A stretch of DNA of 63,769 nt, the filler included, from an uncultured bacterium (GTDB taxonomy: Bacteria > DYJV01), in the NCBI GenBank assembly GCA_964543655.1. It is 4 parts of 4 records of this genome, joined end to end, with 100 filler letters (N's around TTAATTAATTAA, not from the genome) between each part and the next. Parts side by side here need not be neighbours in the genome. Positions count along the whole stretch, not along the records: positions 1 to 18,274 come from CAZIZE010000050.1; 3 more parts are not named here. The stretch is one strand, 5' to 3'. Positions 1 through 63,769 of this stretch are shown piece after piece; within the stretch, counting starts at the first letter, position 1, and each line of letters begins with the position of its first letter. The notes beneath the pieces are model-generated. The model searched no databases and was not told the DNA's origin. It saw nothing but the letters and a program-made list of their open reading frames with translations. The position numbers were made by a program, and so were the translations under genes.

Positions 1-413
1 GTAGTTATCTTAACAGTATAATCATCAATTTTTTCTACTTTTTCTATCATATTTACTTTTGACTTGAAGCCTGATTTTTTCCAATTTTTAATTCTGTTAA
101 ATGAGAAAAGAACATCATCTGCATTAAATGGATTTCCATTGTGGAACTTAACGCCTTTTCTTAAATAAATAATCCATGTGGTATTATTAACCACTTTATA
201 GCTTTTTGCAAGTAAAGGATACGGGTTCAGGTCTTTATCAAAATAGAATAACCCTTCAAAAATATTTGAGAGTACAGAATTAGTAGTGGTTTCATTGTGA
301 AAATAAGGATCAAGTGAACGAATATCAGAAGATAGTCCTATTTTTAAAGTGTTAGCTGACGCAAATGAAAAACTTAAAACTAAAATTCCAATTAAAAAAA
401 TAATTTTTTTCAT
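1..413 (-). CDS. Peptide/nickel ABC transporter substrate-binding protein (family 5, DppA/OppA-like), truncated by window edge
   Basis: Manual translation from ATG at 413: MKKIIFLIGILVLSFSFASANTLKIGLSSDIRSLDPYFHNE...LRKGVKFHNGNPFNADDVLFSF (signal peptide plus the SBP family 5 motif); GGAGG RBS upstream. Confidence 0.88.
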   Translation of the reverse strand, partial: MKKIIFLIGILVLSFSFASANTLKIGLSSDIRSLDPYFHNETTTNSVLSNIFEGLFYFDKDLNPYPLLAKSYKVVNNTTWIIYLRKGVKFHNGNPFNADDVLFSFNRIKNWKKSGFKSKVNMIEKVEKIDDYTVKIT

Positions 414-430
414 TTTTTCCCTCCTTTAAG

Positions 431-1579
431 TTAATTGGTTAATTCTGATAAAAAACAGGTAAAAATTTTTATCCTGTCTATTAGTGATTCTGCTATAATA
501 TACTCTTTTTTTGTATGACAAAATTCTCCAAGAGGTCCAAGTCCGTCAAGCACAGGGCAATATTCTGACAGAAGATTGGCATCAGAAACACCACCTGAGC
601 CAGTAGTAGTTATATTATAACCTAATTTTCTTCCTATTTCTATGTATCTCTGAATAAATTTTTCTGAGCTTATGCTTTTTTCCATAGGCATTCTATGGGC
701 ATTTAAATTAAATTCTATTTTTGATTGAGGAAAAATTTTTTTTGATAATTTTTCTTTGATTAAATTTTCAATTGTTTCTTTATCACTCTTTTTTCCGAAT
801 CTAATATCTATAGTAGCTTCTGACTTTTCAGGAATAACATTTCTTGCTGTACCACCAGTAATAACACCAGGCTGCAAGCTCAGTTCTGAGATAATGTTAT
901 TTAGTTTAAATAATTCTGTTATTTTATCACATAGTTCAACAATACTATTAATACCAGAGTCAGGAGATTCTCCAGCATGCGAAGACTTACCGTAACACAT
1001 AATTTTTAGTTCCATTGCTCCTTTTCTGTTTGAGATAATTTTATTCCCTGGTAACCTTCCAGCTTCAAAAACAAACACTGCTTTTGCATTTTTCATTTCA
1101 CTTACAATTAAATCTTTTGAGGTTTTTGAACCTACTTCTTCATCAGTATTAAAAATTATCTTTATTGGTAATTGTCTTTTATTTAAAGTACTTGAAATAA
1201 AGATAGAATAAAGTGCTGTCACAATTCCACCTTTCATGTCATTAACTCCAGGTCCAATCAATTTACTGTTTTCCCTGTATAATGATTGAAAATCGTCCTC
1301 AGGAGAGTGCACTGTATCAATGTGACCGATAATTCCATAAAAATTTTTTTTTAATCTTTTATTATAAATAAGATGGAATCTTTTAGAGTTTTCGTTAGGG
1401 AAATATTTCTCAAAATTAATGCCAAAATATGAAGATATATCTGTTATGATTTTGCAAACTTTTTCAATCCCATTAAAATTGGAAGTGAAAGAATTTATGT
1501 TAACTATATTTTTCAAAAAATTAAAAATGTTATCTCTTTCAAGTTCCACAGCATTTATTATTTTTTTATTTAGAGACAT
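431..1579 (-). CDS. M20 family metallopeptidase (glutamate carboxypeptidase-like)
   Basis: Motifs GHIDTV, GPGVNDMKGG, DEEVGS, GKSSHAG, GGVSDAN, CHTKKE. Confidence 0.9.
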   Translation of the reverse strand: MSLNKKIINAVELERDNIFNFLKNIVNINSFTSNFNGIEKVCKIITDISSYFGINFEKYFPNENSKRFHLIYNKRLKKNFYGIIGHIDTVHSPEDDFQSLYRENSKLIGPGVNDMKGGIVTALYSIFISSTLNKRQLPIKIIFNTDEEVGSKTSKDLIVSEMKNAKAVFVFEAGRLPGNKIISNRKGAMELKIMCYGKSSHAGESPDSGINSIVELCDKITELFKLNNIISELSLQPGVITGGTARNVIPEKSEATIDIRFGKKSDKETIENLIKEKLSKKIFPQSKIEFNLNAHRMPMEKSISSEKFIQRYIEIGRKLGYNITTTGSGGVSDANLLSEYCPVLDGLGPLGEFCHTKKEYIIAESLIDRIKIFTCFLSELTN

Positions 1580-2046
1580 ATTCGTTATATAGTCTATAAT
1601 ACACTAAGAGTCAAGAATTTAATCTTGATTTTTTAAATCATATAAAATCTTTACATAAGTTAGCTAATAGAACCAATACTTAATTTTTTATGGAAATTTT
1701 GCCAAATTTTATATTTACCTATTGATAATCTATTTTGACCATATTTTCTGTTAAAATAGTTACCACATTAATTTTACTAATTTCTTCATACTTTTACTGT
1801 AAAATTTCTCTTATCATTCGTAATATTTACACGCAATTTAAAACATAATTAAACTTTTTTAATTTTATTCTTTCCTGCTTTTCAAAAAAGGATTATAGAT
1901 TGACAACCATTAATGAAATTTACAATCTATTGATATTTCTTTGATCTATGATGCAAAATAAAAAATTTGAAAAAATTATTGACTTTACATTTATAATGTT
2001 TATATTGTTATTAATTACAATTACCTACAACTATTTAGGTTAATTT

Positions 2047-4185
2047 ATGAAACAAGAGAGCCTTCATAAAAAGTTTATTCTATACATCTCCACTACTATT
2101 ATTTTCACGATTATTTTGGGCACTATTATCTATTCAATCTTTGACTACCATAATAAAGTAGAAATGTTTAAAGCAAACATCCACAAACAAATTAAAAATA
2201 TTTATCCCTTTTATCAAACTTACCTCTGGCAGGTAGATATTGAAGACTTGATTAAAGTATCAAAATCTCTATTAATAACCAATCAGAATCTTTGTTCTAT
2301 CACAATATTAAACCAGAATAAAAAGGTAATTTTTAAAGAAAGTAAAAAAAATTCCTACTGCCTTAATAGTAGTAAAATCAACATCCAGAAAAAAGTTTTT
2401 TACAAAAATTTATTTATTGGTGAACTATATTTTTCATATTCAGAAAAAAACATCAATACATCAATAAAAAAGGTCCTTATATTAAACTTTGTGTTAGCAA
2501 TTATAATCTCCCTTTTGGTTATATTAATAATAACATATATTCTTAAAATCTTCTTCTCTAAGCATCTAACAGATATAGTCAATCAATTAAAAGTTATAGC
2601 CAAGGGTAATTACAATACTAAATTTGAAAAAAGTAAATATAAAGAAATTAATGAAATAGTCTCTCATCTTAACAACATGCTTCATGAAATTAAGTTGAGA
2701 GAAGAGAAAAACAGGGAATTAACACAAAAATTACACGACCTTATTCAAAACATGCCTGGTGGTATTATTATTACTGACATTAATGGAAAATTAATTGAAA
2801 TCAATAACAGTTTTGCAAATAAATTAAAAGTAGAAAAAGAAAAAGTGCTATTAAACAAAATAGAAGACTTTAGTAGCAATAAATATAACAAAAAAATTTT
2901 TTATGAAAAATTAAAAGAAATAAGTAATAGAGGCTATGCAGAATTTGAATGGGAATTTGTTGACAAAAACGGAAATATTTTCCCTGTTTTAATAAAAGGG
3001 AAAAAATTAAAATTAGGAAATGAAAATCTCATTATTTTAGGAATTACAAATATTGCTTACATTAAGCAACTTGAAAAAGAGCTTCTTACAAAAGAAAAAT
3101 TAGAATCACTTGCAATTCTTGCAGGGGGTATTGCTCACGATTTTAATAATATACTTACATCAATAAGTGGTAATATGGAACTAATAAAAATGTTAATTGA
3201 TAGTGGTAAAATCGAGAATATAAAAAATAGAATAGAAAAAATATTTAAAGCAATAGAAACTGCAAAATCATTGACTCATCAATTATTAACATTTTCCAAA
3301 GGTGGAGCTCCTTTAAAAAAACCTTTTTTTGAATTAAAAGAGCTAATAAAAGACACCACTCTCTTTATACTTACAGGTAGTAGCATTGATGTAGAGTTTG
3401 ACTTTCAGGAAAATTTATACCCTGTTCATATTGATCCTGAGCAGATTAGCCAGGTAATACAAAATATAGTTTTAAATTCAAAACAAGCAATGGGAGATAA
3501 AGGGAAAATATGGATAAAAGCTGTAAATGACAATAATTATGTAAAAATATATATTAAAGATAATGGCCCAGGTATGCCAAAATCTGTTATTGATAAAATC
3601 TGGACTCCTTATTACACTACAAAAAGCAGTGGTAGTGGGTTAGGTTTATCCATTGTTTACTCAATAATAAAAAAACATAATGGCGATATTAAAGTTTATT
3701 CTAAAGAAGGTGAGTTCACAGAATTTGAAATATCACTACCAGCTTACACAGAAACCACATTGCAAGAAAAGGATAAATTAAATAATTCAAAAGAGCAAAT
3801 TGAAAAATTTAAAGATTTAAAAATATTAGTTATGGATGATGATCAGAATATTAGAAATACTTTAAAAGAGTTACTTGAATTTTTAGGTTGCAATGTTACA
3901 ACTGTTAGCAGTGGAGAAGAAGCTCTTAATTACTACAAAGCAGAAAAGTTTGATATTGTTCTACTTGATCTTACTGTAAAAGGAGGAATGGGTGGTAAAG
4001 AATGCATTTCAAATCTTTTAAAGATTGACAAAAATATTAAGGCAATAGTGTATAGCGGCTATTCTGATAGCCATGTTATGGTTAATTATAAAAATTTTGG
4101 TTTTTGTAGTTTTTTGAAAAAACCTTTTACAATATCTTCTTTAAAGGAAGCTATTACTAATTGTTTAAATCAAAAAGGAGCTTAA
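2047..4185 (+). CDS. Membrane-bound hybrid sensor histidine kinase (2 TM, HAMP, PAS, HisKA, HATPase, receiver)
   Basis: H-box GGIAHDFNNIL, DNGPG and GSGLGL boxes, C-terminal receiver (LVMDDD...LLDLT...KKPF). Confidence 0.93.
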   Translation: MKQESLHKKFILYISTTIIFTIILGTIIYSIFDYHNKVEMFKANIHKQIKNIYPFYQTYLWQVDIEDLIKVSKSLLITNQNLCSITILNQNKKVIFKESKKNSYCLNSSKINIQKKVFYKNLFIGELYFSYSEKNINTSIKKVLILNFVLAIIISLLVILIITYILKIFFSKHLTDIVNQLKVIAKGNYNTKFEKSKYKEINEIVSHLNNMLHEIKLREEKNRELTQKLHDLIQNMPGGIIITDINGKLIEINNSFANKLKVEKEKVLLNKIEDFSSNKYNKKIFYEKLKEISNRGYAEFEWEFVDKNGNIFPVLIKGKKLKLGNENLIILGITNIAYIKQLEKELLTKEKLESLAILAGGIAHDFNNILTSISGNMELIKMLIDSGKIENIKNRIEKIFKAIETAKSLTHQLLTFSKGGAPLKKPFFELKELIKDTTLFILTGSSIDVEFDFQENLYPVHIDPEQISQVIQNIVLNSKQAMGDKGKIWIKAVNDNNYVKIYIKDNGPGMPKSVIDKIWTPYYTTKSSGSGLGLSIVYSIIKKHNGDIKVYSKEGEFTEFEISLPAYTETTLQEKDKLNNSKEQIEKFKDLKILVMDDDQNIRNTLKELLEFLGCNVTTVSSGEEALNYYKAEKFDIVLLDLTVKGGMGGKECISNLLKIDKNIKAIVYSGYSDSHVMVNYKNFGFCSFLKKPFTISSLKEAITNCLNQKGA

Positions 4186-4186
4186 A

Positions 4187-5077
4187 TTGGTAAGAATAAT
4201 ATCTTACTCTTTAATTTTTTTCATATTATCCTCATCAATTATCTTTGCTCAATTAGATTCTACTTCAAAAAATATTTTAAATATTAAATTAGTGAAGTTT
4301 AAGCCAAGAGATATTTATAAAATAAAATTAATAAAGCTATTTCTCAACAAAGCTGATGCAAAGTATAGAATTTCACATCTCAATTTTCAAATAACAAAGC
4401 CAAGAGAATTTGAAGAGATAAAAACAGGTAGACTTGTAAATGTAGGCACATTTACTTCAACAAAAAAATATGAAAAAGCATTAATTCCAATAAGGTATCC
4501 TATTTACAGAGGGCTAATTGGCTATAGAATTTTTATTATTAACAAGTCAAAGCAAAATTTATTCAATAAACATACATCAATACAAAAATTGAAAAAATTA
4601 GTTTCTGCTCAAGGATTATCTTGGAGCGATTATGATATTTTAAAATACAATGGATTCAATGTATATCAGGTATGCTACAGGAATATCTTCAGGATGTTAA
4701 ACCTGAATCATGGAATTGATTTTTTTCCACGTGGTGTTTATGAAATTTTTTTTGAAATGGACAGATATGCCAAACAATTCCAAAATCTTATAATAGAAAA
4801 ACATCTTTTAATCCATTATCCACTTGGAATGTACCTCTATGTTTCTCCTAAAACTCCTGAAATTGCAAAAGCATTAAATAGAGGATTAAACCTTTCATTA
4901 CAAGATGGCTCTCTTGCAAAGCTGCTCCAAGGAAAAATAATTGGCGATTATACAATAAAAGAAGTTTTACAAAAAGCAAAGTTAAAAAACAGAAAGATAT
5001 TTAACCTTACAAATCCTTTTTTAACTAAAGAGACAAAGCAGTTATTATCAACTTATTGGATAAATCCTTTAAAATGA
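4187..5077 (+). CDS. Periplasmic solute-binding-fold protein (orphan SBP)
   Basis: Signal peptide; PIYRGLIGYR, QGLSWSD and IDFFPRG motifs of a family usually annotated as amino-acid ABC substrate-binding; no permease nearby. Confidence 0.7.
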   Translation: MVRIISYSLIFFILSSSIIFAQLDSTSKNILNIKLVKFKPRDIYKIKLIKLFLNKADAKYRISHLNFQITKPREFEEIKTGRLVNVGTFTSTKKYEKALIPIRYPIYRGLIGYRIFIINKSKQNLFNKHTSIQKLKKLVSAQGLSWSDYDILKYNGFNVYQVCYRNIFRMLNLNHGIDFFPRGVYEIFFEMDRYAKQFQNLIIEKHLLIHYPLGMYLYVSPKTPEIAKALNRGLNLSLQDGSLAKLLQGKIIGDYTIKEVLQKAKLKNRKIFNLTNPFLTKETKQLLSTYWINPLK

Positions 5078-5079
5078 AT

Positions 5080-6387
5080 TCACTTTTTCTTAAAAAATAA
5101 TTTTATAGGTACTCCTTCAAAATCAAAATTTGCTCTTATCTGATTTTGAATAAATTTTTTATATGACTCTTTTACACCTTCTGGGAAATTACAAAACAGA
5201 ACAAATTTAGGAGGATTACTACTTACCTGTGTCATATACTTTATTTTCACCTGCTTACCTCTAAATGATGGTGGAGCGCTTTTCTTTAATATATAATCAA
5301 GGAATTGATTAAGTATTGATGTCTGTATCCTTTGCCTCTGGTTTTTATAAATTTTTTGTACCAATTTTAAAATTTTATTAACATTGTACCCTGTTAATGC
5401 AGAAATTTTTAAAACAGGAGCATAACTAACATATTTCAACTCCTTCTTTACAAAGTTCATATATTTTTCATGATCCACAGCTTTATTTGCCTTTATTTTA
5501 TCCCATTTATTCAATACTATAACCAGACCTCTACCATAAGAATCAAGCAAATGAGCCAGCGACTTATCCTGATGGGTTATCCCTTCAGATGCATCATGCA
5601 TCAAAAGTACAACATCGCTTCTCTCAATAGTGGAAATTGCTCTAATCACAGAAATTCTCTCTATTTGATAGTTGATTTTACTTTTTTTTCTAATACCTGC
5701 TGTATCAATTATCATAAATTGCTTCCCTTTATAATCAAAAAAAGTATCCACACTATCTCTTGTTGTGCCTGGAATATCAGATACTATTACCCGTTCATAA
5801 CCTAATATTTTATTAACTAAAGAGGATTTCCCAACATTTGGTCTGCCAAGTATTCCAATTTTTATGCAATTTTCATAAGCTCTATAATCAACCAGAGGGA
5901 TTGAGGTATAAATTTTTTTCTGTAATTCATCAAAACCCTTTTTATGAGCAGCTGATATTAAAACAATATCATCATTTCCAAATTCATAGAAGTCAACCAG
6001 GTTCTTTTTCAATTTATCATTATCAACTTTATTTAATGCAATTATAAATTTTTTATTTTTTTTTCTCAATAAATTAATAAGCTCTTTATCCATTGGAGTA
6101 ATTCCAGCTTGAATATCAAATAAAGCAATGATAAAATCAGACTCCTCAATTGCAAAAAGAGCCTGATTTCTAATTTGCAAATCTATTTCCTTTTCTTCAT
6201 CAAAAATGACTCCACCTGTATCAACAAGCATAAATTTTTTATCATTAATTTCTGCAATCTGATAAATTCTATCCCTTGTAACCCCGGGCAAATCATGAAT
6301 AATAGCTTTTCGTTCACCAATTAATGCATTAAAAAGGGTTGATTTTCCAACATTTGGCCTACCAACTATTGATACAATCGGTAACAT
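5080..6387 (-). CDS. der: Ribosome biogenesis GTPase Der
   Basis: Two tandem GRPNVGKS G-domains, DTGG/DTAG, NKVD/NKWD, KH-like C-terminus. Confidence 0.97.
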   Translation of the reverse strand: MLPIVSIVGRPNVGKSTLFNALIGERKAIIHDLPGVTRDRIYQIAEINDKKFMLVDTGGVIFDEEKEIDLQIRNQALFAIEESDFIIALFDIQAGITPMDKELINLLRKKNKKFIIALNKVDNDKLKKNLVDFYEFGNDDIVLISAAHKKGFDELQKKIYTSIPLVDYRAYENCIKIGILGRPNVGKSSLVNKILGYERVIVSDIPGTTRDSVDTFFDYKGKQFMIIDTAGIRKKSKINYQIERISVIRAISTIERSDVVLLMHDASEGITHQDKSLAHLLDSYGRGLVIVLNKWDKIKANKAVDHEKYMNFVKKELKYVSYAPVLKISALTGYNVNKILKLVQKIYKNQRQRIQTSILNQFLDYILKKSAPPSFRGKQVKIKYMTQVSSNPPKFVLFCNFPEGVKESYKKFIQNQIRANFDFEGVPIKLFFKKK

Positions 6388-7181
6388 TAATACTCCATAA
6401 AAATTTTATTTAATTTGAGAACATTATCAAAAGATTTTGTATTTGGTCTTGAAAACGACCTCTCATCTATTTTAATAAATTTTGCTTTTAAATCTTTAAG
6501 ATATTCTCTTTTTTGTGGTGGCACAGGATTTTTATTCATTGGTCCAACCTGATACAAATATATCTCAGGTTTTGCAGCTAAAACCTTTTCATACGAATAC
6601 CTAACATGTTTTTTATTAACATTAACTATGTTAATTCCACCTGCTTTTTCTATAATATCATTAATAATATCCCTTTTTCCTGCAACAATATATGGAATTT
6701 GCATAATTTCAAAAACTACTTTTGGTTTTCTCTTTAGCTTTTTAACCCTTTTCAATTCTGCTTTTAATTTTACAATCAACTCATCTGCTCTTTTTTCTTT
6801 GTTAAACATTTTTCCCATCTGTTGAATTGCACTTAATATTTGAGAAAGAGTATAAGGATTGTACTTATAAATCTTTGCTTTAATATGATTTTGTAAATTT
6901 TTGTTAAAAAATCTCACAGAAGAAATAATTATCAAATCAGGCTTTAATGATGAAATAATTTCAATATTGGGCCTTATGTGTGAGCCTACCTTTTTAGCAT
7001 TTTTAAAACCTCTCATATGTTTTGTTACTCCTACAACTCTATCTGCAACATCAAGTTTTTTGAGAATATCACCAGCAGCAGGAGCCAGTACTACTATTCT
7101 ATTGTATGCATAAGCATTAAGATTAATAATCAGGAATAAAGTAACTACCAATCCTGTTAAAACGAACTTCATAGGTTTCAT
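6387..7181 (-). CDS. Cobalamin/iron-siderophore ABC transporter substrate-binding protein (BtuF-like)
   Basis: RIVVLAP, PNIEIISSLKPDLII; start moved to ATG 7181 after a GAGGAGG RBS; last gene of a FecCD-type operon. Confidence 0.82.
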   Translation of the reverse strand: MKPMKFVLTGLVVTLFLIINLNAYAYNRIVVLAPAAGDILKKLDVADRVVGVTKHMRGFKNAKKVGSHIRPNIEIISSLKPDLIIISSVRFFNKNLQNHIKAKIYKYNPYTLSQILSAIQQMGKMFNKEKRADELIVKLKAELKRVKKLKRKPKVVFEIMQIPYIVAGKRDIINDIIEKAGGINIVNVNKKHVRYSYEKVLAAKPEIYLYQVGPMNKNPVPPQKREYLKDLKAKFIKIDERSFSRPNTKSFDNVLKLNKIFMEY

Positions 7182-7863
7182 AAAGCACCTCCTCATTGAT
7201 TTTATCACGGCATAAATCAAAAATAATTTTACCATTTTTCATAAATATAAATCTTTGAAAAAATTGTAATGCAAGATTTATATCATGAATAGAAGCTATA
7301 ACTGTTGAGTTAAGCTTACTAATGTAATCTAAAATAAAAAGTGAAAATTTTATATCAACCATACTTGTTGGCTCATCAAGCAAAACAACTTCAGTTTCCT
7401 GATTTAATGTTCTTGCTACCATAACTTTTCTTTTTTCACCACCTGATAAAGTAAAAAACTCTCTGTTTCGATACTTTTCAAGATTAAATTTTTTTAAAAG
7501 TAAATCGGTTTTCCTGTAATCCTCTTCTGAAAATTTTTCACCTTTTAAATAGGGAAATCTTCCAAAAAGTATAGTTTCATAAATTGTATAATTAAATGAG
7601 ATTGTTGCAAATTGTGATAAATATGAAAGTTTTTTAGCTCTCTCCTTTTCATTAAAAAATTTAAGATTTTTATTAAAAAATAGAATATCGCCAATATATT
7701 CAATGTAATATGCTGACAAAATATTTAGTAAAGTTGATTTTCCACAACCATTTTCTCCTAAAATTGCAATTTTATCATTTTTAAATATTTTAAAATTTTC
7801 TATGAATAATTGAAACTTACCATATGAAAATTTTAAATTTTTTATTGTATAAACACTATTCAT
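7123..7863 (-). CDS. Cobalamin/iron ABC transporter ATP-binding protein
   Basis: GENGCGKST, LSGGE, LLDEPT, HDINLA. Confidence 0.9.
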   Translation of the reverse strand: MNSVYTIKNLKFSYGKFQLFIENFKIFKNDKIAILGENGCGKSTLLNILSAYYIEYIGDILFFNKNLKFFNEKERAKKLSYLSQFATISFNYTIYETILFGRFPYLKGEKFSEEDYRKTDLLLKKFNLEKYRNREFFTLSGGEKRKVMVARTLNQETEVVLLDEPTSMVDIKFSLFILDYISKLNSTVIASIHDINLALQFFQRFIFMKNGKIIFDLCRDKINEEVLYETYEVRFNRIGSYFIPDY

Positions 7864-8803
7864 TCCAGATTTTATCCCTTTTTTTCAAAAGAATATAGAT
7901 AAAAAAACCACCTCCTACTATAGAAGTTATTATTCCCACAGGAAGCTCTGCACCTGAGGGAATTATACTTCTACTCACTGTATCTGAAATTAATGTTAAA
8001 TCAGCTCCAAATATTGTTGAGTATAAAATAACTCTCTTCATATTACTACCAAAAAAACCTCTTACAATATGGGGAACAATTAATCCAACAAATGCAATTA
8101 TTCCAGAAAAGCTTACAGAAATAGCAGTTAAAAATGCAGCACCAATAAATGAAATCTGCTTAAAAAATCTTTGATTTATCCCCATATTTGAAGCTGTTAT
8201 ATCATCAAAAGATAGAACATTTAATTTTAATCCATTAATATAAAAAAATATGAAAAATGATATTGTGCTAAAAAAAACTATTAAAATTTTTAAAGTATCA
8301 AATTGATAAAATCCTCCCATAAGCCAGAATACAATTGTACCAACAGATTCATCAAAATAATATTTTAAAAAGCTTATGATACTACTTGTAATTATATTTA
8401 ACACTATTCCTGCAAGAATCAGAGTAACAGAGTTTAAACCTGTCCCTCTTTTAGAAATTTTATACACAATAATAAGTCCCAACATACCAGATAAAAAAGC
8501 TGCAACTGGTATTGTAAACACAGGCAGCCCCAGGCTAATTGCAACAACAGCACCAAGAGCTGAGCTTGAAGCTACACCAGTTGTAAAACCATCTGCAAGT
8601 GGATTTTTAAGCACAAGTTGAAACAAAGCTCCACTAAGCCCAAGAGCTCCACCTATAATAAATGCCATGATTATTCTGGGCACCCTGAGGTGTAGAATAA
8701 TATTATAATTATCTGAGTTAAATTTTACAGCACCAAAATATATTCCAGCAGCAATAACAAATATGTTAAAAACTACTATTCCCAATATTGAATATTTTTT
8801 CAT
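7856..8803 (-). CDS. FecCD/BtuC family ABC permease
   Basis: LRVPRI, LKNPLAD, GIIAFVGLIVPH, ELPVGIIT. Confidence 0.92.
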   Translation of the reverse strand: MKKYSILGIVVFNIFVIAAGIYFGAVKFNSDNYNIILHLRVPRIIMAFIIGGALGLSGALFQLVLKNPLADGFTTGVASSSALGAVVAISLGLPVFTIPVAAFLSGMLGLIIVYKISKRGTGLNSVTLILAGIVLNIITSSIISFLKYYFDESVGTIVFWLMGGFYQFDTLKILIVFFSTISFFIFFYINGLKLNVLSFDDITASNMGINQRFFKQISFIGAAFLTAISVSFSGIIAFVGLIVPHIVRGFFGSNMKRVILYSTIFGADLTLISDTVSRSIIPSGAELPVGIITSIVGGGFFIYILLKKRDKIWNE

Positions 8804-8862
8804 TAGGAAAGTTTAATAATTAAAAGGTTTCTCTTTGTCAATGTTTTTAATATACATTAACA

Positions 8863-8919
8863 GTTATTAAACTATCTTTCAACGTTGAACCATGAACTTT
8901 AAACCGTAAAATTGTATTA
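8863..8919 (-). repeat. Partial copy of dispersed intergenic module B (MITE-like)
   Basis: Reverse complement reads TAATACAATTTTACGG...GTTCAACGTTGAAAGATAGTTTAATAAC, matching 33612-33697 and 60653-60740. Confidence 0.8.
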
Positions 8920-9038
8920 TGGATTCAATAAAATTACTCAATTTTTTTAAAAATCATTCCAAAAGCACTTTTTGAATAATTAAAAAAATTTTAACTTTTT
9001 CCTTGAGAAGCAAAAAAAATTGTTTTAATAATGAAAAT

Positions 9039-9818
9039 ATGGAAAATAAATATGCTTGTGATTTTTCAGATTTTGCAAAATTTGTGCTATTAAAATATCT
9101 ATTTAATGATAAAAACATAGGAATAGTATGGTATTTAACCCCTGATAAAAATGAGCCAGATTACTATCATAAATATAAAGTTTATTTCAAAAATTCACAA
9201 ATTTTTGAATATGCTCTTAATATAGATAAAAGCATTGCCATGCAATTTAACCTTCAATGTAAAAAGGAGCCTGATAAATTTTACATTGGCAAGCTTGAAT
9301 CCATGCAAATTTTAGATAGTGTTACATTTTTCAATAATTGCATTGTAGGTGCTTATGCAGATGGAAAAGATTATAGGAAAATTTGGCTTAGTAAAGCTCT
9401 TGACAAAATTAAAGATTGCGAGGTAATCTATCTTGACCCCGATTATGGAGTACCAATTGATTATAGAATTTCTGTTTTAAAACCATTAAATAAACTTTCA
9501 AACCCAGAAAAATATGCATCTATTGAAGAAATTAAAGAATTTTTTCTTGGAAAAGATGTTTTAATATTGCATAACAGATACCCGGTTGGTGTGGAACATA
9601 ATAAAATTCATTCTCACTTATTTATTAGAATGAGAAAAGAGTTTCCAAAGAGATTTTTCTATATTATAAAATTAAATCCTTTTATGCCACGATTCTTTTT
9701 AATTATTTCAAGATATAATCTTATAAAAAGATTAAAAAATTTTTTAATTCAAAATAATATTTGTAAAATCGAGCCATTTAAAGGACTTTTTACTTTAATT
9801 TTACCAGAAAATTTTTAA
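9039..9818 (+). CDS. Conserved hypothetical protein, possible methyltransferase-like fold
   Basis: KYACDFSDFAK, VWYLTPD and IYLDPDYG motifs; probable start ATG 9039. Confidence 0.6.
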   Translation: MENKYACDFSDFAKFVLLKYLFNDKNIGIVWYLTPDKNEPDYYHKYKVYFKNSQIFEYALNIDKSIAMQFNLQCKKEPDKFYIGKLESMQILDSVTFFNNCIVGAYADGKDYRKIWLSKALDKIKDCEVIYLDPDYGVPIDYRISVLKPLNKLSNPEKYASIEEIKEFFLGKDVLILHNRYPVGVEHNKIHSHLFIRMRKEFPKRFFYIIKLNPFMPRFFLIISRYNLIKRLKNFLIQNNICKIEPFKGLFTLILPENF

Positions 9819-9828
9819 TAAAAAAAGC

Positions 9829-9857
9829 TTGACTTTACTAAAAATAGGTGATAGTAA
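9829..9857 (+). promoter_or_regulatory. Sigma70-type promoter of the leader peptide
   Basis: TTGACT, 17 nt spacer ending TG-n, then TAGTAA. Confidence 0.5.
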
Positions 9858-9890
9858 TGAATGTATACAAGTTTAAGGAGAGATTTTAAT

Positions 9891-9944
9891 ATGATTTCAA
9901 GAAGTAATTTTTACTTTTATTTTTATTTTAAGCGCCCACGGTAG
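9891..9944 (+). CDS. Phe/Tyr-rich attenuator leader peptide MISRSNFYFYFYFKRPR
   Basis: AAGGAG RBS, 17 codons with seven consecutive alternating Phe/Tyr codons, stop codon next to the first GC-rich stem segment. Confidence 0.88.
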   Translation: MISRSNFYFYFYFKRPR

Positions 9945-10034
9945 GATAATATTGTATTATCCGGCCGTGGGCTTTTATATATTGCTCACGGCCTTTTTTT
10001 TGGCCGTGAGTTTAAAGCTCACGGCTTTTTTTTT
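9934..10034 (+). promoter_or_regulatory. Transcription attenuator with five alternately pairing segments and two terminator hairpins
   Basis: GCCCACGG(9934) / GGCCGTGGGC(9963) / GCTCACGGCC(9984)+T8 / GGCCGTGAGT(10002) / GCTCACGGC(10017)+T9. Confidence 0.85.
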
Positions 10035-10065
10035 ACAAAATTAAAACAGAATTAAGGAGGAAAAA

Positions 10066-10293
10066 ATGATTATTTTATTAAACAACAAGGCAAAAAAAGA
10101 GCAGATTGATTTAATTCTTGAAACATTGGATAAACAAAATTTATCAGCTTTCCACATTCCAAATGAAAATGCTATAGCAATAATTGAAAACAATCTTTCA
10201 GTAGAGGTATCACCTGAATTAATAAAAACTCTTCCAGGAATTGACAGGGTATTAGTTGACTACAATATGAATAGTGGAAAAATAGTAAATTAA
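10066..10293 (+). CDS. Stand-alone ferredoxin-like regulatory domain of type I-beta DAHP synthase (no catalytic barrel)
   Basis: MIILL..KAKKEQI...PELIKTLPGIDRV resembles the N-terminal regulatory domain of Thermotoga-type AroF; AAGGAGG RBS; lies behind a Phe/Tyr attenuator. Confidence 0.7.
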   Translation: MIILLNNKAKKEQIDLILETLDKQNLSAFHIPNENAIAIIENNLSVEVSPELIKTLPGIDRVLVDYNMNSGKIVN

Positions 10294-10318
10294 TTTTTTT
10301 TAATTTGGCATTTTCTCT

Positions 10319-10352
10319 TTGACTTTTTAACTAAATCAAACTATGATTTAGT
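10319..10352 (+). promoter_or_regulatory. Sigma70 promoter overlapped by a palindromic operator
   Basis: TTGACT-17-TATGAT; perfect inverted repeat ACTAAATCA-N5-TGATTTAGT at 10330-10352. Confidence 0.65.
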
Positions 10353-10376
10353 ATCACTAAAAAAGGAGAGAGAAAA

Positions 10377-10970
10377 ATGCCAAAAAAAGTAAAACATTTA
10401 CTGAAAGAACTTGGAATCGGCAGTAAAATTCGTGAAATTAGACAAGAAAAAAATATAACCATACAAGAACTTAGTGAAAAAACTGGCCTTTCCAAGGGAC
10501 TAATCTCTCAGGTTGAAAATGAACAGGTTTCTCCCCCAATATCTACTTTATTAAAAATAGCCTCTGCTTTAAAAACAGATCTGGCACATTTTTTTCAAGA
10601 AAAAGAAGAAAATCCTAAGGTTACAGTTGTTAGAAAAAGTGAAAGAATAGTTTCTGGAAGAAGAGGAGTTAAAGGAATTGACTTAGGCTATTCTTATGAA
10701 TCACTTGCACATAAAAAGATTAACAAACACATGGATCCATTCATAGTAACTTTTGAAGTGAAGGAAAAAGAAGATATTGTTATGTTCAGTCATGAAGGGG
10801 AAGAGTTTGTATATGTGTTAAAAGGAGAGTTAGAATTTGTTACTGATGAAGGTGATGATATTATATTAAATGAAGGTGATTCTCTTTACTTTGAAGCAGA
10901 CGTTCATCATGGTTATCGTTCTATAAAAGAGCCTTCTCTTGCATTAATTGTAGTTTATAATAAAATTTAA
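10377..10970 (+). CDS. XRE-family transcriptional regulator with C-terminal cupin domain
   Basis: HTH_XRE N-terminus (IQELSEKTGLSKGLISQVEN), cupin motifs HEGEEFVYVLKG and GDSLYF...HH. Confidence 0.92.
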   Translation: MPKKVKHLLKELGIGSKIREIRQEKNITIQELSEKTGLSKGLISQVENEQVSPPISTLLKIASALKTDLAHFFQEKEENPKVTVVRKSERIVSGRRGVKGIDLGYSYESLAHKKINKHMDPFIVTFEVKEKEDIVMFSHEGEEFVYVLKGELEFVTDEGDDIILNEGDSLYFEADVHHGYRSIKEPSLALIVVYNKI

Positions 10971-10980
10971 GGATATAACA

Positions 10981-11544
10981 ATGATAGAAATTCGTTTTCA
11001 TGGTAGAGGTGGTCAGGGAGCTGTAATTGCTTCAAAAATGCTTGCTTATGCTTTTTTTCTTGATGGCAAATTTGCCCAATCTTTCCCAACTTTTGGTGCA
11101 GAGAGGAGAGGCGCACCTGTAGCAGCATTTGTGAGGGTTGACGATAAATATATTGAAAACAGAAGCCCAATTCAATCCCCTGATTATGTTATAGTAATGG
11201 CTGGCAAACTTGCAGAAACAATAGATGTTTCCTTAGGTATAAAAAAAGATGGAATTATTATAATTAATTGTGATAAATCACCAGATTTTTACCATTTTGA
11301 AGAAAAAGTTAAAATTCTTACATTTGATGTTAACAAATTGGCATTGGAATACAAATTGGGAACCAAAACAATGCCAATTATCAATGCGCCTATTTTAGGT
11401 ATTTTTGCAGGTATAACAGAGCTTGTTTCAATTTCATCTTTAAAAAAAGCTGTTGAGAAATTTATCCCTGTAAAAATAGAATCCAATCAAAAAGCGCTTT
11501 TAGATGCTTATAATTTAGTAAGGAGTCAAAATGGAAACAGTTGA
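10981..11544 (+). CDS. 2-oxoacid:acceptor oxidoreductase gamma subunit (PorC/PadE-like)
   Basis: [23 protein letters not shown]. Confidence 0.93.
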
Positions 11545-13156
11545 ATATGAAGGAGTTGTATCATCATTTGATATTTCAAAATTGCCCTTATCTATCACCA
11601 CAACAGAGGTAAATTTAACAGGTTCATGGAAATTTTTTAAGCCTGTTGTAAAAGAAAAATTATCACCATGTTCTTTAGCCTGTCCTTCTAATATCAATAT
11701 AGCAAGATACATTATGCATATAGTTAAGGGTGATTTGAAACATGCAGCTGAAATACTTAGAAATGAGAATCCTTTTCCTGCCACATGTGGAAGAGTTTGT
11801 CCACATTTTTGTCAATATGAATGCAACAGAGCCAATTTTGATGAAGAAGTTTCAATTAGAGATATAGAAAAGTTTCTTGGTGATTATGCTCTTGAAATAC
11901 CATTGGAAAAAACTTCTCTTGAACTAAAAAAGAGTGTTGCAATTATAGGCTCTGGACCAGCTGGACTTGCTGCTGCATATTTTTTAAAAAGATTTGGAGT
12001 TAATGTTACAATTTTTGAAAGAGAGAATGAGTTAGGTGGACTTTTGAGATATGGAATTCCAGACTATAGACTACCTAAAAATATAGTAAAAAGAGAGATA
12101 GATAACATTATAGCATTGGGTATAGATGTAAAAACCAATACAGAGGTAACTCCAAAGTTATTAACTTCTCTTTATGAAAATTTTGATGCTGTTATTGTAG
12201 CTACTGGCCTTTGGAAAGGAAAAGTTCCAGAAAATATTGAAATAGATAATAAATATTTTTTTAAAGGAATAGATTTTTTGAAAAAAATCAATAAAGAGCA
12301 CAATATATTTACAAATGAAAAAATTGCAATTATTGGTGGTGGCAATGTTGCCATTGATATAGCAAGGACATTGCTGAGATATGGGAACACCCCTATTATA
12401 ATTTATAGAAGAACAATTGATGAAATGCCAGCTTTTAAAGAAGAAATTAATGATGCTATTGAAGAAGGTATTAAAATAAGAGAGAAACTGATTTTAAAAG
12501 ATTATAAATTGGATAATGAGGCGATTGTAGGATATTTTGGAAAAGTTGAAAAAATCATAGATAATAGAGTTGAAACATCAGAAGTTTTTGAAGAAGAGTT
12601 TAATAAGGTAATTTTTGCCATTGGTCAGGATAAAGAGTATAATTTTCCAGAAAATGGCAATATTTTTTATATAGGAGATATTTTACTTGGCCCATCTACT
12701 GTAACAGAATCTATTGCTTCTGCAAAAAAAACAGCTTTTAAAATATTAAATTTTTTTGGAGCTACTGATAATTTACCAGATGAAAATTTTTTCAGAAGTT
12801 TCAAAGATTATTCTTCAAAAGATGTTGTTGATTTTGAGAAAATCAATACATTCTATTTTCAAAAAACACCAAAATTACAAAAAGAGAAAATACCAATAAA
12901 CAGAAGAATATCAACCTTTGAAGAAGTATATCTCCCAATTACTCTTGAAGATATTGTTAATGAAGCAAAGAGATGTTTTAATTGCGGTATTTGCAACAAA
13001 TGTGGTACATGCTGGTTTTTCTGTCCTGATGTTTCTGTTGTATATGAAAAAGATTCCAATGAGTCAGTAGATTTTGATTATCAACATTGTAAGGGTTGCG
13101 GTGTTTGCTCTTCAGAATGCCCTCGTGGAGTTATAGAAATGGAAGAAGATAAATAA
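11531..13156 (+). CDS. GltD-like FAD/NAD(P) oxidoreductase fused to a PorD-like 2x[4Fe-4S] delta subunit
   Basis: N-terminal TGSWKFFKPV, CGRVCPHFC, GSGPAGL, GGGNVAID, C-terminal CNKCGTCWFFCP and CKGCGVCSSECP. Confidence 0.85.
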   Translation: METVEYEGVVSSFDISKLPLSITTTEVNLTGSWKFFKPVVKEKLSPCSLACPSNINIARYIMHIVKGDLKHAAEILRNENPFPATCGRVCPHFCQYECNRANFDEEVSIRDIEKFLGDYALEIPLEKTSLELKKSVAIIGSGPAGLAAAYFLKRFGVNVTIFERENELGGLLRYGIPDYRLPKNIVKREIDNIIALGIDVKTNTEVTPKLLTSLYENFDAVIVATGLWKGKVPENIEIDNKYFFKGIDFLKKINKEHNIFTNEKIAIIGGGNVAIDIARTLLRYGNTPIIIYRRTIDEMPAFKEEINDAIEEGIKIREKLILKDYKLDNEAIVGYFGKVEKIIDNRVETSEVFEEEFNKVIFAIGQDKEYNFPENGNIFYIGDILLGPSTVTESIASAKKTAFKILNFFGATDNLPDENFFRSFKDYSSKDVVDFEKINTFYFQKTPKLQKEKIPINRRISTFEEVYLPITLEDIVNEAKRCFNCGICNKCGTCWFFCPDVSVVYEKDSNESVDFDYQHCKGCGVCSSECPRGVIEMEEDK

Positions 13157-13170
13157 TTAAAGGAGTAACC

Positions 13171-14313
13171 ATGAAAAAGGAAATGCTTCTTGGAAGCGAA
13201 GCTATTGCTGAGGGAGTTAGATTATCAAAGCCAGGTGTTATAGCTGCTTATCCAATTACTCCCCAGACACATATAATAGAAACATTGTCAGAAATGGTTG
13301 ACAATGGAATTTTAAATGCAAAATTTATTAAAGTTGAATCTGAAATTTCAGCAGCAGCATCAGTACTTGGATCAGCAACTGCTGGAGTTCGCTCTTTTAC
13401 TGCCACATCCTCTCATGGATTGGCATTAATGCATGAAATGCTACACTGGATAGCTGGCTCTCGTATTCCTCTTGTTATGGTAAATGCAAATAGAGCTATT
13501 GGTGGCCCATGGAACATCTGGACGGATCAAACAGACAGTATGTCTCAACGTGATTTAGGCTGGCTACAAATATATTGCACATCATCTCAAGAAGCACTTG
13601 ACACAATAATTCAAGCTTTTTACATTACAGAGAAAATTTTATTACCTGTAATGGTTATGATTGATGGTTTTATACTGTCTCATACAATGGAGCCTGTTGA
13701 AATCCCGGAAGAGAATATTGTTGATGAATTCTTACCTGAATATGAACCAGAGATCTGCCTTGATCCAGATAAACCATTTACTTTCAATGCAGCTGCCAAA
13801 GGTGATACATTTTATCTTTTAAAAAAAGATATGCAGGATACCATAATGAATTCCTTTGACATTATTCAGAACACATTCAGTAGATTTGAGGAATTTTTTG
13901 GAAGAAAATATAATTTTCTATCAACTTATAAAATAGAAGATGCAGACACTGTTTTTATTGTTGCAGGAGCCCTTGCTGGCACAGTTAAAGTAGCAATAGA
14001 TTCTTTGAGAAATGAAGGTTTAAAAATAGGTGTTGTTATTCTAAGACTGTTCAGGCCTTTTCCAGTAAATACCATAAGAGAGCTACTTAAAGATTTTCAA
14101 AACATAATTGTTTTAAATAAATCATTAAGTTATGGTGCTTCAGGTACAATTACTCAAGAAATAAAAGCAGCACTTTTTGGAACCAATACAAATTGCAATA
14201 TATATGATGTAATAGTAAGCCTTGGTGGCAAAGAAATTTTTCCAGAAACAATTGCAAATATTGCAAAATCGTACAAAAACTATCCTTTGGATAAAACCAT
14301 TTGGTTGAACTAA
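13171..14313 (+). CDS. 2-oxoacid:ferredoxin oxidoreductase alpha subunit (PorA-like)
   Basis: AYPITPQT, VESE, TATSSHGL, RLFRPFP. Confidence 0.93.
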   Translation: MKKEMLLGSEAIAEGVRLSKPGVIAAYPITPQTHIIETLSEMVDNGILNAKFIKVESEISAAASVLGSATAGVRSFTATSSHGLALMHEMLHWIAGSRIPLVMVNANRAIGGPWNIWTDQTDSMSQRDLGWLQIYCTSSQEALDTIIQAFYITEKILLPVMVMIDGFILSHTMEPVEIPEENIVDEFLPEYEPEICLDPDKPFTFNAAAKGDTFYLLKKDMQDTIMNSFDIIQNTFSRFEEFFGRKYNFLSTYKIEDADTVFIVAGALAGTVKVAIDSLRNEGLKIGVVILRLFRPFPVNTIRELLKDFQNIIVLNKSLSYGASGTITQEIKAALFGTNTNCNIYDVIVSLGGKEIFPETIANIAKSYKNYPLDKTIWLN

Positions 14314-14332
14314 CACAGATTAGGAGTCAATA

Positions 14333-15205
14333 ATGGATTTTTCAAAAATAACAAACATAGAATATATGAGTCAGGGACATTTAGGTTGCCCCGGGTGTGG
14401 TGCAACTCTTTCAATGAGACATGCTTTAAAAGTTTTAGGAGAGAATACTGTTGTTATTATTCCAGCATGCTGTTGGTCAATAATTGCCGGCGGACTACCA
14501 ATGACAGCTCTACAGGTTCCTTTAATGCACGTGCCATTTGCTGTTGCAGCTGCATGTGCAAGTGGTGTTAGTGAAGCATACAAATATAAAGGTAGAGATG
14601 ATATAACTGTTATGGCATGGGCTGGAGATGGTGGAACATTTGACATAGGGTTACAGGCTCTATCTGGTGCTGCTGAGAGAAAGGATGACTTTATCTATGT
14701 TTGCTATGATAATGAAGCATACATGAACACAGGTATTCAAAAAAGCTCTGCAACTCCTCCTGGAGCTTGGACTACAACTACACCTGCTGGTAAAGAGATT
14801 GATTTTGAAAAAAAAGATATTTTTCAAATAGTATCAGCTCATAATCCTGCTTATGTGGCAACTGCTTCAATAGCTTTTCCTGATGATTTTTATAGAAAAT
14901 TTGAAAAAGCTAAAAATATAAAGGGATTTAGATTTATTCACCTCTTTTCTACCTGCTCTCCAGGGTGGAAAATAGATTCATCAGACTCTTTAAAAGTTAT
15001 GAGAAAAGCTGTTGAATCAGGATTTTTTATTTTAATGGAAAAAGAAGGGGAAGATGAGATTAAAATAACATATAAGCCTGAAAAGTTCATTCCTATTACT
15101 GAATATTTTAAAATTCAGGGAAGGTACAGAAATCTAACAGAAGATAAAATTGAATTAATTCAAGAAAGAATAAATAAAAGGCTTGCAAAATTTGGGCTTA
15201 TCTAA
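14333..15205 (+). CDS. 2-oxoacid:ferredoxin oxidoreductase beta subunit (PorB-like, TPP-binding)
   Basis: GCPGCG, GDGGTFDIG, YDNEAYMNTGIQ. Confidence 0.93.
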   Translation: MDFSKITNIEYMSQGHLGCPGCGATLSMRHALKVLGENTVVIIPACCWSIIAGGLPMTALQVPLMHVPFAVAAACASGVSEAYKYKGRDDITVMAWAGDGGTFDIGLQALSGAAERKDDFIYVCYDNEAYMNTGIQKSSATPPGAWTTTTPAGKEIDFEKKDIFQIVSAHNPAYVATASIAFPDDFYRKFEKAKNIKGFRFIHLFSTCSPGWKIDSSDSLKVMRKAVESGFFILMEKEGEDEIKITYKPEKFIPITEYFKIQGRYRNLTEDKIELIQERINKRLAKFGLI

Positions 15206-15217
15206 TAATAGATATGT

Positions 15218-16015
15218 ATGACTGACTTTAAATCCAAGGTTAAAAATGTTGTAAAGAATAATTTTAAAATAAGCAAAGAAAAATATTTTGAATTTGAAAA
15301 AAAATACAACTTTTTTCATAATCTCTCCGTAGCACTTGGAAATTTTCTCAATATCCAACCTAATTCAACAGTTCTTGATATTGGCTGTGGATATGGAATT
15401 TCAACAAATGCAATTAAAAAAGAGTTTAATGTATCAGAAGTAATTGGAATTGATCTTTCAGATGAAATGATCAATTTTGGCAAAGCTATCTACCCATCTT
15501 TAAATTTAATGACCTGTGACGGAGAAGAGATTGAAAACATTTTTAAAAATAGGCAATTTAATTATATTGTTTACAATGCTTCTATTTTCATATTCCCTGA
15601 CACATTAACAGCTTTTAAAAGTGCTTTTAATCTCATAAAAAAAAATGGTTACATAGGCTTTTCACACTATCCAGAAATTATAGATACTTTTACAGGCAAA
15701 GATCTATTTAGCCACGCATTTGAAATTAGCGGTTTTCCATTACCTAAAAAAAGAGTTATTTCTGATTTAACAACATGCATTAATAATCTTTCTAAAGCTA
15801 ATTTTAAAAATATAATTACCACAGAATATACATTGAGGCTTAATACAGAATTTCTTATAGATTTTTTTTCAATACCAGCTCAATCTGCTTCACTTTTTCC
15901 AAAAAATAGTTACAAAGAAAGAGTTCCCTTAATTAAAAAATTATTTCAAAATTTAAAACAATTTGAATCAAAAGGAAAAATTTCTTGGAAAATTGTTAAA
16001 GCAGAAAAATTATAA
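15218..16015 (+). CDS. Class I SAM-dependent methyltransferase
   Basis: VLDIGCGYG, GIDLSDEMI. Confidence 0.85.
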   Translation: MTDFKSKVKNVVKNNFKISKEKYFEFEKKYNFFHNLSVALGNFLNIQPNSTVLDIGCGYGISTNAIKKEFNVSEVIGIDLSDEMINFGKAIYPSLNLMTCDGEEIENIFKNRQFNYIVYNASIFIFPDTLTAFKSAFNLIKKNGYIGFSHYPEIIDTFTGKDLFSHAFEISGFPLPKKRVISDLTTCINNLSKANFKNIITTEYTLRLNTEFLIDFFSIPAQSASLFPKNSYKERVPLIKKLFQNLKQFESKGKISWKIVKAEKL

Positions 16016-16024
16016 ATTAAAGAG

Positions 16025-17830
16025 GTGATCATGATAGAAGATATATTAATGGGTAATGAAGCTGTTGCTCTTGGATTACTTGAAGCTGGATGCAATGTAA
16101 TATCAGCCTATCCTGGCACACCTTCATCAGAAGTTCTACCATATGCAGATAAATTGAGAAAAGAATTCAAACTACCTGTTTTTGTAGAATGGTCAGTTAA
16201 TGAAAAATGCGCATTTGAACTAGTTTATGCTAATGCAATTATAGGTGGAACATCTGCTGTTATAATGAAGCAGGTGGGACTCAATGTGTCTCTTGATCCA
16301 TTAATGAGCAGTGCTTACATAGGTCACAGAGGAGCAATGGTAGTTGTTGTTGCTGACGATCCAGGTCCCATTAGCTCACAAACAGAGCAGGATACAAGAT
16401 TTGCTGCAATGTTTGCAAAGCTACCTGTTTTTGACCCTTCAAATCCAGAAGAAGCAAGAGAATTTGCAAAATTGGCAGTAAAAGTATCAAAGGAATATGA
16501 AATTCCTGCTATTATCAGGTTAACAGGGAGGATTTCTCATGCTAAGATGAATATAAAATATTCCCCATTAAATGCTGAAAATTTTAAAAAAAATCTAAAA
16601 TTTGAAAAAGACCCTTTTAGATGGGCAGCAATTCCAAAATTTAGATTTTTACAACATGTAGAGTTAAATAAAAAAATCAATAAATTACAGGATAACAACT
16701 ATTTTTACTTAAAAAAATTTGCTCAGGATAATCAAAACCTTATTATAACTTCAGGAATCTGTTATGCAAATATTCTTGACGCTATTGAATATCTAAATGT
16801 AAAAAATATTGACGTTTTAAAAATTAATTTACCATATCCTTTATCGAAAAATATTAACAATATTTTAAAAAATTATAATAAAATTTTAATAATTGAAGAA
16901 AATTATCCTGTTATAGAATATCAAATTAGAGAGAAAAATATTTATGGAAGATTAACATCAGATATTCCATCTGAAGGTGAATTATCAGTTGATAAAATTA
17001 TTAATATTGTTCTACATTTCTTCTCTATACATAAGTCTCAAGTATCTCCTGTAAATATCACCTCTAAAAAACCAGAATTATGTGCAGGATGCCCACATAG
17101 AAATTCTTTTTATGCAATAAAAAAGGCTTTTCATAGAGGCATTTTCCCCTCTGACATTGGTTGTTATACTCTTGGTTTAAACATGGGTGCTGTAGATACA
17201 TGTTTATGTATGGGAGCATGCATTAACCAGGCAGCTGGATTTTATCAAGGCTTTAAAACTTCAGGAGCTGATATTCCACCAATAATAGCAACTATTGGGG
17301 ATTCAACATTTTTTCACAGTGGTGTCCCTGCACTTGTTAATTCAATTTACCATGGTTCTGCTTTTGTTCTTGTTATTTTAGACAATTCCACTGTTGCTAT
17401 GACTGGTTTTCAACCAACTCCTGATACAGGAGTTTTATTACAGGCTAAAGGTAATAGAGTTTCCATAGAAAACTTAGTAAAGGGATGCGGAGTAAAATTT
17501 TTAAAAACAGTAAAACCTTCAAATATAAAAGATATGATAGAAACATTAAAAGAAGCTTGGCAATATGCAATTGAAAATCAAACAGTTTCAGTAATAATAG
17601 CTAAAGAGCCCTGTGCAATATTAGCAAATAAAAACAACATGTTAAAACAATATCATGTTGAAATTACTGAAAATTGTACTGGTTGCAAGTATTGCATAAA
17701 AATTTTTCAATGCCCAGCACTTATTTTCAATGATTCATTAAATAGAGTGGAAATTGATAAAGCTATCTGCATAAACTGTGGTGTATGCGCACAAATCTGC
17801 CCTGAAAATGCAATAGCAATCAAAGATTAA
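16025..17830 (+). CDS. iorA: Indolepyruvate:ferredoxin oxidoreductase alpha subunit
   Basis: MGNEA, YPGTPSSE, MKQVGLNV, SSQTEQDTR, CAGCPHR, DIGCYTLG, IGDSTFFHSG, C-terminal ferredoxin. Confidence 0.92.
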   Translation: MIMIEDILMGNEAVALGLLEAGCNVISAYPGTPSSEVLPYADKLRKEFKLPVFVEWSVNEKCAFELVYANAIIGGTSAVIMKQVGLNVSLDPLMSSAYIGHRGAMVVVVADDPGPISSQTEQDTRFAAMFAKLPVFDPSNPEEAREFAKLAVKVSKEYEIPAIIRLTGRISHAKMNIKYSPLNAENFKKNLKFEKDPFRWAAIPKFRFLQHVELNKKINKLQDNNYFYLKKFAQDNQNLIITSGICYANILDAIEYLNVKNIDVLKINLPYPLSKNINNILKNYNKILIIEENYPVIEYQIREKNIYGRLTSDIPSEGELSVDKIINIVLHFFSIHKSQVSPVNITSKKPELCAGCPHRNSFYAIKKAFHRGIFPSDIGCYTLGLNMGAVDTCLCMGACINQAAGFYQGFKTSGADIPPIIATIGDSTFFHSGVPALVNSIYHGSAFVLVILDNSTVAMTGFQPTPDTGVLLQAKGNRVSIENLVKGCGVKFLKTVKPSNIKDMIETLKEAWQYAIENQTVSVIIAKEPCAILANKNNMLKQYHVEITENCTGCKYCIKIFQCPALIFNDSLNRVEIDKAICINCGVCAQICPENAIAIKD

Positions 17831-17879
17831 TTAAACCTTATACTCATTGACCAGACTCTAAACTCCATACTTGTCAATC

Positions 17880-17896
17880 TTGGCACATTTCTTGTT
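17880..17896 (+). promoter_or_regulatory. Possible sigma54 (-24/-12) promoter of flagellin
   Basis: TTGGCAC-N5-TTGTT (GT instead of the canonical GC at -12). Confidence 0.45.
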
Positions 17897-17950
17897 TTTA
17901 ACTCCTTATAAGAAAATTTTTCTTAATATATAAAACAAGGAGGTTTTAAA

Positions 17951-18274
17951 ATGGCTCTGGTAATTAACCACAACTTAATGGCAATGAATGCCGCAAGGAA
18001 CCTGCAATTTTCTTACAATGCACTGGCAAAATCCACTCAGAGATTATCCTCTGGATTAAGGATCAACAGTGCAGCAGATGATGCTGCTGGATTGGCGATT
18101 AGAGAGCTTATGAGGTCTGATATTGCTGTATTAAATCAGGGAATTAGAAATGCTCAGGATGCTATTAGTATGATTCAAACTGCTGATGGTGCTCTCTCTG
18201 TTATTGATGAAAAGCTTATTAGAATGAAAGAGCTTGCTGAACAGGCTGCAACTGGTACCTATACTTCCACACAG
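17951..18274 (+). CDS. fliC: Flagellin, N-terminal part (truncated by contig end)
   Basis: RLSSGLRINSAADDAAGLAI, NAQDAISMIQTADGAL. Confidence 0.95.
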
Positions 18275-18374
18275 NNNNNNNNNNNNNNNNNNNNNNNNNN
18301 NNNNNNNNNNNNNNNNNNTTAATTAATTAANNNNNNNNNNNNNNNNNNNNNNNNNNNNNNNNNNNNNNNNNNNN
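18275..18374. other. Artificial contig linker
   Basis: N-run, TTAATTAATTAA (stops in all six frames), N-run. Confidence 0.98.
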
Positions 18375-19136
18375 CCACACATCCTTGTTAGATTCTATAC
18401 AGTTAAAGATGAAGATGTAGCAAGAAAATCAGTTGTTTGGGGACTTTTCTTTATTGGTTTACTTTACTGGTCATCTCCAGCTTATGCTGCATTAGGCCAT
18501 TACTTCAATCCTGCTGGTGGGAAAAAAGTTGCTGATATAATTATTCTTTCAGCACCAGAAAAAGCAGGGCTTGGTCTTGGATTTATGGGGTATCTTGCTT
18601 CAGGTGCACTTGCAGCAGGTCTTTCAACAGTTGCAGGTCTCATGGTTGCAGGTGCTGCAGCTATTGCTCACGACTGGTATGCTACTGTATTTAAGCCAAG
18701 CTCCACAGAAGCTGAGAGAATTAAAATGGCAAGGGTATTTACAGTGGTTCTCGTTGCTATAGTTGTTGTTACCGGTCTTCATCCACCTGCACTTATTGCT
18801 CAAATAGTTGCTATGGCTTTTGCTATTGCCGGGTCATCAATATTCCCACTTATGGTTCTTGGTGTCTGGTATGGTAAAACTAATAAATATGGTGCTCTTG
18901 CAGGTGCGTTGGTTGGTCTTATTGGTGCTATAATTGCCATGATTGGATGGATTAACAAAGTGCCTTTCTTTGGTGCTCATGGTGTAATGCCAGCTACAAG
19001 CTCTGCATTAATACTTGCACCACTTAACATGATAGTTAATATTGTGGTTTCAAATGCTACCCAGGATAAGCTTACAGAAGAAGATATCAGGAAAGCTAAT
19101 GAGTGCTTAAGAGTAATGCACGATATTAAAGAATAG
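18375..19136 (+). CDS. Sodium:solute symporter family, ActP-like, C-terminal part
   Basis: Frame open from contig start (PHILVRFYTVKD...), ALAAGLST, IAHD, AFAIAGSSIFP; multiple TM helices. Confidence 0.85.
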   Translation, partial: PHILVRFYTVKDEDVARKSVVWGLFFIGLLYWSSPAYAALGHYFNPAGGKKVADIIILSAPEKAGLGLGFMGYLASGALAAGLSTVAGLMVAGAAAIAHDWYATVFKPSSTEAERIKMARVFTVVLVAIVVVTGLHPPALIAQIVAMAFAIAGSSIFPLMVLGVWYGKTNKYGALAGALVGLIGAIIAMIGWINKVPFFGAHGVMPATSSALILAPLNMIVNIVVSNATQDKLTEEDIRKANECLRVMHDIKE

Positions 19137-19145
19137 ACTAATTTA

Positions 19146-19177
19146 AAAAGAGGGAGTTATTCTCCCTCTTTTTTTTT
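19146..19177. terminator. Bidirectional intrinsic terminator between convergent genes
   Basis: AAAAAGAGGGAG-TTATT-CTCCCTCTTTTTTTT. Confidence 0.75.
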
Positions 19178-19438
19178 ATATTTTTTTCCATGAATAAACA
19201 TTAAATTTCTAATATAGATAAATAACCCAAGTCCCTGGCCGAGAATAAATACAGGATCTTTTCTATAGATTGCATAACTTAGCAAAGTCATACCTCCAGC
19301 AAGGCTGAAATACCAGAAATATATTGGAATAACACTTTCTTTCCTTTTTTCTGAAACAATCCATTGAACAATAAATCTCATTGCAAAGAGGAATTGTCCA
19401 AAAAAACCTATTGCAAGCCAAATTTTGTTAATATTCAT
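19157..19438 (-). CDS. Lipid A biosynthesis N-terminal domain (LAB_N) membrane protein
   Basis: GFFGQFLFAMRFIVQWIVSE, FWYFSLAGG, DPVFILGQ; ATG 19438 after GGAG. Confidence 0.88.
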   Translation of the reverse strand: MNINKIWLAIGFFGQFLFAMRFIVQWIVSEKRKESVIPIYFWYFSLAGGMTLLSYAIYRKDPVFILGQGLGLFIYIRNLMFIHGKKYKKKEGE

Positions 19439-19474
19439 ACAATCTCCATAATTCAAAGTTAAAAGTTAAAAATA

Positions 19475-19777
19475 AAGAGCTTTGCACAGTAAAATTTGTA
19501 GTTATTAAATAAAAATTTTAGCATCCCCTAATGATGCAGCACAAAGCTCTTATGCAAAACCAAAAATAAAATCCAACAGCAATTTTTTTACAACTGCTTC
19601 TATTTTCCCCAAAAGCTATCATTTTGAGGGTGTTAGCCCGAAAAATCTCTTGATTCAGGATTGATTTTGTATTATCCAGTTTCACTGTTTAACGTTCATA
19701 ATTCACAGTTGAGAGATACTTTAATAACAACAATCTAAGAATATTACAAATGTCATTTTAAGTAGAAAGTTGCATTA
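19475..19777. mobile_element. Composite MITE-like repeat cluster (IR-bounded module C, module A 19553-19671, module B 19672-19777)
   Basis: Module A is an inverted, same-length (119 bp) copy of 33754-33872; module B matches 33612-33697 and 60653-60740. Confidence 0.75.
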
Positions 19778-19822
19778 AATAATTTAATAAAGAACATTTT
19801 GCCTATGAGCAAAACTATAAAA

Positions 19823-20542
19823 CTATTTAACTATCTCTTTAATTTTATAATTAATATGCCTTTTTATCATCCATCTTACAGCAAAGAGGTCTAATAATGC
19901 AGTAAATGCTCTTTTTTTAATTCCAAGACCATATTTAGATTCTCCAAATTTTCTTGGATGATGGGAAACTTCTATTTGAAAAATAGTGGCACCTTCAAGT
20001 TTTAATAGAGTTGGTAAAAATCTATGCATACCTTTAAACATTTTTATTTTATCAAGGTATTCTTTTTTGAAAATTTTCAGAGAGCAACCTGTATCAATAA
20101 TATTGTCATTGGTAAGTTTATTTCGAATAAAATTACCTATTTTTGAGCTTATTTTCCTGATAAAGTTATCCTGCCTTTTAGCCCTGAAACCGCAAACAAC
20201 ATCAAATCTATCCATATACTCCATCATTTTAGGCACATCTGCTGGGTCATTTTGAAGATCAGCATCAAGAGTAACTACATATCTACCTGTGGCATGTTTA
20301 AAACCTGCATCAAATGCAGCACTCTGGCCTCTATTTTCCTGAAAAACAACTACTTTTACATTAGCATCATTTTCATGTAAAGATTTCATAATATTAAGGC
20401 TATTGTCATAACTACCATCATCAACAAACACAATTTCATAATTATAGCCATTTTCATTAACTACTTTTTTAATTGCATCGTAAAGAGGTATAAGACTCTC
20501 CTCTTCATTGTAAACAGGTATAACAAAAGAAATTTTATCCAT
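19823..20542 (-). CDS. GT2 polyprenyl-phosphate glycosyltransferase (ArnC/DPM1-like)
   Basis: VIPVYNEE, VDDGSYD, NRGQSAA, LDADLQNDP, MHRFLP. Confidence 0.9.
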   Translation of the reverse strand: MDKISFVIPVYNEEESLIPLYDAIKKVVNENGYNYEIVFVDDGSYDNSLNIMKSLHENDANVKVVVFQENRGQSAAFDAGFKHATGRYVVTLDADLQNDPADVPKMMEYMDRFDVVCGFRAKRQDNFIRKISSKIGNFIRNKLTNDNIIDTGCSLKIFKKEYLDKIKMFKGMHRFLPTLLKLEGATIFQIEVSHHPRKFGESKYGLGIKKRAFTALLDLFAVRWMIKRHINYKIKEIVK

Positions 20543-21134
20543 ATATACCTCTTAGAATATTTAAAAGTTTTTTAAAAGCTTTACCTCTGTGGCTTATTTT
20601 GTTTTTCTCATTTAACTCGAGCTCAGCCATTGTTTTATTGAGTTCAGGAATTAAAAATATAGGATCATAGCCAAAACCTTTATTCCCTCTTGGTTTATCA
20701 ATAATTTCACCATAACATCTTTCTGTTGAATTATAAATTTTACCATTTTTATCAATAAAAACAAGGGCACATTCAAAGTATGCTCTTTTATTTTTTAAAC
20801 TTTTTACCTTTTTAATTAATTTTTTATTATTATCTTCATCTGATGCATTTTCACCTGCGTACCTTGCTGATAAAACACCAGGCTCCCCTAATTCTTCTAC
20901 AATTATTCCAGAATCATCTGCAATTACTGGAAGCTTATACATGTTGAAAACAGTTTCAGCTTTTATCATAGCATTTTCAATAAATGTTGAGCCATTTTCA
21001 ATAATTACTGGCTTAGCAGGTAAATCATTAAGGGATAAAAGCTTTATATTCAGCCTGTTTTTACTTAAAAGAAATTCTAATTCCTTTAATTTTCCAATAT
21101 TTCCTGTTGCAAAAATAATTTTTTCTTTTTCCAT
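20535..21134 (-). CDS. rdgB: XTP/dITP diphosphatase (HAM1 family)
   Basis: ATGNIGKLKE, ADDSG, GFGYDPIF, SHRGKA. Confidence 0.95.
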   Translation of the reverse strand: MEKEKIIFATGNIGKLKELEFLLSKNRLNIKLLSLNDLPAKPVIIENGSTFIENAMIKAETVFNMYKLPVIADDSGIIVEELGEPGVLSARYAGENASDEDNNKKLIKKVKSLKNKRAYFECALVFIDKNGKIYNSTERCYGEIIDKPRGNKGFGYDPIFLIPELNKTMAELELNEKNKISHRGKAFKKLLNILRGIYG

Positions 21135-21140
21135 ATTAAT

Positions 21141-21848
21141 TTAAAGACCTAAAACTTTTTTCTGAAACTCATTTAGCTTTTCTGCACCTTTAAGTGCCAT
21201 ATTTTTCATTATTTCAAATTCTTCCTGTGTAAATGGACGTTCTTCACCAGTCCCCTGAATTTCAACAAATTCTCCTTTACCTGTAATAACAAAATTCATA
21301 TCAATTTCTGCTTTGGAATCTTCAATATAGTCAAGATCTATCATTGGCACACCATTAACAATGCCAACACTAATAGCTGATACAAAATCTTTTATAGGAT
21401 TTTCTTTTAATTTTAGTTTGGAAATTGCAAGATATAGAGCAACAAAGCTCCCTGTAATTGAGGCAGTTCTTGTACCACCATCTGCCTGAATAACATCACA
21501 ATCTATCCAAAGGGTCTTTTCACCAAGTTTGCTCATATCTATAACTGATCGTAGTGAACGACCAATTAAACGTTGAATCTCCTGGCTTCTACCATCTATT
21601 TTCCCTTTTACAGAATCTCTGATTTTACGTGTTTCAGTAGAGCGTGGTAGCATTGAATATTCTGCTGTTATCCAGCCTGTGCCTTGACCTTTTAAAAAAG
21701 GGGGCACTTTATCTTCAATAGATACATTACAGATAACTTTTGTATTACCCATTTCTATTAAAACAGAACCTTCTGGATATTTTATATAATCCTTTGTGAT
21801 TTTCATTGGCCTAATCATATTTGTGCTTCTGCCATCATGCCTTTTCAT
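21141..21848 (-). CDS. rph: Ribonuclease PH
   Basis: [39 protein letters not shown]. Confidence 0.97.
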
Positions 21849-22621
21849 TTTGACTCCTTTTTTATTTTTCTAACAATAATATTTTCTGCTTCATCTTTTC
21901 TAATGGAAATTTCACTCCCCTTTAATCTAATGCTAATTGGATCTCCAAGTGGAGCAATCTTTTCAACTCTAACAATGGTACCTGCAACACCACCCATTTC
22001 ACAAAACCTTTTGGCAAGCAGGGGATTTTTTTTTACTTTTAAAATTTCAGCTTGTTCACCTATTTTTATATTGTTCAAAGTGGTTGTACTACTGTTTAAC
22101 TTTGTGTTGTCAGGGCAATTTTCAAGAAATTGATTTATACACTCCTGGCAATTTTTTTGATAATTTTTGTCAAATATGTTAAAATTCCTGAATTTCCTGA
22201 ATTTATTTTTCAAATCCATTCCACCAAAAGGGCAACTATCAATAAATACCAGAAAGTTTTTAAATTTCTCAAGATTTTCTTTTGAAATAGTATGCTCCAT
22301 TTCACATGCAAGCTTACCTGCATCTTCCTCAGATATATCAAGTATCTCTTCAAAAAAACTTGTTAAAATCTCTTTTTTATTAATAAGATCATGAGCTATT
22401 TTCTCTCCTTCTTCTGTTAGAGTAATAGGTTTGTACGGCTTATAATTAATGTAGCCTTTTTCAGATAAAATTTTTAAAGCAGAAGTTACAGTGGATAATT
22501 TGACATTAAGAGCATCAGCAATATCCTTGACTCTAACTTCTCTATTTTTTAAAGATAATTCTCCTATTTTTTTAATGTAATTTTCAAGAGTAATGCTTAT
22601 TTCTCTCTCACTTTTGTGCAT
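21845..22621 (-). CDS. DtxR/MntR-family metal-dependent regulator with C-terminal FeoA domain
   Basis: ENYIKKI...VRVKDIA HTH, ACEMEH, C-terminal KIAPLGDPI. Confidence 0.88.
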
Positions 22622-22679
22622 AATAATCTCCGCTATTTTCCTTTGAGATTTGAGAAATTAGCAGATAAAATTAGATTTG

Positions 22680-23969
22680 TCAAACAATTTTACCAATGAG
22701 GTCATAATCAGCATAATCTGTTATTTTTACATGATAAAAACCGCTACTTTCAATTATTCCTTCATTAATTAAAGTAATACCATCTATGTCTGGTGATTGA
22801 AACATTGTCCTCCCTTCTAAAAGCAATTGAGATTCAGAATAATAACCTGAAATATTAACCTCAAAAGTTTTGCCAATAAGTGAATTGTTGATTTCTTTAA
22901 CAATTTTTTTCTGAGAATCCATAATCAGATTGTATCGCTCCTCTTTTACTTCATCAGGTACCTGCTCTCCAAGTCTGGCAGCTAAAGTATTTTCCTCTTT
23001 TGAATATTTAAAGCAACCAAGGTTATAAAACCTAAATTCCTGTAGAAATTTTAGAAGTTTATTAAATTTTTCTTCATTTTCTCCTGGATACCCAACAATT
23101 ACACTTGTTCTTAAAAAAATATCAGAGTAATTAGTTTTTATATTTTCAAGAGTCTTTTTTATTTCAGTTTCATTTCTTATTCTATTCATTGACTTTAGAA
23201 TATCATTGTCAATATGTTGAATAGGAATATCAAGATAATTACAAAATTTTTCATGCTTTGTTAACTCAAGAAGTTCTTCATCTATATCATTTGGATAAAT
23301 ATAAAGTAATCTTAACCATTTTAAGTTTGAGATTTTCAAAATCTTTTTGAGCAATTTTTTTAAATTAGATTTATCATCTAAATCACGTCCATAATCACCA
23401 CTGTTTTGACTAACCAGGATAATTTCATAAATGCCATTATCTGTAATTTTTTCTATCTCTGTAACAATGTCTGAAATTTGTCTGGAAAATAGCTTCCCTT
23501 TTATAAAAGGAATGGTGCAAAAGCTGCAACCTCTCATACAACCTTCTGATATTTTCACATAGCAGTAAGAAGATGAAAAAATCCTCTGATTTTTTGATGA
23601 GTAAATAAATCTTTTTTTACTATTAAATTGTTTATTCTTGAGATAATCTATTATTGATAAATAATTGTAAGTATCAAAAAACTCTTCTACTTCTGGTAGT
23701 AATTCTTTTAATTTTTCTCTTCCATATCTGCTTACAAGACATCCAGCAACAATAACCCTGAATTTAATTTTACTAATTGCAAGTATGGTGTCAATTGCCT
23801 CACTAACAGCATCTTCAATAAAAGCACAGGTAAAAATAATTGCAATATCAGCAGATTCAACACTATTTTCTAAAATAAAACCTTCTTTTGCAAATTCTCC
23901 AGCAAGTACCTCTGCATCAACTTCATTTTTGGGGCAGCCTAAAACCACTATTGCTATTTTTTCTTTCAT
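22680..23969 (-). CDS. rimO: Ribosomal protein S12 methylthiotransferase
   Basis: LGCPKNEVDAE, KISEGCMRGCSFCTIP, WLRLLYIYP, SPDIDG. Confidence 0.93.
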   Translation of the reverse strand: MKEKIAIVVLGCPKNEVDAEVLAGEFAKEGFILENSVESADIAIIFTCAFIEDAVSEAIDTILAISKIKFRVIVAGCLVSRYGREKLKELLPEVEEFFDTYNYLSIIDYLKNKQFNSKKRFIYSSKNQRIFSSSYCYVKISEGCMRGCSFCTIPFIKGKLFSRQISDIVTEIEKITDNGIYEIILVSQNSGDYGRDLDDKSNLKKLLKKILKISNLKWLRLLYIYPNDIDEELLELTKHEKFCNYLDIPIQHIDNDILKSMNRIRNETEIKKTLENIKTNYSDIFLRTSVIVGYPGENEEKFNKLLKFLQEFRFYNLGCFKYSKEENTLAARLGEQVPDEVKEERYNLIMDSQKKIVKEINNSLIGKTFEVNISGYYSESQLLLEGRTMFQSPDIDGITLINEGIIESSGFYHVKITDYADYDLIGKIV

Positions 23970-24345
23970 AAATATTAAAACCCATAATCTTTTTCATTAA
24001 TTTCTGACAATAAAATTCATTGTTTGAATAATTAGCCTTATTCTTTGAGAGAATATTAAACTCAGCAATTAAGCTGTTAAATCGTCTTAATTGCTTAAAA
24101 AATTCGTTTTCCTCAGTTATTTCAAGTAAAAGCTTTTTTAAGTTTAAAATTTCATTTTTAATCTGAAACTCTTTTGGCAATACTCCTGAATTTTTTAAAA
24201 TATGAAATGCAATTCTAAATTGAGCAGGAGTTTTAAAATATTCGCTATTATCCACATATTTGCCATAAAATTCATTTTTGCTAAAATCTTCCTCTTTTAT
24301 CCATTGGGTTATTTTTTGCTCAGCAATTTTTTCAAATGCTAACAT
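23923..24345 (-). CDS. DUF1992-like (DnaJ-related) protein
   Basis: IAEQKI...RIAFHILKNSGVLP. Confidence 0.7.
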   Translation of the reverse strand: MLAFEKIAEQKITQWIKEEDFSKNEFYGKYVDNSEYFKTPAQFRIAFHILKNSGVLPKEFQIKNEILNLKKLLLEITEENEFFKQLRRFNSLIAEFNILSKNKANYSNNEFYCQKLMKKIMGFNIYERKNSNSGFRLPQK

Positions 24346-25301
24346 TATATAAACTCCGGATGAGAAAAGGATATTTTAACCTTTTCTAAAATTTTCTTGC
24401 AATTATCTATATCTTTTTCTATCTGCTTAATTAACTGATTTACAGAGGAGAATTTTATTGGCTCCCGTATTCTTTCAATAAATACAACCTTCAAAGTTTC
24501 ATTGTAAATATTTTTATTAAAATCAAATATATGCACTTCCACTGTAAGACTTTCACTGTTGAAAGTGGGATTAAATCCTATGCTGCATGCACCATTGTAA
24601 ATGTTACCTTTTAGGCCAATTTTGACTGCATAAACTCCATTTTTAGGATAAACCTCATTTGGCGATTTTAAATTAGCAGTGGGAAAACCTATTTTATTGC
24701 CCCTATGTTTACCGTGAACAACTTTGCCTTCAACAAGATAGTATCTACCTAAAAATTTTGCAACTTCTTTTACCATTCCTCTGGATATTAATTTTCTACA
24801 AAGTGTGGAACTAACAACCTGATTGTCAATAATAAAAGGTTCTAAAATTTTTACTTGAAAGTTGTATTTTTCTCCAAACTTTCTAAGCAGCTCAACATCA
24901 CCCTCTTTATTTTTCCCAAAAAAATAGTTATACCCAACAAATACCTCTTTACAGCAAAGGTTAGTAACAAGGACATTTTTTACAAATTCTTCTGGAGTGA
25001 GGTTGGCAAATTTTTTATCAAAATTTATAACAATGAGATTTTCTATCCCAAATTTTTCAATTAATTTTATCTTTTTTTTTAAAGGTGTTAATAAAAATAA
25101 TTTTTCCTCTTCAGTAAAAACCTTAACAGGATGAGGTTCAAAAGTTATAATAACACTTTCTCCACTAATCTCCTTTGCCCTTTTTATAATAGTTTTAAAA
25201 ATGTTTTGATGGCCCTTATGAACACCATCAAAGTTTCCAATTGTAACAACTGGATTTTTAATACTTCTGTTAATATCTGAAAAATTATAGAAAATTTTCA
25301 T
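24345..25301 (-). CDS. ribF: Riboflavin kinase/FAD synthetase
   Basis: IGNFDGVHKGHQ, TFEPHP, IGFPTAN, VEVHIFDF. Confidence 0.96.
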   Translation of the reverse strand: MKIFYNFSDINRSIKNPVVTIGNFDGVHKGHQNIFKTIIKRAKEISGESVIITFEPHPVKVFTEEEKLFLLTPLKKKIKLIEKFGIENLIVINFDKKFANLTPEEFVKNVLVTNLCCKEVFVGYNYFFGKNKEGDVELLRKFGEKYNFQVKILEPFIIDNQVVSSTLCRKLISRGMVKEVAKFLGRYYLVEGKVVHGKHRGNKIGFPTANLKSPNEVYPKNGVYAVKIGLKGNIYNGACSIGFNPTFNSESLTVEVHIFDFNKNIYNETLKVVFIERIREPIKFSSVNQLIKQIEKDIDNCKKILEKVKISFSHPEFI

Positions 25302-26164
25302 TTATTTCCCTGATAATTATCAAGATATTTTAAAAATTCATTTTCAGGTGTTAAAATCAGCTTATTCTTCTTAGTTAAAGAATCTTTATAAGCCTCCATG
25401 GTTCTGTAAAATTCATAGAAACTTTTATCTTGAGAAAAAGCCTTACCATATATTTCAATTGCTTTTGCTTCTCCTTCTCCTTTAATTATTTCTGCTTTCT
25501 TTTTAGCTTCAGAAAGAATAATATTTTTCTCTTTATCAGTTTCAGATTTAATCCTTAGAGATTGCTCCATACCTTCTGAACGATATTTTTTTGCCTGTCT
25601 ATATCTTTCTGCTTTCATTCTATCATAAACATGTCTTTCATTTTCAGGTGGAAGATCAGCACGTTTTATTCTAACATCAACAACTTCTATTCCATATTTT
25701 TTTGCAATTTTATTGCAATTTTCTGTAATAAAAGTCATTATTTCAGACCTTTTTAATGATACTATTTCCTGCAAAGTATGTTTCCCAAGAACAACCCTTA
25801 GCTCTGAATAGATAATATCATCAAGCCGCTCCTGTGCACCATAGTAATTTTTTACAGTTTCATAAAATTTTAATGGGTCTTTAATACGCCATTTTGCATA
25901 ATTGTCAACAACAAGATTCTTTTTATCCTGTGTTAGAATCTCAGCTGGTGCTGAATCGTATTCAAGAACTCTGTTATCAAAAAATATTACATTTTGAATA
26001 AATGGAAGCTTGTAATTCAGGCCAGGGTTATTAATTTCTCTAACAGGCTTTCCAAGTTGCAGAACAATGGCTTTCTGTGTTTGATCAACTGTAAAAAATA
26101 AGCCATTAATTGCGAAAAAACCAATAATAATTAGAATCAGGATAATAATATTTTTATTTCTCAT
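25298..26164 (-). CDS. hflC: FtsH protease modulator HflC
   Basis: SPFH domain, VDVRIKRADLP, FYEFYRTMEAY. Confidence 0.94.
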   Translation of the reverse strand: MRNKNIIILILIIIGFFAINGLFFTVDQTQKAIVLQLGKPVREINNPGLNYKLPFIQNVIFFDNRVLEYDSAPAEILTQDKKNLVVDNYAKWRIKDPLKFYETVKNYYGAQERLDDIIYSELRVVLGKHTLQEIVSLKRSEIMTFITENCNKIAKKYGIEVVDVRIKRADLPPENERHVYDRMKAERYRQAKKYRSEGMEQSLRIKSETDKEKNIILSEAKKKAEIIKGEGEAKAIEIYGKAFSQDKSFYEFYRTMEAYKDSLTKKNKLILTPENEFLKYLDNYQGNK

Positions 26165-27168
26165 TTTCCCCCTCCTTTCTTAAGGTCTAAAAGAGGGAAA
26201 ATCTTTTTCGCTGCTTCCCTGTCTAAAATCACCTTATCTGAATGTTTAAAAATTTGCTCCATAGTTTCTATATAAATTCTCTTTTTGGTAATATCTTTTG
26301 CCATATTATACTCTTTTAAAACTTGTAAAAACCGCTGGGTTTCTCCAAGAGCTCTATTAATCACCACCTGCTTATAGGCAAGGGCCTCATTTACGATTTT
26401 TGCTGCTTCTCCTTTTGCTTTTGGAATTACATCATTTCTGTAACCTTGAGCTTCATTTATATACCTCTCTTTATCTTCTTTGGCACTTGCAACATCTTTA
26501 AATGCATTTATAACTTCCACAGGTGGATGAACATCCTGTAACTGCACTGTTAATATTGAAATGCCAGCGTCATATTTGTCAATAATTTTTTGGAGTAAGT
26601 CTCTACACTCTTGCTGAATTCTATCTTTGCCTGTTGTTAAAACAGAGTCAATATCTGTTTTCCCAATAATTTCACGCATTGCTGCTTCAGCTGCTTTAAA
26701 AACAGTTGTAAACTGATTTTTAACATTAAAAAGGAATTTTATTGGATCGCGTATTTTAAATTGTACAATAAACTCAGCTTTTACAATGTTTTCATCTCCT
26801 GTAAGCATATAAGACTCTTTTGGCACCATCCTATACCTTGCTGGGTTTGTATTTGGTATTGTCCTAAAACCAATTTCAAGTCTATAAACCCGTGTAATAG
26901 CAGGCTTTAGAACTGTTTCAACAGGGTAGGGGATATGCCAGTGTGGACCGGGCCCAACAGTGTAAACATATTTGCCGAATCTTTTAACAACACCAACTTG
27001 CTGTGGGTCAACTATGTAAAATCCAGATGCAAGCCAGGCAAGCAAAAGGATTATCAATAGATTGGACGCTTTAGGAAAATTGATTTTTATATGTTTAAAT
27101 TTTTCAAAATCAATTTTATTATTTTTGCTAAATTTCTCTTTATTATAATCTTCATCATACCATGCCAT
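26161..27168 (-). CDS. hflK: FtsH protease modulator HflK
   Basis: MLTGDENIV, VHPPVEVINAFKDV, RIYIETME. Confidence 0.94.
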   Translation of the reverse strand: MAWYDEDYNKEKFSKNNKIDFEKFKHIKINFPKASNLLIILLLAWLASGFYIVDPQQVGVVKRFGKYVYTVGPGPHWHIPYPVETVLKPAITRVYRLEIGFRTIPNTNPARYRMVPKESYMLTGDENIVKAEFIVQFKIRDPIKFLFNVKNQFTTVFKAAEAAMREIIGKTDIDSVLTTGKDRIQQECRDLLQKIIDKYDAGISILTVQLQDVHPPVEVINAFKDVASAKEDKERYINEAQGYRNDVIPKAKGEAAKIVNEALAYKQVVINRALGETQRFLQVLKEYNMAKDITKKRIYIETMEQIFKHSDKVILDREAAKKIFPLLDLKKGGGK

Positions 27169-27369
27169 GAACTTTCCTCCTTTGTTGTAGCTTATATTTA
27201 AAAGTTGCTTTTAATTTAATTCAAAATAAAAAACAAAATTTTATAAAATAAATTTATGCAGGACTCTTCCTACTCGCTCTGTCTGGGGCAGAATGACTTT
27301 TTTGGAATTATTGTGCAATTTTAAACCATCATTTATTAAAAAATTTCAGCTTTTCATTACCAACTTTTA

Positions 27370-29364
27370 CTATTGCCAACCATAGCTATAATTAAAATCT
27401 TTTCCTGTTTGAACTTTTCCTGCCTTTAATTTGATGCAAAACTCTTTTAATGATTTTTTATAATATCTGAAATTTGAAATATCAAATAAAAATTTTGAAA
27501 ATCCCATATTTTCAAGTTCATTTTTGTTTTCAACTATATTAAATGGTTGTTTGTGAAATATTTGTACAAGCCCCTTTTTCCTTCTAATTATAAAAGATTC
27601 TTTTTTGTTGTCCATAACTTCGCTATTACTTTTTAAGCCATTGTCTATTCTTGAAATTAGAAGAGGAAAATTTGAATAAAGTGTTATAATTGCACTATTT
27701 TTCAGCTTAAAGTTAAGCAGGTTTTCTTTATCATTTTCAAAATCCAACACAACTCTGTTTACTTTTTCTTTTAAGAATAAATCAGCGGAATATGAGTTTG
27801 CAATATGTAAGCGCTCTGATAATATTAAGAAAGTTTTATTAATATTTTTAAAAAATTGAAGGTGGCTTTTTGAATTAATAAAAAACTTAAAAAAACCGTA
27901 AGTTGTTAAATCCTCTATTATTTTATGAAATTTTTCAAGCTCTTTTTCAAAGATAAATAAAGGAAGCTCAAATATAATATTGTTTTTTAATTTCTCTATC
28001 TTCTTTTTAACCAAATAAAGCTCATTTGCCTGATTAACTGGCAAAATCAGATAATCTTTTGTATTATCAGGGAAAGATAGAATATCCTTAATATTTGAAA
28101 TTTTAAAGTAATATTCCTTATTATGTTTGTTAATCTCTTTAATCTGTGGCAGGTCAAAATCTTTAACATTTATATTTTTTACTCTATTTAAAGATGGTGG
28201 AATATCAATATCAATTTTTGATGAAACTTTAAAAATAAGGGAGTTTTTTCTGATAGTTATACGCTCTGAAAGGGGAATTTTTACAATTTCACCTTTTTTT
28301 GCAGAATTACTTATTCTATTTTTCACAATAATCTTGTTGATTTTAACTGTTTTTTGTAAATCTTGGATTCTAACTCTGTCACCTATTTTTAAGTTGCTAC
28401 CGGTTTTAAAAACAATAAATCTATTTGATGATTCAATGGTTTTTCCTAAAAATAAGCCAGTTGCACCAGAGAGATTAGGCTCTACTATTGATTTAGAATT
28501 AAAATATATTCCAGGAGTTGTTTTTCTCCCCAGGCTATTTCTAATAAAATTTTTAGCTTCTTTTTTAATGTTTTCAGATAATTTACCATTTTTTTTGTAA
28601 TAATCAATTAAAATCCTGTATGCTCTTGTAACATTTGAAACATATTGTTCATTTTTCATTCTCCCTTCAATTTTAAAGGAGTCAATACCTAAATGTAGTA
28701 ATTGCTCAAAATTGTTTATTGAGCTTAAATCATTAGGTGAAAAAAAATAGCCTTTTTTCTGCCTGTTTAAAATGTATGCTCTTCTACAAGGCTGGGTGCA
28801 TCTGCCACGGTTAGCACTCTGGCTACCTAAAAATGAGCTAAAGTAGCATTGGCCTGCAAATGAGTAGCATAAAGCACCATGAATGAATATTTCAATTTCA
28901 ATAGAGGAGTTATTTTTAATTAATTTGATTTCTTCAAAAAAAAGTTGCCTATCAAGAATAACCCTTTTGAAATTTAATTTTTCTAAAAATTTTATATCAT
29001 AAGAGTTTAAATTTGTCATTTGAGTACTTGAGTGAAGTTTTAATGTGGGAAATAAGTCATTAACAATATTAACAATACCAAAATCTTGTACAATAATTGC
29101 ATCAACACCGATTTTTGATAAAATAGATAGATATTTTATCAGTTTATTTAACTCTATCTCCTTGATTAAAGTGTTAATTGCTATATAAAGCTTTATTCCA
29201 TTGGATTTTAAATAAGAGTAAATTGATGGAATTTGCTCAATTGAAAAATTAGATGCAAATGCTCTTGCACTGAATTCTTTTAAACCAAGGTATATTGAGT
29301 CAGCTCCTGAATTAACTGCTGCAACGAGAGCTTGCAAATTGCCTGCTGGTGAAAGTAATTCCAC
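27370..29364 (-). CDS. U32 family peptidase-like RNA hydroxylation protein (long, RlhA-like)
   Basis: ELLSPAG, HSSTQM, HGALCYSFAGQC, ANRGRCTQPCR, KIEGRMK. Confidence 0.88.
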   Translation of the reverse strand: MELLSPAGNLQALVAAVNSGADSIYLGLKEFSARAFASNFSIEQIPSIYSYLKSNGIKLYIAINTLIKEIELNKLIKYLSILSKIGVDAIIVQDFGIVNIVNDLFPTLKLHSSTQMTNLNSYDIKFLEKLNFKRVILDRQLFFEEIKLIKNNSSIEIEIFIHGALCYSFAGQCYFSSFLGSQSANRGRCTQPCRRAYILNRQKKGYFFSPNDLSSINNFEQLLHLGIDSFKIEGRMKNEQYVSNVTRAYRILIDYYKKNGKLSENIKKEAKNFIRNSLGRKTTPGIYFNSKSIVEPNLSGATGLFLGKTIESSNRFIVFKTGSNLKIGDRVRIQDLQKTVKINKIIVKNRISNSAKKGEIVKIPLSERITIRKNSLIFKVSSKIDIDIPPSLNRVKNINVKDFDLPQIKEINKHNKEYYFKISNIKDILSFPDNTKDYLILPVNQANELYLVKKKIEKLKNNIIFELPLFIFEKELEKFHKIIEDLTTYGFFKFFINSKSHLQFFKNINKTFLILSERLHIANSYSADLFLKEKVNRVVLDFENDKENLLNFKLKNSAIITLYSNFPLLISRIDNGLKSNSEVMDNKKESFIIRRKKGLVQIFHKQPFNIVENKNELENMGFSKFLFDISNFRYYKKSLKEFCIKLKAGKVQTGKDFNYSYGWQ

Positions 29365-30629
29365 TACTGATTCATACTCCTTAGAAACTCTTCATTTGTG
29401 GTGGTTTCTGAAATTTTTTCTATAAGAAATTCCATTGCTGAAACTGAGTCCATTCTATCAAGAACCTTTCTCAACAGCCAGATTCTTGGTAAAACATCTT
29501 TGTCAAGCAGCAATTCCTCTTTTCTTGTACCTGATGCATTAACATTAATTGCTGGAAAAACTCTTTTATTTGCAAGATTTCTGTCAAGATGCACTTCCAT
29601 ATTTCCAGTGCCTTTAAATTCTTCGAAAATTACATCATCCATTCTACTACCTGTTTCAATAAGTGCTGTGGCAATGATAGTAAGGCTGCCACCCTCTTCA
29701 ATGTTTCTTGCTGCACCAAAGAAACGCTTTGGTTTATAAAGAGCTGTAGCATCAATACCACCAGATAATACCTTACCACTTACAGGTGTAATAGAGTTGT
29801 AAGCTCTTGCAAGCCTTGTGATACTGTCAAGCAAAATAACAACATCTTTTTTGCATTCTACAAGCCGTCTTGCACGTTCTATAACAATTTCAGCAACTTG
29901 TACATGCCTTTCAACTGGCTCATCAAAAGTGGAGCTAATAACTTCACCTTTAACTGTCCTCATCATTTCAGTAACTTCTTCTGGCCTTTCATCTATGAGC
30001 AGCACTATTAAAAATATCTCAGGATGGTTAGTTGTAATTGAATTAGCTATTTGCTGTAAAAGAACAGTTTTACCAGTACGAGGTGGTGCAACTATAAGAC
30101 CTCTCTGTCCTTTCCCAATTGGAGTTAAGATATCCATAATTCTTGTGGAAATCACATTTGGCTGGGTTTCAAGATTAATTTTTTCATTTGGATGCAGAGG
30201 AGTAAGGTTGTCAAATAAAATTTTAGCTTTAATAGATTCAGGTGGTTCTCCACTAACTGATTCAACTTTCAAAAGTGCAAAATATTTTTCAGCTTCTTTT
30301 GGTGGTCTAATTTGACCTTCAACTGTGTGACCAGTTTTCATTCCAAACTTTCTAATTTGTGAAGGTGATACATAAATATCATCTGGGCCTGGTCTGTAAT
30401 TGTAATCAGCTGACCTTAAAAATCCAAATCCATCTGGTAATACTTCAAGAACACCACCACCGTAAATGTTACCATTTTTTTCTGCATAGGTTTTTAAAAT
30501 GTTAAATATAAGCTCCTGTTTTGTTAATAGTGAATAGCTTTCAATATTAAGATGCTCTGCTATTTGATGAAGTTCAGCAACAGGTTTTAATTTTAACTCA
30601 TTAAGATTCATTTTTTCTACTTCCTCCAT
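29364..30629 (-). CDS. rho: Transcription termination factor Rho
   Basis: [44 protein letters not shown]. Confidence 0.98.
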
Positions 30630-30790
30630 ACTATAAAATAGTTGTTTTGATTATATAAAATTCCTTCATTTCAGGATATAAGAATTATTTTCAAAGTAAC
30701 GATATATGATATAAAAAGACTTCTCTATTGGATGTGTCTTTCTTGATTTCATTTTAAATAAATTAAAAAAAATTAAAAGTCAACATATTT

Positions 30791-31405
30791 CTATAAAAAA
30801 AATTCTATTTCATGAATATTTTTTATATTAAAATCAAATTCAGTATTAACTATTTCACTTATATAACAGGTTTTGAAACCGATTTTTTTTGCTGATAAAA
30901 GGTTTTTTGATGAATCATCAATAAAAAAAGTTTTCTCCGGGATTAGAGCTTTGGCATTTATTATACTTAAATATGCTTCTAATAATGGTTTTGGTGTATA
31001 GTTTAATTTTGTAATATCAAAAATATCTTCAAAATACTCTTCAATTTCCATTAATTTTAGAATTTTTTTAATGTATGGTAAATAAGCATTTGAGAAAATT
31101 ATATTTCTGTATTTACTTTTTTTTAAAAAGTTTTTTAATCTGTGATTTACTTTAATATAATTTTCCAAATCAACATTATGAACATATTCAAGGTAATGAA
31201 CTGGATTAATATTATGATGTTTTATTAATCCATTTAAAGTTGTTCCATATTTTTCAAGATAATCTTTCCTAACTTTATTAACATCTGTTTCAGGAATGCC
31301 CACAATATCTTTTAAATATTGGTTAATTTTTTTATCAACAACATTAAAAAGACCAATGTTTTTAGGGTAAAGTGTATTGTCAACATCAAAAAGTATGGTA
31401 ATCAT
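30791..31405 (-). CDS. HAD-family pyrimidine 5'-nucleotidase-like hydrolase
   Basis: FDVDNTLY, YGTTLNGL, PKP, FIDDS. Confidence 0.85.
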   Translation of the reverse strand: MITILFDVDNTLYPKNIGLFNVVDKKINQYLKDIVGIPETDVNKVRKDYLEKYGTTLNGLIKHHNINPVHYLEYVHNVDLENYIKVNHRLKNFLKKSKYRNIIFSNAYLPYIKKILKLMEIEEYFEDIFDITKLNYTPKPLLEAYLSIINAKALIPEKTFFIDDSSKNLLSAKKIGFKTCYISEIVNTEFDFNIKNIHEIEFFL

Positions 31406-32055
31406 TTGATTTTTACCGATAGGCTCATGCCATCTCCTATTGAGATTAATGATGTTTTGTAATTTTTATTTAATACTAATTGTTTATTAAATTCATTAAC
31501 AAGACTGATTCCTTTGAGATAGTTTTTACTTCTTTTTGCTTCAACATTAATTATTTGCATATTGTAACTAATATTATCAAATAATAGGATACCATCTTTA
31601 TTCAATATTTTATCAACTTCAATGAAATATTGAATATACTCTCTTTTAATTGCATCAATGAAAATAAAATCAAAAGTTTCACCTATTTTTTGAAAAATTT
31701 TTATAGCATAAAAGCTTTCAACTGGAAAAATATTTAATTTATCTTTTAAATTTTCTGGTAACTTTTTAAATATATTTTCATAAAAATAGTCAATTCTATG
31801 AAAATTGTAATCAATACTAATTAATTTAGCATCATTTGGAAGTGCTTTTAAAATTTTGTATGTGGAATAGCCACTACCTGTGCCAATTTCTAAAACTCTT
31901 AATGGTGATTTAATAGTAACAATTGTTTCTAAAAATTGTGCTTTTAATTCATTTAAAAAAGGTGTTTTTGATGCCTTTGCAAGTTTGATAATCTCTTTTT
32001 CTAAAAAAGTTAAATTTTCTTTAAAAAAATTATTGAAATACTCCTGAATATTCAT
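31402..32055 (-). CDS. O-methyltransferase (YrrM/TrmR-like)
   Basis: VLEIGTGSGYST, FDFIFIDA, DGILLFDN, IGDGM. Confidence 0.8.
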   Translation of the reverse strand: MNIQEYFNNFFKENLTFLEKEIIKLAKASKTPFLNELKAQFLETIVTIKSPLRVLEIGTGSGYSTYKILKALPNDAKLISIDYNFHRIDYFYENIFKKLPENLKDKLNIFPVESFYAIKIFQKIGETFDFIFIDAIKREYIQYFIEVDKILNKDGILLFDNISYNMQIINVEAKRSKNYLKGISLVNEFNKQLVLNKNYKTSLISIGDGMSLSVKIK

Positions 32056-32396
32056 TAAATTTCTATGTTTTTATAATGATTTATTTTTAATTCTTCAAAA
32101 TTATTAATAGCGACAATATCTATCCTGAAATTTTTGTAATTTTTCTTGCAGGTTTTTAGAAAGTGCAAAGCAGAGCTTTTTATTCTTTCAAGTTTAAAAC
32201 TGTTAATGCTTTCTTCTGCTCTGCCAAAATTTTTATTTGTCCTATATTTTACCTCAACAAAAATAATAGTATCTGATTTTTCAGCAATAATATCAATTTC
32301 ACCAAACCTTGTACGGTAATTTTCAGATATAATATTGTAACCTTTATTTTTCAAATAATTTTTTGCAAGGGTTTCACCAAACTTGCCTTTATTCAT
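32055..32396 (-). CDS. yraN: YraN family putative endonuclease (UPF0102)
   Basis: GKFGE..A..YL, GEIDII, FVEVKYR, RIDIVAI. Confidence 0.9.
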   Translation of the reverse strand: MNKGKFGETLAKNYLKNKGYNIISENYRTRFGEIDIIAEKSDTIIFVEVKYRTNKNFGRAEESINSFKLERIKSSALHFLKTCKKNYKNFRIDIVAINNFEELKINHYKNIEI

Positions 32397-32459
32397 AAAT
32401 AATGTTTATCAAAAAAAATTGAAATTTACAACTCACTATTTTCATGTTATTGTAATAAA

Positions 32460-33554
32460 ATGAAAATTTTAATTTTAAATTTTCAAAGAACAGGTGATAT
32501 AATTCAAACTTTTCATATAGTCAATTCTATTATTAGAACTTCTCCAGATAGCAGGATATTTTATTTGACAAATAATATCCATGCTTCTTCATTGAAACTT
32601 ATTGAGGAATATATTGAAGAAGTTATTGCTATTGATTATTTTACATTATACCAAAATTTTAAAAATAATAAAATTTCCAAAGGGTTTATTTATTTAAAAA
32701 ATATTTTAAGAAAATTGAAAGAAAATAAATTTGATAGAGTAATAAATTTAAATTTTTCAAGGTTAGGGGCAATAGTTGCAAGTTTGCTTTCAGATGATGT
32801 GATAGGCGCGCAATTAAAAAATTCAGGTGAAATAAAAATAGAAAACAGATATTTTAAAGAGCTTTTTCTTAATCTTGAAAATCCTAATTTTAAAGTTAAT
32901 TTAATAGAAATGTTACTAAGAGGTTTGGGGCTTCCATATTTTCCCTCTGTGTCAATAAAAGATTATAGTAACAGAGAAAAATTTAAAGTGATTTTGCATC
33001 CAGGTGCAAGTAGAGAGGAAAAAAAATGGGGAATTGAAAATTTTACACAGTTAACTAAGCTGATTTTCAATTACTTTAAAGGAAATGCAGAGTTTTATAT
33101 TACTGGAAGCAAAAGTGAAGCAGGAGAAAATCAGAAGATTTGTGAAAGTTTAAAAACATGTGGAATAAAGATAGAAAATTTATCTGGAAAAAAGGATTTA
33201 TTAGAATTAAAAAATTTAATTCAGAATAGTGATATTTTAATTTCTGGTGATACGTCAATAGCTCATTTGGCATCACTTACAAAGATTACAATTGTTACTA
33301 TTTTTCTTGGAAATGCCTATCATTTTCATACATATCCATACTCTCCTGATAATATTGTGATTTTTCCTGATATAAAATGCTATCCATGTAATGCTAATTT
33401 TATTTGTAAAGAGCAGAAATGCAAAAAGTGTATTACACCAGAAATTGTTTTCAAAGCAATATCAAACCAGCTTCAAAATAATGTAATGAGAACTTTTCTT
33501 TCAAAAGATGGGTATGTTAAATTAGGTGATATAAAAGTAGTGCGGAGTTTGTAG
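32460..33554 (+). CDS. Glycosyltransferase family 9 (heptosyltransferase-like)
   Basis: RTGDIIQ, LHPGAS..KKW, ISGDTSIAHLA, CYPC. Confidence 0.88.
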   Translation: MKILILNFQRTGDIIQTFHIVNSIIRTSPDSRIFYLTNNIHASSLKLIEEYIEEVIAIDYFTLYQNFKNNKISKGFIYLKNILRKLKENKFDRVINLNFSRLGAIVASLLSDDVIGAQLKNSGEIKIENRYFKELFLNLENPNFKVNLIEMLLRGLGLPYFPSVSIKDYSNREKFKVILHPGASREEKKWGIENFTQLTKLIFNYFKGNAEFYITGSKSEAGENQKICESLKTCGIKIENLSGKKDLLELKNLIQNSDILISGDTSIAHLASLTKITIVTIFLGNAYHFHTYPYSPDNIVIFPDIKCYPCNANFICKEQKCKKCITPEIVFKAISNQLQNNVMRTFLSKDGYVKLGDIKVVRSL

Positions 33555-33611
33555 GGTGAGTATAGTATAGAAAAATAAATCTAAAATTTCATAAAAATTT
33601 TCAAAAGGCTC

Positions 33612-33978
33612 TAATACAAGCTCACAGTTCAACGTTGAAAGATGCTTTAATAACAACTTAACAATATTTTAGATGTCATTTCAAAGAAAAATTGTAAGGT
33701 TTTAATAAAAGCTGTTATTTTAATAGGTTATTTTGCTTTAATATCATTATTTGTACAAAACCAACCTTAAATCAAGAGATTTTTTGGGCTAATGCCCTCA
33801 AAATGACTGTTTTTATGCTAAATAGGAGCAGTTATAAAAAGATTGCAGTTGGATTTTATATTTGGTTTTGTATTATACAATTTTCTATTTGAAATGACAT
33901 TTGAACTATTCTTAAATTGTTGTTATTATAACATCTTTTAACCTTGAACTATGAATTTTGAACTGTAAACTTGTATTA
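33612..33978. mobile_element. Composite MITE-like element: module B (+), module A, module B (-)
   Basis: Imperfect inverted arms of about 90-105 bp (33612-33697, 33874-33978) around module A (33754-33872), which has 11-bp TIRs TACAAAACCAA/TTGGTTTTGTA and a REP-like hairpin. Confidence 0.8.
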
Positions 33979-34122
33979 GTGGGCAGTTGATATTTCTATT
34001 TTTTACTTATTATAAAAATTTGTTATAGATTTAAGAAAAATCATAATAATTTTCAATTTGACATACCAAAGTATTTCTTCTATTTTCCTAATCTAAATAA
34101 GAAATAAATTTAGGAGGTTGTT

Positions 34123-35136
34123 ATGAGAAGATTTTTATTATTAGTAACTGCTCTTTTTTTTACAGTTTCTCTTTATGCCACACCAAATTATGTATCAGGA
34201 ATTGTTACAATGAAATTTGATCTATCAAGGTATAGTAATGCAAAAAAAGTTAGGCTATGGTTTCCCTATCCTGTTTCCAGCAAATATCAGGATATTACTG
34301 ATGTTAAAATTAGTGGAAATTTTAAAAAAGGTGGAGTTTATACAGAGAAAAAGTATGGAAATATACTTTACTATGCTGAATGGGATAAAAATTCTCCAAA
34401 AAAAGTCTTAACTTTTTCATTTAAAGCAAAAAGAAGATATATTAAAAATTATAAATATCCATCAAAAGAGCTTCCATGGAATAAAAAAGATTTTAAAATA
34501 TATTTAGAGGGGGCAAAACTTGCACCAATTAATAGTATTGTGAAAGATTTTGTAAAAAAAATTATTAAAGGTAAAAAAACAATTCCAGAGAAAGCAAGAG
34601 CAATATATATGTGGGTTTGTAAACATACATATAGAAATCCAAAAACAAGAGGATGTGGACAGGGTTGTCTATGTAAATTATTGAAAGACCCAGGTGGAAA
34701 ATGTGCAGATTTAAGCACAATTTTTGTATCTCTATGTAGAGCAGCAGGCATTCCAGCAAGAGAGATTTTTGGATTAAGGCTTGGGAAAAAGGATTCTCAG
34801 AATATTACCAAGGGATATCACTGTTGGGCGCAATTTTATATTCCTGGTTATGGCTGGTACAGTGTTGACCCGGCAGATGTAAGAAAGATGATGTTAATAG
34901 AAAAGCTTTCATGGAATAGTGAAAAAACAAAACATTATGTAAAATTTTACTGGAACGGAATAGAGCCATACAGGATAAAGCTTTCAACAGGGAAAGACAT
35001 TACGTTAAATCCACCTCAAAAAAATGCACCTCTAAATTATTTTATGTATCCATATGCAGAAGTGGATGGTAAAAAAATAGATTATCTCTCCCCTGATACT
35101 TTTAAATATTCAATTTCTTGGAAAGCTATCCACTAA
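34123..35136 (+). CDS. Secreted transglutaminase-like domain protein
   Basis: Signal peptide; GKCADL, RAAGIPARE, HCWAQFY, VDPAD (Cys-His-Asp triad). Confidence 0.9.
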   Translation: MRRFLLLVTALFFTVSLYATPNYVSGIVTMKFDLSRYSNAKKVRLWFPYPVSSKYQDITDVKISGNFKKGGVYTEKKYGNILYYAEWDKNSPKKVLTFSFKAKRRYIKNYKYPSKELPWNKKDFKIYLEGAKLAPINSIVKDFVKKIIKGKKTIPEKARAIYMWVCKHTYRNPKTRGCGQGCLCKLLKDPGGKCADLSTIFVSLCRAAGIPAREIFGLRLGKKDSQNITKGYHCWAQFYIPGYGWYSVDPADVRKMMLIEKLSWNSEKTKHYVKFYWNGIEPYRIKLSTGKDITLNPPQKNAPLNYFMYPYAEVDGKKIDYLSPDTFKYSISWKAIH

Positions 35137-35137
35137 G

Positions 35138-35171
35138 AAAAAGAGCGTTGGTTTCAACGCTCTTTTTTTTT
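35138..35171 (+). terminator. Intrinsic terminator
   Basis: AAAAAGAGCGTTG-GTTT-CAACGCTCTTTTTTTT. Confidence 0.85.
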
Positions 35172-35306
35172 AAAATTCATTTCTAAAATAATTAGTAATT
35201 GCATATCAAATTTAAAAGTTTTATTTAAGCTGAATTTTTTATAATATATCGTATTATATCTTGACATTTACTTTGGCTATGGTAAATAATGGTTTTAGAT
35301 ATTTAA

Positions 35307-35477
35307 GTAGATAAAAGATTTGAACAAATTATAGCATCAATAGATAAATTATCTGATAAGCTTGACAATAGAGATAATGAATTAAGAGGTTTTACATTAA
35401 AAATGTTTTCAATAGCAATAGGTGTTTCAGTATTGGGGGTATTAGGAGCATTTTTTAAAATAATGGGGGTGTTTTAA
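35307..35477 (+). pseudogene. 3' remnant of a VDKRFEQ coiled-coil repeat protein with a C-terminal TM anchor
   Basis: Reads VDKRFEQIIASIDKLSDKLDNRDNELRGFTLKMFSIAIGVSVLGVLGAFFKIMGVF*, preceded by an in-frame stop with no start codon. Confidence 0.6.
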
Positions 35478-35492
35478 TTTAGTGTGTATAAA

Positions 35493-35696
35493 TAGTTAGT
35501 AGTGAGTAGTGAGTAGTTAGTGGTAAAGCAATGAAAAATGAATGAAAGTGCTTATGATTAACGCATTATCGCTTTTACCCATTATCACATATACGGATTA
35601 ATGCATTAACATTTATAACTAACAACAAACTAACTACCAACTAACAATTAACTAACCATAAACTAACAACAAATTACCATAAATTACAACGACTAA
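35493..35696. repeat. Short tandem repeat block (7-mers, 8-mer-like units, 11-mers)
   Basis: TAGT(T/G)AG x4 at 35493-35520; AACTAAC-NNNN x5 plus degenerate copies at 35617-35696. Confidence 0.75.
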
Positions 35697-35712
35697 TATG
35701 TAGGAGATAACC

Positions 35713-36190
35713 ATGACAAGATATTTTAGACAGAAAAAATTAATAGACAGAGAAAAAGAAATAAAATTTTTTATTGACTGGTTTGAAAAAATTCCTGATG
35801 AAATACTTTGGATATATGGTCCCAAATCAAGTGGTAAAACAACAATTATAGAGTATGTGGTAGAGAATGAATTATTTGAAGATTTCTGGAAATTTATACC
35901 TAAAAAGAATTATTGGATAAGATATATGAATTTAAGGGAATACTTAATAAGCAGCTATGATAGTTTTATAGAAGCATTTGTAAAACCAGCACCTGAGAAA
36001 AGTAAGAAAACAGAAGAAATAAACGCAAGGATAAATATAGGGATATTTGAGATAGAAGGGAGAAAATTAGAAGAGGCTAGAGAGAGGAAGAGGGATTTGT
36101 TTAAGGTAATGGCGGGAGAGCTTCAGGAGATAGCGAAGGAAAATAGGCCAATAATCATTATAGATGAAATACAGACATTGGAAGAGATAT
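35713..36190 (+). CDS. Archaeal-ATPase-like P-loop ATP-binding protein, truncated by contig end
   Basis: IDREKE, YGPKSSGKTT, IIIIDEIQ; AGGAG RBS. Confidence 0.85.
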
Positions 36191-36290
36191 NNNNNNNNNN
36201 NNNNNNNNNNNNNNNNNNNNNNNNNNNNNNNNNNTTAATTAATTAANNNNNNNNNNNNNNNNNNNNNNNNNNNNNNNNNNNNNNNNNNNN
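36191..36290. other. Artificial contig linker
   Basis: N-TTAATTAATTAA-N. Confidence 0.98.
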
Positions 36291-38556
36291 GTGCAGTAAA
36301 AATAATTATGTCATTGTTTTGCAATGTTACATTATCAAATCTTTTACTTAAATCTTGCATAGCCATTTGTGGAATATTATTATCATCAATATTTAACCAC
36401 CATGCAAAGATAGTATAATTATCAAGAAAAGAATTTGAAAGAGGATAGTAGTCAATATCTGTATCTCCAATAGTATCAATTAGGTAAGGGGAATCAGCAA
36501 TACCATCTCTATTTCCATCATCTTTAGTAGTAGAAAAATTATCAGAATTTGTATAAAAATTGCCAATAAAGCTTTTAACTTCAGCAATGCCATTGTTATT
36601 ATTTAAACCATTATTATAATCATATGCGATTTTTACTGGAGAGTACCAAATATTATCCTGTGCAAAATCTCTATTTGAATTATTATCATGGAAATTATTG
36701 AAAGAATTAAAATAAATACTATTGTTACTTGCATTGCCATTAAAAATTATTGAGCCGCTTAACAAATAATTCTGGACAATAATATTCTCATTAGAATTGT
36801 TGTCTAATTGAACCGAAGAATTGTTTTTTAAATAATTTTTAAAAAGAGTGTTATTTGAAGAATTATCAACTTTTAAATTAGTATAACCAATCAGATTATT
36901 TGAAATAATATTAAAATTAGAACTATTGGTAAGAACAATAGCATTATTAGTAATGGAACTTGTAGAAAATTTGTTACTATTGATTTTATTATATGAACTG
37001 TTATCAAGATATAAACCATATGTTATGGAAAGGTTGTCATAAGGCAAACTGTTTTCTCCAATATAGCTATTGATTACATTGTGTAATTTAATTAAAGTGG
37101 TATAATTAGTTAAAAAAGAATTATTATCAATTGTAATATGATTTTGATAAGTATAAGGATTTCCTTCTATTATAATAGCAATAGACTCATCAGAATCATC
37201 AGAGTCAGAAAGTTTGAAAGAATTATTAGAAATCGTTACATTGTCAGAGCTTATGTTGTCTTCAACTGATAATTTAATATTTTGACTATTATTAGAAATA
37301 AAAGAAAAATTTTTAATATTTTTTAAGGTAATTATGCCATTAAAAGTATTTTTACTAAAATAGGAATTTGTTGCATTATCTAAATTTATATATTTGAATG
37401 AATTATTATCAAAATTAATATTGTTTGAATTATTTAAAGTAACCATTTTAGTAAAAGTATTTTTTCTAAAGGAAGAATTTGTTAGATTGTCTGATGAGAT
37501 TGAAGAGAAAAGACCATCAATAGAATTGTTTGTAATAGTGAAATTATCTGAAGAAAGTATAATAATAGAACCTAATTGACCTGAATTGTTATCAAACGTA
37601 TTATTATCTAAGATTAAATTTTTAGAAGAAGAGATACTTAATGACCATAAGAAAAGAGATTTAAAAATATTGTTAGCTATTTTAAAATTTGGATTATTTT
37701 TAACTTTAATTAATGTTATAGCAGCATCTTTAGAATTACTAAATTTAGAATTACTAATTGTTATATTATCAATATACTGATCTGTTTGGTTATCATTTGC
37801 ATATATACAATATGTTACATTGTCAAATGAATTATTATCAATTATGATATTGGAAATTTCATCAATTATATATATACCGTTAGATGAAATATTATTAAAA
37901 TTATTGTTGTAAATTTTTATTTTATCAATATTATTTTTTAAATATATTCCATTCTTATCAAAATGGCTCTGTTTAATAGTTATATATTTACCAGTTTGTA
38001 AATAAATACTGCTATTATCAGTAATAAACTTTGAGTTATTTATGGTCAGGTTGTCTCCGATTGCTCCTGGATCATAAATTCCATAACCTGAAGAAATAAT
38101 GGTCACATTATCAAGTAAGGTATTATTCTTATTTCCAGTAGCTAAAAGAGGTCCAAAGAGAATTAAAGGAGTATCGATAGAAAGATTATCACAACTTAAT
38201 ATAAAATTTCTAATAGTAATATTGTCACTATTTAATATAAAAATAGGATAATTACCATTTTGACAATTAATTAAATTAGATGATGAACTATTATCTAATA
38301 AAATGTTAATGCTTTTACTAATGGTGATATTATCTTCATATAAGATATTGTCATCCAAAATAATTGAAATATTATCTCCTGGATTAGCTACATTAATAGT
38401 ATACTTTAACGTTTGACAGGGAATAGCTTTACTATCACAATAATTTCCATCATCATAACCATTAATTGGATCAACATACCTAACAGATGCATTTAAAATA
38501 AAATTAGGCAACATAATAAAGTATAGAAAGATTAAGTTAGAAAGTAATTTTTTCAT
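36291..38556 (-). CDS. Large secreted parallel beta-helix (NosD/pectin-lyase-like) surface protein, truncated by contig end
   Basis: Signal peptide, YVDPING...PCQT cap, Asn-rich coils, GNFY...DGIADSPY...DYYPL motif; AAGGAG RBS. Confidence 0.85.
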
Positions 38557-38729
38557 AGTCTCTCCTTAGAAAATTTTATATAAAAGATATTTCAGTTTTA
38601 TTATAAAGTCAAGATAATTATATCACATATTATAAAGATAGTATGTAATTTACATTACAATTACATCTTGATTTTAAAAATTTTTTAAGTTATGTTTAGA
38701 AATATTAAATTTAAATTTAAGGAGGATAG

Positions 38730-40094
38730 ATGTATAATTTAGATAAAATATTTTATCCAGAATCAATGGCTGTTGTTGGTGTATCATTGTCTAATGATAG
38801 ACATCCTGCTAATGTTATATATAATAAAAACCTGTTAAGATACCCGGTAAGGGTATATCCAATAAACCCCAAAGGAGGATACCTTCATAGGGAGGTTGTT
38901 TATAGATCAATATCTGAACTTCCAGAAAAAGTAGATTTGGTTGTGATTGCTGTTAGAGCAGATTTTGTCCCTGAAATTTTAAAAGAGTGTATTGATAATA
39001 AAGTTGGTGGTGCAATTGTTATTTCAGGTGGTTTTTCAGAGGTTGGAAAAAGTGAGCTTCAGGATGAACTTGTGGAAATTGCTAAAAAAAACAATTTTCC
39101 CTTTATTGGTCCCAACTGTCTTGGGCTTTATAATCCTGCAAAAATAGATTCTTTATTTTTACCTGCTGAAAGGATAGTGACTCCAAAAGAAGGGCATGTT
39201 GCTGTTATAAGCCAAAGTGGTGGTATTTTAATTGATCAAATGGTAAAATTTAGAGATGAAGGTATAGGTATGTCAATAGGCATTAGTATTGGGAATAAAG
39301 CTCTTATAAAAGAAACTGAACTTTTGCAATATTTTGAGCAAAATGAGCAAACAAAAGTAATAGCTTTTTATGTTGAAGGGTTTTCCAAAAATGAAGGCAG
39401 AGAATTTGTAGAACTTGCTGCAAAATGTAGTAAACCAATTATTGTTTTGAAGTCAGGAAAAACAGCTGAAGGTAGTAGAGCTGTTAGCTCTCATACAGCA
39501 TCTATTGCAGGTGATTATTTTGTCTTTTCTGAAATTTTAAAACAGAAAGGTATTTTTGAGGCAAAAAATGATTTTGAATTTATATCATTTTGTGAATCTT
39601 TGGAATGTTACGACACTGATATTGGTAATAATATCGCAATAATTACAGGTAGTGGTGGCCACGGTGCAATGGCAGTTGATTTTTGTAAAAAATATAATTT
39701 TAATGTTCCATTAATGAATGATAAAATAAAAGAGGAATTAAAGTCAAAGTTATCACCTAATGTTAGAGAGATTGCATCTATTAATAATCCAATAGATCTT
39801 ACTGGAAGTGCTTCAGACAATGATTTTATAACAACTACAGCTTTCATTTCCAATCTTGATAATATTGACTGCATTATACTGTTGCTTCTACCATACTTAC
39901 CGGGTATATCAATGGATTTAAGTGCAAGGTTAAGTAATATATGCAAAGCTGCAAATAAACCTTTAATAGCTTATGTTCCACATATTGAAAAATATCAGAT
40001 GCTAATGGAAGGATTTGAACTTAACAATATACCTGTTTCTCCATCTGTTGAAGGAGCGGTGTTAATGGCAAAAGCATTGAGGAGGGATAAATGA
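38730..40094 (+). CDS. ADP-forming acyl-CoA synthetase alpha subunit (CoA-binding)
   Basis: YPINPK, ISGGFSE, IGPNCLG, SQSGG, SHTASIAG (phospho-His), NPIDLTG. Confidence 0.9.
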   Translation: MYNLDKIFYPESMAVVGVSLSNDRHPANVIYNKNLLRYPVRVYPINPKGGYLHREVVYRSISELPEKVDLVVIAVRADFVPEILKECIDNKVGGAIVISGGFSEVGKSELQDELVEIAKKNNFPFIGPNCLGLYNPAKIDSLFLPAERIVTPKEGHVAVISQSGGILIDQMVKFRDEGIGMSIGISIGNKALIKETELLQYFEQNEQTKVIAFYVEGFSKNEGREFVELAAKCSKPIIVLKSGKTAEGSRAVSSHTASIAGDYFVFSEILKQKGIFEAKNDFEFISFCESLECYDTDIGNNIAIITGSGGHGAMAVDFCKKYNFNVPLMNDKIKEELKSKLSPNVREIASINNPIDLTGSASDNDFITTTAFISNLDNIDCIILLLLPYLPGISMDLSARLSNICKAANKPLIAYVPHIEKYQMLMEGFELNNIPVSPSVEGAVLMAKALRRDK

Positions 40095-40771
40095 TAGAAA
40101 AGAAAGTTTTTGAAATTATAAATAAATCTAAAAAATATGGATGGGTATTAGAGCCTGATGCTAAATATATTTTATCAGAATATAATATTTCTTTGCCTTC
40201 ATATAAATTTGCTAAAAATATAGATGAAGCTATAAAATTTGTTAGAGAAATTCATTATCCGATTGTTTGCAAAGTTGTATCTCCTGAAATCATACACAAA
40301 TCAGATGTTGGCGGTGTTATAGTTGGTATTGAAAATGATGAGCAATTAAAAATAGCTTTTGAAAAATTATCAAAGTTGAAAGGTTTTTTAGGAGTAATTG
40401 TTGAAAAAATGGTTAAAGGTATTGAGCTTATTGTTGGAGCAAAAAATGATGAACAGTTTGGCCCTGTTGTGCTTATTGGAATGGGAGGTGTTGCTGTGGA
40501 GATTTATAAAGACACAGCAATAAGAATGGCTCCTCTATCAGAGAGAGATATTAACAGTATGATTGCATCTTTAAAATGTTATCCACTTCTGAAAGGATAT
40601 CGGGGGGCAAAAGGTATAAACATAGATAGTTTGGTGAAAATGCTTGAGCATTTTTCAAAAATGATTATGGATTTAAAAGAAAATTTTCTATCTATTGACT
40701 TAAACCCGGTTATGTGCTCAGAAAATGAATGTTATGTTGCTGATGCAAGGATTATGCTGAAAAATCATTAA
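40091..40771 (+). CDS. ADP-forming acyl-CoA synthetase beta subunit (ATP-grasp)
   Basis: HKSDVGGV, FGPVVLIGMGG, GYRG, DLNPV, DARI. Confidence 0.9.
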   Translation: MIEKKVFEIINKSKKYGWVLEPDAKYILSEYNISLPSYKFAKNIDEAIKFVREIHYPIVCKVVSPEIIHKSDVGGVIVGIENDEQLKIAFEKLSKLKGFLGVIVEKMVKGIELIVGAKNDEQFGPVVLIGMGGVAVEIYKDTAIRMAPLSERDINSMIASLKCYPLLKGYRGAKGINIDSLVKMLEHFSKMIMDLKENFLSIDLNPVMCSENECYVADARIMLKNH

Positions 40772-42086
40772 TTTGAATTTTTACTATATTTGATGAATTT
40801 TTATCAATTTTAACTTTCTCACTTATTCTGTATCCAGCGACCCAGATAATATTACCATTTTTATCAATAACAAGAGGAATTTTATGTCTCAATCTTGCAG
40901 GTACTTTCTGGTTAATAAAAAATTTTTTAAGTTTTATTTCTGATTTAAAACCAAGTGGTTGGAACCTATCACCATTATGGAAAAATCTTATTTTTAGAGG
41001 GAGAAGCAGCTTATCTTTATCTACAAATTCAGTATACTTTGGCTTATTTAAAAAATTTATTTCCCCTTTTTCAACTTCTGTAATTGATAATTTAATATTA
41101 TCAATAGATAGTGTTTTTGCTAAAGTAGGTTGGATAAAAATTGCATCATACTCTTTGGAAAACTCTACATTTTTAAAAATGAATTTTCCTTTATTATCTT
41201 GTATAAAAGTAATTAATTTTTCTAATATTTTTTTGTTATACTCAAAACAGTTAAAGTAATGAAAAATTTTTTTTAAAATTTCTGTTAAAATGAATTTATT
41301 TTCTGGTAAATTTTTTAAAAGAACTTTTACTCCATCTCCCTCTTTTATAACTATTTTGTTAAATATTTTTTCAATATTCTCATCAATATATTCATTTAAA
41401 TCTTTCATTTGAAAAGTTAGGTTAAATATGTGACTTTTAAAATTTTCATTGAAATATTTTTCAATTTCTGGAATAAGCTGAAGCCTTATTTTATTTCTAA
41501 GATAATATTTTTCAAAGTTGGATTCATCTATTACAAAATTAAGATTATTTATTTTTAAATATTTTAAAATTTCTTTTTTTGAAAAATTTAAAATAGGCCT
41601 GATAATTTTGCCATACCTTACTCTAACACATTCAAAGCTTCTAATAGCTCTGCCCCTAAAAATATTGAGGAAAAAAGTTTCTATCTGGTCATCAAAATTG
41701 TGTGCTGTTGCAATTTTTTGATATCTATTTTTTTCAGCAATTTCATGTAATAACTTATATCTTAAAAATCTTCCAGCTTCCTCTATAGACATTTTATTTA
41801 ACTTTGCAAAATTTTTAATATTTTGCTTTTCCACAAAAATTGGTATTGAGTGCTTTTTAGCGAATTCAATGGAGAATTTTTCATCATTATTACTACTTTT
41901 GCCTCGTAACAAATGATTAAGATGAAACATTCCAAGTTTGATTTTGTTATTTTTTGATAATTTTATTAGCATTTTTGTTAAAAAAATAGAATCAGGACCA
42001 CCTGAAAATGAAATTAGTATAGAATCATTATTATTAATTAAATTATTTTCATTGATAAATTTTAAAAATTTTTCAAAATAATCCAT
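40752..42086 (-). CDS. tilS: tRNA(Ile)-lysidine synthase
   Basis: SGGPDS, TAHNFDDQIET, DESN, RNKIR, TilS C-terminal domain. Confidence 0.95.
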   Translation of the reverse strand: MDYFEKFLKFINENNLINNNDSILISFSGGPDSIFLTKMLIKLSKNNKIKLGMFHLNHLLRGKSSNNDEKFSIEFAKKHSIPIFVEKQNIKNFAKLNKMSIEEAGRFLRYKLLHEIAEKNRYQKIATAHNFDDQIETFFLNIFRGRAIRSFECVRVRYGKIIRPILNFSKKEILKYLKINNLNFVIDESNFEKYYLRNKIRLQLIPEIEKYFNENFKSHIFNLTFQMKDLNEYIDENIEKIFNKIVIKEGDGVKVLLKNLPENKFILTEILKKIFHYFNCFEYNKKILEKLITFIQDNKGKFIFKNVEFSKEYDAIFIQPTLAKTLSIDNIKLSITEVEKGEINFLNKPKYTEFVDKDKLLLPLKIRFFHNGDRFQPLGFKSEIKLKKFFINQKVPARLRHKIPLVIDKNGNIIWVAGYRISEKVKIDKNSSNIVKIQINDFSA

Positions 42087-42298
42087 GAAAAAACAATAGC
42101 AGCATTGATTTAAAAGTTCAATATAAAACTTTAAAAGTGCAATAGAGAATGAAATTTTTTACAATTTTAGTACCTTTGTGAAGTGGTAAATTTTTTATTT
42201 CTAATGCAGTTTTTAAGGAAAAATTAAAACTTGACTAATAACAAAAAAGGTATATAATTGTTTTGGCAGAACGCCTAAAAAATTTCAGGAGGTGTGAT

Positions 42299-42577
42299 AT
42301 GAGTGTTAAATTTCCACAAATAGGTAACAAAGTTATAGCAAAAGTTATTGATACAAAAGGTGATTGCACAATTGGTATGAAAGTAGGTGATGAATTTGAG
42401 GTAAGTGTTCACAAATGTGGTGATTTTTGCGGCTTATTTTATCACAACATTTTGCAATGGATAAGTATGTTACAATTTGGAGGCACATTTCCAGTAGGTG
42501 ATAATCCAGATGTTATGGTTTGGGAATGCCCAAATGCAAATAATAAAGTTAAAGTTGAGTTAAGAAGAGAAAAGTAA
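42299..42577 (+). CDS. Small Cys-rich protein (TIGR04076-like)
   Basis: KGDC..G.KVGDEF, FCG, ECP...V.VEL; AGGAGG RBS before ATG 42299. Confidence 0.75.
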   Translation: MSVKFPQIGNKVIAKVIDTKGDCTIGMKVGDEFEVSVHKCGDFCGLFYHNILQWISMLQFGGTFPVGDNPDVMVWECPNANNKVKVELRREK

Positions 42578-42605
42578 TATAAGATTATTTATTCAAAATT
42601 TTTTA

Positions 42606-42631
42606 AAGCGGGTTTTTGACCCGCTTTTTTT
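42606..42631 (+). terminator. Intrinsic terminator
   Basis: AAAGCGGGT-TTTTG-ACCCGCTTTTTTT. Confidence 0.85.
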
Positions 42632-42821
42632 ATTAAAATTTATTTATTTTACTTTTCATGTATTAGATGTTATATTTATAACAAATTGAATATGTTTTTT
42701 TGGCGTTATTTGTAAGTAATTACAGTATGTTATGGTAGCAACCTTGATTTAATAGATGTAATGAAACATTGATATTAAATATTTGTGGCAAAATCAAATT
42801 CAAACAGATACGGAGGATTTT

Positions 42822-43793
42822 TTGGAGAAAGTTAGGGTAGGTGTGGTTGGAGTTGGATATTTAGGAAAGTATCATTTAGAAAAATATTTAAAAGCAAATG
42901 ATGTAATAGTTACTTCAATTTCAGATATTTCAGAAGATAATCTTAATAAAGTTAAAAATCAGAAAATTTTCAAATCTAAAGATTACAGGGACATTTTAGG
43001 TTATGTTGATGCTGTTAGTATTGTTACCCCTACCGAAACTCACTTTGAAATAGCAAAATTTTTTTTAGAAAATGGCAAAGATGTTCTTGTTGAAAAACCG
43101 ATTACCACAACAGTAGAGGAGGCTGACGAACTTATTGATATTGCAGAGAAAAATGGTAATATTTTTCAGGTGGGTCATCTTGAGCGATTTAATCCAGCAG
43201 TTGTGGCATGTAAAGAGTTCCTTGGAAAGCCTATGTTTATTGAATGTTTGAGAATATCACCATATATAGGTAGAAGCATTGATATAGATGTTGTGAGAGA
43301 TTTAATGATTCATGATATTGATATAATTTTAAGTATTGTAAAGAGTTCATTAAAAGAAGTTCATGCAGTTGGTGTTCCTATATTAACAAAGAAAATAGAT
43401 ATAGCAAATGCGAGACTTGTTTTTGACTCTGGATGTGTGGTGAATATTACAGCAAGTAGAGTTTCATTTAAAAAAGAGCGAAAAATACGAATATTCCAGA
43501 GAAATAGATATATTTCCATTGATTATGAGAAAAGGGCAGCTAAAATTTATACACTGGATAAAAAAGGGAAAGATACAATCAAACCACTTGATTTCCTCTC
43601 ATGTTTTAAAATGAACAAAATTAGATTTCCAAAAAAAGTTGACCAGCTTGAGCATGAAATAAACTCTTTTATTCATTGTGTAAGAAAACGAATTAATCCT
43701 CCAGTATCAGGCAGAGAGGGGAGAAATGCATTAAATGTAGCTTTGAAAATTTTAGACAATTTAGAGGAGAAATTAAATGGTTCCATTTGTTGA
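42822..43793 (+). CDS. gnnA: Gfo/Idh/MocA oxidoreductase, probable UDP-GlcNAc 3-dehydrogenase
   Basis: GVGYLG, VEKP, VGHLERFNPA, DLMIHDID, TASRVS; with a DegT aminotransferase directly before lpxB; TTG start after GGAGG. Confidence 0.75.
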   Translation: MEKVRVGVVGVGYLGKYHLEKYLKANDVIVTSISDISEDNLNKVKNQKIFKSKDYRDILGYVDAVSIVTPTETHFEIAKFFLENGKDVLVEKPITTTVEEADELIDIAEKNGNIFQVGHLERFNPAVVACKEFLGKPMFIECLRISPYIGRSIDIDVVRDLMIHDIDIILSIVKSSLKEVHAVGVPILTKKIDIANARLVFDSGCVVNITASRVSFKKERKIRIFQRNRYISIDYEKRAAKIYTLDKKGKDTIKPLDFLSCFKMNKIRFPKKVDQLEHEINSFIHCVRKRINPPVSGREGRNALNVALKILDNLEEKLNGSIC

Positions 43794-44880
43794 TATAAGC
43801 AAGGAATTTGAAATTTTTAAAAGTGAAATTTTTTCAAGGATTCAAAGAGTTTTATTTAACTCTCAGTTTATACTTGGTGAAGAGGTTGCAAAATTTGAAG
43901 CTAATATTTCTGAACTTTTTCAAATAAGTTATGCTGTTGGTCTTAACAGTGGCACAGATGCTCTACATTTTGCTTTACTTGCAAATGGCATTGGAAAAGG
44001 TGACAAGGTTATTACTACACCTTTTTCATTTATAGCTACCACAGAGGCTATTCTATATTGTGGTGCAACACCTGTTTTTGTTGATATAGATGCCAATACT
44101 TACAATATTGATCCAGAAAAAATTGAGGATGCAATTGATGAAAAAACAAAAGCTCTATTAATTGTCCACCTGTTTGGTAACCCATGTAATATGGAGAGAA
44201 TTTTGGAAATTGTAAAAAAACATAACCTTATTTTAATAGAAGATTGTGCACAGAGTTTCGGGTCAAAATATAATAACAGATTTGTTGGCACTTTTGGAAA
44301 AGCAGGATGTTTTAGTTTTTATCCAAGTAAAAATCTTGGTGCCTATGGTGATGGAGGAATGGTAATTACCAATTACCATGAAATATATAAGAAATTTCTT
44401 TTATATAGAAATCATGGTCTGGGTGCAGATGGTTCTCATAATATTATAGGATTTAATAGCAGGCTTGATTCTATTCAGGCTGCTGTATTAAATGTAAAAG
44501 TTGAATATCTTAACCAATTTATTGATAAAAGAAGGAAACTTGCTTCACTTTATAAAGAATTGCTCAAAGATGTAGAAGAAATCATATTTCCCCATGAATA
44601 TGAAAATAGTTATCACACTTATAATTTATTAACTATTAGAGCTAAAAAAAGAGATGAACTAAAAAAATTTTTAACTGAAAATGGTATTAACACAGGAATT
44701 TATTACAGAGCCCCAATTCCTGAGCAACCTGCAATGAGATTTTTAAATGTTGATAAAGATTCATATTTTATAGCTTCCAATATTTGCAATCAAGTTTTAT
44801 CGCTACCACTTTATCCAAATTTAAGTGAAGGTATAGTTAAAAAAATTGCATTAAAAATCAAGGAATTTTATGCAAAGTAG
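43777..44880 (+). CDS. gnnB: DegT/DnrJ sugar aminotransferase, probable GnnB
   Basis: NSGTDAL, IEDCAQ, SFYPSKNLGAYGDGG, NSRLDSIQAA; synteny with gnnA and lpxB. Confidence 0.72.
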   Translation: MVPFVDISKEFEIFKSEIFSRIQRVLFNSQFILGEEVAKFEANISELFQISYAVGLNSGTDALHFALLANGIGKGDKVITTPFSFIATTEAILYCGATPVFVDIDANTYNIDPEKIEDAIDEKTKALLIVHLFGNPCNMERILEIVKKHNLILIEDCAQSFGSKYNNRFVGTFGKAGCFSFYPSKNLGAYGDGGMVITNYHEIYKKFLLYRNHGLGADGSHNIIGFNSRLDSIQAAVLNVKVEYLNQFIDKRRKLASLYKELLKDVEEIIFPHEYENSYHTYNLLTIRAKKRDELKKFLTENGINTGIYYRAPIPEQPAMRFLNVDKDSYFIASNICNQVLSLPLYPNLSEGIVKKIALKIKEFYAK

Positions 44881-45991
44881 TGTTTTCATAGTGGCAGGTG
44901 AAGCTTCTGGCGATACTTATGGTGCTAATTTAATTAATGAATTAAAAGTTAAAGCTCCATCATTAGCAATTTATGGATTTGGTGGCAGTAAAATGGAAGA
45001 AGCTGGTGCAGAATTAATAGAAGATATGCATAAAATATCCGTTGTTGGACTTACAGAAGTAATTAAACATTTACCTGATGTCTTTAAAATTTTAAAAAAA
45101 ATAGAAGCTTTTTTAAAAAGAGAAAAACCAGCTTTTATTATTTTAATAGATTTTCCAGATTTCAATTTCAGGGTTGCAAAAATAGCAGATAAGTATAAAA
45201 TACCAGTTTACTACTTTGTAAGTCCCCAGATTTGGGCCTGGCGTCAGAGTAGGGTATATTTTTTGAAAAAATATATTAGAAAAATATTTGTAATTTTCCC
45301 ATTTGAAGAGAGTTTTTATAAAAAATTTAATGTTAATGCCCAGTTTATAGGCCATCCCCTTGCAAAAAAGATAAAAAAATTTAATCCTTCCATTAATTTT
45401 CCTACAAACAAGAAGTATATTACTTTGCTTCCTGGAAGTAGATACAGTGAAATTAACAGATTATTACCAGTAATTCTTGATTCTGTTAAATTGATAAAAA
45501 ATGAATTTTTAGAATTTGAATTTTTGTTACCTGTAGCGCCAACTCTTGATTTTTCTAAAATAAAAAGAATGGTAGAAAAAGATGCCCCTTTTGTTCAGGT
45601 AATAGATGGTAACAGTTACAACGCTATTCTTGCTGCTACAATTGTTATATCTGCATCAGGGACAGCTACCCTTGAATCAGCTCTTTTTGGAAAACCAGTA
45701 ATAATAATTTATAGAGTAAATTTCATTTCATATATTTTAGGTCGTATTTTTATAAAAGTAAAGCATATTGGTATGCCTAATCTCCTTTTAGGAGATAGTT
45801 ATAATCCTGAGTTAATTCAACATAGAGTAACTGCTGAAAATATATTTATAGAGGTAAAAAAATTTCTTTATAATTCATTAAAGTATAAAAAAGTTTCGTC
45901 AATGAATAGAAAACTTTTAGAAAAATTATACTTTGAAAATAGTTACTCTGTTACAATAGATTCCATACTTAAAGAGCAGTGTATTCTCTAA
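44870..45991 (+). CDS. lpxB: Lipid-A-disaccharide synthase
   Basis: AGEASGD, IDFPDFN, SPQIWAWR, GHPL, LPGSR, SGTATLE. Confidence 0.96.
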   Translation: MQSSVFIVAGEASGDTYGANLINELKVKAPSLAIYGFGGSKMEEAGAELIEDMHKISVVGLTEVIKHLPDVFKILKKIEAFLKREKPAFIILIDFPDFNFRVAKIADKYKIPVYYFVSPQIWAWRQSRVYFLKKYIRKIFVIFPFEESFYKKFNVNAQFIGHPLAKKIKKFNPSINFPTNKKYITLLPGSRYSEINRLLPVILDSVKLIKNEFLEFEFLLPVAPTLDFSKIKRMVEKDAPFVQVIDGNSYNAILAATIVISASGTATLESALFGKPVIIIYRVNFISYILGRIFIKVKHIGMPNLLLGDSYNPELIQHRVTAENIFIEVKKFLYNSLKYKKVSSMNRKLLEKLYFENSYSVTIDSILKEQCIL

Positions 45992-46376
45992 TTTTTTCTT
46001 TAAACTCCTCTGGTACAGGAATTGTCTTTTTACTTTTATAATCATAAAAAACTTGCACACTGGTTCCATCTGCAAATTTTAAATTATTGTCTTCAGAAAC
46101 TAATTCATAGAAAAATTTGAAACTTTTATTGCCAAAATCACCTGCCCACATATTTAAAATAATTTTAGGTGAATTTAACTCAATTGGTAAAAAATAATTT
46201 GCTTCACATTTTGCAAGAATAAAAGAGAACTCTATTGGAGATTTAACATTAATAATTTTTTTAAAAAATTCTAACCTTCCAAGTTCAAAATAACTGAAAT
46301 ATACTGCGTTATTTACATGACCCATAGCATCAAGGTCTCTAAATCTTACCTGTATTGGAACCTGAAATTTTTTCAA
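45969..46376 (-). CDS. Acyl-CoA thioesterase (4HBT/YbgC family)
   Basis: RFRDLDAMGHVNNAVY. Confidence 0.9.
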   Translation of the reverse strand: MKKFQVPIQVRFRDLDAMGHVNNAVYFSYFELGRLEFFKKIINVKSPIEFSFILAKCEANYFLPIELNSPKIILNMWAGDFGNKSFKFFYELVSEDNNLKFADGTSVQVFYDYKSKKTIPVPEEFKEKIREYTAL

Positions 46377-46387
46377 TATTGCCTCCT

Positions 46388-47908
46388 TTAATTAAAAATT
46401 TTAAAACAGTAATGAAGATTATTTATAATGTCAGCAGCAATAACAGATTCAGGAGATTTTCTCTCTGATGCCACATTGCCAGCAAGCCCATGGAGGTATG
46501 TAGCTAAAATAGCTGCTTCCATATTTGTATACTTTTGTGCCACAAAGGATGCAATCATCCCAGATAGAACATCTCCACTCCCTCCAGTTGCAAGAGCAGA
46601 ATTCCCTGTGGGATTAATATAGGTGTATTCGCCGTTGGTTATTACTGTTCTAAAACCTTTCAATATTACTATCACATTATATTTTTTTGCAAAATCTTTT
46701 GCAATTTCTATTCTACTATTTTGAATCTCTTTAGTTTCAATACCTGTTAATCTTGACATTTCTCCAGGATGAGGTGTTAATATTGGAGGTAACTTTAATT
46801 TATTCAATAAATGCAAATTTTCAGCCAGGATATTTAATCCATCAGCATCTATTATAATTGGGATTTTAATTTCTGGTAAAATATTAATGAGAAGCTCTTT
46901 TTCCCTTTCTCCTTTACCAAGTCCAGGCCCAATAACAATAGCATTTTTTGAATTTATAAAATTTATAAGCTCACCTTTATCAAAGGAATCAAAATTAATT
47001 GGATAACTCATACCTTCTACAAATAAGGTTTCCACAATATTATTGATTTCTAAAGGAACAATCGAGGTAACAAGTCCACAGCCTGAGGAGAGTGCAGCTC
47101 TACCTGCAAGTATCACAGCTCCACTAAAGCCAACATTTCCACCTAAAATCAAAACATGGCCAAAAGTGCCTTTGTGAGAGTTATTATTTCTTTTTTTGAA
47201 AATTTTTTCTAAAATATCTATGTCTATTTCAAAATTTTTTATTGTAAATGGCACATTTTTGGGAATTGAAATATCAATAACCTTAACTTCACCACAATAG
47301 TTAATCCCGGGAAAAGTTGATAATCCGATTTTTTTATATGCAAATGTGCAAGTAAGATGTGCCTTTACAGCAATTCCAAGTGGTACTCCCTTTTCAGAGT
47401 GTAAACCAGATGGAATATCAACAGATATTATTTTTGCACCAGAGTTGTTAATAAATTCAATAATTTTTTTATAATAATCTTTTACTTCTTTTTTTAAACC
47501 TGTACCTAAAATTGCATCAAATATATAATCAAACTTTTTATTTTTTGTAAATTTTTCAAACTGCTCAATTGTCTCTACTTCATTAATCGTTATTTCCATA
47601 TTTTTGCAAATTTGATAATTAATAGCTGCATCACCTTTTAAATTAATGCTTTTAGTAAGAAGGATAATGGATACGTTTTTAAATGAGTTATTATGAAGAT
47701 ACCTGGCAACCACAAAACCATCACCACCATTATTCCCTTTGCCACAAATAATTAGAATATTGGAAGTTTTTTCAGGAAGGAATTTATCAATAAAATGTTG
47801 ATAAACTCCTTTCCCTGCATTTTCCATTAACACAGCACCTAAAATACCAATTGTGTTAATGGTATATTTATCTATTTCAGCCATTAGATTCCCTGATACT
47901 AATTTCAT
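46388..47908 (-). CDS. nnr: Bifunctional NAD(P)H-hydrate epimerase/dehydratase
   Basis: LMENAG, GKGNNGGDG, DIPSG, HKGTFG, LTPHPGE, GGSGDVLSG. Confidence 0.95.
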   Translation of the reverse strand: MKLVSGNLMAEIDKYTINTIGILGAVLMENAGKGVYQHFIDKFLPEKTSNILIICGKGNNGGDGFVVARYLHNNSFKNVSIILLTKSINLKGDAAINYQICKNMEITINEVETIEQFEKFTKNKKFDYIFDAILGTGLKKEVKDYYKKIIEFINNSGAKIISVDIPSGLHSEKGVPLGIAVKAHLTCTFAYKKIGLSTFPGINYCGEVKVIDISIPKNVPFTIKNFEIDIDILEKIFKKRNNNSHKGTFGHVLILGGNVGFSGAVILAGRAALSSGCGLVTSIVPLEINNIVETLFVEGMSYPINFDSFDKGELINFINSKNAIVIGPGLGKGEREKELLINILPEIKIPIIIDADGLNILAENLHLLNKLKLPPILTPHPGEMSRLTGIETKEIQNSRIEIAKDFAKKYNVIVILKGFRTVITNGEYTYINPTGNSALATGGSGDVLSGMIASFVAQKYTNMEAAILATYLHGLAGNVASERKSPESVIAADIINNLHYCFKIFN

Positions 47909-47967
47909 ATTAGCCTCCTATGTTTGTTTTACCTATTTATCAAGTTAGACAAATTTTTTCAACTTTT

Positions 47968-47999
47968 TATTGACAATGTTATTTTTGTAACTAATTTAT
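47968..47999 (+). promoter_or_regulatory. Heat-shock promoter motif, copy 1 (hrcA)
   Basis: TATTGACAAT-N9-GTAACTAATTTAT, also present before dnaK. Confidence 0.7.
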
Positions 48000-48006
48000 C
48001 AATAAG

Positions 48007-49059
48007 ATGAAATGGGAATTAAATGACAGAATGAAACAAATTTTAAAATTTGTAATAAATGAGTTTATTGACACAGGTGAGCCTGTGGGGTCAAGGACTA
48101 TTGTGAAGAAATACAATATTAATTTAAGTCCTGCAACTATTAGAAATATAATGTCAGATTTAGAAGATTTTGGTTTTCTCTACCAGCCATATACATCTGC
48201 TGGTAGAGTTCCAACCAAGAAAGGATTACAATATTATGTTGATACATTGGTTCATTTTCAGAATATTTCTGAAAAATTAAAGAGAAAAATTTTTAATGCA
48301 GTAAATAACGATGAGTTGAAGCTCACTGAAATTTGTGGGAAAATATCAGATATAATTTCAGAAATAACAAACTGTGTGGGAGTGGTGATTGTTCCTGATA
48401 TTAAGTTTTCAACTTTGAATCATCTTGAATTTTTGAGATTAACTGATTCAAAGGTTCTTGCTATTATAGTTAATGAGCTTGGTCAGGTTCAAAATAAAAT
48501 ATTTGAAGTTGATTTTAAAATATCTCAGGAAGAGCTTAATAAGCTCAGTAATTATCTAAATGTGAAATTTCAAAATAAAAATATTATTGATGTTAAAAAT
48601 GAGATTTTAAAAGAGATGGATACTGTAAAAAATTTGTTTAATGAGAAGCTATCAAAGCTTGTTGAAAAATTTTATAAAATGGATTTGAAAGATTATGATT
48701 TGCAAAAAGATGTTATTATTAAAGGGTTAAAAAATTTTTTACAATCTGATTATTTTCAAAAAGATTTTGAAAACTTAAAAAAATTATTAAGTTTATTTGA
48801 GGAGAAAAATAAGCTAATAGAGATTCTTGACAAAAGTATTAAAAATCCAGGGATACAGATATTTATTGGGTCCCAAAATAAAGAATTTGAAAATTTAAGT
48901 ATAGTTACATCATCATATTCAAAAAATGGTCTTACTCTTGGTAGCTTAGGGGTAATTGGACCATTAAGAATGAATTATAATGCAATTATACCAATAGTTG
49001 ATTGTGCAGCACAAATTATTTCCACAATTTTGGATGAAAATTTTAGGAGGTTAAGGTAA
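48007..49059 (+). CDS. hrcA: Heat-inducible transcription repressor
   Basis: EPVGSR, SPATIRN, TSAGRVPT, GVIGPLRMNY. Confidence 0.96.
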   Translation: MKWELNDRMKQILKFVINEFIDTGEPVGSRTIVKKYNINLSPATIRNIMSDLEDFGFLYQPYTSAGRVPTKKGLQYYVDTLVHFQNISEKLKRKIFNAVNNDELKLTEICGKISDIISEITNCVGVVIVPDIKFSTLNHLEFLRLTDSKVLAIIVNELGQVQNKIFEVDFKISQEELNKLSNYLNVKFQNKNIIDVKNEILKEMDTVKNLFNEKLSKLVEKFYKMDLKDYDLQKDVIIKGLKNFLQSDYFQKDFENLKKLLSLFEEKNKLIEILDKSIKNPGIQIFIGSQNKEFENLSIVTSSYSKNGLTLGSLGVIGPLRMNYNAIIPIVDCAAQIISTILDENFRRLR

Positions 49060-49623
49060 ATGGCTGAAAAAAAGAAGGAGAAAAAAACAGAGAAGAAACA
49101 AGATGAAGTTAAAGAGTTAAAAGAGAAGATAAAAGAGCTTGAAAATAGTTTAAAAGAAAAGGATGAGGAGATAAAAGAGTTAAAAGATAAATATTTAAGA
49201 GTGGTAGCAGAAGCTGAAAATATGAAGAAAAGATTAGAAAGAGAGAAAAGGGAATTTTTGGAATATGCCAATGAAAATCTCCTTAAAGATTTATTACCTG
49301 TTATTGATAATATTGAGAGAGCAATTGAACATGCTAATGAAGATGCTAATGTTAAAGATTTTATAAAAGGTGTTGAAATGACACTAAATAATTTTATCAA
49401 AATTTTAGAAAAATATAATGTTAAATCAATTAACGCATTAAATGAAGAATTTAATCCAACTTATCATGAAGCAATGGCAATAAAAGAAACAGAGGAGCAT
49501 CCACCCAATACAGTGGTGGAGGAATTGCAGAAAGGATATATGTATAAGGAGAGATTACTTAGACCATCACTTGTAACTGTTGCAAAAGAACCAGCAAAAA
49601 ATAGTATTGACAATACAAATTAA
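49060..49623 (+). CDS. grpE: Nucleotide exchange factor GrpE
   Basis: AEAENMKKR, LLPVIDNIERA, QKGY..LLRP. Confidence 0.96.
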   Translation: MAEKKKEKKTEKKQDEVKELKEKIKELENSLKEKDEEIKELKDKYLRVVAEAENMKKRLEREKREFLEYANENLLKDLLPVIDNIERAIEHANEDANVKDFIKGVEMTLNNFIKILEKYNVKSINALNEEFNPTYHEAMAIKETEEHPPNTVVEELQKGYMYKERLLRPSLVTVAKEPAKNSIDNTN

Positions 49624-49636
49624 GTAACTAACTTAT
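49605..49636 (+). promoter_or_regulatory. Heat-shock promoter motif, copy 2 (dnaK)
   Basis: TATTGACAAT-N9-GTAACTAACTTAT. Confidence 0.7.
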
Positions 49637-49663
49637 TGAAAAAAGCTAAAGGAGGAAATAGAA

Positions 49664-51598
49664 ATGGGAAAAGTTATAGGTATAGATTTGGGGACAACTA
49701 ACTCATGTGTTGCAGTAATGGAAGGTAAAGAACCTAAAGTTATAGTTAACTCAGAAGGTTCAAGAACAACACCTTCAATAGTTGCTTTTACAGATAAAGG
49801 TGAAAGGTTGGTTGGTCAGCTTGCAAAAAGACAGGCAGTTACCAACCCTGAGAACACAATTTATGCTGTAAAAAGATTAATTGGTAGAAAGTATGAAGAT
49901 GCTCAGGTACAAAAAGCAATTAAAGTTGTTCCATATAAAATAATTAAAGCATCCAATGGCGATGCTTGGGTTCAGGTGAGGGGCCAAGATTACAGCCCAC
50001 AGCAAATTTCTGCTTTTGTGTTACAAAAAATGAAACAAACAGCAGAAGATTATCTTGGTGAAAAAGTTACAGATGCTGTTATAACTGTTCCTGCTTATTT
50101 TAATGATAGTCAGAGACAGGCTACAAAAGACGCAGGTAAAATAGCAGGATTAAATGTTTTGAGAATAATCAATGAGCCAACAGCAGCAGCATTGGCTTAT
50201 GGACTTGATAAGAAAAAAGATGAGAAAATAGCAGTATTTGACCTTGGTGGAGGAACATTTGACATTTCAATACTTGAAATAGGTGATGGTGTTTTTGAAG
50301 TTAAATCAACCAATGGTGACACATTCCTTGGTGGTGAGGATTTTGACCAAGCTTTAATAAACTATATTGCAGAAGAATTTCAAAAAGAAAATGGAATAGA
50401 TTTAAGAAAAGATAAAATGGCATTACAGAGACTAAAAGAAGCTGCAGAAAAAGCAAAGCATGAGCTTTCTACTGTAATGGAGACTGAGATAAATTTACCA
50501 TTTATTACAGCAGATAGTAGTGGACCAAAACATTTACAAATGAAAATAACACGAGCAAAATTTGAGTCATTAGTTGAGGACCTTTTGAAAAGATTGGAAG
50601 AACCTTGTATGCAGGCACTTAAAGATGCAGGCCTTGGTGCTAATGATATTAATGAAGTTATTCTTGTAGGTGGTATGACAAGGATGCCTGCTGTTCAGGC
50701 AAAGGCAAAAGAGATTTTTGGTAAAGAGCCACATAAAGGTATTAACCCAGATGAAGTTGTAGCAATAGGTGCTGCAATTCAAGGTGCTGTTTTAAAAGGT
50801 GATATAAAAGATGTATTACTGCTTGATGTAACACCACTTTCACTTGGAATAGAGACTTTAGGTGGTATGTTTACCAAAATTATAGAAAGGAATACAACAA
50901 TTCCTGTTAAAAAGAGCCAGATATTTACAACTGCAGCAGACAATCAGACTTCAGTTGGTATCCATGTATTGCAGGGTGAAAGACCTCTTGCAAAGGATAA
51001 TAAAACTCTTGGTAAATTTGAACTTGTTGGTATTCCACCTGCACCAAGGGGAGTGCCTCAGATAGAAGTTACATTTGATATAGATGCAAATGGTATTGTG
51101 CATGTTAGTGCAAAAGATAAAGCAACAGGAAAAGAACAGTCAATTAAGATTACAGCTTCAAGTGGCTTAACTGAGGAAGAAATTGAAAAAATGGTTAAAG
51201 AAGCTGAAATGCATGCTGAAGAAGATAGAAAGAGAAAAGAATTAATAGAAGTAAAAAATCAGGCTGAAAACTTAATATACACAACAGAGAAAACTTTAAA
51301 AGAAGCTGGAGATAAAATAGCTGAATCTGATAAGAAAAATATTGAAGATGCAATTGAAAAACTTAAAAAAGTAAAAGATTCAAGTGAAGATAAAAGTGAA
51401 ATAGAAGCTGCAATTAATGAATTAACACAAGCTTCATATAAACTTGCTGAAGTATTGTATGGTCAGGGACAGCAAGGTGGTGCAGGTGCTCAACAGCCTG
51501 GTGCTGGAGCAGCAGGAGGAAGTGCTAATTCAAAACCAGATGAAGATGTTGTTGATGCTGATTATGAAGAAGTTAATGATGATAAGAAGCAAAGTTGA
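49664..51598 (+). CDS. dnaK: Chaperone DnaK
   Basis: [26 protein letters not shown]. Confidence 0.99.
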
Positions 51599-51627
51599 GG
51601 ATTTTAATTTGTAATAAAAATTTTTTG

Positions 51628-51658
51628 AAAAGAGGTAGGTAGGATACCTGCCTCTTTT
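51628..51658 (+). terminator. Stem-loop terminator between dnaK and dnaJ
   Basis: AAAAGAGGTAGGT-AGGAT-ACCTGCCTCTTTT. Confidence 0.75.
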
Positions 51659-51746
51659 CTATTTTTACGGATAGTAAAATTTTCATTTGCATAATTTTGA
51701 TAAATAATATAATTGAAATAAAAAATTCGGAACATGGAAGAGACTT

Positions 51747-52880
51747 ATGGCAGGCAAAGATTATTATGAAATTTTAGGTGTTCATAGAAATGCAAGTGAA
51801 GTTGAAATAAAAAAGGCTTATAGAAAGTTAGCAATTAAATATCATCCTGATAGAAATCCAGGTGACTCAGTTGCAGAAGAAAAATTCAAAGAGATTAATG
51901 AAGCTTATGAAGTATTGAGTAACCCTGAGAAAAGGGCAATGTATGACCGGTATGGCACAACTGATTTTGGCAATGGTGGAGGATTTTCTGATACAGGTTT
52001 TGACTTTAATGCTTCTACAATTTTTGAAGACCTTTTTGGCTCAGCTTTTGAAGACCTTTTTGGTGGAGGCGCTAATAGAACAAAAAAGCAAGCAGCTTTT
52101 ACTGGTGAAGATTTAAAATATACACTTGAAATAGAGTTTGAAGAAGCTGCGTTTGGCACAGAAAAGGTTATAAAAATTCCAAGGCTTGAAACCTGCCATT
52201 ATTGTGGTGGCACAGGTGCTAAAGATACCTCTTCCATTGTTACCTGTCCTGATTGCCATGGTACAGGTACTCAGAGGATAAAACAGGGATTCTTTAACAT
52301 TGCAAGGACATGTCCAAGATGTGGTGGTGAAGGGAAAATTATTAAAGAATTTTGTAATAGGTGCCATGGTAGAAAGAGAATACAGAAAGAAGCTAAAATA
52401 AAGGTTAAAATTCCTGCTGGTGTAGAATCTGGTAATAGATTACGATTAAGGTATGAAGGGAATCATGGTATCAATGGTGGTAGGAATGGTGACCTATACA
52501 TTGAGTTGGAAGTTAAGCCACATCCTATTTTTAAAAGAGAAAACTCAGATTTGATCTGTGAAGTGCCTGTTAGTTTTACCAAATTAGCTCTTGGCACAGA
52601 AATAGAAATTCCAACATTAAAAGATAAAATTAAATTAAAAATACCAGCGGGGACTCAATCAGGAAAAGTTTTTACGTTTAAAGGTAAAGGTATTAAACGA
52701 ATAAATAGCAATAGTTATGGTGATTTACATGTTATTGTTAAAGTTGTTATTCCAAAAAAATTAACAAAAAAACAGAGAGAATTATTGCTTGAGCTTGAAA
52801 GTGAATTTGAAAATACTCCAATTAAACATCATGAAGAGAAAAGTTTTTTTGATAAAGTAAAAGAAATTTTTGGAGCATAA
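51747..52880 (+). CDS. dnaJ: Chaperone DnaJ
   Basis: J-domain HPD, G/F region, four CxxCxG zinc-finger repeats. Confidence 0.98.
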
Positions 52881-52951
52881 AAAAAATAGTTGCATTTTTA
52901 TTTTTTTTGTTATATTAAAGAATTATAAATTAAGCTCATTGATTTATTATT

Positions 52952-53117
52952 AATTTTCTGGGTCTGCTTATGCAGATAATAGGGAATGCCGTGAGAATCG
53001 GCAGCGGGCCCGCCACTGTAAGTAGCGTTAACTTCATTTCATTATGCCACTGCTAATGAATATTAGTGGGAAGGCGAAATGAAGTTGCTACAAGCCAGGA
53101 GACCTGCCCAGAAAATT
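52952..53117 (+). ncRNA. Cobalamin riboswitch
   Basis: AATAGGGAA..CCGTGAGAATCGG, CCCGCCACTGTA, GCCACTG...GGGAAGG, AAGCCAGGAGACCTGCC; closing stem AATTTTCTGGG/CCCAGAAAATT. Confidence 0.95.
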
Positions 53118-53185
53118 TATTACCATGGCTTCGAGGCTAAAGGCCAGGGTAAGGAGGGATTCGAAAATAATCTTCTTCTTATCAT

Positions 53186-53212
53186 ACCCGGCTTAAAGCC
53201 GGGTTTTTTTTT
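53186..53212 (+). terminator. Riboswitch expression-platform terminator
   Basis: ACCCGGCT-TAA-AGCCGGGT followed by a long T-run. Confidence 0.85.
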
Positions 53213-53250
53213 GCCCGCCTTTATGCCTCCCAAAAAAAAGGAGGTGATAG

Positions 53251-53502
53251 ATGAAACAGGGAAAAATTATTTTTATTGAAGACAATTCAGTAGGTACAGA
53301 GAACCTGATTGAAAAAATCGAGAGCAATTATAGGTCAAGAGGAATCTTAGTAGAGTTTGCAACAGAGAAAGGTAGTTCAGGTTTTTATTCAATTTCTGAA
53401 GCACTACTAAGACTATTGCAAAGAGGTGTTAAGAAAGTTACTGCTATCCCTTTAAAATTGGGAGAGCAGTATGAGGTTCCAATTTATTGGAGCACATTTT
53501 AA
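53251..53502 (+). CDS. Small B12-regulated protein, degenerate CbiX-like domain
   Basis: AAGGAGGTG RBS; SISEALLRLLQRGVKKVTAIPL resembles the CbiX helix-strand motif; no His residue. Confidence 0.55.
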   Translation: MKQGKIIFIEDNSVGTENLIEKIESNYRSRGILVEFATEKGSSGFYSISEALLRLLQRGVKKVTAIPLKLGEQYEVPIYWSTF

Positions 53503-53552
53503 AAAAGTTTTGCCATTTACACTCTAAAATTATGTATCACCTGTTAAGCCTT

Positions 53553-53636
53553 TGGGATAGCTGCCCACTATCCCATAAGAAAGAAAGCCCATTTTGCCCC
53601 ATGGAGGAGATGCTGCCCACATCTCCTCTTTTCTTT
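53553..53636 (+). ncRNA. Candidate structured RNA: two hairpins with identical CTGCCCA loops; the second is terminator-like
   Basis: TGGGATAG-CTGCCCA-CTATCCCA and GAGGAGATG-CTGCCCA-CATCTCCTC-TTTTCTTT. Confidence 0.5.
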
Positions 53637-53929
53637 ACAATATTTTCTATAATAAATCAATATGCATATATATATTTATCTCGTAGAGCGAAATAGATAT
53701 TAACCGGTTTTACAGATTTTTCAAGTGAAAAGTTGTATTAGGAGTTTAAAAACAATGATACACAATAGTATTGCAGCTGCTTTTACAGTTATATTTATGG
53801 AAGATTTGACTAAATTATCAGGAACTATTATGCAGAGATTTAATTATTTCATTTTTAAAATTTTTATGTTTCTATAATCTGATTTTACTATTTTTTCTCT
53901 ATTTTTTATTTCTATTAATAAAATTTTAC

Positions 53930-54152
53930 TGTCAATTATCATGAAAATTGACCCGTTTTTTTCATGAATTTTGACCCACCTTTTAATTTGATAAAAAAAA
54001 TTATTTTTCTAAATTTTTTCTTTTTTCAAAAAGCTCTTTCATCCTGTAACTTTTACCTGTTATAAAAAAAGGATAACTATGATGTAGTAATCTATCCAAT
54101 ATTGCTGTGGCTACTATTTCATCTCCAAATATCTCGCCCCATTCTTCAAACG
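53930..54152 (-). mobile_element. IS21-family insertion sequence, istB-proximal end
   Basis: Terminal TGTCAA with tandem TCATGAA(A/T)(A/T)TTGACCC transposase-binding repeats (53939-53977), next to the IstB C-terminus. Confidence 0.9.
54001..54152 (-). CDS. istB: IS21 helper ATPase IstB, C-terminal fragment
   Basis: Manual translation FEEWGEIFGDEIVATAILDRLLHHSYPFFITGKSYRMKELFEKRKNLEK*. Confidence 0.92.
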
Positions 54153-54252
54153 NNNNNNNNNNNNNNNNNNNNNNNNNNNNNNNNNNNNNNNNNNNNTTAA
54201 TTAATTAANNNNNNNNNNNNNNNNNNNNNNNNNNNNNNNNNNNNNNNNNNNN
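54153..54252. other. Artificial contig linker
   Basis: N-TTAATTAATTAA-N. Confidence 0.98.
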
Positions 54253-54253
54253 T

Positions 54254-55363
54254 GAAAATGAAAGCAGATTAATGCAGGTTATTAAAGAAGAGTTAATTGA
54301 TATAAAAGAGAGATATGGAGATAATAGAAGGACAATTATTGAAAATGATTTTGAAGAGATTAGTGAAGAGGATATGATACCTGATGAAGATGTTGTTGTT
54401 ACAATAACAAAAGATGGTTATATGAAGAGAAATTCTCTTAAACTATTCAAAAGCCAGCGTAGAGGTGGCAAAGGTAAAACTGGTATGGCTACAAAAGACA
54501 CAGATGTTGTAAAAGATATTTTTGTTGCTTCAACAAAAGATTATCTTTTGATTTTTACCAATAGAGGAAAATGTTACTGGTTAAAAGTTTTTGAAGTGCC
54601 TCAGACAACCAGTTTAAATGCAAGGGGCAGGGCAATAGTAAATCTAATTAACCTATCTTATGGGGAGCGAGTTTTATCAATTTTGCCAGTTAAAGATTTT
54701 TCGGATAAAAAATTTGTAACAATGGCTACACAGAATGGTCTTGTTAAGAAAACAGCTCTTAAAGCATATTCTTATCCAAGATCATCAGGTATAATTGCTA
54801 TTAAATTAGAAGAAGATGATCAACTTGTAACCGCTCATCTTACAAATGGTAACAATGATATTTTGCTCGCCACAAAGCTTGGTAAAGCAATTAGATTCCC
54901 TGAAGAGCAGATAAGGGTTACTGGTAGAAATTCAATTGGAGTTATAGGAATTAAATTGTCAGGAGATGATGCTGTTGTATCAATGGAGGTAATAAAAACA
55001 GATGATCCTGTTTTGACTATTACAGAAAATGGTTTTGGTAAACGTTCAAAACTTGAAGAATATGCAATTCAGAGAAGAGGAGGAAAAGGCAGGCTTATAT
55101 CAAAAGTTACAGAGAAAACTGGCCATATTATAGATGCCTTGCAGGTAGCTGATAATTCAGATATAATTTTAAGTACAGATAGTGGAAAGGTTATCAGAAT
55201 TTCAGTTTCAGAGATAGGACTCTATAGTAGAGTTACACAAGGGGTAAAATTAGTTAATATAAATATTGGTAAAGAAAAAGTTGTTTCAGTTACAATTATT
55301 AAAGAGCCTGAGATAGAAGATGAGCAGGAAGCTGAGCAAGGAACAATTTTTAACAGGACTTAA
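54254..55363 (+). CDS. gyrA: DNA gyrase subunit A, C-terminal part
   Basis: YGDNRRT, GyrA-box QRRGGKG, beta-pinwheel repeats. Confidence 0.95.
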   Translation, partial: ENESRLMQVIKEELIDIKERYGDNRRTIIENDFEEISEEDMIPDEDVVVTITKDGYMKRNSLKLFKSQRRGGKGKTGMATKDTDVVKDIFVASTKDYLLIFTNRGKCYWLKVFEVPQTTSLNARGRAIVNLINLSYGERVLSILPVKDFSDKKFVTMATQNGLVKKTALKAYSYPRSSGIIAIKLEEDDQLVTAHLTNGNNDILLATKLGKAIRFPEEQIRVTGRNSIGVIGIKLSGDDAVVSMEVIKTDDPVLTITENGFGKRSKLEEYAIQRRGGKGRLISKVTEKTGHIIDALQVADNSDIILSTDSGKVIRISVSEIGLYSRVTQGVKLVNINIGKEKVVSVTIIKEPEIEDEQEAEQGTIFNRT

Positions 55364-55365
55364 CC

Positions 55366-56361
55366 ATGAATGTTTTGGTAATAGGTGCAGGTAGCTGGGG
55401 TACAGCTATTGCAAATATTTTAGCTGACAACAATATTAATGTTAAAATATGGGGTAGAGATAGTAGAGTTATAGACTCAATTAATAATATACATGAAAAT
55501 GTTAAATATCTTGAAGGACTTATTTTAAATTCTAATATAAAAGCAACTTTAGAGCTTAAAAAAAATATTTTAAATTCTGATATAATTGTTAATGCTATAC
55601 CAACTCAGAAAATTAGAGAAGTTTTTGAACCTATTGCTGGTCTATTTCATAAAAAGATAGTAATTAATACTTCAAAAGGAATAGAGAAAACTTCTCTTAT
55701 GTTAATTGACGATATTTTTAAAGAGATTTTTAAAAAAGTGCAGGTGAAAATAGCTTATCTTTCAGGACCAACATTTGCAGCTGAGGTTATTAGAAGACTT
55801 CCTACAGCTACTACAATTGCTTCAGAAGATGCTAATTTAGCAAAGAGGTGTCAGAAAATATTTAATAATGGTTATTTTAGAGTATATACCCAGACAGATA
55901 TTAAAGGAGTGTTACTTGGTGGTGCTTTGAAAAATGTTATTGCTATTGGCGTGGGAATAACTGATTCTATGAAATTAGGTCACAATGCAAGGGCATCTCT
56001 AATTACAAGAGGACTTGCAGAAATTGTTAGATTAGGTGTGAAAATAGGTGCTAAACCTCAGACATTTTCAGGTCTTGCAGGATTAGGCGACCTTGTGCTG
56101 ACATGCACAGGTGATTTAAGCAGAAATAGAAAAGTTGGAATGGAGCTTGGAAAAGGAAAAGTTTTAGATGATATATTAAAAGAGCTTGGAATGGCTGCTG
56201 AAGGTGTTGATACAAGCTATTGTGCTTATCAACTTTCAGAAAAATATAATGTTGATATGCCAATTACAAGAGAGATTTACAATATTATTTACACAGGTAA
56301 ATCTGTTTCAAAAGCAGTAAAAGATTTAATGAGCAGAAAATTAAAGGAGGAATTATGCTAA
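55366..56361 (+). CDS. gpsA: NAD(P)H-dependent glycerol-3-phosphate dehydrogenase
   Basis: [34 protein letters not shown]. Confidence 0.96.
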
Positions 56362-56744
56362 AACCAGATTTTGATAAAGGTGGTGGATTAATTACAGCAA
56401 TAGCCCAGGATTATCAAACAGGTGAAGTTTTAATGATAGCTTATATGAATGAAGAAGCATATTTAGAAACTTTGAAAACCAAAAAGGCATGTTACTATAG
56501 CAGAAGCAGGAAAAAGTTGTGGAGAAAGGGTGAAGAATCAGGAAATGTTCAAGAAGTGAAAGAGATTCTTATTGATTGTGATAGAGATGCAGTGCTTTTA
56601 AAGGTTAATCAGATTGGTGGTGCTGCATGTCATACAGGTTATAATTCATGTTTTTATACAAAAATTGATGAAAATGGCAATGGTGTTATTATAAAAAAAG
56701 AGAAGGTTTTTGATCCTGAAAAAGTTTATGGGAAAGGAGAATAA
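56355..56744 (+). CDS. hisI: Phosphoribosyl-AMP cyclohydrolase
   Basis: [28 protein letters not shown]. Confidence 0.95.
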
Positions 56745-56745
56745 C

Positions 56746-57612
56746 ATGAAATTGAAATTGGGGATACCAAAAGGTTCTTTACAAGAGTCAACAATTAATC
56801 TTTTTGCAAAAGCCGGGTATAAAATATCTGTAAGCTCAAGATCATATTTTCCAAATATTAATGATGAGGAAATAGAGTGCATGCTAATAAGAGCTCAAGA
56901 GATGGCAAGGTATGTAGAATCAGGAGTTCTTGATGCTGGTATTACAGGACATGACTGGGTTCTTGAAAATGATGCTGATGTTATTGAATATAAAGAATTA
57001 CAATATGCAAAAGCAACTTTGAATGTTGTAAGATGGGTTTTAGCTGTACCAGAGTCATCTCCTATTAGTTCAGTAAAGGATCTTGAGGGTAAAACAATTT
57101 CAACAGAAGTTGTTAATATTACAAAAAAGTACCTTGAAAAAAATGGTGTAAATGCTAAGGTGGAGTTTTCTTATGGAGCTACTGAAGTAAAAGTGCCACA
57201 TCTTGCAGATGCAATTGTTGAAATTACAGAAACAGGCTCATCTTTACGAGCAAATAAACTTAGAATTGTTGATACAGTTTTGGAAACCAATACAATGTTT
57301 ATTGTAAATAAAAATTCATTTAAAGATGAGTGGAAAAAACAGAAAATTGATAGAATAATAATGTTACTTGAAGCAGCATTAAATGCACAAACAAGAGTGG
57401 GACTTATGATGAATGTTCCTAAAGCCAACCTTGATAAAATTTTGAAAATTATTCCTGATAAAATGCCTACAATTTCAACTCTTTCAGATGAAAACTGGGT
57501 GGATCTTATTGTGATTTTGAAACAGTCAAGAGTAAGGGAATTACTGCCAAAGTTTAAAGAATTTGGTGCTGCTGGAATAGTTGAATTTCCTTTGAATAAA
57601 TTTCTTGAATAA
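56746..57612 (+). CDS. hisG: ATP phosphoribosyltransferase (long form)
   Basis: [32 protein letters not shown] 56746 after AAGGAG. Confidence 0.95.
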
Positions 57613-57684
57613 TTTTTACTGTAAATATTAGTTATGTGAAAAGAGTCACTTGATTTTTGAATAATATTCAGTTATATTTGTTAT

Positions 57685-58425
57685 ATGAAGAAGTTTTTTA
57701 TTAACTTATCTATTTTTTTCTCAATATTTTACAGCAATATTTTTTTTGCAGCAACTGTAAAAATTTATTATTTTGAGAGGCCACCTTACTATTTTACTGA
57801 AAATGGGATTGCAAAAGGTATTCTTATTGAAAAAACAGAAAAGATATTTAACCTTGCAAAAATTAAATATAAATTTTACAGTTTACCTGTTAAAAGAATA
57901 TTTGCATATTTAGAAAAAGATATTCCTGCATGCTCTCCTGGGTGGTATTACACGGAAAAGAGAAGTAAAATTTTTAAATACACCTCACCAATCTATGAAA
58001 GTAAACCAATAGTAGCTGTTGTTAATTCTGACAAATGGAACTATAAAAATAGATTTTGCTCCTTGAAAAAGCTACTAATGTCTAATTTAAAATTAGGATT
58101 AATTTCTGGTTTTAATTATGGAAAAGTTCTTGAAAATAGTTTTTATTCTATGAAAAAGAGTTTAAAATTAAAAAGATTCACTACTTCTGTTGATAATATT
58201 ATAAAATTGGTAGCATTGGGTAGAATTGATTATACTTTTGTATCAGAAGAAAATATTTATACATTTTTAAATAAAAATAGGAGATTTAAAAAGTTTTTAA
58301 CTATTGTTAGAATAAATGAAATAGGTAAAGGGGAAAAAAGATATATTATCTGCTCAAAAAAGGTTTCTGACAAAATTATAATAAAATTAAATAATGCTAT
58401 AAAAAGATTAAATTATGAAAAATAA
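57685..58425 (+). CDS. Family 3-like periplasmic solute-binding protein (orphan)
   Basis: Signal peptide, RPPYY...G...G, P.KR, GRIDY; overlaps the start of the downstream kinase. Confidence 0.8.
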   Translation: MKKFFINLSIFFSIFYSNIFFAATVKIYYFERPPYYFTENGIAKGILIEKTEKIFNLAKIKYKFYSLPVKRIFAYLEKDIPACSPGWYYTEKRSKIFKYTSPIYESKPIVAVVNSDKWNYKNRFCSLKKLLMSNLKLGLISGFNYGKVLENSFYSMKKSLKLKRFTTSVDNIIKLVALGRIDYTFVSEENIYTFLNKNRRFKKFLTIVRINEIGKGEKRYIICSKKVSDKIIIKLNNAIKRLNYEK

Positions 58426-60535
58426 AAGTTTAAAGCATACCTTTATTGTTTTAATTTCTCTAACAATTATAATTATTCTTGGTGCAGGGACATTTATTTA
58501 CTACTATTTTGATTATAAAAAAAATATAAAAATTTTTGAATCAAATATTCATAAAATGGTTGAGAATACATACCCTGTTTATCAAAACTACCTATGGGTG
58601 CTTGATTATGATAACCTTAAAAGGCTTTCCAACTCTATTTTAATCACAAATCCTTTCTTGTGTGAGCTGATAATTAGAGATGAATTTAATACTGTTATAT
58701 TTAAAAAATCAAAGAAAAATATTTTCTGCAATAATGAAAATTTAATAGAGCTTAATAAAAAAATTTTCTATGAGAAAAAATATATTGGAGAAGTAAGATT
58801 CCTTTTATCAAAAAGTTATTTAAAAAAGAATTTTGAAAAATTATTTATAGTAAATTTTCTCTTTTCATTACTGCTTTCATTGATGGTTTTATTGATAATC
58901 ATTTTTATTTTTAATAGGTTTCTCAATAAACCTCTTTCTGAGATAATCAATAATTTGAGAAAAGTGACCAAAGGTGAATACAATATTAAATTTAATAAAA
59001 TAGGATTTAAAGAATTTGATGAAATTATTGCTAATCTTAATCTTATGCTCAATGAAATTAAAACAAGGGAGAAAAAAAATTTAGAGTTAACAGAAAGGCT
59101 GAATGCTCTTATTAATAATATTCCTGAAGGTTTTCTTATTTTTGATAAAGATGGGCATTTTATTGATATAAATGATAGTTTTGCAAAAATGCTGAAAATG
59201 GATAAAAAGGAAGTATTATCCAAAAATGTTAATGAATTTAGCAGTAAAAAATTTACTCTTGAACAGGGATTTGAAAAATTAAACAATATAAAAAATTATG
59301 GTTATGATGAGTTTGAATGGGAGATTGTAACAAGTGAAGCTGAAATTATCCCAGTATTTGTTAAAGGGAAAAATATAAAATTGGGTAATGATAATTTAAT
59401 AATTTTTAGTGTTACTGATATTAGCTATATAAAAGAACTTGAAAAGGAATTGGTTACAAAAGAAAAATTGGAATCATTAGGATTACTTGCAGGTGGTATT
59501 GCTCACGATTTTAATAATATTCTTACTTCAATTAGTGGTGGAATAGAAATAAGCCAGTTATTAATGAAAAATGGTAAGTATGATAAAGTAAAACAGAATT
59601 TAACAAGAGTATTAAAATCAATAGAAAGGGCAAAATTTTTAACACACCAGTTATTAACCTTTTCAAAAGGTGGTGCTCCTGTAAAAAAAGCCTTTTTTGA
59701 TCTTAAAGATTTAATTAGAGATACAGTATCTTTTATTCTTTCAGGTAGTAGCATTACTGTGGAATATGATTTTGATGAGGAGTTGCAACCTGTTAAAATT
59801 GATCCTGACCAGATTAGCCTTGTTATTCAAAATATTGTGTTAAATGCCAAGCAAGCCCTTGAAGGTAAAGGAAGCATTGAAGTCAAAGCTGTAAATGATC
59901 TTGATTATGTAAAAATTTCAATTAAAGATTATGGCAAAGGCATTCCTCAAGAGATTATAGATAAAATTTGGCAACCATACTTTACAACAAAAGAATCTGG
60001 TAATGGTTTAGGTTTGTCAATAGTTTATTCTATAATTAAAAACCATAATGGAAAAGTTAAAGTTTTTTCTGAAATAGGAAAGTTTACAGAATTTCAAATT
60101 TTTATTCCCACCCTTACAAATACAGAAAGAGAAAGTGTTGAAAGCCAAAATAGCATAGAAATTTTAGACATGAACAGGTTAAATGTTTTAGTTATGGATG
60201 ATGATAAAGATTTACAAGAAATTTTAAAGGAATTAATAGAATTGTTAGGCCACAAGGTTGATATAGCAGAAAATGGTGAACAAGCAATAGAAATGTTTAA
60301 AAATAAGAAGTATGATTTGATTTTTCTTGATCTTACTGTTGTTGGTGGTATGGGTGGCAAAGAGTGCATAGTTAAATTAAGAGAGATTGATGAAAATGTG
60401 AGAGCTGTGGTTTACAGTGGTTATTCTAATGATCCTGTTATGACAAATTACAGGAAGTATGGTTTCATCAATGTTTTAAAGAAGCCTTTTACTGTTGATT
60501 CATTGAAAAAGGTTATTGCAGATTCTTTAAAATAA
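58415..60535 (+). CDS. Hybrid sensor histidine kinase, paralog of 2047-4185
   Basis: Same architecture; shares LAGGIAHDFNNILTSISG, LTHQLLTFSKGGAP, GLGLSIVYSIIK. Confidence 0.93.
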   Translation: MKNKSLKHTFIVLISLTIIIILGAGTFIYYYFDYKKNIKIFESNIHKMVENTYPVYQNYLWVLDYDNLKRLSNSILITNPFLCELIIRDEFNTVIFKKSKKNIFCNNENLIELNKKIFYEKKYIGEVRFLLSKSYLKKNFEKLFIVNFLFSLLLSLMVLLIIIFIFNRFLNKPLSEIINNLRKVTKGEYNIKFNKIGFKEFDEIIANLNLMLNEIKTREKKNLELTERLNALINNIPEGFLIFDKDGHFIDINDSFAKMLKMDKKEVLSKNVNEFSSKKFTLEQGFEKLNNIKNYGYDEFEWEIVTSEAEIIPVFVKGKNIKLGNDNLIIFSVTDISYIKELEKELVTKEKLESLGLLAGGIAHDFNNILTSISGGIEISQLLMKNGKYDKVKQNLTRVLKSIERAKFLTHQLLTFSKGGAPVKKAFFDLKDLIRDTVSFILSGSSITVEYDFDEELQPVKIDPDQISLVIQNIVLNAKQALEGKGSIEVKAVNDLDYVKISIKDYGKGIPQEIIDKIWQPYFTTKESGNGLGLSIVYSIIKNHNGKVKVFSEIGKFTEFQIFIPTLTNTERESVESQNSIEILDMNRLNVLVMDDDKDLQEILKELIELLGHKVDIAENGEQAIEMFKNKKYDLIFLDLTVVGGMGGKECIVKLREIDENVRAVVYSGYSNDPVMTNYRKYGFINVLKKPFTVDSLKKVIADSLK

Positions 60536-60551
60536 TAGAAACCTAACATAT

Positions 60552-60946
60552 AATCGAAGATTTTTCAGGATAGAGCCCAGATGATAGTTAACAGTTATCA
60601 GTTCAAAGTTTAAAGTTTAAATAGGATTTGGGATTTAGGGATTAGGATTTAGTAATACAAATTCACGGTTCAACGTTGAAAGATACTTTAATAACAACAA
60701 TTTAAGAATATTGCATATGTGATTTTAAGTAGAAAATTGAAAAATACAAAACCAAAATTAAAGGGCTTAAGTATAATGCTTTTATAAAAGATTTAATACA
60801 GTTAAGCAAGAGATTTTTCGGGCTAACGCCCTTAAATAGTTAACAGTTATCAGTTATCAGTTCAAAGTTTTTAAAATTATAGATGTTATTTTAAATTAAA
60901 AAGCTTATAAGAACACTTGTAAAAAAAATTACTGTTGGATTTTGCA
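60552..60946. repeat. Composite intergenic repeat cluster (REP-like hairpins, heptamer runs, module B 60653-60740, module A fragments)
   Basis: CAAGAGATTTTTCGGGCTAACGCCCT at 60807; direct repeat ATAGTTAACAGTTATCAGTT at 60584 and 60836; TTCAACGTTGAA at 60669. Confidence 0.75.
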
Positions 60947-60995
60947 AATTCCAAAAACTTAAAAATTAGTTAGAGGTACAAAGGTTTTAAAATAG

Positions 60996-61898
60996 TTAAT
61001 TTCTAACTATTTGTTCCATTATTGCTTTTTGAACGTGCAATCTATTTTCAGCTTGTGTAAATATATAGTCAGCATTTTTTTCAAATAATTCTTCTGTTAT
61101 TTCCTCTCCTTTATGAGCAGGTAAGCAGTGAAGTATAAATGGATTTTTATTGCTTTTTTTTAATAATCTGGAATTAATCTGGTATTTGTTAAATATTTTA
61201 ATCCGTTTTGCATGCTCTTCTTCCTGGCCCATACTTGCCCATACATCTGTATTAATCACATCAGCATCTTTAACTGCTTCTTCTGGATTATTTGTTAATA
61301 TTAATTCTCCAACTCCATATTTTTTTACTTTTTCCACAATTTCTTTATCTGGTTCAAAATTTTCAGGAAAAGCGCAGATAAGACAAAAGTTTAATTTTAA
61401 AAGAGCTGTTATCCATGAGTTCATCATATTATTGCCATCACCAATAAATGCAATGGTTTTGCCATAAATATCACCAGTAAATTCAATTATAGTAAAAATA
61501 TCAGTGAGAATCTGGCATGGATGCCTGAGGTCAGTTAATGCATTAATAACTGGAATATTAGAAAAATTTGCAAATTCTTCTAACTTTTTCTGCTCAAATG
61601 TTCTTATAGCAACAAGGTCAACATATCTTGAAAGTACTCTTGCTGTATCTTTAATCTCTTCACCTCTACCTATTTGACTATCTTTTGGAGAAATAAAAAT
61701 AGAGTTTCCTCCAAGCTGACTTATGCCTACTTCAAAAGAAACTCTTGTTCTTGTAGATGCTTTTTCAAAAATTAGTGCCAAAGTTTTATTTTCCAGGGAT
61801 TTTTGAAACTTATTTTTTTTCAAAAATTGAGCTCTTTTAAAAATATGAGTTATCTCTTCAGTTGAAAAATCTTCTATTGATAAAAAATGTTTAACCAT
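60996..61898 (-). CDS. argF: Ornithine carbamoyltransferase
   Basis: FEKASTRTR, HPCQ, DVWASMG, HCLP. Confidence 0.96.
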   Translation of the reverse strand: MVKHFLSIEDFSTEEITHIFKRAQFLKKNKFQKSLENKTLALIFEKASTRTRVSFEVGISQLGGNSIFISPKDSQIGRGEEIKDTARVLSRYVDLVAIRTFEQKKLEEFANFSNIPVINALTDLRHPCQILTDIFTIIEFTGDIYGKTIAFIGDGNNMMNSWITALLKLNFCLICAFPENFEPDKEIVEKVKKYGVGELILTNNPEEAVKDADVINTDVWASMGQEEEHAKRIKIFNKYQINSRLLKKSNKNPFILHCLPAHKGEEITEELFEKNADYIFTQAENRLHVQKAIMEQIVRN

Positions 61899-61914
61899 CT
61901 AATCCTCCAGAAAG

Positions 61915-63072
61915 TTAGAAAGTTTTGAATATTGTCTCCAGTTTTTTTATTGCAAAATCTATTTCCTCATTTGTTATAATTAAAGGTGGTACAAATCTTA
62001 AAACTTTTTCTCCTGCAGCAACAGTTAAGACTTTATTTTCAATTAATTTGTTAATAATTTCAGAAACAGGAAAATCTATTTCAAGGCCAATTAGCAGCCC
62101 CATACCTTTTACTTTTTTTACAAATGAATATTTTTCAGATAGAGCTTTTAAATTTTGTAAAAAATATTCACCTGCTTTATTTACATTATCTAAAATATTA
62201 TGTTTTTCAATTATGTTGATTACAGCACATCCAGCAGCAGATGCAAGATAATTACCACCAAATGTAGAAGCATGAGAGCCAGGTGATAAAATTTCCATAA
62301 ATTTCTTTTTACCTGCAAGTGCTCCAATTGGCACTCCGCCACCAAGTGCTTTTGCGAGACTCATAATATCTGGCTCAATTTTAAAATGCTCATAGGCAAA
62401 AAATTTACCAGTTCTGCCAATACCAGTTTGTACTTCGTCATAAACAAGGATTGCATTAAAAGAATTGCATAATTTTCTAATTTCTTTTAGAAAATTTGCA
62501 TCAATTACATTGATGCCACCTTCACCCTGTATTATTTCAACAAAAATTCCAGCAACATTCTTATCAAACTTTTCATTTAAAGAATCAATATTATTAAATT
62601 CTACAAAATCAACATCAGGCAACAAAGAGCCAAAATCTTTTCTATATTTTTCCTGGCCAGTTATAGAAAGGGCTCCTGTTGTCCTACCATGAAATGAGTT
62701 GGTGCAGCTAAGAATTTTCTGTTTTAACGGACTTATAGTAAAGCCATGTTTCTTTACGAGCTTTATTGCTGCTTCATTTGCTTCTGCACCACTGTTGCAG
62801 AAAAAAACTTTTTCTGCAAAAGATATTTTACAGATTTTTTCAGCAAGGGTTTCCTGCGGTGGTATGTGGTAAAGGTTTGAAACATGCAATATTCTATCTA
62901 TTTGATTTTTTAACATAAGGTTAAATTCATGATGTGCATGTCCAAGTGCACAAACAGCAATACCTCCAACAAGATCGAGGTATTTTTCATTTTTTTCAGT
63001 AAATAGATAACATCCTTCACCTTTTACAAATTTTAAATTAAATCTTTTATAAGTGTCTGCTATATAACTCAT
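61915..63072 (-). CDS. argD: Acetylornithine aminotransferase
   Basis: NSGAEANEAAIK, SFHGRT, DEVQTGIGRTG, AKALGGG; directly upstream of argF. Confidence 0.93.
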   Translation of the reverse strand: MSYIADTYKRFNLKFVKGEGCYLFTEKNEKYLDLVGGIAVCALGHAHHEFNLMLKNQIDRILHVSNLYHIPPQETLAEKICKISFAEKVFFCNSGAEANEAAIKLVKKHGFTISPLKQKILSCTNSFHGRTTGALSITGQEKYRKDFGSLLPDVDFVEFNNIDSLNEKFDKNVAGIFVEIIQGEGGINVIDANFLKEIRKLCNSFNAILVYDEVQTGIGRTGKFFAYEHFKIEPDIMSLAKALGGGVPIGALAGKKKFMEILSPGSHASTFGGNYLASAAGCAVINIIEKHNILDNVNKAGEYFLQNLKALSEKYSFVKKVKGMGLLIGLEIDFPVSEIINKLIENKVLTVAAGEKVLRFVPPLIITNEEIDFAIKKLETIFKTF

Positions 63073-63084
63073 TAACCCTCCTGT

Positions 63085-63769
63085 TTATTCAAATAATCCT
63101 TTTTTATAATTTTTACCAAAATATTCAAGCGCGAGATTTGTAACAACCCTGCCTCTGTTAGTTCTTTTCAAAAAACCAAGTTGAATAAGATATGGTTCAT
63201 ATACATCTTCTATTGTATCTTTTTCCTCGTCAAGATAGGTGGAAATTGTATCAATTCCAACAGGTCCTCCATCAAATTTTTCAATAATTGACAATATAAA
63301 TTTCCTGTCCATAAGGTCAAGACCCATTTCATCAATATCAAGATTGTTAAGAGCAAAATCAGCTATCTTTTTATCTATTTTGCCGCTACCATGAACTTCA
63401 GCAAAGTCTCTCACTCTTCTTAAAAGTTTGTTTGCTATACGTGGAGTTCCCCTTGACCTTCTTGCTATTTCAAAAGCTCCATCTTCATCTATTTCAACTT
63501 TTAAAATTTTTGCAGAACGTTTTACAATTGTTTTTAACTCATCTGATGAGTAATATTCTAATCTGCCAATGTAACCAAATCTGTCTCTTAAAGGTGATGT
63601 AAGTAAACCTACTCTTGTGGTAGCACCAATAAGAGTAAACCTATTTAAATTTAGCTTAACACTTTTAGCTGTTGGACCCTGGCCAATTATTATATCTATT
63701 TTAAAATCTTCCATAGCAGGATATAAAATTTCTTCCACAGTTCTATTCATTCTATGTATTTCATCAATA
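63085..63769 (-). CDS. ruvB: Holliday junction helicase RuvB, 5' end outside the window
   Basis: [33 protein letters not shown]. Confidence 0.97.

Follow-up and report, generated by a model that had tools for sequence, protein, structure and literature searches.

The window analysed here is a stretch of 63,769 nucleotides, filler included, from an uncultured bacterium (GTDB lineage Bacteria; DYJV01; assembly GCA_964543655.1) whose genome has a size of 2.26 Mb and a G+C content of 29.7%. Between 9829 and 10293 it carries a putative promoter, a short leader ORF, a series of segments that can pair with each other in alternative ways, and a gene for a small protein related to the ferredoxin-like domain (FXD) of DAHP synthase. 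The features are the following.

9829..9858, + strand: putative promoter, -35 element TTGACT at 9829-9834 and weak -10 element TAGTAAT at about 9852-9858
9875..9882, + strand: Shine-Dalgarno (SD) sequence of the leader ORF, AAGGAGAG, 8 nt 5' of the ATG
9891..9944, + strand: leader ORF, 17 sense codons plus TAG (start ATG 9891-9893, stop TAG 9942-9944), peptide MISRSNFYFYFYFKRPR
9909..9929, + strand: sensor codons TTT TAC TTT TAT TTT TAT TTT (F Y F Y F Y F)
9934..9941, + strand: segment 1, GCCCACGG, 5' arm of the antiterminator, within the last three leader codons
9944..9962, + strand: inner hairpin in the 1:2 loop, GGATAATA / TATTATCC, loop TTG
9963..9972, + strand: segment 2, GGCCGTGGGC, partner of segment 1 (ON), or of segment 3 or 5 (OFF)
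9984..10001, + strand: segment 3, GCTCACGGCC (9984-9993), and U8 (9994-10001); with segment 2, terminator T1
10002..10010, + strand: segment 4, GGCCGTGAG, partner of segment 3 (ON, antiterminator of T2) or of segment 5 (OFF)
10017..10034, + strand: segment 5, GCTCACGGC (10017-10025), and U9 (10026-10034); with segment 4, terminator T2
10054..10293, + strand: regulated FXD gene, SD AAGGAGG at 10054-10060 and 75-codon ORF at 10066-10293

The initial annotation had described a 17-codon ORF with seven alternating Phe/Tyr codons, which is confirmed to the base, and five GC-rich segments able to pair 1:2, 2:3, 3:4 and 4:5, with U-tracts of 8 and 9 nt behind 2:3 and 4:5. We find the same four helices, with lengths of 8, 10 (including one G-U pair), 9 and 8 bp, and both U-tracts. 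The inner hairpin was absent from that description. It consists of 8 bp (9944-9951 with 9955-9962) and stabilises 1:2 by about 12 kcal/mol (-25.4 vs -13.7 kcal/mol); relatives also have a hairpin in the 1:2 loop, with a different sequence. U8 doubles as the loop of the 3:4 hairpin. Behind the leader ORF and ahead of the structural gene stand two intrinsic terminators, 2:3 with U8 and 4:5 with U9. A simple terminator scan calls T2 (10002-10026, 11 pairs, loop of 3, followed by a T-run) and misses T1, because the T1 loop of 11 nt exceeds the limit of 8 set by the tool. The motif CACGGC(C)TTTTTT occurs five times in the 2.26 Mb, four of them within leader attenuators. Finally, an Rfam search of 9000-11000 returned 24 rows at E ≤10, none of which, T-box included, reaches its gathering score.

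The leader ends in the codons AAG CGC CCA CGG TAG, and according to a codon usage count CGC and CGG are very rare in the source genome (0.17 and 0.39 per 1000 codons). The Phe/Tyr run by itself is unremarkable there: aromatic runs of at least six codons occur 118 times across the six frames of this AT-rich genome. The weight lies in the combination of features and in its conservation. Since a consensus scan called no promoter-like site in 9780-10080, the promoter is only an inferred one; a TTGAC[AT] after an A-run is found at the equivalent position in all seven related FXD loci. Of four listed sequencing runs, two contain this stretch and both are recorded as DNA; no RNA run with it is listed.

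The protein of 75 amino acids encoded downstream is probably a divergent, stand-alone DAHP-synthase FXD protein, although the assignment is borderline by sequence. It matches Pfam PF18152 (DAHP_snth_FXD) with 24.1 bits, compared to a cut-off of 27, at an E value of 3.3e-5 and over 63 of the 67 profile positions, and a precomputed PF18152 match exists for eight of 22 members of the FXD family. A profile of this family retrieved just 11 proteins among 1.84 billion representatives, none of them a DAHP synthase, and a PDB sequence search with the same profile gave no match at E ≤1. The AlphaFold2 model (pLDDT 76) has the element order E-H-E-E-H-E, which is the beta-alpha-beta-beta-alpha-beta of a ferredoxin-like fold. 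In Foldseek, the best eight rows are all Thermotoga maritima DAH7PS or a chimera with its N-domain (TMq 0.65-0.73, E 0.017-0.062), and a structure search of the Atlas gave TM values of 0.72-0.76 to FXD parts. Phe or Tyr is the ligand of the FL domain of T. maritima DAH7PS, by which the enzyme is gated (PMC5526877), and because of this relationship the FXD gene would fit as the target of a Phe/Tyr attenuator. Unlike the FL/FXD domain of that enzyme (PDB 1rzm, 1vr6; PF18152), the same fold stands alone here. We found no DAHP synthase gene in the source genome, whose sole PF00793 gene is KDO8P synthase; it has ADH synthase and DHQ synthase II in place of DAHP synthase.

The FXD gene was found in six of the 41 genomes searched, which are the six species genomes of the phylum in this set (G000 to G005). 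The next gene is a convergent one in G002, G004 and G005, whereas XRE-cupin/OFOR genes follow in G000, G001 and G003. We considered the latter as the real target of the attenuator and rejected them, as they have a promoter-like site of their own and lie on other contigs, unlinked to the FXD gene, in the other three genomes. Judged from this gene order, the target is the FXD gene itself.

With a probability of roughly 70%, we interpret the element as a transcription attenuator of the ribosome-mediated leader-peptide type, with charged tRNA-Phe and tRNA-Tyr as its signals and the stand-alone FXD gene as its target. As computed, it combines four features of this class: an SD with an ORF, a cluster of sensor codons, terminators and a predicted ribosome-dependent antiterminator. 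We infer that the switch would operate as follows. With Phe and Tyr in good supply, translation would proceed to the end of the leader, where the ribosome would dwell on the rare CGC and CGG codons and the TAG stop. There it would mask segment 1, leaving segment 2 free for segment 3, and T1 would form before U8 (OFF). Polymerase escaping T1 would meet a second terminator before U9, made up either of 4:5 or of 2:5 stacked on 3:4. If either charged tRNA runs short, stalling would occur on the first five of the seven Phe/Tyr codons and segment 1 would be exposed. The 1:2 helix with its inner hairpin would form first and lock segment 2, segment 3 would pair with segment 4, and segment 5 would remain without a partner. 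With neither terminator formed, the FXD gene would be transcribed (ON). One ribosomal decision would in this way be relayed through mutually exclusive helices to two serial terminators, which should give a multiplicative gain in OFF-state tightness at no cost to the ON state.

Folding is consistent with this scheme. The 176-nt region folds at -61.5 kcal/mol, compared to -31.5 ± 3.9 kcal/mol in 200 shuffles (z -7.8; none of the 200 as good). Footprint-constrained folding, which had been proposed as a check, reproduces the logic put forward in the initial annotation: when the bases under a ribosome at termination (9924-9954) are blocked, 2:3 folds ahead of U8 and a terminator stem ahead of U9, whereas without a ribosome, or with one stalled with its A site at 9909-9921, 1:2 and 3:4 form and segment 5 is unpaired. 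The outcome is unchanged at 55 and 70 °C. The initial interpretation is supported, in silico and by comparison, in every part open to such examination; two of its claims have to be refined. That a ribosome at the stop codon produces two terminators in series holds as far as stems before U8 and U9 are concerned, but the second may at equilibrium be 2:5 around 3:4, the fold obtained after read-through of T1, which ends at U9 and replaces 2:3 plus 4:5. Moreover, stalling on Phe or Tyr gives 1:2 plus 3:4 for the A-site positions above, but not on the last two aromatic codons, where stalls fold as at the stop codon.

The ON and OFF folds are near-isoenergetic, ON being lower in four of the five five-segment units and about equal in G003, and the estimated barriers between them, 9.8-13.4 kcal/mol, suit a kinetic switch. 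If segment 1 is left unmasked, the minimum-energy fold of the full-length RNA contains 1:2 plus 3:4 in two of these five units (G000 and G002), while G001 and the metagenome locus L022 favour 2:5 around 3:4 and G003 favours 2:3 plus 4:5. Since the ON fold is the equilibrium fold in only two of five units, the model requires that 1:2 is kinetically trapped. A further prediction of the folding model is that the attenuator is ON when the leader is untranslated, in contrast to trp and his; this is unusual, and expression would hinge on efficient translation of the leader. In five-segment units a U-rich stretch (U6 in G003) lies 3' of 1:2, which could pause or even terminate polymerase.

F/Y leaders with the same switch, for which the initial annotation had proposed a search, recur in relatives; we count eight such units, in the six species genomes and in one metagenome variant. 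All six genomes have an SD and an ATG, a leader rich in Phe/Tyr, a CGG-TAG end on segment 1 and then the same switch. Each of the eight FXD leaders has 3-5 codons for Phe and 3-4 for Tyr and lacks Trp codons, and all of them keep the mixed Phe/Tyr run, with synonymous TAT/TAC differences. The five-segment, two-terminator form is found in G000, G001, G002, G003 and L022. In G005 a single terminator precedes the FXD gene, and in G004 two complete leader-attenuator units stand in tandem before it, so that two terminators precede the gene in five of six genomes by means of two different architectures. In a set of 16 units, 100% of the cells of 2:3 and 98.2% of those of 1:2 are paired, compared to 30-61% in slid controls, and in the five five-segment units pairing of 3:4 and of 4:5 likewise reaches 100%. 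The stems are almost invariant and covariation cannot be distinguished from shuffles, 113-278 of 500 of which match the observed scores. Comparative support, as judged from these alignments, takes the form of conserved pairing potential and not of compensatory change. In the six genomes of the phylum, a covariance model, R1, has full-length matches of 45-79 bits at 18 attenuator sites, and its top score among 95 other genomes is 37 bits. One R1 match of 34 bits, G003:C201, was dismissed as an ordinary terminator 3' of a membrane pyrophosphatase-like gene.

The two-terminator arrangement could also be read in a simpler way, as a classical single-terminator attenuator (1:2 vs 2:3) to which an unregulated or leaky T2 was added, which lowers expression in both states; we regard this as rather unlikely. 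Segments 4 and 5 with U9 are indeed a recognisable copy of segments 2 and 3 with their U-tract: R1 matches 10003-10034 as a copy of this module (partial match, 32.3 bits, model positions 39-72). Because the terminator module would have been duplicated, the 3:4 complementarity would follow automatically, as a by-product. The single terminator of G005, moreover, indicates that one can suffice. Against this, 3:4 is a perfect helix of 9-11 bp in all five five-segment units, from three genera, and its whole loop is the U-tract of T1. It is also more stable than 4:5 (-17.8 vs -13.0 kcal/mol in G000) and is made first. Finally, a constitutive T2 right in front of the sole regulated gene would defeat the attenuator.

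The module is not confined to the FXD gene. It is also found 5' of the ADH-synthase/DHQ-synthase-II/tyrA/pheA/trp supraoperon, where all five leaders contain Phe and Tyr and four of the five also Trp, and the leaders of trpE, trpD or a small orphan gene have runs of 3-4 Trp. Leader codon content follows the target pathway (F/Y, F/Y/W or W). In all cases the element lies immediately 5' of a same-strand gene that has its own SD. Across the 20 attenuator units, the leader terminates with CGG-stop at the 3' end of segment 1 in 18, and the peptide is conserved solely in the aromatic run and in the C-terminal residues that segment 1 forces. One leader exists in two variants, set apart by an insertion of 12 nt that preserves the frame. 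A crude scan of the source genome for leaders of other amino acids (SD, short ORF, enriched residue and T-run) gave 30 candidates, none of them convincing, and it missed the known Trp leader.

These observations bear on whether the ribosome is the sensor at all. Conservation of the CACGG/CCGTG cores goes far beyond the needs of pairing alone, and aromatic codon runs arise readily in this genome, so one could envisage a real switch in which a protein or small RNA (as with TRAP or PyrR) binds the repeats, or a ligand or tRNA acts, and the ORF is incidental. We consider this highly unlikely. An incidental ORF does not account for the SD and ATG, for a stop placed right behind segment 1 in 18 of 20 units, for leader residues that shift with the target pathway, or for an indel of 12 nt that keeps the frame. 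No Rfam family, T-box included, is reached at gathering score, and a segment that has to fit two or three partners can be expected to keep its sequence fixed. There is an even slimmer chance that the main product is a short terminated RNA (about 150-180 nt, ending at U8/U9), which the strong structure, the terminator end and weak Rfam rows of sRNA families (best SdsR_RyeB, 27.6 bits vs a cut-off of 38) would suit, or the hydrophobic 17-residue micropeptide, with FXD read-through being secondary: the limited conservation of the peptide, the invariable position directly 5' of a same-strand gene with its own SD, and the use of the module for different genes with matching codon content all argue against it.

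The element is real, the mechanism class to which it probably belongs is a textbook one, and both a Phe-Tyr-Phe leader (aroR) and chained hairpins (his) have been published. In Escherichia coli pheL-pheA and pheM-pheST a translated leader with regulatory codons is combined with competing hairpins, between which ribosome position decides (PMC3082878). Our element likewise has a short leader, a run of regulatory codons and antiterminator and terminator hairpins. It differs from pheL and pheM in its mixed Phe and Tyr codons, its two terminators instead of one, the lack of an upstream protector segment and the predicted read-through as the untranslated default. While it works like a Phe leader, it lies outside the Rfam family Phe_leader (RF01859, gathering score 55 bits), which has no row over 9891-10034 and whose sole row covers 10292-10405 (18.3 bits, E = 7).

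In the his attenuator of Salmonella and E. coli, segments A to F form the chain A:B, C:D, E:F vs B:C, D:E (PMC4046918). There too, a chain of mutually exclusive helices carries the decision of the ribosome along the leader. However, only E:F terminates in his and the untranslated default is termination, whereas here the inner link 2:3 has a U-tract as well, the chain consists of an odd number of segments and ON is the predicted default. A related sensor is aroR-aroF of Corynebacterium glutamicum, a Phe-Tyr-Phe leader with ribosome stalling that is induced by Phe limitation, Tyr being without effect (Neshat et al., 2014, as reviewed in PMC11802643). Both systems have a mixed Phe/Tyr leader peptide, and aroR regulates a gene of the aromatic pathway. 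By that review, aroR has three aromatic codons, compared to seven to nine here, and its target is a DAHP synthase, whereas ours is a stand-alone relative of the regulatory domain of that enzyme.

The locus represents a compact natural case in which one ribosomal decision, shared segments and two terminators would make a simple multiplier of OFF-state tightness. Regulatory elements in series are known from tandem riboswitches and T-boxes. Tandem terminators occur in the rimP leader (PMC2965389). As in these systems, two serial termination decisions would tighten control. As far as the accessible descriptions go, however, those systems are not leader-peptide attenuators or use two independent sensors, while here one sensor serves two terminators through shared segments; G004 instead has two full sensors in series. 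A literature search, outside whose scope most subscription journals lay, returned no leader-peptide attenuator with two terminators, and the available parts of PMC2965389 and PMC4615214 describe none. That a sister genus duplicates the whole attenuator for the same end argues that low leak was selected.

Given the textbook mechanism class and the published Phe-Tyr-Phe leader, the surprise for a specialist is moderate. With this finding, leader-peptide attenuation extends into a phylum-level lineage that is uncultured and represented by metagenome bins only, and in which one conserved RNA module serves at least three kinds of targets, each with sensor codons of its own. The finding also points to an uncharacterised small protein, a free relative of the DAHP synthase domain that binds Phe/Tyr, encoded in a genome in which the enzyme itself was not found. 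As its control is predicted to be tight and amino-acid-specific, the FXD protein is likely to be a regulator.

A more specific proposal, which we put forward only tentatively and think doubtful, is that the stand-alone FXD protein is a trans-acting Phe/Tyr sensor and that the attenuator provides the input to a second, protein-level layer of control. The protein would then be made only when charged tRNA-Phe or tRNA-Tyr drops, a logic that resembles that of anti-TRAP in Bacillus subtilis. Its binding partner would be some enzyme or regulator of the aromatic pathway; the lineage would have swapped DAHP synthase for the ADH-synthase route, with the regulatory domain of the lost enzyme surviving as a free protein. 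The need for a strictly OFF regulator would explain why two terminators are present in five of six genomes. The role of Trp-specific counterpart would fall to an orphan protein of 65 amino acids whose gene follows a Trp-codon attenuator in the same genome, and together the two proteins would control how chorismate is shared out to the Phe/Tyr branch and the Trp branch of the single supraoperon. The FXD protein and the 65-aa protein have no detectable homology (hhalign probability 0.2%). A stand-alone FXD gene is also present in the unrelated genome G038, without an aromatic leader, and in the 401 genomes searched the FXD domain nearly always forms the N-terminus of a protein of about 340 amino acids.

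The Phe/Tyr leader-peptide attenuator at 9891..10034 is genuine and conserved, with switching predicted from folds, and its target is the gene behind it, which encodes a stand-alone DAHP-synthase ferredoxin-like domain (FXD). The initial annotation had reported a 17-codon ORF with seven alternating Phe/Tyr codons, five GC-rich segments (s1 to s5) that can pair 1:2, 2:3, 3:4 and 4:5, and U-tracts of 8 and 9 nt after 2:3 and 4:5. Reading of the sequence confirms all of these to the base, with helices of 8-10 bp.

Features of the FXD leader and its target gene (all on the plus strand)
9875-9882, plus: Shine-Dalgarno sequence of the leader ORF, AAGGAGAG, from sequence reading
9891-9944, plus: leader ORF, ATG at 9891, 17 sense codons, TAG at 9942-9944, from sequence reading; translation gives the leader peptide MISRSNFYFYFYFKRPR
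9909-9929, plus: alternating Phe/Tyr run, leader codons 7-13
9934-9941, plus: s1, GCCCACGG, then the stop codon TAG
9963-9972, plus: s2, GGCCGTGGGC
9984-9993, plus: s3, GCTCACGGCC, then T8 at 9994-10001
10002-10010, plus: s4, GGCCGTGAG
10017-10025, plus: s5, GCTCACGGC, then T9 at 10026-10034
10054-10060, plus: strong Shine-Dalgarno sequence of the FXD gene
10066-10293, plus: FXD ORF, 75 codons

The five segments are all G+C-rich in a genome of 29.7% G+C overall, and they form helices of 8 bp (1:2, whose loop contains an inner 8-bp hairpin), 10 bp including one G-U (2:3), 9 bp (3:4) and 8 bp (4:5). The fold energy of the leader region is -61.5 kcal/mol, compared to -31.5 +/- 3.9 for shuffled sequences, none of which (0/200) folds as well. 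An Rfam search of the region returned no family at its own threshold. Aromatic runs of at least six codons are common in this genome (118), which counts against the run alone. A consensus scan called no promoter in 9780-10080; a putative promoter element, TTGAC[AT] after an A-run, is kept in seven of seven related FXD loci.

The FXD gene is present in six of 41 genomes searched, all of them uncultured metagenome bins according to their record titles, and these are exactly the phylum-level search set: this genome (G000) and five others (G001-G005). When relatives are searched for the Phe/Tyr leader, as the initial annotation had proposed, the ORF and switch precede the FXD gene in all six. The leaders of G001 (MLKTNNLYFYFYFYFQRPR), G002 (MTISNIFYFYFYFIYPR), G003 (MTLKTSVKFYFYFYFFRISLR) and a metagenome locus, L022 (MTLNNTVNKFYFYFYFFRMSLR), are followed by five segments. 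G004 carries two complete units in tandem (MKSTAIVATYFYFFSYYIERPR and MKINNFNFFYFYYFYGDNPR; L006, G004:C367); in L024, which also has tandem Phe/Tyr units, the second leader differs by an in-frame 12-nt insertion. Thus, two terminators precede the FXD gene in five of six genomes, via two architectures. The leader of G005 (MKGCITTVDRFFNFYFYFYSIICPR; L005, G005:C197, minus strand) has three segments and one terminator, and the 5' part of its ORF contains a 10-nt complement of s1 (and s3). By analogy to segment 1 of trp, this complement may be a protector that restores termination as the untranslated default. Stem pairing is conserved to 98-100%, compared to 30-61% in slid controls. Covariation is not above that of shuffles in stems that hardly vary; as an argument rather than a test, such invariance is expected of segments with two or three pairing partners.

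We analyzed the switch by folding transcripts with ribosome footprints. The initial annotation envisaged two serial terminators, 2:3 and 4:5, when the ribosome reaches the stop codon. With a terminating ribosome on 9924-9954, the transcript to U8 indeed folds as 2:3 (terminator T1), but the predicted fold of the transcript to U9 has 3:4 enclosed by 2:5, a long stem that ends at the U-tract, rather than 2:3 plus 4:5. Stalling on Phe or Tyr had been proposed to allow 1:2 plus 3:4. This holds for an A site at 9909-9921, where, as without a ribosome, 1:2 and 3:4 fold and s5 is single-stranded, but not for stalls at 9924 or 9927, which give the same folds as the stop codon. The pattern is unchanged at 37, 55 and 70 C.

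In G000 (this genome), the read-through (ON) and terminating (OFF) states have energies at s3 of -26.8 vs -26.4 kcal/mol, separated by an estimated barrier of about 12 kcal/mol. After read-through of T1 the change from 2:3 to 3:4 is uphill (-27.5 to -24.9 kcal/mol), which leaves s4 available to s5. Once s5 is made, ON is at -45.7 and OFF at -40.5 kcal/mol. ON lies below OFF (2:3 + 4:5) in four of the five five-segment units, the two being equal within 1 kcal/mol in that of G003, and the barriers range from 9.8 to 13.4 kcal/mol. The equilibrium fold of the free full-length leader is 1:2 + 3:4 in only two of these five units; the 2:5/3:4 composite is preferred in G001 and L022, and both terminators in G003. 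Therefore, kinetic trapping of 1:2 is required, as it is in other attenuators. Since the leader has no protector segment, its untranslated default would be read-through. A U-rich stretch after 1:2 in the five-segment units could be a pause that synchronises polymerase with ribosome. CGC and CGG, both among the last four leader sense codons, are rare in G000: a count over 992 long ORFs, 173 of which stop at TAG, gives 0.17 (CGC) and 0.39 (CGG) per 1000 codons. Slow decoding and release at CGC, CGG and TAG would keep the ribosome on s1 during synthesis of s3. Among the only 30 tRNA genes that ARAGORN finds in the whole genome, Tyr and Ile are missing and Arg is represented by anticodons CCT, TCG and TCT alone; the bin is incomplete for tRNAs.

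The mechanism class is textbook, as in the pheL and pheM leaders (PMC3082878), and chained alternative helices are described for the his attenuator (PMC4046918). In his, according to the same paper, the untranslated default is termination, whereas here it is predicted to be read-through. In Corynebacterium glutamicum, aroF stands under a Phe-Tyr-Phe leader with a reported response to Phe, not Tyr (PMC11802643). According to a 2010 survey, Proteobacteria and Actinobacteria were the groups with leader peptides on record until then, to which the survey added Firmicutes (PMC2965389). In the literature covered, which is incomplete, we found no published leader-peptide attenuator with two terminators on one leader. 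Mechanism class, helix chains and a Phe-Tyr-Phe leader are thus already known, and the element is new as a variant.

The module recurs at other genes of the lineage. CACGGC(C)TTTTTT occurs five times in G000, four of them within attenuators, and CACGGCTTTTTT 22 times in G001-G005 (19 within leader attenuators), compared to five for the reversed control. This module stands 5' of the ADH-synthase operon in five genomes, with Phe/Tyr-rich leaders of which four also contain Trp; trpE (G003, G004) and trpD (G005), with leaders containing runs of 3-4 Trp; and small orphan genes in G000, G001, G003 and G004, whose leaders also have Trp runs. The last sense codon of the leader is CGG in 18 of 20 units, with the stop codon immediately behind it where s1 ends on its 3' side. 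R1, a covariance model built from 16 core units, reaches 45-79 bits at 18 attenuator sites of the six genomes; its maximum in 95 other genomes is 37 bits. R1 also matches 10003-10034 partially (32.3 bits) as a copy of the s2-s3-U module, which suggests that the second terminator arose by duplication. The G003 trpE leader (MMIDIINNQNIQNWWWSYDMI; L026, G003:C93, minus strand), with two separate serial terminator hairpins, each with a U-tract, adds another instance of doubled terminators within this lineage.

Two further units of G000 lie outside the window. On contig C72, at about 3975-4195 (L012:177-395), an attenuator whose leader, MNKIFYNTNFYFWFYFKKNMREVRPR, combines Phe, Tyr and Trp codons is directly 3' of two tRNA genes and 5' of an operon encoding ADH synthase (342 bits, cut-off 299) and DHQ synthase II (406.5 bits, cut-off 392), followed by tyrA-like, pheA-like (chorismate mutase/prephenate dehydratase) and trpE/G/D/C-like genes. 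No DAHP synthase gene was found in G000, and its single PF00793 gene, which adjoins pyrG, is a KDO8P synthase (383 bits, cut-off 314). The bacterium appears to use the archaeal-type entry into the shikimate pathway. On C85, at about 36764-36900 (L013, minus strand), a leader with Trp codons, MMKRNYWWWQIKSCVVNQR, is joined to the same terminator module ahead of a gene for a 65-aa orphan protein and hisF; the orphan protein has no similarity to the FXD protein in direct comparison.

The attenuator has the FXD gene itself as its target, because the next gene is convergent in G002, G004 and G005, and because the XRE-cupin and 2-oxoacid oxidoreductase genes, which follow it in G000, G001 and G003 only, have their own promoter-like site and are unlinked, on other contigs, in the remaining three. 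The product scores 24.1 bits against Pfam DAHP_snth_FXD, just below the cut-off of 27. Its AlphaFold2 model (21 relatives, pLDDT 76) has the order beta-alpha-beta-beta-alpha-beta, and each of its eight best PDB matches is either Thermotoga maritima DAH7PS or a chimera that carries the N-domain of this enzyme (TMq 0.65-0.73; E from 0.017 to 0.062, always above 0.001). An Atlas structure search agrees (TM 0.72-0.76 to FXD parts). In T. maritima, the ligand of this N-domain is Phe or Tyr, and the domain gates the enzyme (PMC5526877). The family is narrow: among 5.8 billion clusters it has 22 members, 70-75 aa long apart from one that is called at 109 aa, and its profile matches 11 proteins among 1.84 billion representatives. 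The most interesting loose end is this target, a predicted amino-acid-binding domain that exists as a free copy under tight gating. An unrelated genome of 51% G+C (L104, G038:C29) has a stand-alone FXD gene for 69 aa immediately 3' of a chorismate mutase-like gene, with no aromatic leader present; this locus hints at a link between free FXD proteins and the aromatic pathway in other lineages as well.

Downstream, the XRE-cupin regulator gene (10377-10970) is preceded by its promoter-like site (TTGACT, 17 nt, TATGAT; 10319-10351), overlapped by a perfect 8-bp inverted repeat (CTAAATCA ... TGATTTAG, 10331-10351) that is likely an operator for autoregulation. Contig C50 (window 1-18274) ends in a flagellin-like ORF (17951-18322) that runs into the N filler, the window being made up of more than one contig. 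In the 2-oxoacid oxidoreductase cluster (10981-17830), the delta subunit forms a fusion with a GltD-like NAD(P)-binding flavoprotein (541 aa). A methyltransferase gene and an IorA-like gene (598.5 bits, cut-off 650.9) follow, with no IorB seen up to the contig end. The subunits match PadE/F/G/I of NADH-dependent phenylglyoxylate dehydrogenase below threshold, and the cluster may encode an aromatic 2-oxoacid enzyme.
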